Assembly (NCBI GenBank): GCA_049840735.1
Contig: JASGJN010000017.1
Span: forward strand, 544,001 to 608,000
Source of the DNA: Anaeromyxobacter sp.
Lineage (GTDB): Bacteria > Myxococcota > Myxococcia > Myxococcales > Anaeromyxobacteraceae
Reading direction: 5' to 3'
Length of the DNA: 64,000 nt
Shown here: in pieces, positions 1 through 64,000 of the stretch
Layout of the letters: every line of letters begins with the position of its first letter
Numbering within the stretch: position 1 is the stretch's first letter
Translations under genes and position numbers: made by a program
Notes under the pieces: generated by a model
Seen by the model: only the letters and a program-made list of their open reading frames with translations
What the model was told of the DNA's origin: nothing
Database searches by the model: none

Positions 1-258
1 GCGCTCGAGCACCGTCCTGACGGGACGGACAGAGCGGCCTGAGGTCGTCCGCGTAGGCTGCCCCGCCGCCCGAGGGCCGCGGAGCCGCCTGGAGCACGCG
101 GCCAGACCGGGAGTGGGAGGCCGCCGCTCGCCGGACCCGCCGGTGGCCCGCGTCCTGATGTCCTTGGGGGCTTCGTTCCGCCCCGCCCCCTCCGGAGCCC
201 CTGTTGCGGGCATCCCCCTTGAACCCAGACGATCCAGGCTGATCGCGAGGGTTGAGCC

Positions 259-684
259 ATGATCAAGCGTATCCTGGTCGCGGTGGACGGCTCGGAGGCG
301 GCGCTGAAGGCGGCGCGGATGGCGGCCGAGCTGGCCGGCAAGCTGGGGGCGAAGCTCACGCTGGTGCACGTGGTCCCGAAGCTGCTCCTGCCGCCGGACG
401 TCTACGGCCTCACCATCGCGGCGGTCGAGAAGGAGCACCGCGCCTACGCCGAGAAGGTGCTGGAGAAGGCCGCCGCCACGATCGAGGCGGAGGGGCTCGA
501 GATCGGCACCACGGTGCTGTTCGGCTCGCCGGCCGAGGCCATCGCCGAGGAGGCGGCCGCGGTGGACGTGGGGCTGCTGGTGGTGGGCAGCCGCGGCCAC
601 GGCGCGGTGGCGCGGGTGTTCCTGGGCAGCGTCTCCGACCGGCTGGTCCACATCAGCTCGAAGCCGGTCCTGGTCGTGCACTAG
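259..684 (+). CDS. Universal stress protein (UspA family)
   Basis: N-terminal KRILVAVDGSE, GSPAEAI, LLVVGSRG..G and C-terminal LGSVS...PVLVV motifs. Confidence 0.93.
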   Translation: MIKRILVAVDGSEAALKAARMAAELAGKLGAKLTLVHVVPKLLLPPDVYGLTIAAVEKEHRAYAEKVLEKAAATIEAEGLEIGTTVLFGSPAEAIAEEAAAVDVGLLVVGSRGHGAVARVFLGSVSDRLVHISSKPVLVVH

Positions 685-725
685 CTGAGCACCGCCGAGT
701 GCCGATCGATGAACGCACGCGAAGA

Positions 726-889
726 TGTACAGGGTGGGGGCCCCTGCGAAGCAGGGGGAGGGGCGTAGCCCCTCGCCGCGGGGCAGCCGCGCGGAGCCGC
801 GAAGCGGTGAGCACGGCCCAGGGCCCCGCGCAGCAGGGGTGGGGCCCCGACGGCTCCGCCGGCGGGGCGGGGGCGCAGCCCCCGTTACA
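726..889. repeat. Multi-hairpin intergenic palindromic element
   Basis: Hairpins CCCCTGCGAAGCAGGGG, GGGGCGTAGCCCC, CCGCGAAGCGG, GGGGGCGCAGCCCCC packed between the usp and CBS genes. Confidence 0.55.
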
Positions 890-900
890 AGGAGGTGCCC

Positions 901-1341
901 ATGATCTCGGTCGGCGACGTCATGACGCGTGACCTGGTCACGGTGCAGGAGACCGACGACGTGGCGCTGGCCGAGTCGCTCCTCAAGATGGGCCGGTTCC
1001 GCCACCTGCCGGTGGTGCGCGACGGGCAGGTGGTGGGGCTGGTCACCGCGCGTGACATCCTGAGGGCCGGGCTGGCCGGCCGGCCCGCCGCGCGCGGCGT
1101 CCACCTGGCGGAGATCATGACCCGCGACCCGGTCACGGTCGCGCCGCGGGCCAGCCTGGTCTCGGCGGCCCGGACCATGCTGGACCAGAAGTACGGGTGC
1201 CTGCCGGTGTGCGAGCCCGGCGGAGACCTGGTGGGGATCCTGACCGAGGCCGACTTCGTCCGCTTCGCGGCCGACGTGGTCCACGATCTCGACCTGGTGT
1301 CCGAGGCGGTGCACGCCACCGCCAGCGGGCCCGCCGCGTAG
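901..1341 (+). CDS. CBS-domain pair protein
   Basis: VGDVMTRD..RHLPVV..VGLVT.RDI and IMTRDPVTV..GCLPV..VGILTE.D; AGGAGG RBS before ATG 901. Confidence 0.9.
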   Translation: MISVGDVMTRDLVTVQETDDVALAESLLKMGRFRHLPVVRDGQVVGLVTARDILRAGLAGRPAARGVHLAEIMTRDPVTVAPRASLVSAARTMLDQKYGCLPVCEPGGDLVGILTEADFVRFAADVVHDLDLVSEAVHATASGPAA

Positions 1342-1449
1342 CGGCTCCGCCACCCGCCAGGTCCCTCGAGGCACGCCCCTCCTGGCGCTGTGGGCCCGGC
1401 CGAGGCCCCGTCCGTTGACCCGCCGGTGCTTCCCCCCTATAGGGAGCGC

Positions 1450-2599
1450 ATGTCCGAGACCGTGTTCGCGGAGCTCAAGCGCTACGTGCTGTTCGAGGCG
1501 GGCGATGAGGCGGCGCTGCGCGCCTTCCACCCGCTGGCCGCCCCGCACTTCCAGCGCATCTCGGAGGTCTTCTACGACCGGATCCTGGGGCACGAGGAGG
1601 CCCGCAAGGCGCTGGTGGGCGGCGAGAGCCAGGTCGGCCACCTGAAGGTCACGCTGGTGGCCTGGATGGACAAGCTGCTGACCGGTCCCTGGGACGAGGC
1701 CTACTGGGACGAGCGCTACAAGATCGGCCGCGTCCACGTCCGCATCGCCCTGCCCCAGCACTACATGTTCGGGGCCATGAACGTGATCCGCGAGCAGCTC
1801 CTCCAGCTCGCCTGGCAGCACTTCCAGGCCGATCCGGAGGCGCTGCGGACGGCGCGCGAGGCGCTCAGCAAGAATCCTCGACCTGGAGCTGGCCATCATG
1901 CTCCACACCTACCGCGACGACCTGCTGGCCCAGCAGGCGCGGGTGGAGCGGCTCTCCACCTTCGGCCAGCTGGTGGGCTCGATCGGCCACGACCTGCGCA
2001 ACCCGCTGGGCGTGATCGAGACCTCGCTCTACATCCTGCGCGGCCGCGTGGGCGAGGACGAGCGGGCGCGCAAGCACGTGGACCGGATCGGCGAGCAGCT
2101 GGGCATCGCGAACGGGATCATCACCAACCTGCTCGACATGATCCGCAACCGGCCGCTGGTGAAGGAGCCGGTGGTCCTGGCCGAGGTGCTCGGCGGCGTG
2201 GCCGAGGTGGTGAAGCACCCGCCCGGCGTGGCCATCCGGCTGGAGGAGCTGGCGGCGCTGCCGGGCGTGGAGGGCGATCCGGTCCAGCTCCGCCAGGTCT
2301 TCGCCAACCTGATCGAGAACGCGGTCTTCGCCGCCTCGCCGGAGGGGACGGTCACCATCCGCGGCCTGCAGGCGGACGGCGCGGTGGCCGTGGCGGTGGA
2401 GGACACCGGTCCGGGGGTCGATCCGGCCACCCGGCGCCGCCTCTTCGAGCCGCTCATCACCACCAAGGACCGGGGAATCGGCCTGGGGCTGGCGCTGGTG
2501 AAGCGGATCGCCGAGCGCCACGGGGGTGGGGTCGATTATTCCGACAGGCCCGGCGGCGGCGCCTGCTTCACGGTCCGGCTGCCCGCGAAGGTGGAGTGA
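1450..2599 (+). CDS. Globin-coupled histidine kinase (AfGcHK-like); frameshift near 1873
   Basis: Protoglobin-type N-terminus ([37 protein letters not shown]) joins in another frame to [20 protein letters not shown]-box, EDTGPG and GIGLGL; one extra A in AAGAATC. Confidence 0.88.
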
Positions 2600-2604
2600 T
2601 CCGC

Positions 2605-3311
2605 ATGCGCCAGTACCTCATCGTGGACGACAACCTGGACTTCGCCGAGAACCTGGCCGAGATCCTGCGGGACGAGGGGGACGAGGTCACCATCGCCGGG
2701 GACGGCAAGGCGGCGCTGGAGCTGGTCCGCGGCCGCCGCTTCGACGCCATCCTCACCGACATGCGGATGCCGCTCATGGGCGGCGCCGAGCTGGTCCACG
2801 AGCTGCGCCGCGTGGACCCAGGCGCCGCGGCCATGGTCATCACCGCCCACGCCGGCGACCACGACCTGGAGTCGGCCCGCCGCGAGGGGCTGCTGGCCGT
2901 GCTGCAGAAGCCGGTCCCCCCGGTGCGCGTCCTGGAGCTCCTGGCCTCGGCCCGCCGCGACGGCCTGGTGGTGGTGATCGAGGACGACGACCGGATGAGC
3001 GACAACCTCTGCGAGGCGCTGCGCTCGCGCGGGTTCGCGGCCGTCACCGCCGCCTCGGTGCTGGAGACCGAGCGGCTCGGCCCGGTCCAGCCCTTCTGCG
3101 CGCTGGTGGACCTGCGCGTGCCCGGCGGCCCGGACGGCGAGGCCATGCGCCAGGTGGCGGCCAAGTACCCCGGCCTGCCCATGATCGTGGTGACGGCGCA
3201 CGACACCTCGCATCCGCCGCTGCCGCACCAGGGCTACTTCCGGAAGCCCTTCGACACCCCCGCCCTGCTCTCCGCGGTGGAGCGGCTCCACCAGTCGCGG
3301 GCCCCGGCGCG

Positions 3312-3315
<4 letters not shown>
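2605..3315 (+). CDS. Response regulator with two receiver domains
   Basis: [17 protein letters not shown] followed by [21 protein letters not shown]. Confidence 0.88.
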
Positions 3316-4434
<1,119 letters not shown>

Positions 4435-4500
4435 CCGCGCCGGCAACCACCTGTTCCCGGGGGCCTTTCCCGGACACTGCTGATTTCCCGAGGCCGCGCA

Positions 4501-4528
4501 GTCACAACCCCTCGCGAGGGGGGTTCAA
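4501..4528 (+). promoter_or_regulatory. Putative ECF-type promoter GTCACAACC-N13-GTTCAA (copy 1)
   Basis: Same bipartite motif and spacing as 6673-6700 on the minus strand; function inferred. Confidence 0.55.
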
Positions 4529-4532
4529 AGAA

Positions 4533-4630
4533 TCAGACGGGCTGCACAGGCGACGCGGCCGTCCAATCATCCCGCGGGGGGGATGTCCCGGGGGCCCTGC
4601 CTGCTAGCGCGGGCAGGGCCTTCGTTTCTT
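4533..4630 (+). ncRNA. Candidate ~95-nt three-hairpin small RNA
   Basis: Follows the motif; stems GACGG/CCGTC (4536-4563), CATCCC/GGGATG (4568-4585), then a terminator hairpin and T-rich tail. Confidence 0.4.
4593..4630 (+). terminator. Intrinsic terminator
   Basis: GGCCCTGCCTGC-TAGC-GCGGGCAGGGCC followed by TTCGTTTCTT. Confidence 0.7.
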
Positions 4631-5199
4631 CAGCCGTCGCCGTGCCGCTCCTTCACCAGCGCCGCCAGCCGCGCCTTGATCCGCTCGTAGCGCTTGCGCA
4701 GCGTGGCCGGGTCGACCGGGGCGGTGTCGGTGGAGAGCACCTCGGCCACGTCCTCCCAGGCCAGCTGCTGGTCCAGCCGGAGCACCAGCAGCGTCTGGTC
4801 CTCGTCGGACAGCTCGGCCCGCAGCTCCTCCAGCTCGCGCCGCTGCCGCTCCACGCGCAGGCCGGTGCGGGTCCGCACCTCGTCGGCCAGCCGCGAGGCC
4901 TCGCTCGACTCCAGCCGCTGGTGCAGCCGCCGCCAGCCGTCGTCGCGCACCTTCATGGCCGCGCTCCAGGCCGCCTTGAAGGCCCAGGTGCGCGAGGTGG
5001 AGCGCCCCTCGAAGCGAGGGACGCCGCGCCAGACCTGCTCGGCGAAGAGCGAGAACGCGTCGGACGCGTCGGCGTCGTTGCCCAGCAGCTTGTGCAGGTA
5101 GCCCAGGATGCGGGGTCCGTGGCCACGGATAATCTCGGTGGCGGCCTCGCGATGCTGGCCCGCCGCCATCAGCTCCGTGACCCGCGCCTCGACGTCCAT
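4630..5199 (-). CDS. ECF-family RNA polymerase sigma factor
   Basis: Region 2 (DADASDAF..W.G..RFEGRSTSRTW) and region 4 (LSDEDQTLLVLR..LAWEDVAEVL..TLRKRYERIK). Confidence 0.85.
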   Translation of the reverse strand: MDVEARVTELMAAGQHREAATEIIRGHGPRILGYLHKLLGNDADASDAFSLFAEQVWRGVPRFEGRSTSRTWAFKAAWSAAMKVRDDGWRRLHQRLESSEASRLADEVRTRTGLRVERQRRELEELRAELSDEDQTLLVLRLDQQLAWEDVAEVLSTDTAPVDPATLRKRYERIKARLAALVKERHGDG

Positions 5200-5365
5200 C
5201 CCCGCAACCTACGACGGCCCCCACCCCGCGGTCGAGCGGGCGCGGGTGCGCGGGCACTTGCCCAGGTCTCGGGCAGGGTGTCGCCCGCTCCCGGGCAGTC
5301 GCGCGGCCGGGGTCGCCTGGATCCTCGACCAACCGGGAAAGACCCGGAGTTACCGCGGCTTGCGT

Positions 5366-6313
5366 TCAGCCTGGCGCCGTCGCCAGCAGCCCGGCCAGGG
5401 TGTCGGTGATGGGCAGGCCGGTCCGCTCCTCGACGAAGAGCCACTGACCGGATGGGTTCACTTCCAGGAAGAACCAGGCCCCGTCGTCGCGCCGGCGCAG
5501 GTCGACCGCCGCGTAGAGCAGCCCCAGCTCGCGGAGCAGCCCCCGCAGGCCTGCCGCCACCGCGGGGGGCAGCGTACAGGGGGCGACCTTGCAGTCGTCG
5601 TAGACCTCGCGGAAGTCGTGCGGGGACCGGGTGCTGCGCGGGTCGATCTCGGCGGCAAAGAGCGCCTCCCCGACGGCGGTCACCCGCACGTCCACGCCCG
5701 GCACCCACTCCTGGAAGATCACCGGCGCGAGCCGCAGGTCGTCCAGCCGGGCCAGGTCCTGGAGCCCCACGCGGCGGGTGGTCCAGTGGGTCTGGTTGGG
5801 GCGCAAGAGCTTCGCCACCGCCCTGCCCTCGCCCTGCTCGGCCAGGAACGCGCTGGCCGCCGCCGGGTCGCTGGTGATGAGCGTGGCGGGCACGCGCAGC
5901 CCGTGCCGCCCGGCGCGGGCCAGCTGGTTGGGCTTGTGGCCGGCGGCCTCGTCTCGCCAGGGCTGGTTCACGAGCAGCGCCCCGGGCTCGAGGGAAGCCA
6001 GGAGGCCCATCACCGCCTCGCCGGTCTGCGCGACGGCGTGCGCGGCGTCGGCGCTGGACAGCCCGGTCGCGGCCCGCAGCGGGAGCGGCCGGCGCCACCA
6101 GAGCGCGGTGACCTGGCGGGCGTCGAGCGCCTCCTGGCCGTCGACGCGCAGGGTGCGGGCCTCGCTCCCGCCACCGCCGTAGGAGAGGGCCAGCTGGCCG
6201 CGGCGAGGCAGGTCGGCCAGGTCGATCACCGCCGCCCGCGCCCCCCGGTGGCGCAGCGCAGCCAGCAGCGGCGCAGCGTGGCCGTCGCCCGCGTGGGTGA
6301 CGGCCAGGATCAC
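5366..6313 (-). CDS. ATP-grasp ligase, MvdC/MvdD (graspetide synthetase)/RimK-like
   Basis: WWRRP, HKPNQL..A...GLRVPATLITSDP, PVIFQEWV, DVRVTAVG, FLEVNPSGQWLFVE; GTG start overlaps upstream TGA. Confidence 0.85.
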   Translation of the reverse strand: MILAVTHAGDGHAAPLLAALRHRGARAAVIDLADLPRRGQLALSYGGGGSEARTLRVDGQEALDARQVTALWWRRPLPLRAATGLSSADAAHAVAQTGEAVMGLLASLEPGALLVNQPWRDEAAGHKPNQLARAGRHGLRVPATLITSDPAAASAFLAEQGEGRAVAKLLRPNQTHWTTRRVGLQDLARLDDLRLAPVIFQEWVPGVDVRVTAVGEALFAAEIDPRSTRSPHDFREVYDDCKVAPCTLPPAVAAGLRGLLRELGLLYAAVDLRRRDDGAWFFLEVNPSGQWLFVEERTGLPITDTLAGLLATAPG

Positions 6314-6648
6314 GTCGTGATGGTGCCGGGCGTGCCGCCGTCGGGCGGCAGGTGGGCGTGCTCCACCTCGGCGTGGAGCTTGGAGTACCAGTGCTGGAGC
6401 TCGTTCAGCGTCTCGATGTCGTCGGGGTCCAGGTGCCCGTCGCGGTGCTCGCTCTGGAGCAGGTCCAGCACCGGGGTGATCAGCTTGAGCAGCTGCCCCA
6501 CCAGCTGGGCGCGGTGCGCTGCGCCGGAGCCCGTGATCCCCTCCGGCGCACCCCAGGGACGCGAGACCCCCGTGGCCGAGACGCGCTGATAGAGCGCGCC
6601 GAAGGAGGTGACGTCCGTTCCCGTTTCCGTGTTGTTGTTCCTCGCCAT
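6310..6648 (-). CDS. 112-aa hypothetical protein, possible ATP-grasp substrate or precursor
   Basis: ATG 6648 with GGAGG RBS; GTGA overlap with the ATP-grasp gene. Confidence 0.6.
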   Translation of the reverse strand: MARNNNTETGTDVTSFGALYQRVSATGVSRPWGAPEGITGSGAAHRAQLVGQLLKLITPVLDLLQSEHRDGHLDPDDIETLNELQHWYSKLHAEVEHAHLPPDGGTPGTITT

Positions 6649-6672
6649 GACCTGGACCCTCCCGGTGCAACG

Positions 6673-6700
6673 TTGAACTCCGCTCGCCGCAGGTTGTGAC
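6673..6700 (-). promoter_or_regulatory. Putative ECF-type promoter GTCACAACC-N13-GTTCAA (copy 2)
   Basis: Ends about 25 bp upstream of ATG 6648; matches 4501-4528. Confidence 0.55.
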
Positions 6701-6730
6701 GGTCCCCTGATCGCAGGACGCGCAGCCCGG

Positions 6731-9628
6731 CTAGAGCCGGCGCTCGAGAGCCCGGGCCGCCTTGAGCAAGGGGAGGTCCTGGTCTGCCCCGGAGAAGAGC
6801 GCCAGGAGCCGATCCAGCTCGGCCCTCGCCTGCGCGCGCTCGCCGAGCCGCTGGTGGGCCTGGGCGGCGAGGAGGATGCTGCGCGGGTAGGCCCATGACC
6901 GCCAGAAGCCTCGGGGCGGCAGCCGCCGGAACCGGGCGATGGCCGCGAGCGTGGCCCCATCGTCCCCGGCCGCGGCGCTCACCTCGGCGGTGAGGTAGGC
7001 CGGCGAGAGGCCGCGGACGGGGAACGGGTCCTGTGCCTCGGCCTGGGCCAGCTTGGCCAGGGCCACCTGCAGGTCCCCGGCGCGCCAGGCCCGGAGCGCC
7101 TGGAACTGCAGGGCCTGGTTGGTGCCGGGCGGGATGGCCTTTCCCACCTCGGCGGCGGTCTTCTCGTCGCCCAGGAGCAGGAGCACGATGGCCAGGTCAG
7201 CGGCGTAGGCCGGATTGGAGCCGGCCAGGGTCACGGCGCTGCGAGCCACCCGCGTCGGATTCCCCGAGCCAGCGGCCAGCATGGCATCGCGGTAGAGCCC
7301 CCGCGAGGTGTCGCCGCGGGGCGCCTCGGCGCGGATGGCGTCGCCCAGCCGGAGGGCCTGCGCCAGCCGGCCCTGGCCAGCCAGCCCGGAGGCCACGTAG
7401 GACCGCCGCCAGGAGTTGTCCGGCGACAGCGCGATCTGCCGACGCGCCACGGCCTCGACCTCCCGGAAGTCACCGGCGAAGCTGGCCGCGTCCCGGAGCG
7501 CGTCGAGCGCGGCGTCCCCGCGGCGCTCATGCGCCCGGCGCGCGGCCTCCTGCGCCCCGGCCGCGTCACCCAGCCAGCAGTACGCAGACACCATCGCGCT
7601 GTCCAGCGGCGATCCAGCCTCGTCCATGCGCTGGACCAGGGCCCGCAGCGCCTGGCGCCGGTCGCTCCTGCCCAGCGCCTCCACCAGGATCAGGTAGTGC
7701 TCCTCCGTCGCCGGGAAGAGCCGGGTCAGCTTCTCCGCGAAGGGCTCCACCCCGGCCCAGTCCTGCTGATCGATGTGCACGGACACGAGCCCGGACAGCG
7801 CCTCCGCGTCGTCGGGATCGCGGGACAGCATCTCCTCGTAGAGGCGGCTGGCCTCGGCGGTCTTCCCCTCCAGCCGCGCCGCGAGGGCGCGCACCGCGAG
7901 GGCCTGCTGCACCGGGAGTCGCTCCGCGGCCCCCAGGGCGGCACGCAGGTGCGCCTGGTACATGTCGGGGGTGGCGCCCCGCGGGGAGCGGATGGCGGCC
8001 AGCTGGTAGTGGGCCAGGGCGAACCCCGGATCCTCGGCCAGCGCCCGCTCGAACGACGGGACGCACCGGTCGGCCGCCCCAGGCTGCGCCTGGACGCGCG
8101 CGATGCAGTCCACGCCCTCGTAGTAGAGCCGCGCCGCGTCCGGGCTGCGGGTGACGGCCTGCGCGACCGGGGTCCGGAGCCGGCGGTCGGCGCTGCGCTC
8201 CCGCAGCTCCTCGCGGATCCGATCGGAGAGCCAATCCACGGTCAGCGTCAGCTCCTTCATGTCCCCCAGGCGCTCGCGGGCCGTGAACAGGACCTTGCCG
8301 CTCTCCGCCTCGATGGCGCGAACCGCCAGCGTGGTGGCGCCATCCTCCTGCCAGGAGGACGGCACCAGCAGCACCGCCGCGCCGGCCAGCCGGGCCAGGT
8401 CGCGGCCGCGCCGCGCGTCCACGCCCGCCAGCTCGGCGAGGCCGGCCTCGCGCGCCACCACCGCCAGCCGGGTCTTCGGCACCACCCGCACGCGCGCCGA
8501 GGGCGAGAGCGCGACGTCCAGTAATCCCGGCACGGCCTGCAGCGCCGGGTCGGCGGCCCCGTTCTCGATCCCGGCCAGCACTACCTTCACCTGCTCGCCC
8601 GCGGGCGGCTCCCGGGTGACCGACAGCCACGCGGCCGTCCCCACCGCCCCCACGGCCACGGCCGTGAGCGCCGCCACCGACCAGCGACGCGCCCGCCCCT
8701 TTCGTGCGTTGCGCACCGCCAGCAGCGCGTCCCGCACCTCCCGCGCCGACGCTGGGCGCCTGGCCGGATCGCGCTCCAGGCAGCGCCGGACGAGCCGGCG
8801 GAAGGCAGCCGGGGCCAGCTTGCGGGCCAGCGCCGGCGTCTCCCCCGGCTCCAGCGCCTCGCTCCAGCCCTTCTCCACCAGGTACGGGATCTTCCCGGCC
8901 AGCGCCTGGTGCAGGATCACGCCGAAGGCGAACAGGTCGGTGCGCGCGTCGCTCCTGTCCCCCTCCCACTGCTCCGGCGCCATGTAGGCGGGGGTGCCGC
9001 CGTCGCTGGCGCCGTCGCGCCCGAACAGGTGGGCCAGGCCGAAGTCGAGCACCTTGACCGAGGCGTCCTCGCCCAGGTGCACGTTGCCCGGCGTGAGGTC
9101 GCGGTGGATCACGCCGGCGTCGTGCGCGTGGACCAGCGCGCGGGCCACCGCGATGGCCACCTCCAGCAGGTCGTCGAAGGGCAGCGGACCGTGGCGGAGC
9201 CGCTCGCCCAGCGACCGGCCGCGGAGCAGCTCGAACACGAGGTACGGGCCGGACGGGCCCTGACCGAAGTCGTGCAGGGTGACGATGTTGGGGTGGTTGA
9301 GGCGGGCCACCGCCTCGGCCTCGCGCTGCAGCCACTCGTGGCCGCGCGAGGCGATGCGGGTGCCCGGCTTGATGACCTTGAGGGCCACGGTGCGCCCCAG
9401 GTCGCGGTCCTCGGCCTCGTAGACCAGGCCGAAGCCGCCCCGGCCCAGCTCGCGCACCAGCTCGAAGCGGCCGATGTGGCCGCCGGGCCGGACCTCCGGC
9501 GACCACTCCTTGGCCGACGGCGCCTCCTGGGTCTTGACCAGCTCGAGCAGCAGCGCCGACAGCTGGGTCGAGAGGTGCTCGAACTCCGGCGGCTCGACCG
9601 GCGCGTCGCCGCTCTCTCCCTTGCGCAC
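6731..9628 (-). CDS. Membrane Ser/Thr protein kinase with TolB-N-like and TPR-like C-terminal region (paralog 3)
   Basis: LGRGGFG, VALK, HRDLTPGN, DFG, YMAPEQW, TM helix, helical repeats; start GTG inferred from RBS. Confidence 0.9.
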   Translation of the reverse strand: MRKGESGDAPVEPPEFEHLSTQLSALLLELVKTQEAPSAKEWSPEVRPGGHIGRFELVRELGRGGFGLVYEAEDRDLGRTVALKVIKPGTRIASRGHEWLQREAEAVARLNHPNIVTLHDFGQGPSGPYLVFELLRGRSLGERLRHGPLPFDDLLEVAIAVARALVHAHDAGVIHRDLTPGNVHLGEDASVKVLDFGLAHLFGRDGASDGGTPAYMAPEQWEGDRSDARTDLFAFGVILHQALAGKIPYLVEKGWSEALEPGETPALARKLAPAAFRRLVRRCLERDPARRPASAREVRDALLAVRNARKGRARRWSVAALTAVAVGAVGTAAWLSVTREPPAGEQVKVVLAGIENGAADPALQAVPGLLDVALSPSARVRVVPKTRLAVVAREAGLAELAGVDARRGRDLARLAGAAVLLVPSSWQEDGATTLAVRAIEAESGKVLFTARERLGDMKELTLTVDWLSDRIREELRERSADRRLRTPVAQAVTRSPDAARLYYEGVDCIARVQAQPGAADRCVPSFERALAEDPGFALAHYQLAAIRSPRGATPDMYQAHLRAALGAAERLPVQQALAVRALAARLEGKTAEASRLYEEMLSRDPDDAEALSGLVSVHIDQQDWAGVEPFAEKLTRLFPATEEHYLILVEALGRSDRRQALRALVQRMDEAGSPLDSAMVSAYCWLGDAAGAQEAARRAHERRGDAALDALRDAASFAGDFREVEAVARRQIALSPDNSWRRSYVASGLAGQGRLAQALRLGDAIRAEAPRGDTSRGLYRDAMLAAGSGNPTRVARSAVTLAGSNPAYAADLAIVLLLLGDEKTAAEVGKAIPPGTNQALQFQALRAWRAGDLQVALAKLAQAEAQDPFPVRGLSPAYLTAEVSAAAGDDGATLAAIARFRRLPPRGFWRSWAYPRSILLAAQAHQRLGERAQARAELDRLLALFSGADQDLPLLKAARALERRL

Positions 9629-9713
9629 CGGCTCCAACCTCGCCTCCGTGGATGTGCCGGTTCTACCAGAACCCGAGGCTCCGGTGCAGGGGATAACCCT
9701 GCCATGTGGTGGG

Positions 9714-12164
9714 CTACGGGCGCAGGGTGGCCCGCAGGGCCCGGGCCTCGCCCAGGCCGGGCAGGTCCGGGTCGGCTTTCGCCCAGAGCGAAAGCAAGCG
9801 CGAGAGGGTGGCGCGGGCCTCATCCGGCCGCCCCAGGGCCGCCTCGGCCCGGGCTTGGACGAGCAGCGCCCGGGGCCAGGTCCACGCCCGGTGATAGCCG
9901 CGCGGCGGCAGCCGCTGGTAGCGCTTCACCGCCGCCAGCGCCGCCCGGTGATCCCCGGCGGAGGAGGCCACCACGGCCGTGAGCCAGGCGGGCGGGAGCC
10001 CCTCCACCGGCCAGACGTCCTTCGCCTCCGCCACCGCCAGCGTGGCCAGCGCCCGGTCCATGTCGCCGGCCCGCCACTCGCGCAGCGCCTGGTCCTCCAG
10101 CGCGGTGATGGTGCCGGGCGGGATGGCGGCGGCGACGCGGTCCGCGGCGGCGTCGTCCCCCAGCAGCCGCAGGGGCAGGGCCAGCATGACGCAGTAGACC
10201 GGATCCACCTCGGCGCACTGCTCGGCCGGACGGCGCACCTGGCGCGCGTCCCAGCTGGCCGCGCTGATCAGCGCCTCCTGGAGGTTCCAGTTCGGCGCCG
10301 CGCCGCGGGCGGCCGCGGCCTCGTCGAGCGCCCGCTGCGCCTCGCGCACCCGCCCCTGCGCCGCGATCGACGTCGCTAGCGGCGCCGACGCGGCCAGCTC
10401 CGGGTGCTGGGCCAGGTAGCGCCGCCAGGTGGCCTCCACCTCCGCGAAGCGGCCGGCGCTGCTGAAGGCGGTCGCAAGCGTCAGCAGCGATCGCTCCCCG
10501 TTGGCAGCCACGGCGTCCTGCGCCGCCTCGATCCCGCGCCCGGGCTCGCCGCACCAGGCCGTCGCATTGACCACCACCGGCGCCAGCTCGGCCGAGGTGC
10601 GCAGCGGCCAGAGCCGCTCCAGCTCAGCCCGGACCTGGTCGAGCCGCGCCCGGCGACCCAGCGACTCCACCAGCGTGTCGCGCAGGTCGGCGCTGTTCCG
10701 GCCCAGGGCCAGCTGCTTGCGCACGAGCGGCTCGACGCCCTCCCAGTCATCGCGCTGCACGGCCAGCGCCGCCGCACCGTCCAGGGCGTCCAGATCGGCC
10801 GGATCCTCATCCAGCAGCGCCTGGTACTGCCGCCTGGCCTCGTCCACGCGCCCGGCCAGCCTCGCGTCGAGCGCCCGGGCCAGCTCGGCGTCGCGCGGCG
10901 ACATCCGAGGTGCAGCCGCCAGCGCCGCCTCCAGGTGCGGCGCCCACTTCTCCCGCTCGTGCCCCGGGATGGCCAGGGCCATCGCCAGGCGCAGGTGCGC
11001 CTGCGGCAGCCCCGGATCGAGCGCCAGCGCGGCCCGGAACCCTTCCGCGCAGCGGGCGCCGCCACCACCCCCTGCGCTCAGGCGCAGCCAGCAGTCCATC
11101 GCCTCCCGGTAGCGCTCCTCCGCGCCCGGCACGGTCGAGAGCGGCTCGGGGCGCAGCCGCCACCAGGCCGCCCACCCGAGGGCCGCCAGCGCCGCCAGCA
11201 GCAGCAGCCCCGCGCCGGCGCGCACGCCGACGCGCCCATGCCAGCGACGCAGCCGCTCCAGCGTCTGCCGGACCTGGGCCGCGCTGCCGGGCCGCCGCGC
11301 CGGATCGCGCTCCACCAGGCGGCGCACCAGCCCGCGCAGCGCCGGCTGCGCCGCGCCCAGCGGCAGCTCCGGCGTGGGCCCGGGCTGCAGGACCTCGCGG
11401 TCCTCCCCTTCCGCGCGGTACGGGGGACGCCCGCAGAGCGCCTGGTGGAGGATGGCGCCGAGCGCGAACAGGTCGGTGCGGCCGTCCCCCGGCTCGCCGC
11501 GCCACTGCTCCGGCGCCATGTAGGGCCCGGTGCCGCCGCTGCTGGCGGCGGTGCGGCCGAGCAGGCTGGAGAGGCCGAAGTCGAGCACCTTGACGCGCCC
11601 GTCCTGGCCCAGGTGGACGTTCCCAGGCGTGAGATCGCGGTGGGTGACGCCGGCGGCGTGGGCGTGCTCCAGCGCCCGGGCCACGCCCGCGCCGACCCGC
11701 AGCACCTCATCGCGCGAGAGGGGCCCGCGCCGCAGCCGCTCGGCCAGGGTCTCGCCGCGCAGCAGCTCCAGCACCAGGTAGAGGCCGCCCGGCCCCTGCC
11801 CCACGTCGAAGAGCGTGACGATGCCCGGGTGGTTGAGGCGCGCCACCGCCACCGCCTCCCGCCGCAGCCACTCCGAGCCGTGCGCCGCCACGCGCGCGCC
11901 GGGCCGGATCAGCTTGATGGCCACGGCCCGCCCCAGCTCCAGGTCGCGCGCCTCCCAGACAACGCCGAACCCGCCCCGCCCCAGCTCGCGCACCAGCTCG
12001 AACCGCCCCAGGCGCGCGCCGGGCGCCATGCCCGACCACTGCTCCGGGACCGCCCGCGCCTCGGTGCGCACCATCTCCGCCAACAGGTCGGTGAGCTGCC
12101 GGGAGAAGCGCTCCGCGTCCGGCTGGTCCCGGGGCGCGACGCTGGGCGTGCCCTCCCGCTTCAC
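9714..12164 (-). CDS. Membrane Ser/Thr protein kinase with TPR-like region (paralog 2)
   Basis: Same kinase motifs; GTG start overlaps TGA of paralog 1. Confidence 0.9.
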   Translation of the reverse strand: MKREGTPSVAPRDQPDAERFSRQLTDLLAEMVRTEARAVPEQWSGMAPGARLGRFELVRELGRGGFGVVWEARDLELGRAVAIKLIRPGARVAAHGSEWLRREAVAVARLNHPGIVTLFDVGQGPGGLYLVLELLRGETLAERLRRGPLSRDEVLRVGAGVARALEHAHAAGVTHRDLTPGNVHLGQDGRVKVLDFGLSSLLGRTAASSGGTGPYMAPEQWRGEPGDGRTDLFALGAILHQALCGRPPYRAEGEDREVLQPGPTPELPLGAAQPALRGLVRRLVERDPARRPGSAAQVRQTLERLRRWHGRVGVRAGAGLLLLAALAALGWAAWWRLRPEPLSTVPGAEERYREAMDCWLRLSAGGGGGARCAEGFRAALALDPGLPQAHLRLAMALAIPGHEREKWAPHLEAALAAAPRMSPRDAELARALDARLAGRVDEARRQYQALLDEDPADLDALDGAAALAVQRDDWEGVEPLVRKQLALGRNSADLRDTLVESLGRRARLDQVRAELERLWPLRTSAELAPVVVNATAWCGEPGRGIEAAQDAVAANGERSLLTLATAFSSAGRFAEVEATWRRYLAQHPELAASAPLATSIAAQGRVREAQRALDEAAAARGAAPNWNLQEALISAASWDARQVRRPAEQCAEVDPVYCVMLALPLRLLGDDAAADRVAAAIPPGTITALEDQALREWRAGDMDRALATLAVAEAKDVWPVEGLPPAWLTAVVASSAGDHRAALAAVKRYQRLPPRGYHRAWTWPRALLVQARAEAALGRPDEARATLSRLLSLWAKADPDLPGLGEARALRATLRP

Positions 12165-14623
12165 CGCGCGCCTCCCCGCTCCAGCGCCGCCTCGAGCGCG
12201 TCCAGCTCGCGAAGCAGCGGCAGCCCGGGATCCGCGCGGGCCCAGAGCGCCCGCAGCTGCGCCGCGGTCCCGCGCGCCGCCTGGGGCTGGCCCGTGGCCG
12301 CCTCGGCGCGGGCCCGCAGCAGCAGGGCCCGCGGGTAGGCCCAGCAGCGCCACATCCCGCGGGACGGGAGCTCCAGGAAGCGCCGCGCGGCGGCCAGGGC
12401 GGTGCGGTGTTCGCCCGCCGCGGAGGCCACCTCGGCCAGGAGGTAGGCCGGGGAGACGCCGTGGACCGGCCGCGAGTCGCGCTCCTCCGCCGCGGCCAGC
12501 ATCGCCAGCGCCAGATTGACGTCTCCTTCGCGCCAGGCCAGCAGGGCCTGGAGCTCCTGCTCGACGACCGAGCCCGGCGGGGCGGCGGCCCCCAGGTGAC
12601 GCGCGCCCTCCACGTCGCCCAGGAGCCCGAGCGGCAGCGCCAGATCGACGCCCCACAGCGGGTCCACGGCCGCGGTCTGCTCGGCGGACCGACGGACCCG
12701 CCGCGGGTCCCAGCTCACCACCGTCAGCATCGCGTCGCGGCTGTGGCGATCGGCGGGCTCGCGGACCGCGTCCGCCACCACCTGGGAGGTGGCCAGCGCG
12801 TCGGCGAGCCGCCCCTGGGTGGCCTGCGCGATGGCGACCAGCGTCCCCTTCCATGGGTCCTCTGGATGCGCGGCCGCGTCGCGCCGGGCGACGTCCTCCA
12901 TCTCGGCGTACAGCCCGGCGGTGCCCAGCGCCATCCGCAGCGCGGTCAGCCCCGCGTCGCCGTGGCTGACCACCGCCTGGCGCCCCACCGCCACCGCCTG
13001 CAGCGGATCGTACCAGACCAGCGCCCGGACCTGCCCCACGGCGCGCCCCACCGTGTCCGGCGTGGCCCCCAGCTCCGCCACCAGCGCCCGGAGCTCCTCG
13101 TGCCTCCCCAGCCGGCCCAGCGCCTCGGTCAGCGCCTGCAGGGCGTCGTCGTCGCTGGGCCTCAGCTGCAGCCGCTTGCGGGACAGCCGGGCCACCCCGA
13201 CCCAGTCGCCGCGCCGCTGCGCCACCTCGTCGGCCGACGCCACCGCCTCGGCGTCGTCCGGCGCCAGGGCCAGGGCCTCGCCGTAGAGCTGCGCCGCCTC
13301 GTCCCAGCGCTCGTGGAGCATGGCCGCGCGGGCCTTGAGCAGCCGCGCCTCCAGGGGTGGCAGCCGGTCGGCGGTCGCCAGCGCGGTCGCGAGGAGCGGG
13401 CCCCACAGGTCCTCGGACGCACCCTCGAGCGAGCCGATCACCAGCCGCTGGTAGGCGGCCAGCCCGAAGCCAGGGTCGTGCGCCAGCGCCCGCTCGAAGG
13501 CCGGGATGCAGGCCTCCGAGGCGCCAGCGATCCCGGGCGCGCGGCGCAGGCAGTCCATCCCCTCCTCGTACGCGCGGGCGGCCTCCGGGATGACCGTGGG
13601 GGGCGGCGGCCGCGCGGTCCACCAGCGGAGGCCGGCGCCGCCGGCCAGCGCACAGGCAGCGAGGGCGGAGGCGAAGAGCCAGCGCCGGAGCCGGCGGCCG
13701 CGGGCCCCGAGCCGCGCCAGCGCCTCCACCACGTCGGCCGCGCTGGCCGGGCGCCGGTCCGGCTCGCGCTCGAGCAGCCGCCGCACCAGCGAGCGCAGCG
13801 CGCCCGGCGCCGCGGCGCGCGGCAGCGCCGGGGTGCGGCCCTGCTCCAGCACCTCGCGGCGTCCGGAGCGGGCCTCGTAAGGCGTCCGGCCGCCCAGCGC
13901 CTCGAAGAGGATGACGCCCAGCGCGAACAGGTCGGTCCGCGCGTCGCCCGCCTCGGCCCGCCACTGCTCCGGGGCCATGTACGCAGCGGTGCCGCCGTCG
14001 CTCGCCCCCTCGCGGCCGAACAGGTGCGAGAGGCCGAAGTCGAGCACCTTGACCTGCCCGTCCTCGCCCAGGTGCACGTTGCCCGGGGTGAGGTCGCGGT
14101 GGAGGACGCCGGCGGCGTGCGCGTGCCGCAGCGCCGCCGCCACGGCCGCGCCGAGCCGCGCCGCCTCCGCCGCCTGCAGCGGCCCCCGCTTCAGCCGCTC
14201 CGCCAGCGTCTCGCCGCGCAGCAGCTCGAACACCAGGTGGACCCCGCCCGGCCCCTGCCCCACGTCGTGCAGCGTGACGATGCCCGGGTGGTTGAGCCGC
14301 GCCACCGCCTCCGCCTCGCGCCGCAGCGAGTCCGGGCCGTGCGCGCCGAGCCGGGCGCCGGGGCGGACCACCTTGAGCGCCACGGCGCGCCCCAGCTCCG
14401 CGTCGCGGGCCTCCCAGACCACGCCGAAGCCGCCCCGCCCCAGCTCGCGGACCAGCTCGAAGCGGCCCACGCGCGCGCCGGGCTCGAGCCCCGACCACGC
14501 CTCCGGGACGGCCCGCTCCTCGGTGCGGACCAGCTCGGCCAGCAGGTCGGTGAGCTGGCGCGAGCGCGGGTCCAGCGCGACGCCGTCCGGACCAGGCTCG
14601 CCGTTCTGGACCTGCGTCAGCAC
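12161..14623 (-). CDS. Membrane Ser/Thr protein kinase with TPR-like region (paralog 1)
   Basis: LGRGGFG, HRDLTPGN, DFG, YMAPEQW, TM helix, TPR-like region. Confidence 0.9.
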   Translation of the reverse strand: MLTQVQNGEPGPDGVALDPRSRQLTDLLAELVRTEERAVPEAWSGLEPGARVGRFELVRELGRGGFGVVWEARDAELGRAVALKVVRPGARLGAHGPDSLRREAEAVARLNHPGIVTLHDVGQGPGGVHLVFELLRGETLAERLKRGPLQAAEAARLGAAVAAALRHAHAAGVLHRDLTPGNVHLGEDGQVKVLDFGLSHLFGREGASDGGTAAYMAPEQWRAEAGDARTDLFALGVILFEALGGRTPYEARSGRREVLEQGRTPALPRAAAPGALRSLVRRLLEREPDRRPASAADVVEALARLGARGRRLRRWLFASALAACALAGGAGLRWWTARPPPPTVIPEAARAYEEGMDCLRRAPGIAGASEACIPAFERALAHDPGFGLAAYQRLVIGSLEGASEDLWGPLLATALATADRLPPLEARLLKARAAMLHERWDEAAQLYGEALALAPDDAEAVASADEVAQRRGDWVGVARLSRKRLQLRPSDDDALQALTEALGRLGRHEELRALVAELGATPDTVGRAVGQVRALVWYDPLQAVAVGRQAVVSHGDAGLTALRMALGTAGLYAEMEDVARRDAAAHPEDPWKGTLVAIAQATQGRLADALATSQVVADAVREPADRHSRDAMLTVVSWDPRRVRRSAEQTAAVDPLWGVDLALPLGLLGDVEGARHLGAAAPPGSVVEQELQALLAWREGDVNLALAMLAAAEERDSRPVHGVSPAYLLAEVASAAGEHRTALAAARRFLELPSRGMWRCWAYPRALLLRARAEAATGQPQAARGTAAQLRALWARADPGLPLLRELDALEAALERGGAR

Positions 14624-14780
14624 TGCCTTGCTCCGGTGCTCCCGCCCGGGGACGTGTCTACCAGATTGACGGACAGCCGGTCAGCCGTGGGGAGGCCGGG
14701 GCGGTTCGCCGCTCTCCCGACTTGTTCGGGGATGACCTGGCAAACGGACGTTTCAACGCCGGGTGGTGTGGTTCCCCCGC

Positions 14781-16223
14781 CTACTCCGGCGCGCCGGCCT
14801 TCTCCTCGTCGTCCAGCCCGCCGCGGCGCGCGTCGCGCCCGCCGGCGGCGTACTCCTTCAGCCGGTACTGGATCTTGCGCACGCTGATCCCGAGGATCTC
14901 GGCCGCGCGCGAGGTGGAGCCGCCCACCATCTCGAGCGTGCGCAGGATGGCCTCGCGCTCGATCTCGTAGAGCGTGGCGCCCGGGATGAGCGCGCCCGGG
15001 GCCCGCTCGCGGGGCCGCGGCCCGCGCAGCGTGGGCGGCAGGTCGTCGGCGGTCAGCTCGGCCGCCTTGGCCAGCACCACCGCCCGCTCGATCACGTTCT
15101 CCAGCTCGCGGACGTTGCCCGGCCAGTCGTGGGAGAGGAGCGCGTTGAGCGTGCCGGGGGCCAGCCCGCGGATCTCCTTGCCGTAGGAGCGGGCGTACTT
15201 GTCGATGAAGTGCGAGACCAGCGCCGGGATGTCCCCCTTGCGCTGCCGCAGCGGCGGCAGCGTGACCGCCACCACGTTGAGCCGGTAGTAGAGGTCCTCG
15301 CGGAACTTGCCGCTCTTCACCTCGGCGGAGAGGTCGCGGTTGGTGGCCGCCACCAGGCGCACGTCCACCTTGATGGTCTGGGTGCCCCCCACCCGCTCGA
15401 ACTCCTTCTGCTGCAGCACGCGCAGCAGCTTGATTTGCAGCGCCGGGGAGATGTCGCCGATCTCGTCCAGGAAGAGCGTGCCGCCGTCCGCCAGCTCGAA
15501 GCGCCCCTCCTTGCGCCCGATGGCGCCGGTGAAGGAGCCCTTCTCGTGACCGAACAGCTCGGACTCGAGCAGCGTCTCGGAGAGCGCGGCGCAGTTCACC
15601 TTGATGAACGGCTTGCCGGAGCGGGGCGACTCCTCGTGCAGCGCCTGGGCGATCAGCTCCTTGCCGGTGCCGGACTCGCCCAGGATGAGGACGGTGGCGC
15701 GGGTGGGCGCCGCCCGCTTGACCACCTCGTAGACCGCCTGCAGCTCGGGCGCGTCGCCGACGATGTTGTGGAACCGGTACCGCTCGCGCACCCGCTCGCG
15801 CAGGTTGGCCGTGTCGCGCTGGAGCCGGAGCTTCTCGAGCGCCTTCTCGAGGATCACCAGCACCGCGTTCACGTCGAGCGGCTTGACCAGGTAGTTCTCG
15901 GCGCCGGCCCGCATGGCCTCGACGGCGGCCTCCACGCTGGCGAAGGCGGTCATCATCACGAAGACCGCGTCCGAGCCGGCCTCGCGCGCCCGCTTGAGCA
16001 GCGTGATGCCGTCCAGGCGCGGCATGCGCACGTCGGCCAGCACCACGGCCGGCGCGAACCCGGGGATGAGGGCCAGCGCCTCCTCGCCGTCCGCGGCCTC
16101 GGCCAGCTCGTACCCCTCCTCCGAGAGGATGGTCCGCAGCGCGACGCGAGCGTTCTGCTCGTCGTCCACCACGAGGATCCGCTCCTTGCTCCCTGGGCGG
16201 AGGGTTGAGGTCGGGCTGTTCAT
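14781..16223 (-). CDS. Sigma-54-dependent response regulator (NtrC/AtoC family)
   Basis: Receiver domain, [14 protein letters not shown] (GAFTGA-like), [15 protein letters not shown], Fis-type HTH. Confidence 0.95.
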
Positions 16224-16387
16224 GCGACTCCTGGTGACGCAAACGCTGCGGGACCCGCAGTTTATGCATGATCTCGGTCCAGAAATCCAGCCCTTCTGGC
16301 ACCGCAAACCCGCGCGCCCACGCGGGAATGTCAAAGCGGTCGCGGGGGCTGCGGCCGCGCGCGCGCAACCGGCCTAGCCGACGAGGA

Positions 16388-17080
16388 TCATCCCGCCGCG
16401 GGGGTGTCGTCGGACGGGCCGCCCGGCACCGGCTGGGAGGCCTCCAGGCGGCCCACACGGTCGTACGGGCGCCACCTGAAGCGGGCCCCCAGCCCCTCGG
16501 CCACCGCACGGCAGGCGGCCTCCGAGAGGCCCGGGAGCGCCACGGCGCTGGCGGCCACGTCCGGCAGGTGGGCCACGGCGCTGCGGATGAAGGCCTGCAC
16601 CGCCGGATAGGCCGCCTCGCCGTGGCGGCTGGGGCAGACCTCCGCGTAGGTGCGGGCGTCGGCCGCGTTGAGCGAGACGGAGGCCGCGTCCAGCCCTGCC
16701 GCCGCCAGCTCCGGCACCACGTCGCGCCCCTCGCGCAGGCTGGCCAGGCCGTCGGTGTCCAGCCGGACGCGGGCCACGCCCGCCGCCTTGAGCCGGCGGA
16801 CGAGCTCCAGGACCACGTCCAGGCGGCGCGTCGGCTCGCCGAACCCGGTGAAGACCACCTCGCTCCGCCCCGCCAGCCCGGCCGCCTGCGCCGCGGCCCA
16901 GACCTCTTCCGCGGCGGGGTTGCGGGCGAGCCTCAGGTCGTAGCCACCCACGGTGAAGTCGCCGTCGCGGATCTTGGGGCAGAAGACGCACGCCAGCGTG
17001 CAGGCGCTGGTGACGTTGAGGTAGAGGGCGTCGCCCAGCGGGTAGGCGAGCACGGGGTGGTGGGCGGTGGCGGTCTCCAC
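16388..17080 (-). CDS. TatD-nuclease-associated radical SAM protein
   Basis: LYLNVT..CTLACVFC, VVFTGFGEPT, RLDTDG, SVSLNA. Confidence 0.8.
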   Translation of the reverse strand: METATAHHPVLAYPLGDALYLNVTSACTLACVFCPKIRDGDFTVGGYDLRLARNPAAEEVWAAAQAAGLAGRSEVVFTGFGEPTRRLDVVLELVRRLKAAGVARVRLDTDGLASLREGRDVVPELAAAGLDAASVSLNAADARTYAEVCPSRHGEAAYPAVQAFIRSAVAHLPDVAASAVALPGLSEAACRAVAEGLGARFRWRPYDRVGRLEASQPVPGGPSDDTPAAG

Positions 17081-17157
17081 GGACCGGTTCTGTAGCAGGC
17101 GGGGGCCGGAGCGCCACGGCGGGGCAGGCGAGCGGAGGCGGCCCGCTTTACCCGGTC

Positions 17158-17451
17158 CTACTGCTCCGGCCGGTGGCCGCTGCAGGAGAGGCAGTAGCGG
17201 GCCTCGGGGATGGCCCGCAGCCGCTGCAGGCCCATGGGGCCACCGCAGCTCTGGCACATCCCGTAGCGCCCCTCCTGGATCCGGGCCAGCGCCGCGTCGA
17301 TGTCGGCCAGCTCGCGCGCCACGCTGTCCGAACGCGCGGAGTCCTCCGCCTCCCAGGCCTCCAGGCCGGGGTCGGGGCGCCTCGTGCTCTGGCTCAGCGT
17401 ACGGCGGCGGCGGAGCAGCACCTCGCGCGCCTCCGCCTCGATCCGGCTCAT
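17158..17451 (-). CDS. TraR/DksA-type C4 zinc-finger protein
   Basis: IDAALARIQEGRYGMCQSCG..RLRAIPEARYCLSC. Confidence 0.88.
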   Translation of the reverse strand: MSRIEAEAREVLLRRRRTLSQSTRRPDPGLEAWEAEDSARSDSVARELADIDAALARIQEGRYGMCQSCGGPMGLQRLRAIPEARYCLSCSGHRPEQ

Positions 17452-17626
17452 GCGCGGGCGGCCGTTTCACGGGGCGTGCCCGCATCCAACCCCGCGTGAA
17501 CACGCCGTAAACTGCCACACCGCCCGCCAGAGTTGCGTGGGCCGGATCAAGCGGCGCACGCCTTGCGCCGCGGAGGGCAGCCCAGGTGGCGCCAAGCTGC
17601 CCGCCCGGCGCGCGCGCCCGCCGGCG

Positions 17627-18031
17627 TCAGTGCGGGTGGTGCCGGTGCCCCGCCCCGTGCCGCCACCCCTCGGCCGCCAGGCCGAGCCGGTCGAGCACCT
17701 CGGCGGTGATCACGCCGAGCACCCGCCCCTCCTCCACGACCGGGAGGCAGCCCACCCCGCAGTCACCCAGCGTGAGCGCCGCCTCGGCCACCTCGGCCCA
17801 GGGCCCGACCGTGAGCACCGGCACGCTCATCCGGTCGGAGACCGGCTCCGCCAGGTCGTCGCCGGGCGCGAGATCGCAGGAGCAGAGCACGCCCACCAGC
17901 CCATCCTCGTCGACCACCAGCAGGTGCTCCACCCCCGCGGCCCGCACCAGCGCCAGCGCCTTGATGACCGGCAGGTCGGGCGCCACGCTGACCGGCGCCC
18001 GGTCCATGATGTCGCCGACCTTGATCGCCAC
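17627..18031 (-). CDS. CBS-domain protein
   Basis: KVGDIM..HLLVVD..LVGVL and GCLPVVE..VLGVIT; start uncertain (18031 or 18085). Confidence 0.8.
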   Translation of the reverse strand: MAIKVGDIMDRAPVSVAPDLPVIKALALVRAAGVEHLLVVDEDGLVGVLCSCDLAPGDDLAEPVSDRMSVPVLTVGPWAEVAEAALTLGDCGVGCLPVVEEGRVLGVITAEVLDRLGLAAEGWRHGAGHRHHPH

Positions 18032-18221
18032 CGCTGCCTCCGGCTGCCCGGTCCGCCGGGCCTGGAGCCCGAGGCGTGAGGACATGGAAGGAGCGTGCCC
18101 GGTTCAGCGGAGCCCGGAAAGCCGGCAACCCAAGCCAGGCGGGCTCGCGACTTCGGCGCAATACCGCTGCAGAAGGGTGCAACGCTGGCGGGGACCCACC
18201 TGTCGATCGACGCGCGCCCGC

Positions 18222-19559
18222 CTACCCCGGCATCGCGCGGCGGATGCGCAGCCCGCTGGCCACGTCGGCGTACTGGTTGCCGAGCTGGCGCGTGCGCGGA
18301 TCGAGCAGCCGCAGCAGCGGCGCCTCCCAGAGCTCGGGCGAGCGGGCCGGCACCGCCACGCGGCCGAAGCGACCGTCCTCCAGCTCCACCAGCGTGCCCG
18401 GCGGATGGCGCCCCAGCGTGTTGACCAGCACCTGCGCCAGGACCGGGTGATACGCCGTCCCCCCGCCGCGCAGCATGGCGCCCAGCGCGTCGGACCGCAG
18501 CACGCGAGCCCCGTAGAGGCGGACCACGTTGACGTAGTCCTCGGCCAGCCGGAGCAGCGCGCCGCCGGGCGAAGGCGCGGCGCGCGGCGTGGCGGCGTCG
18601 CGGTGGTGTTCCAGCACGGCGCGCAGGCGGCGCACCTTGGCCTCGTGGAAGCCGCGCTGGCGCAGCACCACCCGCGCGCCCTCCAGCGGGTGACGGAGAA
18701 GCCCGGCCTGGCCGCCGCCGGTGCGGGCGCCGAAGTAGCCGGCGTCGTGGATCAGCGCGGCGATGCCCAGGTCCTGCAGGAAGCTGGGGCTGAAGCCGGC
18801 CACGCGGCCGGTGGCGAGCGCCACGGTGGCCACCTCCAGCGCGTGCACGGCGTGCGGCGGCGCGTCGGACGGGAAGCCGCCCCAGAAGGCGGGCGCCCCC
18901 AGGCCGATGTCGAGCGCCTCCAGCACGGCACGGCGGAGCGGCAGGGGGTTGAGCAGCCGGCCGGCCTCGAGGTTGGCGCTGGTCTCGGTGACCAGCATCA
19001 GCATGCGCCGCACCACCTCCTCCGGCGGGCGGCGGTCCTCGCCCTCGTCGGTGCGGAAGCGGAAGATGCCGGCCGGCTCCACCGTCGTGACGCCCTCCTC
19101 GCGCAGCCGCTGCGAGAGCGCCTGCCGGGCGCCGTGCTCGGCCGGGGGCGCGGAGAGGGCACGGGTGAGCGCCCGGGTGGCGGCGTCGTCGAGCGCCGCG
19201 TGGAAGGAGAGCCCGCCGGTGTTGTGGCGGCGCAGGTCGCCGCCCAGGTCGCGCGAGCCCTTGCCGTCGTTCCGGATGCGGACGTCGTTGACGTAGATTT
19301 GGTCCTCGACCGTCACCACGTGGACGGTGCCGAGCAGCTCCACCAGCTCGGCCAGCGCCTTGCCGAACTCGATCACCGGCGCGTCGAAGGCCTTGTTCTC
19401 GGGGGCGTGGACGCGGGTCAGCTTCAGCAGGCCGGTGAGCAGGTGGACCACCTGCTCGCCGCGGTCGCGCACCCGCTGCGCCAGGTCCTTGTCCTCGCCG
19501 GCGCGGGCGCGCCCCAGCGCCCGGGCCATCTCCGCCTGCGCGCGGACCAGCTCATCCAT
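18222..19559 (-). CDS. HD-GYP-like domain protein (degenerate)
   Basis: H..EVA, AALIHDAG, RHPLEGA, LEHH, C-terminal LGRHPPGTLVELEDG; no GYP loop. Confidence 0.7.
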   Translation of the reverse strand: MDELVRAQAEMARALGRARAGEDKDLAQRVRDRGEQVVHLLTGLLKLTRVHAPENKAFDAPVIEFGKALAELVELLGTVHVVTVEDQIYVNDVRIRNDGKGSRDLGGDLRRHNTGGLSFHAALDDAATRALTRALSAPPAEHGARQALSQRLREEGVTTVEPAGIFRFRTDEGEDRRPPEEVVRRMLMLVTETSANLEAGRLLNPLPLRRAVLEALDIGLGAPAFWGGFPSDAPPHAVHALEVATVALATGRVAGFSPSFLQDLGIAALIHDAGYFGARTGGGQAGLLRHPLEGARVVLRQRGFHEAKVRRLRAVLEHHRDAATPRAAPSPGGALLRLAEDYVNVVRLYGARVLRSDALGAMLRGGGTAYHPVLAQVLVNTLGRHPPGTLVELEDGRFGRVAVPARSPELWEAPLLRLLDPRTRQLGNQYADVASGLRIRRAMPG

Positions 19560-21223
19560 GGCGGCGCCCCTCGGCCCGGCGGCGGGCGACCGTGGCGTGG
19601 CAGTGGCGGCGCAGCGCCTCGTCCGCGCGCTTCACCACCTCCTCCAGCCGCTGCTCGGCCTCCGGCCCGGGGATGACCCCCAGCCCGGCCACCGCCGCCC
19701 ACTGCAGCAGGACCTCGTGGTCGCTGAGCCGGATGGCCCCCAGCAGCCGCTTCTTCTGCTCCAGCCAGCCGTCGAAGAGGCGCAGCGCCGCGCCGGCGTT
19801 GAGCGAGGCCAGCAGCCGGCCCAGCGCGGCGGCCTCGTCCCGGGAGTAGTCCTTGCGCGAGGAGAGCGCCTCCGCCACGGCGCGGGCCGAGGCGGCGTCG
19901 CCGTGCTTCTCCAAGGCCCCCGCGGCGGCGATCCGGAGCGGCTCGCTGGGCGAGGAGAGCAGCGCCAGCAGCGGCCCGGGCGGCACCTTGTGCGGCGAGG
20001 CCGCCAGCGCCCCCAGCGCCTCGGTCTGCACCGCCCGGTCCCGGTGCTCCAGGAGCGAGATTCGCGGCGCGATCGGCGTGCTCCGGCGCGCTCGCGGCGA
20101 TGGCCCGGAAGAGCGCCCGGGCGGGCTCGGCCGGCATCCCGGCCAGGCCCCGGGCGATCGCCTCGGCGTCGGCGGGCAGGCGCGCCCCGGCCAGGCGGAG
20201 CAGGACCTTCAGCCGGGCCGGGTCCTCCTCCTTCGGGATCCGGTCCAGCAGCGCCGCGGCGGGCACGAACGGGACCAGGCGCGCCGCCGCCGGCGGCAGC
20301 TCGCCGCCGCCCACCTCGGCCGCCGCCAGCACCGCCTCCACCAGCCGCGCGTCGGCCAGCCCGCGCAGCACGCCGTCGCGCAGCGGGCCGGGCGGCTGGC
20401 GCTGCACCAGGTCGGCGAGCTGGGCCAGCGCGTTCAGGTCGTGCTCCGCCACCAGGAAGTCGCGCAGCTCGGAGCAGTACTGGGCCGCGTCCTCCACCGG
20501 CAGCGCCGAGCGCGCCGCCCAGGCCATCAGCTCCGCGGCCAGCTGCAGCGCGCTCCGCGCCAGCGCCTCGTCGGTGGTCTCGGCGCGCAGCGGCGCCAGC
20601 GCCTCGTCCGGCACGGGCCGGTAGGCGACCGGGCCCGGCGGCGGGAGCTTGGGGAAGGGCTGGTCGAAGTCCGGCGGCGGCTCCCCGCCGCGCGGGCGGA
20701 TGCCCTCCTCCGGCTCCTCCTCGTCCGGCGCGTAGCCCTCCACCGCCGTGACCAGGATGGTCCGCATCTCCGCCTTCTTGAGGAGCGTGACCACGTCGTC
20801 CTCGGACTGCCGGACGCCGGCGTAGCGGATGGCCAGGATCTGCAGCAGCATCAGCAGCTCGCGGAAGTCCACGCCGGGCAGGTAGGTGACCTTCCGCACG
20901 CCGTCGCGGAACAGCTTGAACGCCAGCGAGCGCTCGCGGTCCTCCTCGCGGTAGATGACCTCCTCGGCCACCATCAGCTCGAAGGGCTTCACGTCCACGG
21001 CCACCGGGCCCATGGCGGTGGCCGCCTCGGCCGCCGCCCGGTAGTCCTCGATGAACTTGCGGACGATGGTGTTGGCCGGGTCGTAGAGCGTGAAGGCCCG
21101 GGCGGCCTTGCCCAGCGCGGACATCAGCGCCGCGGCCGCCTGGGCCCGGGGGGAGCCGCGCAGCAGCGGTGAGGGAGCCTCGGTCTCAGCGGCGGGGGAC
21201 TGCGGGCGCGGCGCCTCGGCCAT
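19552..21223 (-). CDS. HEAT-repeat-like protein; frameshift near 20050
   Basis: N-terminal LYDPAN..LAFKLFRDGVRKVT, alanine/leucine-rich helical C-terminus in another frame; overlaps the HD gene start. Confidence 0.65.
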
Positions 21224-21310
21224 CGTGGAGCGAGTCCACACCGGGGGACGACCGGCGTCAAGTGAGGGGCTCTCGGGACGCGGGCGCAGGATGCGCTACG
21301 CTCTGCGCCC

Positions 21311-21961
21311 ATGTGCGGACGGTTCACCCTCACCACCCGTGATCTGGCCGAGCTGGCGCGCACCTGGGCCGCCGAGGTGGACGCCGCCCTGGCCGCCGGC
21401 TGGCGCCCCCGCTTCAACGTGGCCCCGGGCGATCCCCACCCCGTGCTCCGCGCCGAGGCGGGCCGCCGGCGCCTGGTCCCGGCCGCCTTCGGGCTCACCG
21501 GGCCGGCCGGACTGGTCATCAATGCCCGCGCGGAGACGGCGGCCACCCGCCCCACCTTCCGCGAGGCCTGGCAGGGCCGGCGCGCCGTGGTCCCGGCCGA
21601 CGGGTTCTTCGAGTGGGAGGGGCCGCCCACGGCCCGCCGGCCCACCTGGTTCCACGCACCAGACGGCGGGCCGCTGCTGCTGGCGGCGCTGCTGGGACCG
21701 GCGCCTGGAGGGGGCGACGGCTTCGCCATCGTGACCACCGCCGCCTGCCCGCCGGTGAGCCGGCTGCACGACCGGATGCCGGTGATCCTGCCGCCGGAGG
21801 CGCTGGACGCCTGGCTCTCCGGCCCTCCCCCTGCCCTGCGGCCGCCCCGCGACGGCGCGCTGGCCGCCCGGCCGGTCTCGAGCCGGGTCAACGCGGTCGG
21901 GAACGACGACGAGGGCTGCCTCGGGCCACCCGAGCCTCCGCGGCAGGGCAGCCTCTTCTGA
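21311..21961 (+). CDS. SOS response-associated peptidase (SRAP/YedK family)
   Basis: MCGRF N-terminus, RFNVAP, INARAET, GFFEW, HDRMPVIL. Confidence 0.93.
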   Translation: MCGRFTLTTRDLAELARTWAAEVDAALAAGWRPRFNVAPGDPHPVLRAEAGRRRLVPAAFGLTGPAGLVINARAETAATRPTFREAWQGRRAVVPADGFFEWEGPPTARRPTWFHAPDGGPLLLAALLGPAPGGGDGFAIVTTAACPPVSRLHDRMPVILPPEALDAWLSGPPPALRPPRDGALAARPVSSRVNAVGNDDEGCLGPPEPPRQGSLF

Positions 21962-21968
21962 GGGGCCG

Positions 21969-22616
21969 CTACTCCTCCCCTTCCAGCGCGCTGCTGCGCG
22001 CCACGGTCACGCCGGCGCCGGCCAGGACCGCGTCCACCTCTCCCTGGCGATCCGGGAAGACGGCGCGGGTCAGGTCGTCCAGCACCACCGCCCGGAACCC
22101 CTCGGCGGCGGCATCCACCGCGGTGGCGCGGACGCAGAAGTCGCGCGCCAGGCCGCACACGAAGACCCGCTCCACGCCGCGGGCGCGCAGCCAGGCGCCG
22201 AGCCCGGTGGTCGGGCGCCGCCCGTCCGGCCCGACGTTCTCGCGGAGGCCGCTGTACGAGTCCACGTCCGGCCGCGTCCCCTTGCGCAGGATGAGCGTGG
22301 CCGCCGTGTCGGGGAAGCCGGGGTGGAGGGCCGCGCCGGGGGTGCCCTGGACGCAGTGGTCGGGCCAGAGCTCCTGGGGCCCCTGCGGCAGCTGCGCGGT
22401 CTGGAACGGCTGGCGTCCGGCGTGGGAGGACGCGAAGGAGACGTGGCCGCGGGGGTGCCAGTCCTGCGTCGCCACCACGGTCGTGAAGCGCGGCGCCAGC
22501 CGCGCGATGGGCGCCACCACCGCGTCGCCGCCGGCCACCGCGAGCGCCCCGCCGGGCAGGAAGTCGTGCTGCAGGTCCACCACGATCAGGGCATCGCGCG
22601 CGCGGTCGATGGGCAT
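21969..22616 (-). CDS. pncA: Nicotinamidase/pyrazinamidase
   Basis: VVDLQHDF, TQDWHP..H.SF, WPDHCVQGT, RKG, GLARDFCV. Confidence 0.92.
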   Translation of the reverse strand: MPIDRARDALIVVDLQHDFLPGGALAVAGGDAVVAPIARLAPRFTTVVATQDWHPRGHVSFASSHAGRQPFQTAQLPQGPQELWPDHCVQGTPGAALHPGFPDTAATLILRKGTRPDVDSYSGLRENVGPDGRRPTTGLGAWLRARGVERVFVCGLARDFCVRATAVDAAAEGFRAVVLDDLTRAVFPDRQGEVDAVLAGAGVTVARSSALEGEE

Positions 22617-22787
22617 GGGCGGGATCATAAGCCGGCCGCCGCGGCCCATCCGCACCCGGCGGCGCGGACGGCCCCCTGCCGGGCCCGGCCGCGGCGCGAC
22701 CGGGCGGGCGGGATTCCGCCGCGAAGCGCCGGAAACCAAGGCATTCCGTGTTGTCTCGGGCCCTGGCCTGAGCTAGCTTGCGCCCCC

Positions 22788-24356
22788 ATGGACAAGATCT
22801 GGGTGAAGGACGTGAAGGAAGGCGAGCGCGTCAAGAGCGTCTTCCTCGTCGCCCGCAAGGCCGTCCCCACCGCCAAGAGCGGCAAGACGTACCTGTCGGT
22901 CACCTTCCACGACAAGACCGGCGAGCTGGAGGCGCGCGCGTTCGAGCGCGTCGAGGAGCTCGGCGGCACGTTCGAGGAGAAGGACCTGGTCGAGGTCGAG
23001 GGTAGCATCGGCGCCTTCCAGGGCAAGCCGCAGCTCCGCATCGAGACCGCGACCAAGGTGGACCCGGCCACGCTCGACGCGGCCGAGTTCGCCTGGGTGG
23101 CGCCGCCCGAGCCGAGGAAGCCGGAGAAGGTGGAGAAGCCCGCGGCCGCCGAGGCCGACGACACCCACTGGAAGGAGCTGCTCGGGCTGGTCGACGTGGT
23201 GGTCGACCCCAAGGTGAAGGAGCTCATCCACGCCTTCCTCGACGACGAGGACGTGGCCGCCCGCCTGCGCCGCTCCCCCGCCGCCAAGACCGTGCACCAC
23301 GCCTACCCGGGCGGCCTGCTGGAGCACACCGTCTCCTGCATCAAGCTGGCGCACCGGATCGCCGACCACTACCCGCAGGTCGATCGCGACCTGCTGGTGG
23401 CGGGCGCCTTCTTCCACGACCTGGGCAAGATCCGCGAGCTGTCCGGCGAGCGGAGCACCGAGTACACCGACGAGGGCCGGCTCATCGGCCACCTGGTGAT
23501 GACCGCGCAGTGGGTCCACGACAAGGCCCGCCGCGTGGGCGCGTCGAGGGAGCTGGAGCACCACATCGTGCACCTGGTGCTGGCGCACCACGGGCAGCTC
23601 GACTACGGCTCGCCCAAGGTCCCGATGACCCTCGAGGCCCTGATCACGCACGAGATCGACGAGATCGACAGCCGCGTGAACTCCTGGCTCAACCTGATGG
23701 GGCGCGAGGGCGGCAACCGCCGCTGGACGGACTCCAACAACGTCTACGAGCAGCAGATCTGGCGGGGCGCCCTGCCCACGGTGCAGGCCGAGAAGAAGGG
23801 GCCGGCGCCGGAGCTGATGACGCCGGTCATCTACGTGCCGCGCGAGGGGCAGAAGCGCAAGCCGCAGCCCCAGCAGCAGCAGAACGCGCCGCGCAAGCCG
23901 CGCCCCGAGCGTCCGGAGCGCCCGCAGCACGCGGCCCCGGCGGCGGCTGGCGAGGGCAAGCCCGCCGAGGGCGGCGCGCCGGCCGAGGCCCGCGCCGAGC
24001 ACCAGCGGCCCGAGCGCGCCGAGCGGCCGGACCGCGGCCCGCGCCCGGAGCGCGGCGCCGGCGAGCACCGGGGCGGCGGTGAGCACCGCGGCTTCGGCGG
24101 CCCCGGCGGCGATCGCAAGCGCGGCTACACCGGCCCGCGGCTCCCCGGGGACAAGGGCCCGCACCGCCCTGCCGAGAAGAAGTCCCTGACCCACAACCCC
24201 TTCGCCGCGCTGGCGCAGAAGCTGGAGGACGCCGGCAAGGAGGAGAAGCCCGCCGAGGCCGCCGTCGAGGCCGCCCCGGTCGAGCAGGCCCCCGAGCCCA
24301 CCCCGCCCGCGGAGGCCCCGGCCCCCGCCGAGGTGGCCGAGAAGCCGGCCGAGTAG
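22788..24356 (+). CDS. YhaM/Cbf1-family 3'-5' exoribonuclease (OB + HD) with disordered tail
   Basis: OB fold, PAAKTVHHAYPGGLLEH, HDLGK, LIGH, AHHG..YGSP. Confidence 0.88.
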   Translation: MDKIWVKDVKEGERVKSVFLVARKAVPTAKSGKTYLSVTFHDKTGELEARAFERVEELGGTFEEKDLVEVEGSIGAFQGKPQLRIETATKVDPATLDAAEFAWVAPPEPRKPEKVEKPAAAEADDTHWKELLGLVDVVVDPKVKELIHAFLDDEDVAARLRRSPAAKTVHHAYPGGLLEHTVSCIKLAHRIADHYPQVDRDLLVAGAFFHDLGKIRELSGERSTEYTDEGRLIGHLVMTAQWVHDKARRVGASRELEHHIVHLVLAHHGQLDYGSPKVPMTLEALITHEIDEIDSRVNSWLNLMGREGGNRRWTDSNNVYEQQIWRGALPTVQAEKKGPAPELMTPVIYVPREGQKRKPQPQQQQNAPRKPRPERPERPQHAAPAAAGEGKPAEGGAPAEARAEHQRPERAERPDRGPRPERGAGEHRGGGEHRGFGGPGGDRKRGYTGPRLPGDKGPHRPAEKKSLTHNPFAALAQKLEDAGKEEKPAEAAVEAAPVEQAPEPTPPAEAPAPAEVAEKPAE

Positions 24357-24403
24357 GCCCGAGCAGGCCTTGTCCTGCTGCGAGGTCAGCGGCCTGCCGC
24401 CTG

Positions 24404-24662
24404 CCCTTCGACTCCGCCCCGCCGCTGGCGGGGCTACGCTCAGGGCGAACGGTCCGATAGGCCGTTCGCTGGCGCGTGCCCTCCGCCCGTTCGGCCTGAG
24501 CATAGGGCCAGCGTAGGGCCGCCGCGACCCGGGATTCAGCGCACCCTGCGCTGTCCCGGGTCGCTACGCTCAGGGCGAACGGTCCGATAGGCCGTTCGCC
24601 GGCGCGTGCCCTCCGCCCGTTCGGCCTGAGCGTAGGGCCGCGCAGCGGCCCGAAGTCGAAGG
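24404..24662. repeat. Composite REP-like palindromic cluster with a 77-bp direct repeat
   Basis: 24433-24509 vs 24563-24639 (2 mismatches); outer ends CCTTCGACT / AGTCGAAGG; CTACGCTCAGG / CCTGAGCGTAG arms. Confidence 0.8.
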
Positions 24663-24722
24663 CCAGGGACCCGACCGGCCGCTCGCTTTTGCGCCCGCTG
24701 CCCGGCCGCGTACAATCGCGGC

Positions 24723-25445
24723 ATGGTGCCGTTCGGCCGCACGGCCGCCTTCTTCGACGTCGACGACTCGCTCCTGGACGGGAACGCCGGGACCATCTTC
24801 ACCTGGTACCTGTACAGCGAGCGCGTGATGAAGCCCGAGGTGCGCTCGCGCATCCCGCGCATCATCTACGAGTACGCCCGCAACCGGCTCACCGAGCAGG
24901 ACATGGTGGAGGCCGGCTCGCGGTGCCAGGAGGGGCTCTACGCGGACGTGGTGAAGGCCCACGCCCACCTCTGCTTCGAGCGCTACCTGCGCAAGCGGAT
25001 CACCAGCGGCGCCATCCGGCAGATCCGCAAGCACCTGCTCTCCGGCCACTTCGTGGCCATCGCCTCCGGCTCCTCGCAGTACATCATCGACGAGGTGGCG
25101 GCCCACCTGCGCGTGCACGCGGCCATCGGCACCCGGGCGCGCATCGTGGACGGCCGGATCACCGGGCAGATCGTGCCGCCGGTGGTGTTCCGCGACGGGA
25201 AGCGGGCCGCGGTAGAGGCGCTGGCGGCCCGCTACGACCTCGACCTCTCGCGCGCCTACCTGTACTCCGACTCGGCCGCCGACGCGCCGCTCTTCGAGGC
25301 GGTCGGCAACCCGGTGGTGGTGAACCCCAAGGCGCCCTTCCGCGCCGTCGCCGACCAGCGCGGCTGGGAGGTGGTGCAGTGGAAGGAGCGCAACCGCCCC
25401 GGCGAGCCGGACATGGCGGATGAGTGGGGGAGCTGGGAGGGCTGA
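24723..25445 (+). CDS. HAD-IB family hydrolase
   Basis: AAFFDVDDSL, ASGS, GK, YSDSAADAPL..VGNPVVVNP. Confidence 0.88.
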   Translation: MVPFGRTAAFFDVDDSLLDGNAGTIFTWYLYSERVMKPEVRSRIPRIIYEYARNRLTEQDMVEAGSRCQEGLYADVVKAHAHLCFERYLRKRITSGAIRQIRKHLLSGHFVAIASGSSQYIIDEVAAHLRVHAAIGTRARIVDGRITGQIVPPVVFRDGKRAAVEALAARYDLDLSRAYLYSDSAADAPLFEAVGNPVVVNPKAPFRAVADQRGWEVVQWKERNRPGEPDMADEWGSWEG

Positions 25446-25547
25446 AGCGAGGTCCGCGGCGCTGCAGCGACGGCGCGAGGGTCCGATAAGCGCAGCCCGC
25501 GCTAGGCTGCGAGGAGAGCGACGCCTCATCGTCGCTGCAGGTAGCTC

Positions 25548-25961
25548 ATGCGCAACACCGTCACCTTCCACCACCCAGCGCCTCTGGTCTTCGTCTCCGA
25601 AGAGGACGGCGTCCTCAGCATCGCGGGCGCCGGATGGTTCCTCGAGCTGCTCCGGACGATCAGCGGCCTCGACCTCGATCACGAGGTCACGCAGGAGGAC
25701 TGGGGCGTGGTGGCCCGCGCCAGCCGAGCCGGGTGTCGGTTCTGGATCGGCTTGAGCGGGCTGGGCCAGCACGAGTCGATGGCCCATGTCCACCACCACT
25801 CGCTCGCCTGGCTCCAGCGCCTCAGCCCAGGGGGACGAGCGGCCCTCGCCGCCCTGGTGGGCGAGGTCGATCGCGCGCTCCGCGTGGCGAAGGCGACAGA
25901 CGTGAGGTGGTTCGAGGAAAGCAATCGGAACCATCGGGCTCCGGCGGAGTCGCCGACGTAG
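25548..25961 (+). CDS. Hypothetical protein
   Basis: ATG-initiated 137-aa ORF with protein-like composition; no recognisable motif. Confidence 0.55.
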   Translation: MRNTVTFHHPAPLVFVSEEDGVLSIAGAGWFLELLRTISGLDLDHEVTQEDWGVVARASRAGCRFWIGLSGLGQHESMAHVHHHSLAWLQRLSPGGRAALAALVGEVDRALRVAKATDVRWFEESNRNHRAPAESPT

Positions 25962-26083
25962 CAGCGCGTCACGACGTCCAGCCGCCTTCCTGGAGGCCTT
26001 CTACGCCGCGCTGCGCGGCCGGCTGGCGCGGCGGCTGCTCCTCGCCAGGCGCCGCGCGTCGAAGGACGACAGGCTGAATCAGC

Positions 26084-26926
26084 TCACTCGAACACCGCCG
26101 CCAGCTCCACCTGGGCGGCGGCGTCGGGTGCGGCCTTCAGCCGGTGGTACACGACGGCGGCCGACACGGGGCCGGCCGCACCGGCGGCGCCGGTCGCCGG
26201 CAGGATCACGCCGAAGAACGCGAAGACGACCTCGCCGGAGGCCCTCGGGGCCGAGAGGGCGCCCACCACCAGCACCCCCGCGATCACGACCGCGCCCAGC
26301 GCGAGCAGGGCCAGCAGCGCCTGGACCGCGAGCGCGCCGAGGAGCGCCCAGCGGCGGCCGCGGGTCAGCTGGGCGCTGCGCCGCAGGGAGGAGAGGATCC
26401 CCTCCCCCTCGAGCGCGATGAGCGGAAGGGCCAACCACCAGCGCACCGCCAGGACCGGGGCGGCGGCGGCCCCGGCGATGGCCAGGAGGGGCGGCCAGGA
26501 GCTCCACTGGAGGTTTCCGTTCGCGGCCAGCGCGATGATCAGCGCGATACCGGCCACGACGGCGCCTCCCACGGCGCAGCCGGCCATCACGGGCAGCACG
26601 CGCCGCCAGGCCGGCCCGAGCGCGCGGCGGAGCGGCAGCCGCTCGCCGCGGAGCGCGGCAGCCGCCCCTGCCGTCACGGCCACGAGTCCCAGCGCGCCGA
26701 CCAGCAGCCCGACCGCACCGGTGGCGAGGAACATGATCAGCGCCGACGTTCCGGACGGGCCGCCGTCTTCCTGGCCCAGGACGGTGAAGAACCAGGCCAG
26801 GAACCCGAGCAGCGGCAGTTGCGCCACCGCGCCCATGACGCCGAACCGGTGCAGGTTCCGGAGCCAGATGCCCAGCGCCGGTCGGATCAGTGGGCCCAGC
26901 GGGGCGCGCGGATCTCCCGGCCCCAT
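26084..26926 (-). CDS. Hypothetical multi-pass membrane protein
   Basis: Several hydrophobic segments; LE.EG..SLRRS..LTRGRRW pattern and C-terminal VVYHRLK..LAAVFE. Confidence 0.7.
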   Translation of the reverse strand: MGPGDPRAPLGPLIRPALGIWLRNLHRFGVMGAVAQLPLLGFLAWFFTVLGQEDGGPSGTSALIMFLATGAVGLLVGALGLVAVTAGAAAALRGERLPLRRALGPAWRRVLPVMAGCAVGGAVVAGIALIIALAANGNLQWSSWPPLLAIAGAAAAPVLAVRWWLALPLIALEGEGILSSLRRSAQLTRGRRWALLGALAVQALLALLALGAVVIAGVLVVGALSAPRASGEVVFAFFGVILPATGAAGAAGPVSAAVVYHRLKAAPDAAAQVELAAVFE

Positions 26927-27102
26927 GCGGTCAACCCAACACCGGCGCCAGGCGGGCCCGCGTGCTCCGAAGCGGCTGCTGCTCCATCTCGCTCCTCCGC
27001 GCCGGAGGGCGCGCGGCGACGAGCCTACGGGACCGCGCGGCGTGCGGGAAGTGCGTTCCTGGGACGCGGTGGGCGGATGGCCTACAGACGGGAGCGGCTC
27101 CC

Positions 27103-27125
27103 TGACCATATGCGCCCAAATCTAG
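27103..27125 (+). repeat. Degenerate copy of the RAYT-element terminal site
   Basis: TGACCATATGCGCCCAAATCTAG, 20/23 identical to TGACCATATCCGCCCGAATCAAG at 37230-37252. Confidence 0.7.
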
Positions 27126-27189
27126 CTGGGGTCCGTGCATCCGCTCGCGCCGCGCCCGCAGCAGCCGCGCCAGCTCCAGGGTGTCCGGA

Positions 27190-27966
27190 TTACAGCCGGA
27201 AGAACCGCCGCGTGTTCTCGGAGGTGACCCGCGCCACCTCCTCCAGCGTGGTGCCCCAGACCTCGGCCACCTTGCGCGCCGTCTCCACCACGTGCGCCGG
27301 CTCGTTGCGCTTGCCCCGGTGCGGGATGGGGGCCAGGTACGGGCTGTCGGTCTCCACCAGCAGCCGGTCCCGCGGCACGATGGCCACCGCGTCGCGGATG
27401 GCGCCGGCGGTCTTGAAGGTGACGATCCCCGCCACCGAGATGAGCAGCCCCAGCTCGAGGAAGGCCCGCGCCGCGGCCACGTCGCCGGTGAAGCAGTGGA
27501 TGACGGCGCCGGCCGGCGGGACCCCCTCCTCGCGCAGCACCCGCGCGCAGACCTCGTCCGCCTCGCGCACGTGGACCACCAGCGGCTTGCCCGCCGCGTG
27601 GGCCAGGCGGATGGAGCGGCGGAAGGCCTGCTCCTGCACGTCGCGCGGGGACAGATCGTAGTGGAAGTCCAGCCCCGCCTCCCCCACCGCCACCACCCGC
27701 GGGTCGCGGGCCATGACCTCGCAGGCCGCCCAGTCCTCCTCCGGCACCCGGGCGCAGTCGTGCGGGTGGACCCCCACGGTGGCGGCGAAGAAGCCCGGGT
27801 CGCGGGTGGCCAGCGCCAGCGCGTTGCCGAAGTCGCCCGGCTTGCGCCAGAGCCCGACCAGCACCACCCGCGACAGCCCGGCGGCCCGCGCGCGGTCGAT
27901 CACCGCCTGCAGGTCGCCCTCGTAGTCCTCGCCGTCGAGGTGGGCGTGGGAGTCGATCAGGGTCAT
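27190..27966 (-). CDS. tatD: TatD-family hydrolase
   Basis: IDSHAHL, GVHPH, VGEAGLD, HVREA, HCFTG, ETDSPYLAP..RNEP. Confidence 0.93.
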   Translation of the reverse strand: MTLIDSHAHLDGEDYEGDLQAVIDRARAAGLSRVVLVGLWRKPGDFGNALALATRDPGFFAATVGVHPHDCARVPEEDWAACEVMARDPRVVAVGEAGLDFHYDLSPRDVQEQAFRRSIRLAHAAGKPLVVHVREADEVCARVLREEGVPPAGAVIHCFTGDVAAARAFLELGLLISVAGIVTFKTAGAIRDAVAIVPRDRLLVETDSPYLAPIPHRGKRNEPAHVVETARKVAEVWGTTLEEVARVTSENTRRFFRL

Positions 27967-27974
27967 GCCCGGAC

Positions 27975-30074
27975 CTACTTCACCCGCGTGCCCGCCGCGA
28001 TGGAATCGCCCACCGTGACGACCTGGAGGTTGGGCACCTCGCCGGCCGCCAGCAGCATGCCGTGCGAGGTGATGCCGCGCAGCGGGCGCGGCGCCAGGTT
28101 GGCCACCACCACGATGCGCTTGCCCACCAGCGCTTGCGGCTCGGGGTAGGCCTGGGCGATGCCGGCCACGATGGTGCGCGGCTCGGGCTCGCCCACGTCC
28201 ACCGCCAGCTTGAGCAGCTTGTCGGCCTTCTCCACCTTCTCCGCCGCCTTCACCACGCCCACGCGCAGCTCCACCTTGGCGAAGTCGTCGTAGGTGATGA
28301 CGCCGGGCGGGGGCGGCGGCGCGGCCTTGGCGCTGGCCTTGCTGGCCGTCTCGGCCGGGCTGGCCGCCTTGGCGACCTTGGCCGCCGGCGCGGGCGCAGG
28401 CGCCTCGGCCGGCGCCGCCACGATCAGCTTCTCCACCTGCTTGGCGTCGAGCCGGGCGATCTGCGGCGGCTTGGCGGCCGCGGTCACCGGCGCGCCGGCG
28501 AACGGGTCGAAGTCCTTCTCCCAGACCGCCGGCCGCGCCTGGCCGAACGCGGCCACCAGCGCGTCGCAGAAGCGCGGCAGCACCGGCCAGAGCAGCGTGG
28601 CGAGGCCCCGCAGCGACTTGGCGACCGTGAAGAGCAGCGCGCGGCTCTGCGGGCCCTGCGGGTCCTCCCAGGGCTTGGCCTCCTGCAGCCGCTTGTTGCA
28701 GCGGTCGGCCACCTGGTTGGCCAGCCGCACCACCTCGCGCAGCTCCAGCGCCTGGTAGGCGGCGCGCCCCAGGTGCAGCGCCGAGCGGGTGGCCTCGACG
28801 ATGGGCTCCTCGGGCGCCTCGGCCAGCGGCGCCCCGGCGCGGGCCACCAGCGCCGCCACGCGCGAGGCCAGGTTGGCGATGTTGTTGGCCAGGTCGGCGT
28901 TGATGCGGTTGCGGAACTCGTCGATGGAGAGGTCCAGGTCGGCCACGCCCGGCCCCAGGTTGGCGCAGTAGAAGTAGCGCAGCAGCTCGGGATCCAGGCC
29001 GGCGTCCAGGTAGGTCCTGCCGGTGATGAAGGTCCCGCGCGACTTCGACATCTTCTCGCCGTTGACGGTCAGGTGGCCGTGCACCGCCATCCGGTCCGGG
29101 CGCTTGAAGCCGGCGGCCCAGAGCATGGCCGGCCAGAAGACGGCGTGGAAGCGCAGGATGTCCTTGCCGATGAAGTGCTCGAGCCGCGCCGCCTGAGGGT
29201 TCTGGGCGGAGAGGTACTGCTGCTCGTAGGCGGCCGGCGCGAGCCGTGGCTCGGCCTGGTGCGCGAAGTAGTGCTCGGCGCTGGAGAGGTAGCCGATGGG
29301 CGCGTCCATCCAGACGTAGAGGAACTTGCCCGGGAACTCGGGGTCGTTGACCGGGAAGCCGAAGTAGGGCGCGTCGCGGGTGATGCACCAGTCCTGCAGG
29401 TCGGCCAGCCAGCCCTTCACCTGCTCGCGCACGGCCGGCTCGAGGTGCCCCTCGGCGGCGACCCAGCCGTCGATGATGGCCTTCACCTCCGGCTCGCGCA
29501 GGTTGACGTAGGCGTGGTCGCTGGTCCGGACCACCGGCGCCGAGCGGCAGATGGCGCAGTACGGGCCCTTGAGGTCGCGCGGGTCGTAGGTGGTGCCGCA
29601 CTTCTCGCAGACGTCACCGTACTGGTCGGGCGTGCCGCACTTCGGGCAGGTGCCCTTCACGAACCGGTCGGGCAGGAAGCGCTTGTCGGTCTCGCAGTAG
29701 AGCTGCTCGACCGACTTCTTGTAGATGAGCCCCTTCTGCTTGAGCGCATCGTAGATGCGGTACGCCCAGCGCCGGTTCTCCTCCGAGTCGGTGGTGTAGT
29801 AGGTCGAGAACTCCACCCCGAAGCGCTTGAAGTCCTCGTGCTGCTCGGACCGGTAGGCCTCCACGAAGGCCTTGGGGGTGACGCCGGCCTTGGCGGCGTT
29901 CACCTCGATGGGCGTGCCGTGCGAGTCGGCCGCGCAGACGTACGCCACCTGGTCGCCGGTGGAGCGGCGGAACCTGACGTAGACGTCGGTCTGGATGTAC
30001 TCGACCAGGTGGCCGAGGTGGATCGAGCCGTTGGCGTACGGCAGTGCGCTGGTGACCAGGATCCGCTGACTCAC
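27975..30074 (-). CDS. metG: Methionine--tRNA ligase
   Basis: SALPYANG.IHLGH, Zn knuckle, KMSKS, C-terminal tRNA-binding domain. Confidence 0.97.
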   Translation of the reverse strand: MSQRILVTSALPYANGSIHLGHLVEYIQTDVYVRFRRSTGDQVAYVCAADSHGTPIEVNAAKAGVTPKAFVEAYRSEQHEDFKRFGVEFSTYYTTDSEENRRWAYRIYDALKQKGLIYKKSVEQLYCETDKRFLPDRFVKGTCPKCGTPDQYGDVCEKCGTTYDPRDLKGPYCAICRSAPVVRTSDHAYVNLREPEVKAIIDGWVAAEGHLEPAVREQVKGWLADLQDWCITRDAPYFGFPVNDPEFPGKFLYVWMDAPIGYLSSAEHYFAHQAEPRLAPAAYEQQYLSAQNPQAARLEHFIGKDILRFHAVFWPAMLWAAGFKRPDRMAVHGHLTVNGEKMSKSRGTFITGRTYLDAGLDPELLRYFYCANLGPGVADLDLSIDEFRNRINADLANNIANLASRVAALVARAGAPLAEAPEEPIVEATRSALHLGRAAYQALELREVVRLANQVADRCNKRLQEAKPWEDPQGPQSRALLFTVAKSLRGLATLLWPVLPRFCDALVAAFGQARPAVWEKDFDPFAGAPVTAAAKPPQIARLDAKQVEKLIVAAPAEAPAPAPAAKVAKAASPAETASKASAKAAPPPPPGVITYDDFAKVELRVGVVKAAEKVEKADKLLKLAVDVGEPEPRTIVAGIAQAYPEPQALVGKRIVVVANLAPRPLRGITSHGMLLAAGEVPNLQVVTVGDSIAAGTRVK

Positions 30075-31474
30075 GACCTGCTCCTTTCACGACGGTCTTC
30101 GGCGAGGAGGCCCAGCAGCACCCGCTCCAGGCGGAGCCGCCCGTCCTGCCCGCTCTTCATGGCGACGTCGGCCTGGGCCAGGCCGGCGAGGGCGTCCAGC
30201 AGCTCTCCCCTCGAGAACCGCAGCGACGCCTGGTACTTCATCCAGAAGCCGTACGGCTTCTTCGACCCCAGCTCCTCCTCCGGGATGGAGGGGAGCACCT
30301 GGGCCTGCCAGTCGTTGAAGCTGCCGATGCGCCGGTCCCCGGCGGCGCGGCGCGCGCGCTCCCGCTCGGCGATGAGCCGGCGCACCGTGCCGGCCAGCGA
30401 CCCCAGCAGCATGAAGGGGCTGCCGCCGTCGGCGATGGACCGGTCCAGCACCGCCAGCGCGCCCGGCAGGTCGCGCGCCTCGACGGCGTTGCCCAGCGCG
30501 AAGAACGGGTCGGAGGCGACGCGCGTGACCACCGCGTCCACGTCGGCCGCGCCGATCACCTTCCGGTCGCCCACGTAGGCAGCCAGCTTCTGCACCTCGG
30601 AGGCGAGCACGCGGGCGTCCTCGCCCACCAGCGCCGCCAGCCGGGCCTCGCCGCCGGCGTCCACCCGCTTGCCGGTGCCGGCCAGCAGCGCCGAGAGCAC
30701 CGGCGCCAGCACCAGGCGCTGCGCGTCCCACTGCCCTTCCTTCTCCAGCGCGGTGGTGACCCGCCGCCCGGCCGCGGCCAGCTTCTTCACCACCGGCAGC
30801 CGGCCGTCCACCTTGCCGGCGGCGATCACCAGCACGTGGCCGCGCGGGAAGCCGCGCGCCAGCGCCAGGTCGAGCGCGGCCGAGTCGTCGCCCTTGGCGA
30901 CCTTCAGCTCGCGCTCGATGGCGAAGCGGGCGGCCTGGCCGACGAAGGCCGCGCCTTCACCCAGCGTCACCCCGAGCTCCTTCGCGAAGGCGTCCAGGTC
31001 CGGCGCCGGGTCGGCCTTGGGGTCCAGGTCGGCGGCCGACCAGCCGGCCTTGGCGGCCAGCGCCAGCAGGCGTCGCGCCGCCTCCCGCTGCCGCCCCTCC
31101 GCCCACATGGCCCGGGCGCGGTCGAAGGCGTCCTGCGCGTCCTCCTTGGACGCCAGGAAGGCCGGCTCCTGGACCAGCACCACCTTGCCGCCGCCGAACA
31201 GGCCGCCGGTGGCCACCTCCGCGGCCACCTCGGCCGGCGTGGCCGCCGCGTCCAGCTCCACCAGGTTGAGCGCGCGCGCCGCCTCGGGGACCATGGCGTG
31301 GGCCAGCGCCCGCGCCGCGCGCAGCGCCAGGAAGGCGTCGCCGTCGAAGAGGTAGACCGGCTGCGGCGAGCCCGCCTGCACGTCGGCCAGGCAGGTGTCG
31401 AGCGTGGCGCCCGCGGCGCCCGCCCGCGCTCCGGCGCCCGCGGCGCCCCTGCCCCCGCTACGCGGCCCGGCCAT
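30071..31474 (-). CDS. holA: DNA polymerase III delta subunit
   Basis: PVYLFDGD, LFGG.KVVLV, EVQKLAAY, D.AMKSG; adjacent to holB. Confidence 0.8.
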   Translation of the reverse strand: MAGPRSGGRGAAGAGARAGAAGATLDTCLADVQAGSPQPVYLFDGDAFLALRAARALAHAMVPEAARALNLVELDAAATPAEVAAEVATGGLFGGGKVVLVQEPAFLASKEDAQDAFDRARAMWAEGRQREAARRLLALAAKAGWSAADLDPKADPAPDLDAFAKELGVTLGEGAAFVGQAARFAIERELKVAKGDDSAALDLALARGFPRGHVLVIAAGKVDGRLPVVKKLAAAGRRVTTALEKEGQWDAQRLVLAPVLSALLAGTGKRVDAGGEARLAALVGEDARVLASEVQKLAAYVGDRKVIGAADVDAVVTRVASDPFFALGNAVEARDLPGALAVLDRSIADGGSPFMLLGSLAGTVRRLIAERERARRAAGDRRIGSFNDWQAQVLPSIPEEELGSKKPYGFWMKYQASLRFSRGELLDALAGLAQADVAMKSGQDGRLRLERVLLGLLAEDRRERSRS

Positions 31475-32510
31475 GGAACCACCCGATGAAGAGCCCCTCC
31501 AGCGCCAGCACCGGCGAGGCGTTCTGGCGGAGCCCGGCCGCCGTCTCCTCCACCAGCCCGCGGCGCCGGACCACCTCGGCCGCCGTGAGCGCCGCGGCGG
31601 CCCGGCGGGACTCCGGCGCCAGGTCGGCCAGCGCCAGCGCCGCGCCGCCGGCCTGCAGGGCCAGCACGTCGCGCAGCCAGAGCGCCAGCAGCGCGCACAG
31701 CTCGCCGGCCTGCTCGCGGTCCTCGCCGTGATCCCGGGCGAAGGCCAGCCAGCCGCCGGCGTCGTCCGGATCGAGCGCCACCGCCGCCCGGACCGCGTCG
31801 CGCAGCCCGTCCAGCGCCGCCGGATCGAGCGCCAGCGCCCGCCCCAGCGAGCCGGCGGCGAGCGCCGCGGCCAGCCGCGCCTCCTCTTCGCTCCGGCCCT
31901 TGGCCACCAGCTGCTGCACCACCAGCGCGTCCGGCACCGGGCCGAACGGCACCCGCAGGCAGCGCGAGCGGATGGTGGGGAGCAGCACGTCGGGGCTCGC
32001 GGCCACCAGCACCAGCGTGGTCTCCTCCGGCGGCTCCTCCAGCGTCTTGAGCAGCGCGTTCTGGGCCTGCGGGTTCATGGCGTCGGCCGGGTCGATGATC
32101 ACGAACCGGCGCCGCCCCTCGAACCGCTTCATGGCCAGGCGGTGGTCGACCAGGTCGCGCACCTGGTCCACCACCACGTCCTTCGACGGCGAGCGGCCGC
32201 CCTTCGGCTCCCAGGTGCCGGCCTTGGCCATCACCCGCTCCTCGTGGAGCACCATCACGTCCGGGTGGACGCCGCGGGCGATCTTCCGGCAGGGGCCGCA
32301 GGCGCCGCAGGGGTCGTCGCGGTAGCCCGGCGCCGAGGTCGCCTCCCCGCCCTCGCAGTTGGCGGCCTGCGCCAGCAGCTGGGCCGCCCGGCCCTTGCCC
32401 GTCCCCTCCGGGCCGCCGAACAGGTAGGCGTGGTGGAGCGCGCCACGGCGGAGCGCGGCACGGAGCGCGCCGAGCGCGCGATCCTGTGCGGTGACCTCGG
32501 AGAAAGGCAT
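31458..32510 (-). CDS. holB: DNA polymerase III delta-prime subunit
   Basis: HHAYLFGGPEGTGK, CG.C..C..HPDV, NALLKTLEEPP, LPTIRSRC. Confidence 0.93.
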   Translation of the reverse strand: MPFSEVTAQDRALGALRAALRRGALHHAYLFGGPEGTGKGRAAQLLAQAANCEGGEATSAPGYRDDPCGACGPCRKIARGVHPDVMVLHEERVMAKAGTWEPKGGRSPSKDVVVDQVRDLVDHRLAMKRFEGRRRFVIIDPADAMNPQAQNALLKTLEEPPEETTLVLVAASPDVLLPTIRSRCLRVPFGPVPDALVVQQLVAKGRSEEEARLAAALAAGSLGRALALDPAALDGLRDAVRAAVALDPDDAGGWLAFARDHGEDREQAGELCALLALWLRDVLALQAGGAALALADLAPESRRAAAALTAAEVVRRRGLVEETAAGLRQNASPVLALEGLFIGWFHGRAA

Positions 32511-32636
32511 GGCGGGCGCAGGGTTATAGCACGCGGCTCCGACCCCGGCCCCGCTCACCGGACGCTGTGGGGCGATGTGGGATGGCGAAATGGACTCCGC
32601 CTCGCGTCCCGGTAAGATGGGACACCTGGAGCGGCC

Positions 32637-33149
32637 ATGAACATCACCCCCCTCGACATCACCCAGAAGCATTTCCCGAAGACCTTCCGCGGCTTGGATC
32701 CGGAGGAGGTCGAGGCCTTCCTGTCGCTGGTGGCGGTGGAGTTCGAGGCCCTGGTCAAGGACAACCAGGCCCTGCGCGACGACAACCAGCGCAAGGCCGA
32801 GGAGATCGTCGAGTACCGGGGGCGCGAGCGCGCGCTGCAGGAGACGCTGGTGGCCGCCCAGAAGGCGTCGGAGGAGATCCGCGACTCCGCCCGCAAGGAG
32901 GCGGAGATCACCATCTCCGACGCCGAGCTGCAGGCGGAGAAGATCGTCCAGGGCGCCCACTCCCGCTTCCTGCGGATCGTGGACGACATCAACGAGCTGA
33001 AGCGCCAGCGCGTGCAGTTCGAGGCCAGCGTCCGCACCCTGGTGGAGAGCCACCTCAAGCTGATCGAGGCGTTCCGCGAGCCCGCGCGCGAGGAGGCCGT
33101 GCAGTACGTGCCCGGCGCGCGCAAGAAGCTGGGCGGCGCGGAGGAGTAG
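32637..33149 (+). CDS. DivIVA-domain protein
   Basis: ITPLDI..K.F.KTFRG.DPEEVEAFL plus coiled coil. Confidence 0.92.
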   Translation: MNITPLDITQKHFPKTFRGLDPEEVEAFLSLVAVEFEALVKDNQALRDDNQRKAEEIVEYRGRERALQETLVAAQKASEEIRDSARKEAEITISDAELQAEKIVQGAHSRFLRIVDDINELKRQRVQFEASVRTLVESHLKLIEAFREPAREEAVQYVPGARKKLGGAEE

Positions 33150-33205
33150 CGGCGCCGCGGTTCACTCGAGGGGACGCCCGCCTCGGCGAGCGCCCCCTGA
33201 TCCCG

Positions 33206-33252
33206 GTCATCCTGAGCGTAGCGCCCGCGGAGCGGGCGCGGAGTCGAAGGAC
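33206..33252. repeat. REP-like palindrome, same family as 24404-24662
   Basis: GTCATCCTGAGCGTAG-CGCCCGCGGAGCGGGCG-CGGAGTCGAAGGAC. Confidence 0.7.
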
Positions 33253-33289
33253 GACCGGGGGCCCGCACCTCAAGGCCAGGTGGTCGCGC

Positions 33290-34213
33290 TCAGAACGTGT
33301 TGGGCGGCGAGAGGGCCACCCGATCGCCGTCCGAGCCGTTCCAGGACAGCGAGGCCTCGTCGTCCAGGCTCGGGTCGAACCGGCAGGGCGCGTCCGGCGG
33401 CTCCACCACCACCTGGCCGTTCGCGACCGCCGGGTGGAAGTAGGCGATGGCGGCCACCTGGCCGTCGGCGTCGATGTCGGACTCGGCGCAGATCGAGAAC
33501 GCCTCGTGCTCCCCGTCCTCGGACGTCTGCGTGGCCACCGTGTAGACCCCGTAGGTCGGGCCGAAGACGCGCCAGTCCACCTGCTCCGCCGCCGCCTGGT
33601 CCTCCTCGGAGAGCGCGACGCGCTCGCTGCCCGGCTCGGCCTCCGCCGGGACGGCCAGCTCGACCGTGCCCTGGCCCGCCTCGAGCCGCGCCAGCTCCGC
33701 CTGGTACAGGCCCTGCGCCTCCGTCGTGACCTGCGAGTACTTCGAGCGCAGCTGGTAGCGGATGAAGTTCGGGATGGCGATGGCCGCCAGGATGCCCAGG
33801 ATGACGACGAAGAAGAAGGGCGCGATGCAGAGCACCACCACCATGCCGGTGTTGGCCGCCCCCGGGTACTTCCGCTGGAACTCCTCCTCGCTCATCACCA
33901 GCAGCAGGATGAACTCGATGAAGGCGACGATCCCCGGGATCATCGTCCAGAAGAAGAGCATGTAGACGATGCCCCAGCCCCAGCGCCCCAGGTAGAACTT
34001 GTGGGCGCCGAAGCCGCCCAGGAAGAAGGCCAGCAGCGCCGCGACCACCTTGCTCCGCCCGCCCTGCGGCTGCGCCGCGTAGGGCGCCCCGCCAGCGAAG
34101 GAGAGCTGCTGCGCGCCGCAGCGGTCGCAGAAGCCGGCCTGGGCCGGCAGCACGTTCTGGCACTTCATGCACAGCTTCTGGTTCACACCCAGCTGCGTGA
34201 CCGGCTCGTTCAT
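33290..34213 (-). CDS. Zinc-ribbon + TM2/NINE + pilin-like domain membrane protein
   Basis: CMKC..FCDRCG; SKVVAALLAFFLGGFGAHKFYLG; ILGILAAIAIPNFIRYQLRSK. Confidence 0.8.
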   Translation of the reverse strand: MNEPVTQLGVNQKLCMKCQNVLPAQAGFCDRCGAQQLSFAGGAPYAAQPQGGRSKVVAALLAFFLGGFGAHKFYLGRWGWGIVYMLFFWTMIPGIVAFIEFILLLVMSEEEFQRKYPGAANTGMVVVLCIAPFFFVVILGILAAIAIPNFIRYQLRSKYSQVTTEAQGLYQAELARLEAGQGTVELAVPAEAEPGSERVALSEEDQAAAEQVDWRVFGPTYGVYTVATQTSEDGEHEAFSICAESDIDADGQVAAIAYFHPAVANGQVVVEPPDAPCRFDPSLDDEASLSWNGSDGDRVALSPPNTF

Positions 34214-34499
34214 CGAAGGCTCCCGATCGCCCCGCGGCGATCCCCCGGGTTGAGGCCGGCAGGCTACTTGATCCAGGCGCTGACCCAGCGGCCATTTCGC
34301 TTCCCGGTGCGTGCATGTGCGAGGACCGCGGCGGACTGTCGCTGGTGACGGGCGCGAGCAGCGGGGACGCCCGGCCACGGGCCGCACTTGATTCGGGCGG
34401 ATATGGTCACGGCGGGTGGCAGGACCTTCGAGCCCGCGCCGGACCGCATCCCTCCCCCTGGACCTTGACCCGGAGCCTCGCGCCCGTGAGATTCCGGCC

Positions 34500-35411
34500 G
34501 TGCGCCACTCGCCTTGCGCCTCGATCTTCGCGCTCCTCATCGCGCTCCCCGCCGCGGGGGCCTCGCCGCCTCCAGCTGCACCGCCCGCAGCAGCGGCCCT
34601 GGCCGCGCTCGAGGCGCGAGCACATGGCCGGCTCGGCGTCGCTGCGCTGGACACCGGCTCCGGGCGCCGGATCGACCACCGCGGGACAGAGCCCTTTCCC
34701 ATGTGCAGCACCTTCAAGGTGCTCCTCTGCGCTCGAGTCCTCCAGCGCGTCGACCACGGCGAGGAGCGGCTCGACAGGCCCATCACCTTCACCGAGGCCG
34801 ACCTCCCGGAGTACGCGCCCGTGGTGCGCGCCCACCTCGACGCCGGTGGGCTGTCCGTCGGCGCCCTCTGCGCAGCCACCGTCGAGGTCAGCGACAACGC
34901 CGCCGCGAACCTCCTCTTGAAGTCCATCGGCGGACCCGCGGCCGTGACCGCCTTCGCGCGCTCGCTCGGCGACGAGCGGACCCGCCTCGACCGCGTCGAG
35001 CCTGACCTCAACTCCGCCCTGCCGGGCGACCCGCGCGACACCACCACGCCGGACGCCATGCTCGAGGACCTTCGCCTGCTGCTCCTGGGTGGTGGGCTCC
35101 CCTCCAGCTCAGCCCGCCAGCTCGAGGCCTGGATGGCCGGCGCCACCACCGGTGCCGGCCGCCTCCGGGCCGGCGTCCCAGCAAGCTGGACGGTCGCGCA
35201 CAAGACCGGGACCGGCGAGCGCGGGACGACGAACGACGTCGCGCTCCTTCGCGCTCCCGGGCGAGCGCCCATCCTGGTGGCCGCCTACCTCACGGGTTCC
35301 GATCTCCCCGCGGCCGAGCGCGAAGCGGTCCTCGCCGAGGCCGCGCGCATCGTCGTGGGGGCGTTCCCTCCAGCTCCGCCACACACCGAGGATCGAGCAC
35401 GGGGCCGATAG
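34500..35411 (+). CDS. bla: Class A serine beta-lactamase
   Basis: Signal peptide; FPMCSTFK (SxxK), SDN, RLDRVEPDLN (E166/N170-like), RDTTTP, HKTGTG. Confidence 0.93.
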   Translation: MRHSPCASIFALLIALPAAGASPPPAAPPAAAALAALEARAHGRLGVAALDTGSGRRIDHRGTEPFPMCSTFKVLLCARVLQRVDHGEERLDRPITFTEADLPEYAPVVRAHLDAGGLSVGALCAATVEVSDNAAANLLLKSIGGPAAVTAFARSLGDERTRLDRVEPDLNSALPGDPRDTTTPDAMLEDLRLLLLGGGLPSSSARQLEAWMAGATTGAGRLRAGVPASWTVAHKTGTGERGTTNDVALLRAPGRAPILVAAYLTGSDLPAAEREAVLAEAARIVVGAFPPAPPHTEDRARGR

Positions 35412-35628
35412 CGAGCCGTATCGGGAATTCCGTCTGACGCGCTGGTACCTGCGCTCACCCTTCCTGCGGCTTCACCACGAACCTACGCCGGTGGATCCGC
35501 TGGACGCTCCCGGAGTCCAGCCCGACGACCAGCTTCACCCGGGGGACTTCCACGACCAGATCGATGGCGATCTGTCCCGCTTCCTGCGCCGTCGGTGAAG
35601 CCTCCCTTAGCTGAAGCCTGGGCTGCCT

Positions 35629-35653
35629 CACTTGATTCGGGCGGATATGGTCA
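35629..35653. repeat. Internal perfect copy of the element end site
   Basis: CACTTGATTCGGGCGGATATGGTCA identical to 34385-34409. Confidence 0.9.
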
Positions 35654-35780
35654 GGGCGCTGAGGCGAGGGTCGCTCGCCTCCGCCAAGGAGGCTCTCGGT
35701 GTGGGCGCGGGTGACGCTCCCGTGCGCCCGCGCCGCCTCGCGCAGCCGATGTGGCGCCGCGTTCGTGGTCTCATCGCGTC

Positions 35781-36221
35781 ATGGCGACACCGGATTGGAA
35801 GAGGTTGATATCGTCGCTCGAAGCGGAGGCGGCGTTCCATCCGGCCGCGGCCGCCGAGCAGGTCCGGCAGACAGAAGCCGCGCTGGGCGTCGCCCTCACG
35901 GTCGAACTGCGGTCGCTCGTGCAGCAGAGCGATGGCGTGACCGGCGCATCCGGGGCTGGGCTCGTATGGCCGGTCCAGCCGATCCGTAAGCAGAACCGGC
36001 ACTTCCGGACCTTGGCCGACCTCCGCAAGATCTACATGCCGTTTGACCCGCTGCTTCGCGGACGCCGGCAACGGCGACCAGTTCGCATTCAGGATCTGCG
36101 GCGACCAGGTCGCAGGGAACGACGTCTTCGTGTGGGAGCACGAGACCGCCAGCAGGACCTGGTAGCGCCAAGCCTCGAGCGCTACCTCGAGTGGATCCTG
36201 AGCGGGAAGATCCAGACCTGA
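35781..36221 (+). CDS. SMI1/KNR4-family protein with two compensating frameshifts (or pseudogene)
   Basis: P.A..EQV...E.ALGV.L..EL...SDG; alternate frame about 36055-36163 reads FADAGNGDQFAF..VFVWEHE; ends VAPSLERYLE. Confidence 0.75.
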   Translation: MATPDWKRLISSLEAEAAFHPAAAAEQVRQTEAALGVALTVELRSLVQQSDGVTGASGAGLVWPVQPIRKQNRHFRTLADLRKIYMPFDPLLRGRRQRRPVRIQDLRRPGRRERRLRVGARDRQQDLVAPSLERYLEWILSGKIQT

Positions 36222-36512
36222 GCCCGGCGCGGCCCTTCCGGGCGCCGACCACCGCATGGCCAGCCGACGCTCGTCCCGTGCGCCTGAGAAGGCGGACTTT
36301 CCACGAAGCGTGTCGTCACTCCGCGTGATCTACTCCACAAGACTCGGGACTTGACCGCGGCGGCGAAGCCCGACTCACCCACCGCCGTCAGCCGGGCCCC
36401 GAGCAGCGCCTGACCCGATGCCGTGACCCCGCGCTTCGGCTACGACCGCCATCGCGAGCTCAGGGACTTCCGGCGCGACGACGCCCCAGGCCAGGTCAGC
36501 CTCAGCAAGGCA

Positions 36513-37151
36513 TCACCCCTTACCCTGAACGCGCTTGGCTCGGCCCATCAGCCACGTCCTCGGCTCCGCGGTCACCGCAACAGGCCAGAGTCCGAGCTGT
36601 CCCACCCGCGGCTCCCGGACCGCCGCGGAAGAGTATGGGTCCACGAACGCCGCGCTCACCTGCTCCCCTCGCCGGGAAGCATGGCTCGCGAAGTTCCCGC
36701 GCACGTACCTGAGCGCGTTCCGAGCCTCGGCCTGCGTCCGCAGCGGGTGCGCGTGGTAGCGCCCCTCGAACACCGGGCCGCGCAGCCCCATCATCCGGTT
36801 GAGCCGGTGGGTGAGCTTGATGGTCAAGGATCGCATCCCTCGAGCCAGGCCCGCGTTTCCCTCTGCCTCGACCAGCAGGTGCACATGGTTGCCCTGCACG
36901 GCGTACTCGACGACCTGCAGCTCCGCCTTCGCGCGCTGTTCCTCGAGCACCCTGTGCACGACACGGAAGCACCGCTCGCTGCGGAGATTCCAGACGTGCT
37001 CGCGGACGCGCAACGTTACGTGCACCGGTTCCGACCGGTAGACGACCTCGCGAAGACGGTGTGCGACCGGACGGCGGCCGGGCGCCGCCTTCCGGCCGGC
37101 GCCAGCCCGCGCGCCGCCCCAGGGTTTGAACGTGAAGGTCTGCTGCGACAT
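36513..37151 (-). CDS. Y1 HUH transposase (RAYT/TnpA-REP/IS200-like)
   Basis: PVHVTLR, YAVQGNHVHLLVE (HUH), VFEGRYH, ALRYV (putative catalytic Tyr), DPYSS. Confidence 0.88.
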   Translation of the reverse strand: MSQQTFTFKPWGGARAGAGRKAAPGRRPVAHRLREVVYRSEPVHVTLRVREHVWNLRSERCFRVVHRVLEEQRAKAELQVVEYAVQGNHVHLLVEAEGNAGLARGMRSLTIKLTHRLNRMMGLRGPVFEGRYHAHPLRTQAEARNALRYVRGNFASHASRRGEQVSAAFVDPYSSAAVREPRVGQLGLWPVAVTAEPRTWLMGRAKRVQGKG

Positions 37152-37445
37152 GGACGAACAGTACGATAGCGCTCTGACACCCAGCGTGCACAGGCGCGGC
37201 ATCGACTCACGCGTGGACGCTTCGCGCCGTGACCATATCCGCCCGAATCAAGTTCGGGCCACGGGCCCTCGCGCCATGCAGCCTACTCTCTCACCTCCGC
37301 CACGCCCCCACCCGCCGCCGGCGGCGCCCAGGGGTGTCCTGTTTATCTCCTCCACCTCATGGGGCGTACCCGTGCTCGACGCGGTCCAGCGAGACGTTGA
37401 GGTGCACTGCCCTGTCATGCGCTTCGCCTCCTTCCGCCGGCGTCA

Positions 37446-37475
37446 CGCGCCGTTGCCATTTCCGCCCAATTCAAG
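37446..37475 (+). repeat. Degenerate copy of the element end site
   Basis: CGCGCCGTTGCCATTTCCGCCCAATTCAAG vs CGCGCCGTGACCATATCCGCCCGAATCAAG (25/30). Confidence 0.75.
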
Positions 37476-37500
37476 CTGAGGCCCGGGCTCCGCCGCCCCC

Positions 37501-40201
37501 TCAGTGCGCCTCCGCCCAGCTCCGCCCCTGCCCCACCTCCACGTCCAGCGGGACCTTGAGCTGCGCGGCGGCCGACATCTCTCGGGCGACCAGCGCGCTG
37601 GCGGCCTCCACGGCGCCCTCGGCCACCTCCAGCACCAGCTCGTCGTGGACCTGGAGCAGCAGGAGCGCGTCCAGCTGCTCGCGCTGCAGCGCCTCCTGCA
37701 CGCGCAGCATGGCCAGCTTCACGATGTCGGCGGCGGTGCCCTGGATGGGCGTGTTGATGGCGGTGCGCTCGGCGGCCATGCGCAGCGCGGGGTTGCGCGA
37801 GGTGATCTCGGGCATGGCCCGCACGCGGCCGTAGAGCGTTCGGCTCTCGCCGGTGCGCTTGGCGTCGGCGACGGCCTGGTCGATGTAGGCGCGCACGCCG
37901 GCGTAGCGGGCGAAGTACCGGTCGATGATCTTCTGCGCCTCGCCGGCCGGCAGCTCCAGCCGCTGCGAGAGGCCGAACGCGGAGAGGCCGTAGGCGATGC
38001 CGAAGTTGAGCATCTTGGCCACCCGGCGCATGTCCGGGGTGACGCCGTCCGGCGCCACGCCGAAGGTCTCGGCGGCGGTGCGGGTGTGCACGTCCTCGCG
38101 GTTGCGGAAGGCCTCCAGCAGCGCCGGGTCGTCCGAGTAGTGGGCCAGGATGCGCAGCTCGATCTGCGAGTAGTCGGCGGAGACCAGCCGCCGCCCGGGC
38201 GGCGCCACGAAGGCGGCCCGGATACGCCGCGACAGCTCGGTGCGGACGGGGATGTTCTGGAGGTTGGGGTCGGTGGACGAGAGCCGCCCGGTGGCGGCGC
38301 CGGCCTGGTGGAAGGTGGTGTGGAGGCGGCCGTCCTGCGGATCGACCAGCTGCGGGAGCGCGTCCACGTACGTGCCCTTGAGCTTCGCGAGGCCGCGGTG
38401 CTCCAGCACCAGCGCGGGCAGCGCGTGCTGCTCGGCCAGCTTCTCCAGCACCTCCTGGTCGGTGGAGGGGCCGGTCTTGAGCCGCTTCACCACCGGCAAC
38501 CCCAGCTCCTCGAACAGCACCTGCGCCAGCTCGCGGGTGGAGGCGATGTTGAAGGGGCGGCCGGCGGCGGCGTGGATGCGCGCCTCCAGGTCCACCATGG
38601 CCTTGCCGAACTCGGCGCTCATGTCCGCCATGGCCCCGCGGTCCACGGCGATGCCGGTCCGCTCCATCACGAACAGCACCGGCACCAGCGGCCGCTCCAC
38701 CTCGCGGTAGAGCGGCGTGAGCCGCTCCTCCTCCAGCGCTGCCACCAGCGCCTTGGCCAGATCGGGCAGCGCGGCGGCCGCCGCCCCGCACCACTCCGCC
38801 ACCCGCTCGACCTCGATCCCCTCCAGGTCCACCCGCTCCGAGCGGCGGGCCCCGTCGCCGCCGCTGGGGTCGCGCGGCAGCTCGCAGGCGATCCGCTCCC
38901 GCGCCACGTCGGCCAGCGCGTGCTCGCGCCGGGTGGGCAGGAGCAGCCGGCTGGCCAGCTCGGTGTCCACCCCCGGCCCGCGCCAGCGGAGCCCCAGCGC
39001 CGCGGCGGCGTGGTGCGCCGCCTTGAGCTCGTGGGCGTGCTTCTCCACCTCGCCCTCCAGCAGCGGCCGCAGCGCCTCGCGGACGCCGTCGCGCGGCAGC
39101 GCGGGGGGCGCGCCCAGGTAGCGGTGGCCGATGGGCAGGTAGAAGGCCCGCCCGCCGCCGGCCAGCCCCAGCCCGACCACCGGGGCGGCCCGCGGCGGCC
39201 CCTCGCCCAGCACCGGGCGAACCCCCACCGCCCCGGCCTGCAGCAGGTGCGCGACCGCCGCCTCCAGGCTGGCCAGGTCGCGCAGCAGCTCCGGCTTCTC
39301 GGCGCGCGCGGTGGGTGGCGGCGCCGGCAGGTCCTTGAGCAGCCGGGAGAACTCCAGCTCGGAGAAGAGCGCCCGGGCGCGGGCGTCGTCGGGCGGCTGG
39401 CGCTCGAAGCTCTCAGGCTGGAACGGCAGCGCCAGGTCACAGCGGAGCGACACCAGCTGGCGGTTGAGGCGGATCCGCTCCGCGGCGCCGGTGATCTTCT
39501 CGCGCAGCTTCTCGCCGCCGCGCGAGAACCGCCTGGGGGATCTCCTCCGGGCGGCGCAGCAGCTCCTCGACCGTGCCGAAGTGCTTGATGAGCGCGGTGG
39601 CGGTCACCTCGCCCACGCCCGGGATGCCCGGCACGTCGTCGATCTTGTCGCCCAGGATGGCCATGTACTCGACCACCTGGTCCGGGCGGATGCCCAGCTT
39701 CTTCTCCACCTCGGCCGGCCCGGTCCACCCGCCCCGCCCGCTGGCCTCGGCCATCGGGTCGTAGAGCGTCACCTGCCCGTCCACCAGCTGGGCGAAGTCC
39801 TTGTCGCCGGTGACCACCACCACCTGCCAGCCGTGCTCACGGGCGCGGCAGGCCAGCGTGCCGATCACGTCGTCGGCCTCGACGTGGGCCTCCTCGATGA
39901 GCGGCACCCGCAGGGCCCGCGCCACGTCGCGCACCAGCGGAAACTGCGCCTTGAGGTCGTCGGGGGTCTCCGGCCGGCTCGACTTGTAGCCGGGGTCGAG
40001 GTCGTGGCGGAAGGTGGTGCGGGCCGCGTCCAGCACCAGCGCCACGTGCGTGGGCGCCCGCTCCCGCAGCGCCTTGAGCAGCATGGTCGTGAAGCCGTAG
40101 ACCGCGTTGGTCGGCTGGCCCTTCGTGGTGGTGAGCGGCGGGAGCGCGTGGAACGCCCGGTAGACGAACCCGGAACCGTCGATCAGGGTCAGCGTCGGCA
40201 T
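37501..40201 (-). CDS. polA: DNA polymerase I; frameshift near 39530
   Basis: LIDGS..YRAFHALP, EADDVIG, TGRLSSTDPNLQNIP, ADYSQIELR, LLQVHDEL. Confidence 0.95.
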
Positions 40202-40265
40202 GGCCCGCACGATAGCCGCGCGGGCGCCTGCGGGCACCGCGAAAAGTTGGGCTCCCGGTTGGCGC

Positions 40266-40849
40266 TCAGGCCGGCCCGATCCTGCAGCGCAGCCGCTCGG
40301 CGCAGATGAAGAACTCGTCCCCGTCCTGGACCGGGTGGCGCTGGATGCGCGCGCGCTGGTGCCAGGTGCCGTTGGCCGAGCCCAGGTCCTCGAAGAACCA
40401 GGCGTCCCCCTCGTGCACCACCGCGGCGTGCTCGCGCGAGACCTTGGTGCTCTCCACCACCAGGTCGCAGTGGCGGCCCCGCCCGATCAGGAAGCGGTCG
40501 CGGGTGACCGGGAGCTCGGTGCCGTCGTCGCGGATCAGCACCAGCGCACGGGGCGCGCCCGGCGGCACCGCCAGCGGGGGCGGCAGCCGCGGCGGCTCGG
40601 TGTCGCGCTCGTGGATGGCCTGCTCCAGGCGCGCTGCCGTCTCGAGCACCTTCTGGGCGGCGGCCCGGCGCTCCGGGGGCTCCTTGCGCGGGCCGGCGCC
40701 CGGCGCGGGGGCAGGTAACCGTGCAGGCGGGCCAGGCCATGCAGCGCCTGGTTCACCAGGGCCTCGCGATCAGTCCCCATCTCCTCGGCCATGCGGCCCA
40801 GGAGCTCCCAGAGGTGATCGGCGATCACGACGGTGCGGGCGGTCTTCAC
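40266..40849 (-). CDS. FHA-domain protein; frameshift near 40700
   Basis: FLIGRG..CDL..VSREHA..EDLGSANGTW; N-terminal part in another frame. Confidence 0.75.
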
Positions 40850-40909
40850 CCGCAGCACGGTAGCAGAGCCGTCCGGGGCGCACCACGTCCGGCGCGCCGG
40901 CCGGCCAGG

Positions 40910-43499
40910 TCAGCGGATGACCTTGCTGCTCCCGAAGTAGAGCGCCGGGCTGAAATCCAGCACGAAGCCGTCCACGTAGGGCACGTAGAACCGGTAGGCC
41001 TCCGTGCGCTGCCCCTCGTACTTGCTGCGGTCGAAGGGCACCGCCGGGAAGGGCTGGCCCAGCGAGCCGCCCGAGCCCGAGGGTGCGGCGCGGTAGGAGG
41101 CCGTGAACCCGGCGCGGGTGCCGACCTCGGCGGCCATGTCCCGCCACGGCTTGCCGGTCGTCTCGCCCACCGCCGGCACGAAGCCGACCTTGAAGGTCAG
41201 CGCCGGGCCGTCGGCCAGCGGGAACGGGAACTGCGCCACCGGCCAGCGCGTGACGCAGGCGCCCGAAGAGGCCTGGTCCAGGCACTCGTCCGAGAGGTGG
41301 TAGATGCGCCGGGCCTTGCGCGCGATGGCCAGCTTCTCGCAGCGGGCGCGGCAGACGTCGTCGCAGTCCACCACTGCCGGGCTGGCGGGGAACGGGTCCG
41401 GCCACGGCCAGGGCGAGAGCGGGCAGAGCGCCGCCAGCTGCCACTCGGTCAGCAGGGTGCCGGGCGCGCCCGGATCTGCCTGGAGGTACGAGAGCGAGTA
41501 CGCGTCGCCGCTGGAGCTGGTGGCGATCCTGGCGCGGCCCACGTACCCCAGGCCGGCGCTGACCACCACCACCTCGGGCGCGTCCTCGGTGCCGCCGCCG
41601 GCGCGGAGGCTGGCGGGCACGCGCTTCCCCTGGCGCAGCGTCGGGGCGCAGGCGGTCCACTCCGCCGCCGCGGTGCAGTCGGTCTCGCCCGTCGAGTCGG
41701 TCGTGCAGCCCGGCTCGGTGAGCACCAGCGCTCCGCCCGGATAGGCCGCGGTGGGCGGGAGCAGGGCCGAGATGCGGGCCTCGACGGCGGTGGTCTCGTT
41801 GTCGTCGGTGCCGTCCGGGCAGTTGTCCAGCCCCTCGGCGGTGCTGAGCAGGACGATGTCGCCCACGTGGACGCCCAGCGCCGGATCGTAGACCTGCACC
41901 ACCTGCGTGCGGCGGGTGCCCCCTGCCCCGTCGGACTCGCTGGTCTGCAGCGCCACCGCCACCGCGTCGCCGTAGGCGAAGGTCTCGGCGCTGCGCAGCT
42001 CGAAGCCGGGCAGGCCGCCCTCGTAGGTGACGCGGAAGGTGTCGCTGGGCGTGTAGCCGGGCGTCACGCCGAAGGCCAGGTTGGCGTAGGCGTAGATGAC
42101 GCCGACCTTCTGGTCGTGCTCCGAGTTCTCGTACCAGAAGCCCAGGCGAGGGCTGAGCGGATCACCGGTGTCCAGCGAGGCGATGGCGGTGCGGGTGGAG
42201 GTGCTGTTGAGGATCGAGGTGTCGGACGGGACGGCCCAGCGCGACAGGTCCACGTAGTAGACCCGGCCGTCGCCGCTGGGCACCGCCAGCAACCCGGTGG
42301 TGGTGCGCACGCCGGTGCTGGGCGCGATCTTGAGGTACGGGGCGGCGTACTCGTCGTCCGTGGCCGCCACGGCCGGGGCGATGGCAACGGTCAGGCCGGT
42401 GGGCCGGACCGGCAGCCGGATGGGCGCCAGGTACGGGGCCGCGCCGGAGACGTCCGCCCGGAGCGTGCCGGTGACCGGGTCGATCACCGCGATGCCGCAG
42501 TTGATGATCTGCGACGGCCCGCAGTAGCCCTCGGAGAGGACCGCGTAGACCCGGTCCACCAGCTTCATGCTCCCATCCTCGTTGATCTCGAAGGGATCGA
42601 GATCCGGGTGGTCCGGGTTGGGGTTGTTGGCCACCGAGCCCGGCTTGCGCTCCGAGAGCCGCGTGGCGGCCACCAGGCGCGTGGGGACGAGCGTGTCGAG
42701 CCCGCGCCAGGTCCAGGCGCCCGGGGTGCCGGTCACGTCGAAGTCGGCCACGCCCAGCACGTCCCCGGAGGCGGTGGGGATGGGGTCCTCGGTGGCCGCG
42801 TAGAGGTGCGTGACGTCGAAGGTGTTCACGGCCAGCGAGAGCGCCTGGAACGACTCGCCGTCGAGCGTCAGCGGCTGCACCGTCGCGGTCTGCGGAGACC
42901 GGCACGATGGAGCCGTCCCCGACCCGCTGGTACTCGGCCACCGCCAGCTTCTGCCCGGCCAGGGACGCGATCACCCGCACGCGACCGGTGGCCGCGCGCC
43001 AGCCGCCCGCGCCGTCGGACTCGGGGACCGGCGCCGCCACCGCCGCCACCAGCGGCGCGCCCAGCTCCACGTCGTGGCTCTCGTCGGCCACCACGTTGTA
43101 CGGCGCACCCTCGGCCGTGAGCCAGGTCTGCACCAGCTGCATCCGGGTGGACCCGGCGCCGACCACCACCAGGAGGTCGGCCAGGGGGGCCTCGTCGGTC
43201 GAGTCGCCCAGCGACGCGCCGATCACCTTGGCCGGGTACGGATCGCCGACCGGCACGGACTGCGGGCGGACCAGCACCGGCGCCAGCACCGCCTTGTCGT
43301 CCAGCGCGTCGATCAGGACCAGCTCGTCCTTGCCGCTGCTGGCCACCGCCACGTAGGGGTGGAGCGCCGCGTTCTTGGTGGTGAAGCCCTCGAAGATCGC
43401 CACCGAGGTCGGCTCGTTCAGGCCGACGCCGATGGAGGTGGTGTAGTTCTGGCAGGCGGTGAGCGCCAGCGCCAGGGCGGCGAGCGGCAGGGCCTTCAC
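40910..43499 (-). CDS. Large putative lipoprotein; frameshift near 42890
   Basis: GTG start, lipobox LTAC, beta-rich Cys-containing sequence continuing in ORF 40910-42880. Confidence 0.7.
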
Positions 43500-44793
43500 T
43501 GGGCTTTGCTCCCGATGCGCAGGGGTTTGGACGGATCGGCCTCGTCGTGCACCACGTCGGCCGAGGCCGGGTCGGCCAGGGGCACATCCACCGGCGTGAC
43601 GAAGGCGTCCTCGAAGGAATCCCACGAAGATCCGGGCGACGTCGCCGCGGTCCTGGACCGCCAGCCCGAACGGCAGGTGGCCCAGCACGGGCCCGCCGGT
43701 GGTGGGGTCGCGGCCGAAGACCTTCACCATCGCGCCGGACTCGTCGTCGTAGATCCAGAGCAGGCCGTCCTCGGTGGCGGCGACCGCCACCAGGTCGCGC
43801 ATCCCGTCGCGCGCCGGCAGCACGGCCAGCTCGGAGGCGCCCAGGCCGATGTCGATGGTCCGGACCACCACCGGCCGCGGCTCGCCGAACGCGCCCTCGC
43901 GCAGCTCCAGCACGACCAGCAGGCCGCCGATGTCGTAGGTGGGGCGGGTGCCGATGGCGGAGGCCACGTCGGCGTCGTAGAGGCGCAGCGCCACGTACAT
44001 CCGGCGCACCTCGCCCTCGCGAGGCGTGGAGAGGGCGATGCCGGCCGGCTCCGAATCCGCGGAACAGGCCGTAGAGGTCGAAGGAGCGCAGCGGGCACCC
44101 GCCGGAGAGCTCCGGGTCCCCCACCTTGCAGCCACCGGCCAGCTCCAGCCAGCGGATCAGCGCGGCCGCGCCGCCGTTGGCGGTGCTCCAGTAGAGCCGG
44201 TTGCGCGCGGCGTCAAAGGCGAAGCTGCGCACCGTGCCGACGCCGGTGTCGATGGTGACGCGAGCGCCGGTCTCGAGGTTGAGCGAGCCCAGGTAGCCCC
44301 TGGACCCGAGCGCGCGCAGGTAGCCGACCCAGGCGCGCGAGGTGACCCCGACGCCGCAGGTGAGCGTCACCGCGTACGGGTCCGCCCCGCCCGCCACGCC
44401 CAGGTCCGTCCGGCAGCCGTCGCAGGTGAGCGGACCGCCGTCGAGCGCCACGCGCCAGAGCGCGTTCTCGGTGCGCGAGGTCACGAACGCCTGCGGCGTC
44501 GCGAACGCCGCCCCGCACTCCGGCCCCGCCACGGCCAGCTGCCCGCCGAAGTTGCCGATCCGGATGCCGCTCGGCCCGGCGGCCACGTCGGCCAGGTCCA
44601 CCTTTGTCAGCGAGCCGTTGTCGTAGAGCAGGTCGAAGTTGGAGGAGACGACCAGCAGGTCGTCGCCCGACAGGGCGAGGCCGGTCGGGAACGCGAAGGC
44701 GTCGAGCGGGATGTCCGCCGGCGGCTTGCTCAGCTGGCAAGCCGGCAGGAGCACCGCAGCGAGGAGGGCCAGCCGAGGGAGGAGGGCGCGCAC
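43496..44793 (-). CDS. Putative beta-propeller lipoprotein; frameshifts near 44055 and 43620
   Basis: Lipobox LPAC; FPTGLAL..VVSSNFDL; reconstructed end LRIGSKAQ* overlaps the next GTG. Confidence 0.65.
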
Positions 44794-44851
44794 GGGGAGG
44801 CGCGAACCGTAATCCCCGGTGCGGCGGATGGTCAAGCGCATGAGCCGCCCG

Positions 44852-46948
44852 TCAGGCCTTGGCCGGCAGCTCGGCCTGGATCTTCCGGAAGTCGGCCACG
44901 TCCTGGAAGAGCGACCCCACCCGGCGCAGCAGCCCGAGCCGGTTGGCGCGGACGGCCGGATCCTCGGCCATCACCAGGACGTCGTCGAAGAAGCCCGCCA
45001 CCGCCGGCTCCAGCGCGGCCACGCGCTGCAGGACGGCGGCGTAGTCGCGCGCGGTGCGCCGTTCACCCACCTCCGCCTCCACGCGGAGCAGCTCGTCGTG
45101 CAGCCGGCGCTCGGCGCCGTCCTGCAGCAGCCCCGGGTCCACCGCCGACGAGGCCTCGCCCTTGGCCTTCTCTTGGATGTTGGCCACCCGCTTGAACGCC
45201 ACCGCCAGCGGGGTGAAGTCCGGGCGCGCCTTGATGGCGGCCAGGGCCTGCAGCCGCTGGTGCGCGTCCACCACGTCGTCGAAGCCGGCCGCCAGCACCG
45301 CCTCGACCAGGTCGCCGTCGTGCGCCTCGGACCAGAGCGCCTTCACGCGGCCGCGGAGGAAGTCGAGCACCTGCGCGGCGACGGCCTTGCGGTCGGCCGC
45401 CAGCTTCACGCCGCCCAGCGTGTCGAGCGCCTTCTCGACCGCCTGCGAGAGCGAGAGGTGGTACCCGCGGGCCAGCAGCAGCCGGAGGATGCCGATGGCG
45501 GCGCGGCGCAGGCCGAAGGGATCGGCCGCGCCGGTGGCCTTCTCACCCACGCCGATGATGCCCACCAGCTGGTGCAGCCGGTCGCCGAGGCCCACCAGGG
45601 CGCCCAGGTCGTTGCGCGGCAGCTCCTCGCCGGCGCCGATGGGGCGGTAGTGGTCCTCGATGGCGTCGGCCAGCTCGGGGGCCAGCCCCTCCAGCCGCGC
45701 GTAGTGGGCGCCCATGATGCCCTGCAGCTCGGGGAACTCGCCCACCATGCCGGTGTTGAGGTCAACCTTGGCCAGCCGGGCCACCTCGGCCACGCCGGCC
45801 ACCAGCTCCTCGCGCCCGAGGGCGCGCGCCAGGGCCTCGGCCACCGCGCCGATGCGCCCGGCGCGATCCAGCTCGGAGCCGAGCTTGGCCTGGTAGGTGC
45901 GCCGGCCCAGGTCGGCCACGCGGTCCGCCAGGGGACGCTTGCGGTCCTCCTCGAAGAAGAAGCGGGCGTCGGCCAGGCGGGCGCGCAGCACGCGCTCGTA
46001 GCCGTGGCGCGCGACCTTGGGGTCCTTCACCCGGGTGGCCGAGATGGCCACGAAGCGGTTCTTGAGGGTCCCCTTCCCGTCCACCACCGCGAAGTAGCGC
46101 TGGTGGTTGCGCATCTCGGAGATCACCACCTCGGCCGGCAGCTCGAGGTTGGACTTCTCGAACTCGCCGGCGATGCCGGTGGGCGCCTCGACCAGGTAGA
46201 GCACCTGCTCGACCAGCGACGGATCCGGGCGGGCCACGCCGCCCGCCGCCTTGGCGGCCCGGGCCAGCTCGGCCTCGAGGGCGGCGCGCCGCTCGGCCGG
46301 ATCGGCCAGCACGCCGGCCTTGCGCAGCCTGGCCAGGTAGTCCTCGGGCGTGCCCTTGAGCGGGATGGCCTGCGGGGCCAGGAAGCGGTGGCCGTGGGTG
46401 ACCTTGCCCGAGACCACCGAGCCGTAGCGCACCTTGAGCGGCTTGCCGCCGTAGAGCGCCACCAGCCAGCGCACCGGCCGCGCGAAGGTGACCTCGTCCC
46501 AGCGCGAGCGCATGGCCTTGCGGAAGCGCAGCCCGGCCGCGAGCTTCTCCAGCAGCTCCGGCAGCACCTGCGCGGCGCGCCTGCCCTGCTCCACCTTGGT
46601 GACCGCCAGCCGCTCGCCCTTGGGCGTCTGCGCCCGGGTCAGCGCCGACACCTCCACGCCCTGGCTCTTCGCGAAGCCGAGCGCGGCCGGGGTGGGCTTG
46701 CCCTCGGCGTCGAAGGCCTGCGCCACCGGCGGGCCGAAGGCCTCGGTGCGCGCGTCGGCCTGCCTGGCCGCCACGTCCCGGGCCCAGACCGCGAGCCGCC
46801 GCGGCGTGCCCACCGCCTTCACCTCGCCGTGGGAGAGGCGCGCGCCGTCGAGGGCCTTGGCCAGGTCCTCCTCCAGCTGCTTGAGCGCCGGGGGGACGAA
46901 GCCCGCCGGGATCTCCTCGGCACCGATCTCGAAAAGAAGGTCCGCCAT
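44852..46948 (-). CDS. glyS: Glycine--tRNA ligase beta subunit
   Basis: LLFEIGAEEIP, TPRRLAV, FARPVRW, MVGEFPELQG, DPFGLRR, RANRLGLL. Confidence 0.97.
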   Translation of the reverse strand: MADLLFEIGAEEIPAGFVPPALKQLEEDLAKALDGARLSHGEVKAVGTPRRLAVWARDVAARQADARTEAFGPPVAQAFDAEGKPTPAALGFAKSQGVEVSALTRAQTPKGERLAVTKVEQGRRAAQVLPELLEKLAAGLRFRKAMRSRWDEVTFARPVRWLVALYGGKPLKVRYGSVVSGKVTHGHRFLAPQAIPLKGTPEDYLARLRKAGVLADPAERRAALEAELARAAKAAGGVARPDPSLVEQVLYLVEAPTGIAGEFEKSNLELPAEVVISEMRNHQRYFAVVDGKGTLKNRFVAISATRVKDPKVARHGYERVLRARLADARFFFEEDRKRPLADRVADLGRRTYQAKLGSELDRAGRIGAVAEALARALGREELVAGVAEVARLAKVDLNTGMVGEFPELQGIMGAHYARLEGLAPELADAIEDHYRPIGAGEELPRNDLGALVGLGDRLHQLVGIIGVGEKATGAADPFGLRRAAIGILRLLLARGYHLSLSQAVEKALDTLGGVKLAADRKAVAAQVLDFLRGRVKALWSEAHDGDLVEAVLAAGFDDVVDAHQRLQALAAIKARPDFTPLAVAFKRVANIQEKAKGEASSAVDPGLLQDGAERRLHDELLRVEAEVGERRTARDYAAVLQRVAALEPAVAGFFDDVLVMAEDPAVRANRLGLLRRVGSLFQDVADFRKIQAELPAKA

Positions 46949-46980
46949 GTCGTGTCTCTCGTGGTGTGGGGAGGCGCGGC

Positions 46981-47931
<951 letters not shown>

Positions 47932-48102
47932 GCGCGTCGCCTCCGTCACACCGACCCGCGGGGCACGCCAGCGGGCGGCCCCCCGGCTGCGGGCAAGAGC
48001 GGCACCGTAGGGCCCTAAGCTCGCGGTGTCAAAGGAAATTTTTCACGGGCAGCGGCGGCCGCGGCCCCGCTCCGCCCCAGGGTGAACCGGGCCCCCGGCC
48101 CT

Positions 48103-48873
48103 TCATTCCCCGAGCAGCGGGCCGACCTCGTCGAGGAAGCGCCGCGCCGCCAGCCGGCGGCCGAGCTGGAACTCCACGAAGGCCCCCAGGGCCTCCCGGG
48201 CCTCGCGCCCGGCCGGCGGGGCCAGCGGCTCGCCGGCGGCGGCCGCGAGCCCACCCTCCTGCAGCCGCCGCAGCGCCGCCAGCGTGGCGGGCGCCAGCCC
48301 GGGGCAGCCCGGGGAGGCCGCCGGCGTGCAGGCCAGGCAGAGCGCCCCGCCGTGGCCCGGGTCGAAGCGCAGCCGCGGCGCCTCGTCCAGCGGCTCGCCG
48401 CAGCGGGCGCAGGCGTCCAGCCGCGGCATCAGGCCGGCGGCGCGGAGCGCCCACAGCTCGAAGGCGCGCAGGGCGGCCGGCCGCGCCGGGGCGCCGTCGA
48501 GCAGCGCCAGGTACCCGCCCAGCAGGTCGAAGAGCTCCGGGTGCGGCTCGTGATCCCGCAGCAGCTCGCGGGCCAGCTCGGCGGCGTAGCCGGCGCAGGC
48601 GATGCGGGCCAGGTCGGCCCGGATGCCGCCGAACCCCCGCTCGACCGAGACGCTGTCCAGCCCCAGCAGGTCGGAACCGCCGCGCGACCGCGCCTCGGCG
48701 GTGAGCAGCGTGAAGGGCTCGAGCGCGCCGCCGAAGCGCTTGCGGGAGGCGCGGGCGCCGCGGGCGAACGCCGAGACCTTCCCCTGCTCGCGCGTGAGCA
48801 GCGTGATCACGCGGTCCGACTCGCCGTAGTCGACGGCGCGCAGCACGAACCCGGTGAGCTTGAGGTGGTCCAC
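48103..48873 (-). CDS. recO: DNA repair protein RecO
   Basis: YGESDRVITLLTRE.GK..ARGAR.S.KRF..LEPF; CxxC..CxxC zinc motif; adjacent to glyQ. Confidence 0.92.
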   Translation of the reverse strand: MDHLKLTGFVLRAVDYGESDRVITLLTREQGKVSAFARGARASRKRFGGALEPFTLLTAEARSRGGSDLLGLDSVSVERGFGGIRADLARIACAGYAAELARELLRDHEPHPELFDLLGGYLALLDGAPARPAALRAFELWALRAAGLMPRLDACARCGEPLDEAPRLRFDPGHGGALCLACTPAASPGCPGLAPATLAALRRLQEGGLAAAAGEPLAPPAGREAREALGAFVEFQLGRRLAARRFLDEVGPLLGE

Positions 48874-48911
48874 GGCGAGCCTTGTACCGCGGCGCGGCGG
48901 GCGGTGCAGCG

Positions 48912-49517
48912 CTACGGCGCCCAGGAGGCGCGGTAGCGGACGTAGCCCAGGCCGGCCTCCTCGACCTCGACGATGGGCGCGTGGGCGCGCGACAGCTCCA
49001 GGGCCGCGGCGAAGGACTGGCCGAAGGCCCGCATCAGCAGGCGATCGTAGAGCCCCAGCGGGAAGCGGATGCCGATGCGGACGCCGTCGTCGGCAATCCC
49101 CTCCAGCTCCAGCTGCGACCCTCGGTGGAAGTTGGCCCAGCGTGCGCTCGACATGCGGAGCAGCCGCTCCGGCGTGGCCGCCGCCAGCATGATCCGGTAG
49201 GCGGGGCTCTGGAACATGGCGGTGTCGCGCTGGCGCGACTGGGCCACGGCGGTCTCGTCGGACAGGTTGCGCAGGTCGGCCGCCGCCAGGAACAGGGCCG
49301 CGAAGTGGACCTCCGGGATCCACTCCGGGGCCATGGGCGGATCGCGCACCAGGTCGAGCAGCGGCCCCGCCGGCAGCGCCTCCAGCGCGCGGCGGTTGGA
49401 CTCCTCGTCCAGCAGGGCGCGCACGAGCACACCCTTCGCGCGGCACTCCGGATAGGCGTCGAGCCCGCCCGGGAGCATCAGCAAGTATCGTTCGAGCCGG
49501 CGCGCGCCGCCGATCAT
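48912..49517 (-). CDS. Hypothetical protein (myxobacterial type)
   Basis: YL..LPGGLDAYPEC.AKG, EWIPEVH, WANFHRGS; clean ORF. Confidence 0.65.
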   Translation of the reverse strand: MIGGARRLERYLLMLPGGLDAYPECRAKGVLVRALLDEESNRRALEALPAGPLLDLVRDPPMAPEWIPEVHFAALFLAAADLRNLSDETAVAQSRQRDTAMFQSPAYRIMLAAATPERLLRMSSARWANFHRGSQLELEGIADDGVRIGIRFPLGLYDRLLMRAFGQSFAAALELSRAHAPIVEVEEAGLGYVRYRASWAP

Positions 49518-49594
49518 GATGCCCGTCCCTGCCCCAGTGCCACTGGCTGCGGCACTCTACGACGTGACACCGACCGTGCGCACGGGGTCGCGTG

Positions 49595-49984
49595 CTACCC
49601 GCGCAGGATACCCCAGGCCAGCGCGGCCAGCGCGGCCAGCGCCGCAGCGGCGGCCAGCAGCACGGCCGGCCGAGGCTGGAAGCGCCGCCCCTCTCCGCCG
49701 GACGCCTTGGCCGGGCCGGCGGCCTCCTCGTAGCGGAGCACCACCTCATCCGGGTCGAGGCCGATCGCCCCGGCGTAGGAGCGAAGGTATCCCACCAGGT
49801 AAGCGCGGGGCGGCATGCGCTCGGCCTCGCCGGACTCCAGGGCCTCCACCACCCCGGGGGCGAGCTTGGTGGCGCGCGCCACCTCCGCGCGCCCCAGCCC
49901 GCGCAGCTCGCGCTCGCGGGCCAGCCAGCGGCCGAAGGAGGGCAGGCCTTCGCCCGGCGGCGCGTCGGTGCTCGTCATCGTCAC
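49595..49984 (-). CDS. RodZ-like HTH protein with C-terminal TM helix
   Basis: FGRWL..ERELRGL..VA..TK..ALE.G..P...GYLRSYA..IGLD. Confidence 0.85.
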   Translation of the reverse strand: MTMTSTDAPPGEGLPSFGRWLARERELRGLGRAEVARATKLAPGVVEALESGEAERMPPRAYLVGYLRSYAGAIGLDPDEVVLRYEEAAGPAKASGGEGRRFQPRPAVLLAAAAALAALAALAWGILRG

Positions 49985-50727
49985 TCCAGGGCCGAGAGCG
50001 TCTTGCGGCAGGACTCGCCCTCGGGCGTGGTGGGCCCCAGCTCCACGCAGCGCCGGAACGCCTCCAGCGCGCCGGGTGTGTCGCCCGCCTTCATGCGCGC
50101 CATGCCCAGCGCCCAGTGGGCGTCGGCCCGCTTGTCACAATTGGCCACGTAGGCGTTCAGAGCGTCGAGCGACTCGCGCGTGCGGCCGTCCTGGTTGAGC
50201 AGGCGCGCCAGCTCGCGGTGGCCGTCGCAGTAGCGCGGCGCGATAGCCAGGCACGAGCGCAGCTCGGCGTAGCCTTGCTCCTTGCGCCCCATCCGCCACA
50301 GCGCCTGCCCCTTGTTGCAGCGGGCCACGTACGGCTCCCGGTACATCAGGTCGGCCAGCGCGGCGTCGAAGGCGGCCAGCGCCTCGTCGTAGCGCCCGGC
50401 CTTGGCCAGCAGCTGGCCCAGGTTGTTCTGGGCCTCGGGGTAGTCCGGCTGCAGCGCCAGGGCCTTCCGGTACTCCTGCTCCGCGTCCTCCAGCTTGGCG
50501 AAGCCGAACTCCAGCGCCAGCCCGCGGCCCAGGTGCGCCTGGGCGAACTTCGGGTCGAACTGCAGCGCGGTGTCGAACTCCTTCAGCGCCTCCTGGGCGC
50601 GGCCGTTGCGCAGCGCCTCCACGCCGAGGTCGTGGTGGATCTCGGCCGCCTTGAGATCCTTCGGGGAGGGGCCGTGGGCGCAGGCCAGGAGCGCAGCCAG
50701 GGCGGCGAGGGCGACGGAGCGGGTCAT
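49981..50727 (-). CDS. tgl: Tgl/PilF-like TPR lipoprotein (type IV pilus secretin pilotin)
   Basis: Lipobox LLAC; TPRs (YPEAQNNLG, YREPYVARCNKG); rodZ-like and recO neighbours. Confidence 0.78.
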   Translation of the reverse strand: MTRSVALAALAALLACAHGPSPKDLKAAEIHHDLGVEALRNGRAQEALKEFDTALQFDPKFAQAHLGRGLALEFGFAKLEDAEQEYRKALALQPDYPEAQNNLGQLLAKAGRYDEALAAFDAALADLMYREPYVARCNKGQALWRMGRKEQGYAELRSCLAIAPRYCDGHRELARLLNQDGRTRESLDALNAYVANCDKRADAHWALGMARMKAGDTPGALEAFRRCVELGPTTPEGESCRKTLSALE

Positions 50728-50731
50728 GGGA

Positions 50732-51187
50732 TCAGAACGAGACGAGCAGGCGCCCGATGCGGACCGTGTCCGGCGCGGCCGGCACGGGCGTCGCGGCGGG
50801 GCGCGCCGGCGGGTGGAAGAGCGGGATGCGCTTCATGGTCTGCTCCTGCACCTCCGGCGACAGGTTCCGGAAGTTCAGGTTGTCGAGCATGAAGCCCATG
50901 GACTCGAGGAAGTGCAGCCCCTCGATCTCGACGGGGCGGTAGTCCTCCAGCGAGAGCTGGCGCTGGGGATGGACGTAGACCACGTTCTCGCCGCTGCGCG
51001 GCAGGTGGAGGCCCACGTAGATGCTGAAGGTGGAGTTGCCGTTCCGCACGCCCACCAGGTGCCCGTAGACCGTCTGGATGGGCCGGCCCGGGATGGAGAC
51101 CTGGGGCTGGTTGATGCTCTCGATGACGGCCACCACCTGCTCGCGCAGGGCGGGCACGTGCGTCAGGCTGGGCTCGACCTCGAACAC
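50732..51187 (-). CDS. Conserved hypothetical protein upstream of tgl
   Basis: SINQPQVSIPG..EGLHFLESMGFMLDNLNFR..IGRLLVSF. Confidence 0.7.
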   Translation of the reverse strand: MFEVEPSLTHVPALREQVVAVIESINQPQVSIPGRPIQTVYGHLVGVRNGNSTFSIYVGLHLPRSGENVVYVHPQRQLSLEDYRPVEIEGLHFLESMGFMLDNLNFRNLSPEVQEQTMKRIPLFHPPARPAATPVPAAPDTVRIGRLLVSF

Positions 51188-51284
51188 GGTGTGTGCCTCC
51201 GGAGGACAGCTAAACGCCCGCTTCGAGCCGCAGTCAAGATATCGGGGAGCGCGCCGGAAGGGCTCAGGCCCCGCCACCCGAGGC

Positions 51285-51921
51285 TCAGACCCCCTTCGTC
51301 TCCGGCCCCCAGATCACCTTGTGGATCTGGAGCGAGAGGCGCGAGCGCCCCAGGCCCGCCTCGAGCATCCAGCGCGCCAGGTCCCGGGGATCGACGCTCC
51401 CCCCACGCCGGGGAGAAGAGCACCTCGACGCGCCCCTCCAGCCCGTGGCGGCGGACCACGTCCAGCGACCAGCGGAAGTCGGCCTCGGAGCAGACCACGA
51501 ACTTCACCTCGTCGTGCGGCGCGAGGCGGTCCAGGTAGCCGAAGTCGGTGGTCACCTCGCCGGAGCCGGGCGTCTTCACGTCCACGATCCGGATCACCTC
51601 GCGCGGCAGCCCGTCGAGCGGCCGCTGCCCGTGCGTCTCGATCGTCACCTCGTGGCCTCGCGCCAGCAGCGCCGCGGCCAGCGCCGGCAGCTCGCGCTGC
51701 AGCATGGGCTCGCCGCCGGTCAGGCAGACCAGCCGCGTCGGGTGGCGGGCCACCTCCTCGAGGATGGCCTCCTGGCCCAGCTCGCGGCCGCCGTGGAAGG
51801 CGTAGGCGGTGTCGCAGTAGCCGCAGCGCAGGTCGCAGCCGGTGAAGCGGACGAACACGCAGGGCCGGCCGGCCCGCGAGCCCTCGCCCTGGAGGCTGAA
51901 GAAGATCTCGGTGACGCGCAT
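51285..51921 (-). CDS. queE: 7-carboxy-7-deazaguanine synthase; frameshift near 51395
   Basis: EIFFSLQGEG, GCDLRCGYCDT, LTGGEP, DVKTPGSG; C-terminus LQIHKVIW in another frame. Confidence 0.9.
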
Positions 51922-51971
51922 GGTGGATGAGCCCGGAGCAGCCCGGGCCCGCCGCCCGAATCTAACCCGGC

Positions 51972-52661
51972 TCAGTTGCCCGCGGCCACCGTCCGCACCG
52001 CCGCCAGGGCGGGCGCGGCCAGCTCCGGGCGGACCAGCGTCCGCTGCATGCGGCGCCGGGCCGCGGCCACGCTGGTCGGGTAGACCGTGAACTGGTCGGG
52101 GATTTGCCCCTCCCTGAGGTAGCCCAGGATCCGGTTCGGGCCCGCGTTGTACGCCATCATCGCCACGTCCTCGCGGCCGAAGGCGTCCAGCAGCCGGCGG
52201 TAGTAGCGCACGCCGGCCTGGACGTTGCGCACCGGATCGCGCGGGTCGGCGTCCTGGATGCCGTGGCGCGCCAGCTCGCGGTGGAAGGTGGGCGTCATGA
52301 GCTGCATCAGCCCCACCGCCCCGGCCCCGGACTGCGCCGCGGGGTCGAAGCCGGACTCCACCTCGATGAGCGCCAGGACCGTCTGCGGGTCGATGCGGGC
52401 GCGGGCGGCCTCGTCCACGATGGTGAGCGCGAGCTCCTGCCGCAGATCGCGGTCCAGCGCCGGCATCCGGTACTCGAGGTGGCGCACCACCTTCCCGACC
52501 ACCTCCGCGTTGGCCGGCGGCAGCGCCGGGCCGATGCCGACCTCGGGGCCGGCGTGGAGCGCGGGGTCGCGCGCAAGGGACGTGGGGAATCCGACGACCG
52601 CAGCCCACACGGCCGCGGACAGACCTATCCCCATGCCGGCTCTCGCGCGCGACATCCTCAT
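51972..52661 (-). CDS. Lytic transglycosylase (SLT domain)
   Basis: VESGFDP.A.S..GAVGLMQLM, AYNAG. Confidence 0.9.
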   Translation of the reverse strand: MRMSRARAGMGIGLSAAVWAAVVGFPTSLARDPALHAGPEVGIGPALPPANAEVVGKVVRHLEYRMPALDRDLRQELALTIVDEAARARIDPQTVLALIEVESGFDPAAQSGAGAVGLMQLMTPTFHRELARHGIQDADPRDPVRNVQAGVRYYRRLLDAFGREDVAMMAYNAGPNRILGYLREGQIPDQFTVYPTSVAAARRRMQRTLVRPELAAPALAAVRTVAAGN

Positions 52662-52993
52662 GCCTGGGTGCTCTCCTTCTGCTTGGCCAGCGCGTCCACG
52701 CGCTCGGCCACGGCATCGAGCCGCTTCTGCAGCGTCTCGATGTCCTCCCGGGTCGGAATCCGGAAGCGGTTGGCGGCCTTGCGGACCGCGTCGTCGATGG
52801 CCCGCTCGACCTCGCGGCGCTGGGTGGTCAGCCGGTCCCCGAACTCGCGGGCGTGTCGGCGGACGTCCTCCGGCGAGAAGCCGGCCGCGTCGGCGATGCG
52901 GTTGAGGACCTTCTCGGCCTCGGCCTCCGCCGCGTTCACGCCGGCGAGGGCGTTCGACCAGGCTTCCTTGAACATCGTCTGGATGTCGGTCAT
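52658..52993 (-). CDS. Phasin-family (PHA granule-associated-like) protein
   Basis: IPTREDIETL..RLD.V..RV motif. Confidence 0.7.
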   Translation of the reverse strand: MTDIQTMFKEAWSNALAGVNAAEAEAEKVLNRIADAAGFSPEDVRRHAREFGDRLTTQRREVERAIDDAVRKAANRFRIPTREDIETLQKRLDAVAERVDALAKQKESTQA

Positions 52994-52998
52994 GGCGT

Positions 52999-53475
52999 TC
53001 AGACCTCGGCGGACGGCTTCGAGCCCTTCTTGGCGGACCGGCGAGCCTTCTCGCTCTTCTCGATCCGCTTCGCGAGTCGCTCCAGCTCCTTCGAGAGTTC
53101 CTCCACCTGTTCGCGGCTGGCGACACCCAGGAACGCCACCGCCCTGTTCTGGAGCTCGACCATCTTCTCGAGCGCCTCGGCCCGGATCGTGTCGGCCCGG
53201 TCCTTCAGCTCCGCTGCCCTCTCCGCCCCCTGCTCCCGGAGCTGCTCGATCCGGTGCTTCACGTCGGGGAACGTCCAGTCCTGGCGTGAGAGGCGGTGGA
53301 GGATCTGTTCGATATCCTTCCGACTAGCACGTCCCTTGATCATGAGATCGTGGATGACGCGCTGCGCCTCCTCCTCGAACTGCTCCAGACGGGCCTGCGC
53401 GGCTTCGAGCTGCGCCTTGAGGAAATCCGGAACCTTGATCGCGCCCTTGCCATTCATCTTGTGGACCTCGGCCAT
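52999..53475 (-). CDS. Phasin-like coiled-coil protein
   Basis: LGVASREQVEELSKEL..L..RI motif. Confidence 0.65.
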   Translation of the reverse strand: MAEVHKMNGKGAIKVPDFLKAQLEAAQARLEQFEEEAQRVIHDLMIKGRASRKDIEQILHRLSRQDWTFPDVKHRIEQLREQGAERAAELKDRADTIRAEALEKMVELQNRAVAFLGVASREQVEELSKELERLAKRIEKSEKARRSAKKGSKPSAEV

Positions 53476-53698
53476 CTTGTCCTCCCGCGGTCATGGTACG
53501 GGCGAAGACCACCCGCACCCACCGAAACCGAGGCTAACGCGACGCGTCAACGAGGTCAAACGCCCAACGCGGTGCGTCACCCGGAGGGCCCATGTATGGG
53601 GGCGAAGGCCCGAGCGTGAACCTGCCTGAGCGGGGTGAGGGCCTGAATGGGAGGGGGCCTCAGGCCGCAGGTCCTGAGGCCTGACCGCGCGCGGTGCG

Positions 53699-54770
53699 CT
53701 ACCGGTGGTCCGCGCCGACCGCCTCGGCCAGGGACGAAAAGCCGTCCCGCGCCAGCAGCTTGGCCACGCCAGCGTTCACCTGCTTCACGAAGGTGGGGCC
53801 GCCGAAGATGAAGCCGGTGTAGGCCTGCACCAGCGACGCGCCGGCGCGGATCTTGGCGTACGCGTCCTCGGCGCTCATCACGCCGCCGCAGCCGATGATG
53901 ACCAGCTTGCCGCCGGTCCGGGCGTAGCACCGCCGGACCGCCTCGGTGGAGACCTTCTCCAGCGGCGCGCCGGAGAGCCCGCCGGCCTCCTTGGCCTTGG
54001 GGTTCTGCTCGACGCCGGCGCGCGAGAGCGTGGTGTTGGTGGCGATGATGCCGGCCACGCCGGCGGCCATGGCGGTGTCGATGGCCTCGTCCAGCGCCTC
54101 CGCCGACAGGTCCGGCGCCAGCTTCACCAGGAGCGGCTTTCCGGGCGCCACCTGGGCCAGCCGTGCGGCGCAGGCGCGCAGCAGCCGGTCCAGCGACTCC
54201 TTCTCCTGGAGCTGCCTGAGGCCGGGGGTGTTGGGCGACGAGATGTTCACGACCAGGTAGTCGGCGAAGGGGTGGAGCCGGTCGATGCAGGCCAGGTAGT
54301 CGGCCTCGGCCTGCTCGTTGGGCGTCACCTTGTTCTTGCCGACGTTGATGCCGACGGGGCCCATCCGCGCGCCGGCCGCCAGCGCCGCGAGCCGCTCGGC
54401 GCAGACGTCCATGCCCTCGTTGTTGAACCCCCATCCTGTTGATGATGGCCCGCTGCTCGGGGAGCCGGAACAGGCGCGGGGCCGGGTTGCCCGGCTGCGG
54501 GCGCGGCGTGATGGTGCCGATCTCGACGTGCGAGAACCCCAGCGCGAACAGGCCGGCCACCGCCGCCTGCCCCTTGTCGAACCCGGCGGCCAGCCCGAGC
54601 GGACCGTCGAACTCCAGGCCCAGGCACTTGATGGCCACCTGGGCGGGCGGGCTGGTCCGCTGCAGGTGCGCCATCCCGGGCGTCACCCGCTTCAAGGCGA
54701 AGTGGGCCAGGTGGTGGATGTGCTCCGGGTCGAAGCGGAACAGGACGGAGCGGAGCGCAGGCCAGAGCAT
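53699..54770 (-). CDS. pyrD: Quinone-dependent dihydroorotate dehydrogenase; frameshift near 54430
   Basis: GLAAGFDK, INRMG[FNN], NVGKNK, NISSPNTPGLR, KLAPD, GGLSG. Confidence 0.93.
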
Positions 54771-54837
54771 GGGGCGGCTGTCTATCACAGCCGTCCGGCC
54801 CTGGGACCCGGGCAGGACGCTGCAGCGCCCAGACGCC

Positions 54838-55327
54838 CTACAAATCCAGGATCATCACAATCGCGTCCTCACGCTCCTCGGCGTAGTAGTTGGGACGCAC
54901 ACCTACCTGTCGGTACCCCAGGGACTGGTACAGGGCCAGGGCCGGCAGATTGGAGCGCCGCACCTCCAGCGTGGAGATGGCGGCCGACTTGCGACGGCCG
55001 GCCTCGTGGGCCTCCAGCATCAGCGCCCGCCCGATGCCGCGGCGTCTCGCCTCACGGGCGCTGGCCACGTTGAGGATGTGGACCTCGTCGTGCACCAGCC
55101 AGAAGACGATGAAGCCCAGCACCTGCTCGCCCATCGACGCCGGTCGCGGTGGCCAGCAGCATGGTGGACCAGGCGTGACCCAGCTCCCGCTGGAGCAGGT
55201 CGCGCGACCAGGGGTGGCGGAAGCCGTCCCGCTCGATCTCCACCACGCGGTCAAGGTCCTCGGCCTGGCCGCGCCGGAAGAAGAGCGGTCCGTCGGGGAT
55301 GGGCGGCGGCTCGATCGGTCGGCGCAT
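54838..55327 (-). CDS. rimI: Ribosomal-protein-alanine N-acetyltransferase; frameshift near 55135
   Basis: IE...F..PWS, DEVHILNVA..RRRGIG, LEVRRSN..A..LY, RPNYY..EDAIVM. Confidence 0.88.
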
Positions 55328-56013
55328 CACCCCTCCCCTGCGCCGGGCGCCAGCGCGGGATCGAGGATGCGCACGTCCGCCCGGCCGCGCACCTCCGCCA
55401 CCAGCGCCTGCACCTGGGCGGCCACCCGCTCCTCCAGCAGGCGCGAGCGGACGGCCTCCCGGGCGGCGCGGGTCTGCACCGACAGGCCGTGCGAAGCGGC
55501 GTAGGCGTCCACGTCGGCGTCGGCGACGGCCGGTCCGCGCCCCACGCGGATGGCCAGGTAGCGATCCACGCGCAGCCCCCGCGCCAGCACGCTCGCGACC
55601 TCCTCCTCGGTCAGCTCCGCGCCGGCCAGGAACCGCTCGTAGGCGGTCCGGTCGGCGAAGCGGGCCTCGAAGCGGCGCGTGGCCAGGAGCACCTCCTCAC
55701 GGCTCACCTCGTCCACCCGCAGCCGCGCCGCCTCGTCGGCCAGCAGCAGCTGGTCGATGACCCAGCCCAGCGTGGCCCGGAGCGTCGGGCGGTCAATCGG
55801 CCGAAGGGCGGCCTCCACGGCGCCCTTCGACGCGAGCACGATCCGCGCCTCCTCCTCGAGCCGCGTCAGCGTCAACACGCGCGGGGCCGCGCCGGCCGGG
55901 CTCCGGAGCACGGCCACGGTCTCCTCGACCACCACCGCGCCGGGGTCGCCGAGGGGCGCGGCGGCCTGTGCGGCGCCCGCGGCGAGCAGGAGGGAGAGCA
56001 GCATGAGCCCCAT
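55327..56013 (-). CDS. Exported hypothetical protein (SurA-N-like)
   Basis: Signal peptide; IDQLLL.DEA.RL..; C-terminal RGRADVRIL. Confidence 0.55.
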   Translation of the reverse strand: MGLMLLSLLLAAGAAQAAAPLGDPGAVVVEETVAVLRSPAGAAPRVLTLTRLEEEARIVLASKGAVEAALRPIDRPTLRATLGWVIDQLLLADEAARLRVDEVSREEVLLATRRFEARFADRTAYERFLAGAELTEEEVASVLARGLRVDRYLAIRVGRGPAVADADVDAYAASHGLSVQTRAAREAVRSRLLEERVAAQVQALVAEVRGRADVRILDPALAPGAGEG

Positions 56014-56095
56014 TGTAGTCATGAACCAGGCCGGCTGGGGGGCTGGCGGCGGGTCCGCGATTTGACGCGCGCCCCCGGGCGTTACGTTCCAGCGC

Positions 56096-57067
56096 GTGGC
56101 CGAGCACGATCTCTACGACATCCTGGGCGTCTCCCGAACCGCCACGCCGGACGAGGTGAAGCGCGCCTACCGGAAGCTGGCCCGGAAGTACCACCCGGAC
56201 GTGAACCCCGGGAACAAGGCCGCGGAGGAGAAGTTCAAGGAGGTCACCGCGGCCTTCGAGGTGCTCTCCGACGAGAAGCGCCGCAAGCTCTACGACGAGT
56301 TCGGCCCGGACGCGCTCCGGTCCGGCTTCGACGAGAAGCGCGCCGAGGAGTACCGCCGCTGGAAGCGGCGCCCCGGCGGCGCCGGCGGCGAGGTGCCGTT
56401 CGACCTGGGCGGCTTCTCCACCGTGGACGTGGGCCAGTACGGCAGCTTCGACTTCGGCTCCATCTTCGACAGCCTCTTCGGCGGCGGGGCGGCGCGCGGC
56501 GCCCGCCACGGCCGCGCGCACGGCCCGGCGGCCGCGCAGGGCGCCCACGCCGAGGCGGAGGTCTCCATCGACCTCAAGGACGCGGTGCTGGGCGCCGAGC
56601 GCGACCTGCGCTACGACGGCCGTACGCTGCGCGTGAAGATCCCCGCCGGCGTCACCGACGGCGCGCAAATCCGGCTGGCCGGCCAGGGCGCCCCGGGCGG
56701 CCACGGCGGGCGCGCCGGCGACCTCTACCTGACGGTGAAGCTGCGCGAGCACCCCCAGGTCAGGCGCGAGGGCAGGGATCTCTACCTCGACCTGCCGCTG
56801 ACCGTGCCCGAGGCGGTCGCGGGGGCCGAGGTCCAGCTGCCCACGTTCGAAGGCCCGGTGCGGCTGCGCGTGCCGGCGGGTGCGCGCAGCGGCACGCGGC
56901 TGCGACTCCGCGGCAAGGGGATGCCGGACCTCAAGGGTGGGAGCCGCGGCGACCTGTACGCGGTGGTCCAGCTGGTCCTCCCCGAGTCGAGCGACGCGCT
57001 GAAGGATGCGGTGAAAGCGCTGGAGGGGCTGTACAAGGGGGATCCGCGCGCCAGCATCTCGTTGTAG
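56096..57067 (+). CDS. DnaJ-class chaperone without zinc finger (CbpA-like)
   Basis: J domain with HPD, G/F region, C-terminal domain (RLAGQG, GDLY). Confidence 0.92.
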
Positions 57068-57132
57068 AACGTCGGCCCACGACTCCGCGGCGCTCCGCGG
57101 CCGGTGCGGGGTGAGACCCCGTGGAGAACACA

Positions 57133-57883
57133 ATGGGACTGTTCGAATCTGTTCGGGTCGAAGGAGGAGCGCGAGAAGAGCACGCTCCGCAAGCTCGGCC
57201 GCAAGCTGACCGAGAAGTACGGCCCGCCGGAGAGCCGGCAGAAGGTGATCGACCAGCTCGGCGACATGGGGACGGCCGCCGCCCTCTCCACGCTCTGCCT
57301 GCGCTTCACCGCCAACACCGAGCCCAGCATCACCGACGCCGAGGAGAAGGAGTCGGCGCGCCGCATCCTGGTCGAGGCCGGCCAGGCCGCGATCGGGCCG
57401 CTGGAGGCCTTCGTCCACGCCCAGGAGTCCGGCATCGCCTGGGGCCTGCGGGCGCTGTCCGGCGTGACCACGTCGGCGCGACTGCTGGAGGTGACGCTGG
57501 GTGAGCTGGCCCACCTCGGCCGCGTCTACTCCCGCGATCCGGAGAAGAAGCTGGTCCTGCTGACCTGGCTGGCCGAGCACGGGGAGGGCGCGCCGCCGGC
57601 CGAGGTCGAGAAGGCCCTGCTGCCGCTGCTGGAGGACTTCTCCGACGACGTGCGCATCGGCGCGGCCCGCGGGCTGGCCGCGCGGGCGCCGGGCGAGGCC
57701 ACGCGCGAGGGGCTCATCCAGCTGCTGCTCCGGGACCGGGACAACGCCCGCGTGCGCGGCGAGGTCCTCGACGCGCTGGCGCAGCTGGGCGCCGACGTGA
57801 AGGGCTACCGGCCCAGCGTCGAGGCGCTGCTGGTGGAGCCCTTCTTCCTCGACCGCGAAGGCCAGGTGAAGAAGCGCGGCTGA
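57133..57883 (+). CDS. HEAT-repeat-like protein; frameshift near 57146
   Basis: GGAG RBS, ATG GGA CTG TTC GA(A)T CTG gives MGLFDLFGS; PLLEDFSDDVR..AARGL. Confidence 0.7.
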
Positions 57884-57998
57884 GCCCAGCCGCGGCCGCC
57901 GGGGGGGCGGCCGCGAGAATCCCCAGGCTCCGCAGCTTGCTCCGGCCTCGGCTGCGAGCCAGTGTCAGGACACCTCATCCGGGGTACACTCCGCCGCC

Positions 57999-60598
57999 GT
58001 GACCGGCCCCTCCCCCTCCACCACCCCGAACGGCCACGCCGCCTCCGCCGAAGGCGGCGGGGTGCTCGGGCCGTGGTTCGAGCCGGTCAAGGTGCCCCGC
58101 GACGCGGGCCCCACCCTGCACGACCTGGCCTCGCGCGGCAGCCTGGTCTTCGTGATGCGGTCGCCCGGGCTGCTCAACTTCCTCTACCTGCGCTGGGTGC
58201 TGCGGCGCATGGGGCTGCCGCCGCTGCGGGCGGCGCAGGGGTTCCCCGGCTTCTTCGGCTGGCTGGCCCGGGTGCGCCGGAGCCGGCGCGCCTTCGACGA
58301 GGCGGTGCGCTCCGGCGCCTCCAGCCTGGTGTTCCTGGGCCGGCACCGCCCGGCCCGGGATCCCTTCGTGGCCCTGGCCCGGCGGCAGCGCGAGCTGTTC
58401 CAGCCGGTGTTCCTGGTGCCGGTGCTGCTGGTCTGGACGCGCCGGGCGCCCAAGCTGGAGGGGTCGATCTGGGACGTGCTCTACGGCTCGCCGGAGGCCC
58501 CCACCGCCTTCGCCAACGCCGTGGCCTTCCTGCGCAACTTCCGCCGGGCGGTCTTCGACGTGGGCAAGGCGCTGGACCTCAAGGCCCTGCAGGCGGGCCG
58601 GGCCGACCAGGGCGACGCCGAGCTGGGGCTGCGGGTGAGGGGCATCCTGCACCAGCACCTGGCCCGCGCCTTCCGCACCGCGGTGGGCCCGCCGCTCAAG
58701 GCGCCCTCGCGCGTCCGCGAGAAGGTGCTGCGCGACCGCTCGCTGCGGGCCGCGGTGGAGGCCATCGCCCGGGAGACCGGCCGCTCGGTGGAGTCGGTCA
58801 ACGCCGAGGCGGCGCGCGACCTGAAGGAGCTGGCCAGCCGGTACGACCCGATGTTCGTCCGGCTCATGCGCCCGGTGCTGGCCTGGGTCTTCAAGCGGCT
58901 CTACACCAGCGTCGAGGTGGACGAGGAGGGGCTGGAGCGGCTCAAGCGCGCCGCGGCCGAGGCGCCCATCGTCCTCTGCCCCAGCCACAAGAGCCACGTG
59001 GACTACCTGGTCCTCTCCTGGCTGCTCTACGAGAACGGCATGACCGCGCCGCACATCGCGGCCGGCATCAACCTCTCCTTCTGGCCCTTCGGGCCCATCG
59101 CCCGGCGGGGCGGCGCCTTCTTCATCCGGCGCAAGGTGCGCGGCGACAGGATCTACACGGCGGTGCTGCGCGCCTACGTGAAGCACCTGCTGCGCGATCG
59201 CTTCCCGCAGGAGTTCTACGTCGAGGGCGGCCGCAGCCGGACCGGCAAGCTGCTCTTCCCCAAGGTCGGCCTGGTCTCGATGGAGGTGGACGCCTGGCTG
59301 GAGGGCGCCGCCGACGACGTGCTCTTCGGTCCATCGCCATCGACTACGAGAAGGTGATCGAGGCCTCCAGCTACGCCGAGGAGCTGGCCGGCGGCGAGAA
59401 GCGCAAGGAGAGCCTGCGCGGGCTCTTGGGGGCCGCCACGGTCCTCTTCCGCAGCTACGAGCGGCTCTACGTGCAGTTCGAGGAGCCCATCTCCCTGCGC
59501 GCGCTGGCCCTGCGCCGGCTGGGCGAGCGGACGGCCTCGCTCACCATCGACGAGGCCTGGGAGGGCGAGGCGGCGCGCTCCTCCACCACCATCCTGGCCC
59601 CCGGCGCCAGGGACGCGCCCGCCGGCGCCAAGCGCCAGCTGGTGCAGGCGGTGGGCAACTGGATCGCGTACGGCATCAGCCGCGCCGTCACCATCACGCC
59701 GGTGGGGCTGGTCTCGGCGGCGCTGCTCTCGCACGCCCGGCGCGGCATGTCCGCCCGCGAGGTGGAGGAGCGGGTCGAGCTCCTGCGCTACATCGCCGCC
59801 GAGGGCGGCGCCCGCTTCGCGCGCGACCTGGCCGGCGCCCCCTCCGATCCGCGCCAGCCCGGCCCCATCGGCGACGCGGTCCGGCGCCTCTCGCTGCAGG
59901 GGCTGGTCCGCGTCGAGCTGGCCGCCGGCGACACCATCTACCAGGTGGTGGACGACAAGCGGATGCTGCTCGACTACCACCGCAACGCGGTCATCCACCG
60001 CTACGTGGCCCCTGCGCTGGTGGCGCTGGCGGCCTGCTCCGCCCGGGCCGACGAGCCGCTCGAGGCCACCCGGGCGCGGGCGCTGGGCGTGTCGCGCCTC
60101 TTCAAGCTGGAGTTCATGTACCGGGTGGGCGCCACCTTCGACCTGATCTTCGACCAGAACGTGGCCTTCCTGGAGCGGGTGGGGGCGCTGGCCCGCACGC
60201 CCGAGGGTGGCCTGCGCGCCGGCCCCCAGGCCGAGCGGCTCACCTTCCTGGCCGAGTTCATGCGCCCGTACCTGGAGGCCTACCGCCTCACGCTCGGAAC
60301 CGCGCTGGCGGCCTGCGACGCCCACACCGCCGTGGACCGCAAGGCGCTGGTGCGCGAGGCGCAGGAGCGCGGCCGCGCCGCCTTCCTCTCCGGCCAGATC
60401 GCGGCGCGGGAGGCGCTCAACAAGGCCACCATCGGCAACGCCGTCGAGTGGCTGCTCGATCAGCAGCTGCTGGTCGAGGCCGACGACGACGGCAAGGTCC
60501 GCCTCGGCCGCGGCGGCCCGGACGCCCTGCGCCAGGTGCTCGGGGGTCAAGCCCTTCTAGATTACCCTTTCGTCCCGGGCGGGCCGCCGGGCGGGTAG
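57999..60598 (+). CDS. plsB: Glycerol-3-phosphate acyltransferase (PlsB-like); frameshift near 59330
   Basis: PSHKSHVDY (HxxxxD), GAFFIRR, EGGRSRTGK, IDYEKVIE..Y..EL.G.EK.KESL. Confidence 0.82.
60542..60570 (+). repeat. Left arm of a bipartite inverted repeat
   Basis: GGGGGTCAA-GCCCTTCTAG-ATTACCCTTT. Confidence 0.75.
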
Positions 60599-60617
60599 AC
60601 TGGACGCCTGCGCGCGC

Positions 60618-61535
60618 TCACCGCTGCTCGAGCTCGGCCAGCCAGTCGTGCAGCGGCGGTCCGGGGTGGTGGCGCAAGGCCCACAGCACCTTCGCCACCT
60701 GGCCGGTGCTCATGCCCAGGACCCGCGCGATCTCGTCGTGCGGGTAGGCCTGCGCGCGGCTGAGCGCGTAGACCGCCAGCCTCCGCCCCGGGTTGGCGCC
60801 GCGTCCCATGGCCGGGCGCTTGAGCTCGGCCATGCTGCAGCCGGCGATGCGCGCCACCTCACGCAGCACCTGATCGACGCTGGCGGGGCGAACCTGCTCC
60901 GCCCGGCGGGGCCGGCGCAAGGGACGCTCCTCCGGCTCGTCCCCGCGGCGGAACCAGCCGGTCTCGAGGTCGAGCAGCGGCGGGAAGAGCTCGACCTGCT
61001 TGCGCCGCGCCCGGACGAACGCCTCCACCTTGGCTGGACCGCCCAGCCGCTCGCGGAAGACGTCCAGGGTGAGCCAGCGCGCCGGGTGGCGCTCCCGGCC
61101 CAGGTACGCGCGCAGGCTCGACCAGCAGTCGTCGTCGAGCCGGGTGGCCAGCCCCGCCTTGAAGGGGTTCAGGTGGATGTAGGCGAAGAGCGCGTCGAGG
61201 TGGGCCTCGTCCTCCACCGGCTGGCTGCGGAAGCGGCCGCGGAAGACCGGCCCGTCCCAGCCATGGAGGCGGTTGAGCCGCTGCGTGTAGGTGCCGTTGA
61301 GGTGGCGCATGGCGCGCGAGAGGTTGCCCAGCGGGGAGCGCGCCAGCAGGTGGTAGTGGTTGGGCATGAGGGCGTAGACGTGCACCTCCAGCCCGTGGTG
61401 CAGCGCCGCCTCGTCCAGGCACTCGAGGAACAGCTCGCAGTGGGCGTTGCGACGGAAGATGGGCTCGCGCCGCGCCCCGCGGTGCATCACGTGGTGCCAT
61501 GCGCCGGGGTGGTCGGTCCGGAGGAGTCGCGCCAT
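60618..61535 (-). CDS. Y1 HUH transposase (RAYT/IS200-like) with C-terminal HTH (DnaA-C-like)
   Basis: HHVMHRG..IF, YALMPNHYHLL, GPVFRGRF, YIHLNP..AGL, WSS..AY; C-terminal EIARVLGMSTGQV. Confidence 0.9.
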   Translation of the reverse strand: MARLLRTDHPGAWHHVMHRGARREPIFRRNAHCELFLECLDEAALHHGLEVHVYALMPNHYHLLARSPLGNLSRAMRHLNGTYTQRLNRLHGWDGPVFRGRFRSQPVEDEAHLDALFAYIHLNPFKAGLATRLDDDCWSSLRAYLGRERHPARWLTLDVFRERLGGPAKVEAFVRARRKQVELFPPLLDLETGWFRRGDEPEERPLRRPRRAEQVRPASVDQVLREVARIAGCSMAELKRPAMGRGANPGRRLAVYALSRAQAYPHDEIARVLGMSTGQVAKVLWALRHHPGPPLHDWLAELEQR

Positions 61536-61601
61536 GGGCCCACGCTAGCGCACCGGGGCGGGCAAGTGGAAGGAACCGGCCCCCCGCCCCGCGCGGGCCG
61601 C

Positions 61602-61630
61602 AAAGGGTAATGTCGGATGGATTGACCCCC
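61602..61630 (-). repeat. Right arm of the bipartite inverted repeat
   Basis: Reverse complement GGGGGTCAA-TCCATCCGAC-ATTACCCTTT. Confidence 0.75.
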
Positions 61631-61718
61631 CTTCTTCGATCGGACACCTGTCCGTCATGGCGGAGGCTGCGACCTTTCGGCGGGCGCGGGGGGCGGCGGG
61701 CGGGTTAAGGTCGCCCGC

Positions 61719-62510
61719 ATGGCCGACCTGGATCTGGCGAAGGCGATGGAGACGGCGCGGCGGGCGGTGGAGGCGGCCAGCGCGGCCACCCTGGCCCACT
61801 TCAACCGCGGCGTCCGGGTGGAGGTGAAGCCGGACCGCACGCCGGTCACGCAGGCGGACCGGGACTCGGAGGCGGCCATCCTGGCGGTGGTGCAGGCGGC
61901 CTTCCCCGGCCACGGCTTCCTGGGCGAGGAGACCGGCGCCCACGCCGGCGCCGCCGCCACCCGCTGGATCTGCGATCCGCTGGACGGGACCAAGGGGTTC
62001 ACCCGCGGGCGCGGCTTCTGGGGCCCGCTGGTCGGCTGCGAGCACGAGGGGCGGATCGTGGCCGGCGCGATGGCGCTCCCGGCGCTGGGCGAGGTCTACT
62101 GGGCCGCCCGCGGCCTGGGCTGCTGGCTCTCCACCGCCGGCGCCCCGCCGGTCCGGCTGCAGGTCTCCGGGATCTCGAGCTGGGCGGACGCCAGCCTCTC
62201 GCTGGGCGAGCCGCACGTGCTGTTCAAGCCGCCCATGCTGGAGCGGGCGGCGGCGCTGGCCACCTCCGCCGCGGCGGCCCGCTGCTACGGCGACCTGGCC
62301 GGCTGCGCGCTGGTGCTCAAGGGCCAGGCCGAGGCCTGGGTCGAGGCGGGCGTGCAGATTCGGGACCTGGCCCCGCTGCCCATCCTGGTGGAGGAGGCGG
62401 GCGGCCGCTTCACCGACCTCGAGGGCCGGCCCACCCACACCAGCGGCAGCTGCGTGGCCTCCAACGGCCACGTCCACGACCACGTGCTGGCCGCGCTCTC
62501 GTCCGGCTGA
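61719..62510 (+). CDS. Inositol monophosphatase family protein (HisN-like)
   Basis: K.D.TPVT.AD, GEE, WICDPLDGTKGF, DLA..ILVEEAGG. Confidence 0.88.
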   Translation: MADLDLAKAMETARRAVEAASAATLAHFNRGVRVEVKPDRTPVTQADRDSEAAILAVVQAAFPGHGFLGEETGAHAGAAATRWICDPLDGTKGFTRGRGFWGPLVGCEHEGRIVAGAMALPALGEVYWAARGLGCWLSTAGAPPVRLQVSGISSWADASLSLGEPHVLFKPPMLERAAALATSAAAARCYGDLAGCALVLKGQAEAWVEAGVQIRDLAPLPILVEEAGGRFTDLEGRPTHTSGSCVASNGHVHDHVLAALSSG

Positions 62511-62610
62511 GCACGGCGGCGCGGGCGGCGGCCGACCCAGGGTCCGCGGCGAAGGCCATGGCGTCGCAGGGCGGCCCGTCCTGGCGGCGGCTGCGGTAGG
62601 CTCCGCGCCC

Positions 62611-63120
62611 ATGGTCACCAGCAAGCGATTCGTGGACGGCAAGTGGCGCTGGGTGCGCCCCGACGGCTCCGTCGGCCGCGTCTGCCCACCCCCCAACGCC
62701 TCCGAGCGCCGCAACCTCGAGGCCGCCGAGAAGCCCCGCGCCGCGGCCCCTGCGCCCGCCAAGGCCTTCGTGGAGGGCCGGTGGCACTGGCTCGAGCCGG
62801 ACGGCGCGGTGGGCCGCCCCTGCCCCAAGCCCAACGCCGCCGAGCGGCGGGACCTGGAGGCCGGCAAGGAGCGCGCGCCGGTGGTGACGGCCTGGACGCC
62901 GCCCGCCCTGGCGGCCGCGCCGGCGGCCGGTCCGGCCCGCTACAAGGTCCTCTCCCAGCGCGACGCCGCCTCCGGCGGCAAGTTCGACCCGGCCCGGCTA
63001 GAGGCCGCGCTCAACGCCCGGGCGGCCGAAGGCTGGCGGGTGGTGGGCGTGTCCAGCGCCGACGCCGGCGGCCGCGCCGGCGGCCGGCAGGAGCTGGTGA
63101 TCGTGCTGGAGCGGGCCTGA
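62611..63120 (+). CDS. Protein with two N-terminal ~36-aa repeats and a DUF4177-like C-terminal domain
   Basis: YKVL.Q.D...GKFDP..LE.ALN..AAEGWRVV..LER; duplicated FV.G.W.W..PDG.VGR.CP.PNA.ERR.LEA. Confidence 0.7.
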   Translation: MVTSKRFVDGKWRWVRPDGSVGRVCPPPNASERRNLEAAEKPRAAAPAPAKAFVEGRWHWLEPDGAVGRPCPKPNAAERRDLEAGKERAPVVTAWTPPALAAAPAAGPARYKVLSQRDAASGGKFDPARLEAALNARAAEGWRVVGVSSADAGGRAGGRQELVIVLERA

Positions 63121-63127
63121 GCCTGCC

Positions 63128-64000
63128 TCAGACCGCCAGCACCGCGATCACCGCCGTCGCGGTCAGCACCACGCTCAGGGCCAGCATGTAGGCCACCCCG
63201 ACCGCGGCCAGCTTGGCGGTGGTCCGGAGCGCGCCCTCGCGGTGGAGCCGGCGCAGCGCCAGCCAGGTCCAGCAGGCCGCCGCCAGCACGCCCGCGAGCG
63301 TGAGCGGCGGCCACCACAGGCCTGGCAGGAGCAGCAGGAAGCCGACCGTCTGGGCGTGCAGCGCCAGCAGCAGGTGCTCGGCGTAGAAGCGGCGCCGGTG
63401 GGCCAGCTTGAGCAGCGCCGCCAGGATGGGCACCAGCACGAACACCGCCGCCGGGGCGTGGTCGTGGAACGCCGACTGGAACCGGCGCTGCACCTCGCTC
63501 CGCGGCAGGCCCTTCAGCCGGTCCACGCGCGTCGCGACCCAGGCCCCCAGCGCGCCGGAGCGGCTCAGCTCCGCAGTCCCCTCGGCCGTCACCGCCTGGT
63601 CCGCCTGGTCCGCCTTCGCCGCCTCGCCGCCCTCCGCCCTCGGCGCGGGCGCCTGCTCCGCCGGCGCCTCCTCGCGCCCGCCCAGCCGGATCACCAGGTG
63701 GGGTTCGTCCTCCTGCCCGAGATCCACCTTCATGTCGGTGGCCTGCTCGGGCGCGACCGCCGTGGCCAGGAAGAAGAGCAGGCTCGCGAGCAGGTAGAGC
63801 CGCACCGGCGAGCTGTAGCGGGCGCGCCGGCCGCCGATCATCTCGGCCGCCACGTGCCCAGGGCGGAGCAGCAGCGGCCCGAGGGTGTGCGCGAAGCGCG
63901 AGTCGAGCGAGACCGCCTCCTCCAGCACCTCGCCCAGGAAGCGGCGCAGCGGCCGGCGCAGGTCGTGGGCCTGGTCCTGGCCGCAGGCGGCGCACCAGCG
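63128..64000 (-). CDS. DUF3667-like membrane protein (5' end outside window)
   Basis: WCAACGQ, LDSR..TL..LL.RPG, G.RARY.SPVRLYL, YAEHL..ALH. Confidence 0.8.
   Translation of the reverse strand, partial: RWCAACGQDQAHDLRRPLRRFLGEVLEEAVSLDSRFAHTLGPLLLRPGHVAAEMIGGRRARYSSPVRLYLLASLLFFLATAVAPEQATDMKVDLGQEDEPHLVIRLGGREEAPAEQAPAPRAEGGEAAKADQADQAVTAEGTAELSRSGALGAWVATRVDRLKGLPRSEVQRRFQSAFHDHAPAAVFVLVPILAALLKLAHRRRFYAEHLLLALHAQTVGFLLLLPGLWWPPLTLAGVLAAACWTWLALRRLHREGALRTTAKLAAVGVAYMLALSVVLTATAVIAVLAV

What the first reader, a model, noticed from the sequence alone, without database searches (positions are those of the whole stretch)
4501..14623. Candidate system: receptor kinase trio, ECF sigma, ATP-grasp peptide module and sRNA
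Seen: six co-oriented genes (three TM Ser/Thr kinases, a 112-aa ORF, an MvdC/D-like ATP-grasp, an ECF sigma with no evident anti-sigma gene) and one bipartite motif present twice. Known: some ECF sigmas are activated by neighbouring Ser/Thr kinases (Vibrio EcfP/PknT, Xanthomonas EcfK/PknS). Inferred: the kinases sense extracytoplasmic ligands and activate the sigma, which transcribes the ORF/ATP-grasp (and perhaps itself) plus a small RNA.
Basis: partly seen in the sequence, partly recalled or inferred. Interest (0 to 1): 0.78.

Follow-up and report, generated by a model that had tools for sequence, protein, structure and literature searches.

The report
Inverted ring-peptide receptor-kinase signalling cassette
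In Anaeromyxobacter-type soil bacteria, a membrane kinase's outer sensor domain, a tiny variable protein and a peptide-cyclising enzyme vary together as one block between close strains, which suggests a strain-specific ring-peptide signal that is likely read by the kinase and likely relayed to a neighbouring sigma factor and its predicted small RNA.

Summary
Observation confirmed: six co-oriented genes, and a motif found only twice in the 6.67-Mb genome. The locus is conserved. A kinase precedes the ATP-grasp in 21/22 genus loci and 21/21 fetched loci from other genera, and a sigma of this family is near in 15/22 and 10/21. (1) The 112-aa ORF looks like a graspetide precursor of inverted order: an N-terminal [TS]-x4-[DE] ring motif (17/22 loci, 46/60 remote homologues, 8/8 held-out; only this spacing is enriched) lies before an RP[WF]G recognition-type motif. 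I found such follower precursors in print only as engineered constructs. (2) Among three near-identical strains, kinase TPR ectodomain, ORF and ATP-grasp form one hypervariable block (40-92% DNA) between 94-98% flanks, as in agr peptide signalling. (3) The promoter-plus-sRNA unit sits next to all 13 closest sigmas, in both orientations. Against: no exporter or peptidase in the locus; no ECF43-type phosphosite; kinases carry HRDLT for HRDLK; the sigma has its own housekeeping-type promoter; the pre-ORF motif is absent in genus relatives. Nothing is shown experimentally. No earlier scan note matched.

The parts
12161..14623 (-). Kinase K1: N-terminal helix, Hanks kinase (HRDLT), weak TM segment, TPR ectodomain; lacks the ~150-aa TolB-like segment of K3; extra copy seen only in this genome
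9714..12164 (-). Kinase K2: same architecture as K1, 4-nt overlap with K1 stop; kinase domains 67-75% identical among K1-K3, ectodomains 42-46%
6731..9628 (-). Kinase K3, the conserved orthologue: N-terminal helix, kinase (HRDLT), TM, TolB-like segment, TPR ectodomain (the hypervariable part in relatives)
6673..6700 (-). Predicted ECF promoter copy 2 (GTCACA-N16-GTTCAA), 25 nt before the ORF start; absent in genus relatives, paralleled in one clade of another genus
6310..6648 (-). 112-aa predicted graspetide precursor of inverted (core-follower) order
6613..6630 (-). Predicted ring core Thr7-x4-Asp12
6550..6561 (-). RPWG, predicted synthetase-recognition motif (RPFG in ThfA, PMC13003496)
6352..6531 (-). 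Two-helix hairpin (residues 40-69, 75-99); encoded as a separate ORF with a PFFL motif in three relatives
5366..6313 (-). MvdC/D-like ATP-grasp (graspetide synthetase, Makarova branch 7 / RODEO group 30 by homologues), catalytic motifs present
5206..5235 (-). Predicted housekeeping-type promoter of the sigma gene, ending 6 nt before the ATG (likely leaderless mRNA)
4630..5199 (-). 189-aa ECF sigma factor of a kinase-associated family found in 84/91 family genomes; S/T-rich sigma2-sigma4 linker
4501..4528 (+). Predicted ECF promoter copy 1, conserved beside all 13 closest sigmas
4534..4632 (+). Predicted ~97-nt small RNA: variable 5' hairpin, conserved G-run, intrinsic terminator (4589-4624 plus U tail) abutting the sigma stop

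Best explanation
The kinase's outer TPR domain, the small protein and the ATP-grasp vary together as one block between close strains, and this block likely encodes a strain-specific signal: the ATP-grasp is predicted to close a Thr7-Asp12 ester ring at the small protein's N-terminus, the released ring peptide would bind the kinase's TPR domain, and the kinase would then activate the neighbouring ECF sigma, which is predicted to transcribe the small RNA and, in this genome, the precursor operon. Shown by sequence: gene order and its conservation; the N-terminal [TS]-x4-[DE] motif lying before RP[WF]G; the mosaic block; the promoter-sRNA unit tied to the sigma. Inferred with good odds (~0.7): ring formation with a follower-type precursor; sigma-dependent sRNA. 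Inferred with moderate odds (~0.5): kinase control of the sigma, probably through conserved linker Ser/Thr (S98, S102, T110, T112) or S50 rather than the ECF43 site. Inferred with the weakest odds: that the peptide leaves the cytoplasm (by unlinked export or lysis) and is the ligand. K1 and K2 would be extra receptors for other peptide types.
For: Linkage: kinase upstream of the ATP-grasp in 21/22 genus loci (L027 is cut) and 21/21 fetched loci of other genera; a small ORF before the grasp in 21/21 readable genus loci plus the window. Ring motif: 17/22 loci (shuffle mean 6.1), 46/60 remote homologues (17.3), 39/52 after removing those with similar N-termini (14.8), 0/2000 shuffles; of 8 spacings only x4 stands out. 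Held-out 8/8 (shuffle 2.4). The motif is tandemly repeated 2-4 times in several homologues. P[FWL]G in 37/60 (shuffle 6.2), after the core in 29/31. RPFG is the recognition motif of ThfA and still works when moved behind the core (PMC13003496, passages). Four interstitial residues is the smallest loop ThfB closes (PMC12291112, passage). A sister grasp clade has the same T-x4-D at the C-terminus in 4/5 loci. Grasp K127, K168, D208, R210, D233, R235 and N286 are invariant in 22/22. Mosaic: G014/G006/G002 are 94-100% identical in kinase cytoplasmic part, TolB-like segment, sigma and flanking proteins, but 61-75% in the TPR, 41-79% in the ORF and 78-93% in the grasp; DNA identity G014-G006 drops from 97% to 56-84% near kinase residue 495 and returns to 98% at the sigma. 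Sigma-kinase link: 6 of 7 kinases with the N-terminal helix, among 28 in the genome, lie beside a family sigma, and 4/4 family sigmas have one (helix judged by eye). Linker S/T at 98, 102, 110, 112 is 81-82/82 conserved; EcfK is activated through linker threonines (PMC13147305, passages). sRNA: one copy in each of the 13 closest-sigma genomes and no strong hit in 79 others (12 were training sequences, G034 was held out); 6/9 terminator pairs change on both sides, 0/500 shuffles.
Against: No transporter, peptidase or signal peptide in the locus, so the route of the peptide to a periplasmic sensor is unexplained. The mosaic rests on three strains, and joint variation also fits a toxin-immunity or any co-inherited fast-evolving block. 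T-x4-D could be a kinase target motif, since every readable locus has a kinase. 5/22 genus ORFs and 6/20 other-genus ORFs lack the N-terminal motif, and the Lys-rich ORFs lack RP[WF]G and the hairpin. The metal-binding Glu284 of the grasp is below 90% conserved. All three kinases have Thr for the catalytic-loop Lys (28/120 homologues), which may lower activity. The sigma keeps DxxD, and S50 is Gly in 2 of 3 paralogues of this genome. G034 has sigma plus sRNA without adjacent kinase or grasp. The pre-ORF promoter is absent in 21/21 genus relatives. Shuffle tests treat related sequences as independent, and the -10/sigma covariation is a single phylogenetic split. No expression or biochemical data.
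Confidence: 0.42

Rival explanations
1. One reading: the kinases sense an outside cue unrelated to the peptide, phosphorylate the sigma, and the cyclised peptide (for example a protease inhibitor or antagonistic metabolite) and the sRNA are only outputs.
For: Kinase-sigma adjacency; motif before the precursor here and in 5/5 loci of one g25 clade; no exporter is needed for an intracellular product; extra motif copies precede cas3, an HsdR-N-like gene and DUF3892 in three strains.
Against: Does not explain why kinase-peptide-grasp linkage (42/43 non-own loci) is tighter than sigma linkage (25/43), nor why the TPR domain diverges together with peptide and enzyme. The pre-ORF motif is absent in the genus relatives.
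Confidence: 0.25
2. The small protein is an intracellular substrate of the kinase: the conserved Thr/Ser is phosphorylated, competing with or replacing ring closure, and the modified protein (helical or Lys-rich, possibly DNA-binding) is the effector.
For: A kinase is present in every readable locus; the product has no export route; Lys-rich variants resemble histone-like tails (resemblance recalled).
Against: The fixed Asp/Glu at +5, the RP[WF]G/PFFL recognition motifs and the C-terminal T-x4-D of the sister clade are graspetide hallmarks. The cytoplasmic kinase domain stays 96-98% identical while the peptide changes; only the ectodomain co-varies.
Confidence: 0.15
3. Two modules that often sit side by side: sigma plus sRNA is one unit regulated in some other way, and kinase-peptide-grasp is another that signals to a different target.
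For: Sigma plus sRNA alone in G034; the sigma has its own promoter; grasp loci with no family sigma detected nearby (7/22 and 11/21, some cut by contig or locus ends); no ECF43 phosphosite; K-to-T kinases.
Against: Family sigmas recur beside these kinases in three different positions and in all 4 paralogous loci of this genome; no anti-sigma gene in the loci read.
Confidence: 0.13
4. The conventional reading: the ORF is a leader-core precursor modified near its C-terminus, or not a substrate at all (branch-7 enzymes acting on other proteins).
For: PMC8939145 (section 6) could predict no precursor for branch 7 and proposed other cellular substrates; the window ORF has a D/T-rich tail; weak enrichment of donor-acceptor pairs after the motif at spacings 3 and 4 (p 0.038 and 0.056 of 8 tests).
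Against: No donor residue is conserved after the motif, while D12 is at least 90% conserved; the short g25 and L013 precursors end 6-17 residues after P[WF]G with no conserved donor-acceptor pair.
Confidence: 0.05

Closest known systems
Graspetides (microviridin MvdC/D, plesiocin PsnB, fuscimiditide ThfA/ThfB); Makarova branch 7, RODEO group 30
   Same: MvdD-type ATP-grasp with catalytic motifs; adjacent coupled small ORF; Thr/Ser donor and Asp/Glu acceptor; RP[FW]G or PFFL recognition motif; repeated cores. Homologues are listed in branch 7, and the L013/L033 ORF is listed as an automatic precursor call in group 30.
   Different: Core lies N-terminal of the recognition motif (follower order); a helical hairpin or Lys-rich tail follows; in three loci the PFFL-hairpin is a separate gene; neighbours are a receptor kinase and a sigma, not transporters or peptidases. 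Branch 7 was published as 'no precursor predicted', and most group-30 precursor calls in the rows read look like YscW/YbaY-type proteins (family label judged by eye).
Engineered leader-to-follower fuscimiditide (PMC13003496)
   Same: Core first, RPFG recognition motif afterwards; shown to be modified by the synthetase.
   Different: That construct is artificial and the paper calls the arrangement unnatural; this would be a natural counterpart with a single 6-residue ring.
ECF43 EcfP/PknT and EcfK/PknS; ECF283 (kinase-associated, S/T-rich linker)
   Same: ECF sigma without an anti-sigma beside a single-pass kinase with extracytoplasmic TPRs; conserved linker Ser/Thr as in EcfK T104-S110 and the ECF283 description.
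   Different: No PF07638 match, DxxD retained, different promoter (GTCACA / GTTC versus GTC / CAG for ECF43 and CCTT / AG for ECF283); kinases have HRDLT; linked to a peptide-modifying cassette and an sRNA.
Staphylococcal agr and enterococcal fsr peptide signalling (recalled, not from a call)
   Same: Works like it: variable precursor, ring-forming enzyme and receptor sensor domain in one contiguous hypervariable block; downstream transcription regulator; regulatory RNA as output; positive feedback on the precursor gene in some loci.
   Different: No component resembles agr parts by family: ATP-grasp instead of AgrB, Ser/Thr kinase with TPR instead of a histidine kinase, ECF sigma instead of a response regulator; diderm host; no exporter found.
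ECF-dependent sRNAs (sigmaE MicA/RybB, recalled) and Myxococcus DdvS defence regulon (PMC6061681, PMC11506125; search listing only)
   Same: An ECF promoter drives a stand-alone sRNA; scattered copies of the promoter precede cas3 or restriction-like genes in three strains.
   Different: No Rfam match; G-rich core; no conserved target found; DdvS is controlled by an anti-sigma; this genome's cas3 lacks the motif upstream.

Membership tests
Graspetide biosynthetic cluster | MvdC/D-type ATP-grasp with pre-grasp domain and catalytic residues | tested here: met
   PF21068 29.5 bits > 27 cut-off; best PDB hits are graspetide synthetases, E about 1e-27; motifs present
Graspetide biosynthetic cluster | Adjacent precursor with conserved donor (S/T/K) and acceptor (D/E) pattern | tested here: met
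   [TS]x4[DE] in 17/22, 46/60 and 8/8 held-out
Graspetide biosynthetic cluster | N-terminal leader followed by C-terminal core | tested here: not met
   Core precedes P[FWL]G in 29/31; order is inverted
Graspetide biosynthetic cluster | Side-chain ester or amide actually formed | not testable with these tools
   needs co-expression and mass spectrometry
MvdC / MvdD / SAV_5884 equivalogs | Score above NCBIfam cut-off | tested here: not met
   146.6 < 425, 131.8 < 475, 232.4 < 350 bits
ECF sigma factor (sigma70 group 4) | sigma2 plus sigma4 only, TIGR02937 above cut-off | tested here: met
   50.1 > 42.9 bits over residues 18-178 of 189
ECF43 (EcfP/EcfK) | PF07638 Sigma70_ECF match | tested here: not met
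   only PF04542 passes; the same library does detect PF07638 in another protein
ECF43 (EcfP/EcfK) | DAED replaced by S/T-rich phosphosite | tested here: not met
   D44 80/82, D47 82/82, S46 12/82
ECF43 (EcfP/EcfK) | Adjacent single-pass kinase with extracytoplasmic TPR and no anti-sigma | tested here: met
Other kinase-associated ECF groups (59, 61, 62, 217, 267, 283) | Group HMM assignment | not testable with these tools
   group models not held; described taxa or promoters differ; 'Anaeromyxobacter' has 0 hits in the supplement as held, which is cut
Kinase-activated sigma | Direct phosphorylation by the neighbour | not testable with these tools
   only conserved candidate sites were found
Active Hanks kinase | VAIK Lys, alphaC Glu, HRD Asp, DFG | tested here: met
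   K84, E103, D177, N182, D195-F196-G197 invariant in 69 rows
Active Hanks kinase | Catalytic-loop Lys (HRDLK) | tested here: not met
   HRDLT in all three; 28/120 homologues T, 89 K
agr-type peptide quorum sensing | AgrB, histidine kinase and response regulator homologues | tested here: not met
   no such Pfam/NCBIfam match in the six genes
agr-type peptide quorum sensing | Contiguous hypervariable block of enzyme, peptide and receptor sensor domain | tested here: met
   three strains; agr feature recalled
agr-type peptide quorum sensing | Peptide exported and sensed | tested here: inconclusive
   no exporter or signal peptide in the locus; unlinked export not searched
Known Rfam RNA family | Score above gathering threshold | tested here: not met
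   best 22.4 bits versus 45, E 0.79
Stand-alone bacterial sRNA | Conserved promoter, covarying terminator, no conserved ORF | tested here: met
   absence of a conserved ORF judged by eye on the alignments
Stand-alone bacterial sRNA | Transcript detected | tested here: inconclusive
   only two weak metatranscriptome contig sets

The most novel reading that the evidence does not exclude
Anaeromyxobacteraceae have built an agr-like self/non-self peptide language from unrelated parts: a naturally inverted (core-follower, sometimes split) graspetide precursor gives a six-residue lactone pheromone, an exchangeable TPR ectodomain on a Ser/Thr receptor kinase reads it, and an unclassified ECF sigma converts it into a G-rich small RNA, feedback on the precursor and, in some strains, CRISPR or restriction genes. 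This genome's three divergent receptors would eavesdrop on other strains' peptides. It would be the first graspetide with a signalling role that my searches could find, and a peptide-ligand receptor Ser/Thr kinase-to-sigma pathway.
Probability: 0.3. Interest if true: 0.92.

Novelty: new variant of a known kind. Interest (0 to 1): 0.78.

Why it matters
The biological role of most graspetides and the ligands of sigma-activating Ser/Thr kinases are both open questions. This locus offers a matched candidate ligand, receptor and read-out (a small RNA with a defined promoter), with natural type variants in cultured strains, so both become directly testable. Even if signalling is wrong, the inverted and split precursors would explain why an orphan synthetase branch had 'no precursor', show that leader-first mining rules miss a class, and give a natural follower-type cyclase that leaves the N-terminus free.

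Tried and rejected
Complex prediction of ATP-grasp with the ORF gave no verdict (score 0.02, mark 0.32) and is not used either way; no kinase-sigma complex was folded. Public RNA runs: two metatranscriptome contig sets holding 6-8% of the words; a few contigs overlap the locus but cannot show ends or strand. Rfam: chance ctRNA hit only. RNAalifold on the MAFFT alignment gave a poor consensus; the terminator was tested with a hand-set helix chosen from the alignment, which leans towards the structure. sRNA targets in the locus: the seed pairs well with the sigma start region here and in G003 but not in G014, G006 or G008, and that region is probably untranscribed; rejected. S46 as an ECF43-like phosphosite: rejected (12/82). 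ORF as an anti-sigma: no PDB fold match at E <= 0.001, no usable Atlas hit, and closest sigmas occur with Lys-rich ORFs lacking the hairpin. A general defence regulon: motif before cas3 in G014 and G002 and before an HsdR-N-like gene in G006, but not before this genome's cas3, and other sites precede unrelated genes; kept only as a lead. The GTCACAACC-N13-GTTCAA matches in G007, G222 and G134 overlap coding sequence ahead of ferredoxin-like genes and are likely chance. PADLOC hits of K3 are generic kinase matches. Sigma70 consensus scan found nothing. Earlier scan notes: one unrelated hit in four look-ups. Literature searches found no description of this system or of a natural follower or split graspetide; two papers I wanted (an amidoligase survey and a 2021 graspetide classification) were not held, and subscription papers and cut supplements may bear on novelty. 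Rows dropped: P0292 and P0301 (long, repeat-type) from the 62 representative hits; L194 (ORF unresolved) from the 21 other-genus loci; L012, L023 and L027 from the second tree.
Full report
Observation. The six genes are present on the minus strand as described: kinases K1 12161-14623, K2 9714-12164 and K3 6731-9628, a 112-aa ORF 6310-6648, an ATP-grasp 5366-6313 and a 189-aa sigma 4630-5199. The kinases carry Pkinase and TPR domains and one hydrophobic segment each, weak in K1. The ATP-grasp passes the MvdD pre-grasp Pfam cut-off but not the MvdC, MvdD or SAV_5884 equivalog cut-offs, and the sigma passes TIGR02937. The motif TCACAACC-N13-GTTCAA occurs twice in the 6.67-Mb genome, both copies here. 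The plus-strand copy is followed by a folded ~97-nt segment and a terminator that abuts the sigma stop, with no Rfam family. Named homologues place the genome among Anaeromyxobacter or its family.

Conservation. The ATP-grasp has close homologues in 19/36 genus and 45/91 family genomes. A K3-type kinase lies upstream in 21/22 genus loci, the exception being cut by a contig end, and in 21/21 loci from other genera; these were 21 of the 36 matches outside the genus. A family sigma follows the grasp in 11/22 genus loci and, by coordinates, precedes the kinase in four more; it is within about 4 kb in 10/21 other-genus loci. The sigma family is in 84/91 family genomes and 19/159 other genomes of the order (one of those, G180, is unpublished and counted only in this tally). 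The long clade-A loci read have at most one such kinase; K1 and K2 are extra copies whose kinase domains are 67-75% and ectodomains 42-46% identical to each other and K3. So kinase-peptide-grasp is the tightest unit, and the trio is local.

Promoter and small RNA. Beside each of the 13 closest sigmas (69-74% identity, plus the window) lies GTCACA-N15/16-GTTC[CA]A, then a variable hairpin, a G-run and a terminator, convergent on the sigma in eight genomes and in tandem in five. A sequence model built from 12 of them finds one copy in each of these 13 genomes, including held-out G034, and only weak partial hits (E > 0.002) in 5 of the other 79. Six of nine terminator pairs change on both sides, above all 500 shuffles and all slid controls (helix chosen from the alignment). 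Ten of 17 loci of the sister sigmas (55-63%) carry a similar G-rich unit with GTC instead of GTT at -10, matching Asn, Cys or His instead of Ser at residue 79; this is one phylogenetic split. GTCACA-N14-CGTTC has no site in five genomes lacking the closest sigma and 1-4 sites in 9 of 10 genomes that have it. I read the motif as the cognate promoter. The copy before the ORF is absent from all 21 readable genus relatives, yet GTCAC[AT]-N15-CGTCCA precedes the precursor in 5/5 loci of one clade of another genus. The sigma gene has its own TCGAC-N17/18-TAnnnT element 6-7 nt before the ATG in 7/7 loci, suggesting a leaderless housekeeping-type transcript. No conserved sRNA target was found in the locus, and RNA runs were uninformative.

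Kinase and sigma. The sigma is not ECF43: there is no PF07638 match, DxxD is kept and S46 is in 12/82 close homologues. It has lost the Glu of the canonical QE, has Ser at 50 (78/82 and 38/38, but Gly in two of three paralogues here) and near-invariant linker Ser/Thr at 98, 102, 110 and 112. EcfK is activated through such linker residues (PMC13147305, passages), and ECF283 is described with an S/T-rich linker but another promoter (PMC7826278 supplement passages). Of 28 kinases in this genome seven share an N-terminal helix by eye; six lie beside a family sigma, and all four family sigmas have one. Against a simple model: all three kinases have Thr for the catalytic-loop Lys, a trait of 28/120 homologues, though Lys84, Glu103, HRD-Asp and DFG are invariant, and G034 has sigma and sRNA with no kinase or grasp beside them. 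Kinase control is plausible, not shown.

The small protein. Every readable genus locus has a small ORF before the grasp, mostly overlapping its start by 4 nt, 45-171 aa long and of helical, Cys-rich or Lys-rich type. A profile search of 1.84 billion representatives gave 62 hits, of which 60 short ones were analysed; in 301 phylum genomes the hairpin family was found only within the family. The window protein folds as a disordered N-terminus plus two helices with no PDB match. Across all types the first 20 residues hold [TS]-x4-[DE]: 17/22 loci, 46/60 hits and 39/52 hits with dissimilar N-termini, against shuffle means of 6.1, 17.3 and 14.8; among spacings 1-8 only 4 stands out, with spacing 1 at p 0.02 in the loci. 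Several homologues repeat the motif two to four times. P[FWL]G occurs in 37/60 (shuffle 6.2) and lies after the core in 29/31. RPFG is the recognition motif of the fuscimiditide precursor and still works when the leader is moved behind the core, an arrangement the authors engineered (PMC13003496, passages); four interstitial residues is the smallest ring ThfB closed (PMC12291112, passage). In loci fetched afterwards, 8/8 ORFs of the same supported synthetase clade have the N-terminal motif (shuffle 2.4) and 14/20 overall; ORFs were picked by hand from candidates. In the tree, 23 of 25 members of a 98/94-supported clade have the N-terminal x4 motif, while a separate 100/100 clade has T-x4-D at the C-terminus in 4/5 loci; the root is only a midpoint, so the order of events is open. 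Three loci split the precursor into a core peptide and a separate PFFL-plus-hairpin ORF. Key grasp residues are invariant in 22/22, except Glu284. Published surveys hold these enzymes: branch 7, for which no precursor could be predicted (PMC8939145, section 6 and supplement rows), and RODEO group 30, where the L013/L033 ORF is listed with no core assignment in the rows read (PMC13097080, section 7 and supplement parts 370-371 of a cut file). Searches showed no natural follower or split graspetide in the held library.

The variable block. G014, G006 and G002 are 94-100% identical in the kinase's cytoplasmic part, its TolB-like segment, the sigma and three flanking proteins, but 61-75% in the TPR ectodomain, 41-79% in the ORF and 78-93% in the grasp. 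DNA identity between G014 and G006 is 96-98% to about kinase residue 490, 56-84% over the TPR region, 40-60% over the ORF, 75-92% over the grasp and 98% again at the sigma. The most divergent strain is so in all three parts at once. This is the pattern I recall for agr, where enzyme, peptide and sensor domain are exchanged together; one search added nothing to cite. It rests on three strains and could also reflect a toxin-immunity-like or otherwise co-inherited block.

Mechanism and verdict. I commit to a ring-peptide signalling cassette (0.42): the grasp binds RPWG and the hairpin and closes Thr7-Asp12; the ring peptide reaches the TPR domain; the kinase activates the sigma; the sigma makes the sRNA and here also the precursor operon. 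The weakest step is export, since the locus has no transporter, peptidase or signal peptide. The inverted precursor and the sigma-dependent sRNA are each more likely (about 0.7) than the whole chain. It works like agr and like ECF43 but is a member of neither; it is a graspetide cluster by enzyme and donor-acceptor pattern but fails the leader-first rule. Novelty: new variant of a known kind; interest 0.78. One search found no paper joining graspetides to receptor or sigma signalling among the ten listed of 39, search 58 none on Anaeromyxobacter ECF sRNAs, and the scan's own notes held nothing related.

Noticed in passing
L070:1501 (G014), L074:1501 (G002), L071:1501 (G006), L110:1501 (G014), L172:989 (G002): The closest-sigma promoter motif lies just upstream of type I-E cas3 in two strains, an HsdR-N-like gene in a third, and DUF3892 genes in two; a possible defence arm of the regulon. 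This genome's cas3 lacks it, though a weaker site precedes cas8e at C13:465712.
   Followed up: partly
L185, L186, L191 (G158, G116, G210), upstream of the ATP-grasp: Precursor split into a core peptide and a separate PFFL-plus-helical-hairpin ORF, a candidate natural leader in trans.
   Followed up: partly
L191, L192, L193, L195: Sister ATP-grasp clade, also behind a K3-type kinase, whose small ORFs end in T-x4-D (conventional order).
   Followed up: partly
L016, L018, L023, L024, L031, L020: Lys/Arg-rich 45-76-aa ORFs with the N-terminal ring motif but no hairpin; G008 and G030 also carry a second locus with a hairpin-type ORF.
   Followed up: partly
G000 C22:152431, C22:154239, C25:47837, C26:90811: GTCAC[AG]-N16-GTC[TC] sites after the paralogous sigmas and before glycosidase-like and sugar-binding-like genes, suggesting a carbohydrate regulon for a paralogue.
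   Followed up: no
L126, L161, L164 (G006, G002, G014): A 94-aa membrane protein of no Pfam family preceded by the closest-sigma promoter motif in three strains; a likely conserved regulon member.
   Followed up: partly
L075, L077, L162 (G015, G010, G005): A large secreted-type protein of no Pfam family preceded by GTCACA-N16-GTTCAA, the same spacing as the window's two copies.
   Followed up: partly
L053, L056, L059 (G128, G183, G174): Pairs of family sigmas in opposite orientation, in L053 and L056 with a G-rich sRNA unit carrying two GGGG-loop hairpins nearby.
   Followed up: no
window 259-4434 (+) and 14781-16334 (-): Flanking signalling genes: universal stress protein, CBS protein, globin-like sensor/histidine kinase (apparently frameshifted near 1850-1900), receiver proteins, hybrid histidine kinase, and an NtrC-type activator; the same flanks surround the locus in several relatives.
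   Followed up: no
window 14650-14680 and 9660-9680 (-): A similar CTGGTAGA element lies upstream of both K1 and K3, suggesting separate promoters for K1-K2 and for K3.
   Followed up: no
L016/P0146 (G008) and L019 (G013): Apparent in-frame kinase-to-grasp and ORF-to-grasp fusions, probably single-base assembly errors.
   Followed up: no

Follow-up and report, generated by a model that had tools for sequence, protein, structure and literature searches.

Y1 genes framed by terminal inverted repeats (TIRs) that form dispersed families were named TIRtrons in 2013 by Di Nocera, De Gregorio, and Rocco (PMC3733652). According to that source, the majority of the TIRs, although not all, carry the motif GGGGWSAS, and unrelated TIRs are also listed. 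Neighbouring groups include the TnpA-Y1 enzymes of subclass 2.1 (Quentin et al. 2018, PMC6006769), the RAYT/REP systems (REPtron, REPIN), and the IS200/IS605 elements, which have distinct hairpin left and right ends and no TIRs. In the IS200/IS605 group, insertion of ISDra2 takes place 3' of TTGAT, and TTCAA closes its right end, as read from a printed oligonucleotide (PMC2806898). Target duplications are not formed by Y1 transposases, according to PMC4810608.

Layout of the locus and its cargo

The window, that is, the whole 64,000-nucleotide stretch of Anaeromyxobacter sp. DNA that was analysed, contains a Y1 HUH transposase-like gene of 212 aa (36513..37151, minus strand; H89-V-H91, Y149; PF01797). 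The element to which it belongs sits in the gap of two convergent genes, which we take from their translations to be divIVA and polA, and adjoins a TM2-domain gene. Two inward-pointing copies of a short sequence, hereafter called ends, enclose the gene: S1 (34386..34414, plus strand) and S3 (37225..37253, minus strand), the latter preceding the Y1 start by about 75 nt. As an earlier note on this DNA had observed, S1 and S3 are perfect reverse complements of each other across 29 bp; the S1 terminus probably lies 0–4 nt farther outward. The inverted pair is real, but a third near-exact copy inside it had been overlooked (S2, 35630..35658, plus strand, same direction as S1, 28/29 identical), and so had degenerate copies. 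These are S4 (37452..37476, minus strand, 25 nt past the polA stop), which probably represents an earlier end of this locus, and a solo end at 27102..27126 (minus strand), 64 nt past the stop of a gene that is presumably TatD-like, judging from its translation. The 25–26-bp end thus has five copies in the window and 20 in the genome. A profile search of the 6.67-Mb genome returned 21 sites scoring at least 20, against none in the reversed genome; the 20 scoring at least 30 were kept, and one at 25, inside a gene, was dropped. Given the three further window copies and those elsewhere in the genome, the site is a dispersed family and not a unique pair.

The order in the window is S1> bla S2> SMI1 <Y1 <S3 <S4. 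Between S1 and S2 lies a beta-lactamase gene of 303 aa (34500..35411, plus strand), whereas S2 and S3 delimit an inner element of 1.62 kb, which holds the Y1 gene and an SMI1/KNR4-like cargo gene (35781..36221, plus strand; a weak Pfam match, E 0.065) whose reading frame is shifted in the assembly. Since S2 stands between the beta-lactamase and the Y1 part, the single 2.9-kb unit proposed earlier is one of several possible nestings. The third-position GC content (GC3) is 0.84–0.87 inside the element versus 0.98–0.99 in the flanking genes.

By its family score (NF033103, 326 bits, cut-off 200) and the presence of its catalytic motifs (SxxK, SDN, ExxLN with E166, and KTG), the predicted beta-lactamase is a class A enzyme. 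Its gene is foreign (GC3 0.87 versus about 0.98 in host genes) and is placed between two same-direction ends. A close homologue was found in only one of 91 other family genomes (G064, 65%). It lies at a different locus, with an end about 400 bp away, a Y1 gene 550 bp away, and no end found on its other side. In 368 class genomes, three more distant beta-lactamases were seen, with neither an end nor a Y1 gene within 1.5 kb, and the named close homologues are mostly from Geothrix. This distribution suggests that the beta-lactamase and the element travelled together once.

Inverted end pairs bracket foreign cargo at other loci as well as in the window, in line with the earlier note. The cargo varies by element and includes IS fragments, an IF-1, and TPR proteins; at L212 a methylase/ResIII pair lies between two ends, and at L222 an end pair tightly brackets cargo, with no Y1 gene found at either. 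Among 20 inner segments that were compared, no cargo gene is common beyond short end-proximal pieces, and host-like genes (GC3 0.95) occupy the inner side of most solo ends in the window genome; both results speak against active cargo traffic. Fragments of IS256 and IS630 type were seen inside two elements.

The Y1 enzyme, its promoter and its cognate end

The Y1 enzyme has 1678 homologues, the best of which are 55–61% identical, and the related Y1 loci come from Anaeromyxobacteraceae and other Myxococcota. In 40 sequences, H89, H91, Y149, and N153 are invariant and N153 never precedes P, so that the YxxxNP signature of TnpA-Y1 class 2 is missing; the Y motif of the family is YxxxN followed by F, Y, H, or R, and the N terminus carries a conserved WGGxRxGAGRK. 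The structure model (pLDDT 78) matched TnpA-REP 4ER8 first and then the IS200/ISDra2/IS608 enzymes. Pfam reported Y1_Tnp alone and the model shows one short C-terminal helix; in neither was a C-terminal HTH/DnaA-like extension present, and no recognised double-strand DNA-binding domain was found in the enzyme. The RAYT model NF047646 (score 37, cut-off 80) and the IS200 model NF033573 (score 17, cut-off 55) both fell below threshold. The window genome has a single copy of the enzyme, its weak second match being a typical subclass 2.1 protein; a second Y1 gene in the window (start 61536, minus strand) shows the subclass 2.1 signature.

Upstream of the Y1 gene, a promoter-like motif of PafBC-type architecture (TGTCAG-N10-TAnnnT, 37158..37179, minus strand) is conserved in the clade; the form TGTCRG-N10-xAnnnT precedes 22 of 29 clade Y1 genes versus 18 of 78 others. 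The motif matches the PafBC consensus tGTCgg(N10)tA(N3)T (PMC8635444). In the window genome, the strict motif occurs nine times at spacer 10 versus 0–5 times at other spacers, and two adjacent WYL pairs are encoded. Judged from this motif, expression of the Y1 gene is likely induced by DNA damage via a PafBC-type promoter.

The earlier proposal that the site belongs to this Y1-HUH family was borne out. Of 100 homologous Y1 genes, 69 have a site no more than 350 bp away, as do 26 of the 29 best-scoring ones, and reversed flanks gave none; the site profile for this count had been trained in part on the same flanks. The count drew on 132 Y1 loci, reduced to 112 non-redundant ones, of which the 100 offering 200 nt or more of upstream sequence were used. 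A fixed pattern, independent of the profile, matched 22 of 92 family genomes and no controls. Where a genome has a close-clade Y1 gene, end copies away from that gene were found in 13 of 16 cases; where it has none, in 8 of 76. This is a tally of our own, for which a Fisher test is overstated because the genomes are kin. A quick tree of 110 of the 112 rows (two were dropped for several stops or short length) placed the window's gene in a clade of 27 rows with support 100, in which the upstream end points inward. Outside this clade, the upstream end mostly points outward and often touches the start codon, or ends in direct repeat surround the gene, and outside the close clade many Y1 genes have one end only. 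The variants of the end follow the Y1 subclades. Across soil myxobacteria, inverted 25-base ends recur beside Y1 relatives.

The end consensus is xCTTGA-N3/4-GGCnGAtAtgGTCA, with a weak dyad TGA-N14/15-TCA. It had been stated previously that the site is not a strong hairpin, and this is correct (z 0.33 and 0.46); folding energies over the family sites revealed no conserved hairpin either. A hairpin between the outer flank and the end (S3, z -2 to -3) was discarded, since permuted flanks were equally low in 70, 104, and 127 of 150 cases. The end does not match a sigma-70 promoter, and no structured RNA in Rfam matches positions 26000–40000.

It is very improbable that the ends are sites of another enzyme, be it a Xer/dif-like recombinase, a phage integrase, or a DDE transposase, and that Y1 is a frequent passenger. 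Such an enzyme could account for the weak dyad, for the overlap of an end with the 3' end of a tyrosine integrase gene at L240 and L246, for nine tRNA/tmRNA matches no more than 700 nt outside 8 of 104 ends, and for the IS256- and IS630-type fragments. Against it, the end variants track the Y1 subclades, and integrase matches occur in only four of the loci fetched, for which reason an integrase was rejected as the cognate enzyme. The DDE fragments are sporadic: no DDE family was found among 14 scanned inner ORFs, and a check of the DDE alternative raised by the earlier note found no DDE enzyme consistently attached to the site. Sites of the dif type carry an inner TAA/TTA, which the end lacks, and it was rejected as a dif/Xer site.

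Compared with described systems, the locus shares with TIRtrons (TIRtron/TIRYT) a RAYT-like HUH/Y gene with a catalytic Tyr, placed between inverted repeats that are unrelated to REPs, and repeats that form moderately abundant dispersed families, in both cases known from sequence alone. Contrary to what had been supposed, Y1 genes bounded by TIRs have a precedent in TIRtrons (PMC3733652). The TIRtron end GGGGWSAS is absent from our consensus, which is compatible with membership, since unrelated TIRs exist in that account; in contrast to TIRtrons as described there, the ends here are also direct and tandem, and the cargo runs to kilobases. The taxa studied here are not mentioned in the text or in four supplements of PMC3733652, and its remaining supplements may list relatives; no paper on this Y1/end family was found in the literature searched. 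The element falls within the loose definition of a TIRtron given in that source, as a variant without the usual C-terminal HTH or the GGGGWSAS end.

The other groups fit less closely. With TnpA-Y1 subclass 2.1 the enzyme shares the NHVH form of the HUH motif, a downstream SS motif, the lack of REP hairpins, and a low copy number, but it is without the C-terminal HTH/DnaA-like domain and the YxxxNP by which that subclass is described (PMC6006769). The best structural match (4ER8), the single-copy enzyme, and the dispersed cognate repeats downstream of genes are as in RAYT/REP systems, whereas the ends here have neither a GTAG foot nor a hairpin and number about 20 copies, mostly solo; no GTAG/GTGG-footed hairpin REPs lie beside the Y1 gene. 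The fold is that of IS200/IS605 enzymes, among which ISDra2 is damage-stimulated, and the ISDra2 pentamers TTGAT and TTCAA match the outer pentamer of the end on its two strands (PMC2806898). However, the ends are inverted and non-hairpin, so that the subterminal hairpins without TIRs of IS200/IS605 are not seen. Neither a duplication of fixed length nor a linked cognate DDE gene, as in DDE-like transposons with TIRs and target duplications, is found. In these features, the element does not fit the descriptions of subclass 2.1, RAYT/REP, IS200/IS605, or DDE-type transposons.

Element boundaries, flanking repeats and chromosomal setting

By sequence comparison, the site is a real element end. 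In sister elements at different loci, homology mostly ceases 0–7 nt outside xCTTGA, as at the right ends of L196/L231 (96% inner identity, same genome) and in L240/L246 and L195/L242. In a few sister pairs it runs 9–23 nt past the end, and the left ends of L196/L231 have about 170 nt of common sequence outside the end. Inverted pairs at the same locus resemble each other (mean 22.4/30 matches, n=20) more than they resemble the remaining ends in their genome (18.8, n=202). Beyond the window, 14 further inverted pairs contain Y1. Remnants of Y1 are present in L231, L242, and L224, so some solo ends and empty pairs are decayed elements. No true empty allele and no near-identical multicopy element was found, which counts against the explanation favoured below.

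The earlier note also described a direct repeat around the element. The repeat itself is present: GGCCACGGGC lies 3 nt outside both ends, and 11 bp are repeated at offsets 2 and 3 (34373..34383 and 37257..37267, plus strand). A repeat of at least 11 bp was seen in 40 of 60,000 random intergenic pairs, or about 7 in 10,000 per pair, which amounts to about 2% over all pairs examined, so that it is not safely chance. The note's view that it is a target duplication produced by this enzyme was not upheld. For the family, too, a target duplication was rejected, since all 22 other inverted pairings lack direct repeats of at least 8 bp, even where the ends are 24–25/26 identical, and no duplication of fixed length emerged. 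In the 14 further Y1-containing pairs the best repeat is 7 bp, equal to the maximum of 350 mismatched pairs, and in eight more pairings (six loci) it is 6 bp. The left copy of the window repeat is therefore not a family-typical target duplication.

We regard it as distinctly unlikely that 34383–37256 is a single transposon of recent insertion, with a 10-bp target duplication made by its HUH enzyme. That reading would explain why S1/S3 is the closest pair among the 20 ends of the window genome (29/30) and why so rare a repeat flanks it, in a register that fits the terminus inferred from the sister-element boundaries and at which L204 matches 7/10. The 0/22 result speaks against it, as do the 14 pairs, which average 3.4/10 matches at this register, like the null, and the described absence of target duplications from Y1 transposases. 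In addition, the 11-bp repeat is 10/11 identical to the inner continuation of the end at C20:289304, and the first 7 nt of the right flank are those found after CTTGA in the end. Given this resemblance to the inner sequence of an end, the repeat may be a relic of an earlier end. Most likely, the 10–11-bp repeat is a local feature, due to chance or to such a relic, and not a routine target duplication. The divIVA–polA gap is short in 17 of 27 relatives, where the 10-mer was not seen by eye; at about 80% identity and without the TM2 gene there, these relatives do not represent the immediate empty site.

The ends have a characteristic setting. In the window genome, 17 of 19 sites have the 3' end of a co-oriented gene on their outer side, and elsewhere the outer gene is co-oriented at 33 of 43 sites (background 46%); no replication-strand bias was detected (10/20 in the window genome). 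By eye, nine of 14 elements lie between convergent genes and three between tandem genes, and two are without a flank. A host gene could be assigned for 66 of 104 ends, with nine loci common to at least two genomes. Ends recur at orthologous loci in 22 cross-genome pairs, against 1–6 in simulations, a recurrence that fits both inheritance and repeated targeting. In two of the 27 relatives (L096 and L100), the divIVA–polA gap holds an end-flanked Y1 gene of another subclade, in the opposite orientation.

These placements bear on a further alternative, that of a domesticated REP-like system in which a vertically inherited Y1 only seeds or maintains short ends, while cargo collects passively in insertion-prone 3' intergenic spaces. 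We consider it doubtful, although several observations agree with it: a single enzyme copy per genome is typical, ends at orthologous loci have locus-specific variants, most solo ends flank host-like genes, and ten of the 27 relatives have other inserts in the divIVA–polA gap, eight of them without Y1. Nor were notable matches obtained from mobile replicons, with neither a Y1 relative nor an exact end in viral contigs and one 26% match only in plasmids. Against it stand the sister elements L196 and L231, which occupy separate loci in a single genome, the 20 dispersed end copies in genome G026, the end pairs tightly around cargo without Y1 at L212 and L222, and the linkage of bla, end, and Y1 at two loci.

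Proposed mechanism and its meaning

On balance, we favour, as the probable explanation, a TIRtron-type element in which a Y1-HUH gene lies between inverted non-hairpin ends of 25–26 bp that are likely cut and rejoined as single-stranded DNA, which would move their contents. Of the unusual cargo-carrying HUH element first proposed, the ends, the enzyme family, and the bracketed cargo are retained, and the target duplication and the lack of precedent are not. The enzyme likely recognises the end, and its HUH/Y149 site would cut and rejoin single strands; DNA between two ends would move with the enzyme gene, and with symmetric ends either strand could be used. The TTGA(T/A) and (A/T)TCAA pentamers are candidate cut positions, given their resemblance to the cleavage sites of ISDra2. 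A conserved C outside the candidate pentamer is not accounted for by this resemblance. Insertion would take place in 3' intergenic spaces, often between convergent genes, and cargo would be gained as extra ends accumulate, S1-bla-S2 having presumably been added to S2-SMI1-Y1-S3. Elements would eventually decay to solo ends. Several findings run against the TIRtron-type explanation: the lack of a recognised double-strand DNA-binding domain in the enzyme and of a hairpin in the end, either of which might have explained recognition, the single enzyme copy in the window genome, the ends at orthologous loci (also explicable by vertical inheritance), the host-like inner genes at solo ends, the one-ended Y1 genes outside the close clade, the homology outside the left ends of L196/L231, and the three beta-lactamases without end or Y1.

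Direct-repeat ends such as S1/S2 would permit a cassette to be excised on one strand, which is the basis of a bolder and rather unlikely reading, namely damage-induced gene capture by an HUH enzyme. Here, an HTH-less Y1 acting on a non-hairpin 25-bp site would excise cargo in either arrangement of the ends and re-integrate it at resident sites beside conserved host genes, in an integron-like manner, and would have moved a class A beta-lactamase with itself between loci.

No experimental test of TIRtrons since their naming in 2013 was met with in the papers found, and what is at issue is the use of hairpin-less inverted ends by an HUH enzyme. The present family offers a small enzyme, a sharply defined end with more than 100 natural variants, and a mapped terminus, together with candidates for the cut site and for a damage-inducible promoter, which make this question directly testable. 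If cargo moves with the ends, the family would represent one more means for soil bacteria to shuffle resistance and defence genes.

The divIVA–polA gap and split genes

The gap between the convergent host genes divIVA and polA (window 32637-37501), in which the element lies, is a hot spot for insertion, as 10 of 27 relatives carry different inserts there, of 0.9-12.7 kb. In the window, polA itself is made up of two overlapping frames (37501-40237). Because this gene and others elsewhere in the same assembly are split, indel errors in the assembly are likely, and the SMI1 frameshift inside the element may be one of them.

Arrangement of the ends in relatives

One genome (G026, loci L059-L076) holds 20 dispersed homologues of the Y1 gene, which form several subfamilies and are up to 97% alike. 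They show a one-ended pattern: mostly a single end, facing outward, lies ahead of the start codon, and homology stops near the stop codon. In one subclade (L147, L176, L183, and L029), the gene is surrounded by numerous ends that lie no more than 1.5 kb away and point in both directions, an arrangement resembling that of REPtrons. In one subclade (L096 at 622 and 1786, L100 at 593 and 1302, and L209), the end is accompanied on its outer side by an additional motif, GTTCACC, roughly 8 nt away. At two loci, the end overlaps the final codons of a tyrosine integrase gene (L240, around 3000; L246, around 935); tRNA-Lys and tmRNA adjoin, and homology is lost 3 nt outside the end.

Other genes of the window and genome

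A second Y1 gene (window 60660-61536, minus strand) has a subclass 2.1 signature (NHYH, YIHLNP, and a C-terminal HTH-like match) and an upstream GGGGTCAA motif; these features make it a typical TIRYT, and it is unrelated to the Y1 gene of the element. Three paralogous kinase-like genes stand in tandem at 8700-14600, spaced by approximately 2.5 kb.

Elsewhere in this genome, a PafBC-type promoter motif precedes a 1017-aa gene (C12:95189) that resembles AddB, and two adjacent WYL pairs were found (C4:44974-46263 and C22:606764-607959). Together, the motif and the pairs suggest that this myxobacterium may have a PafBC-like damage regulon.
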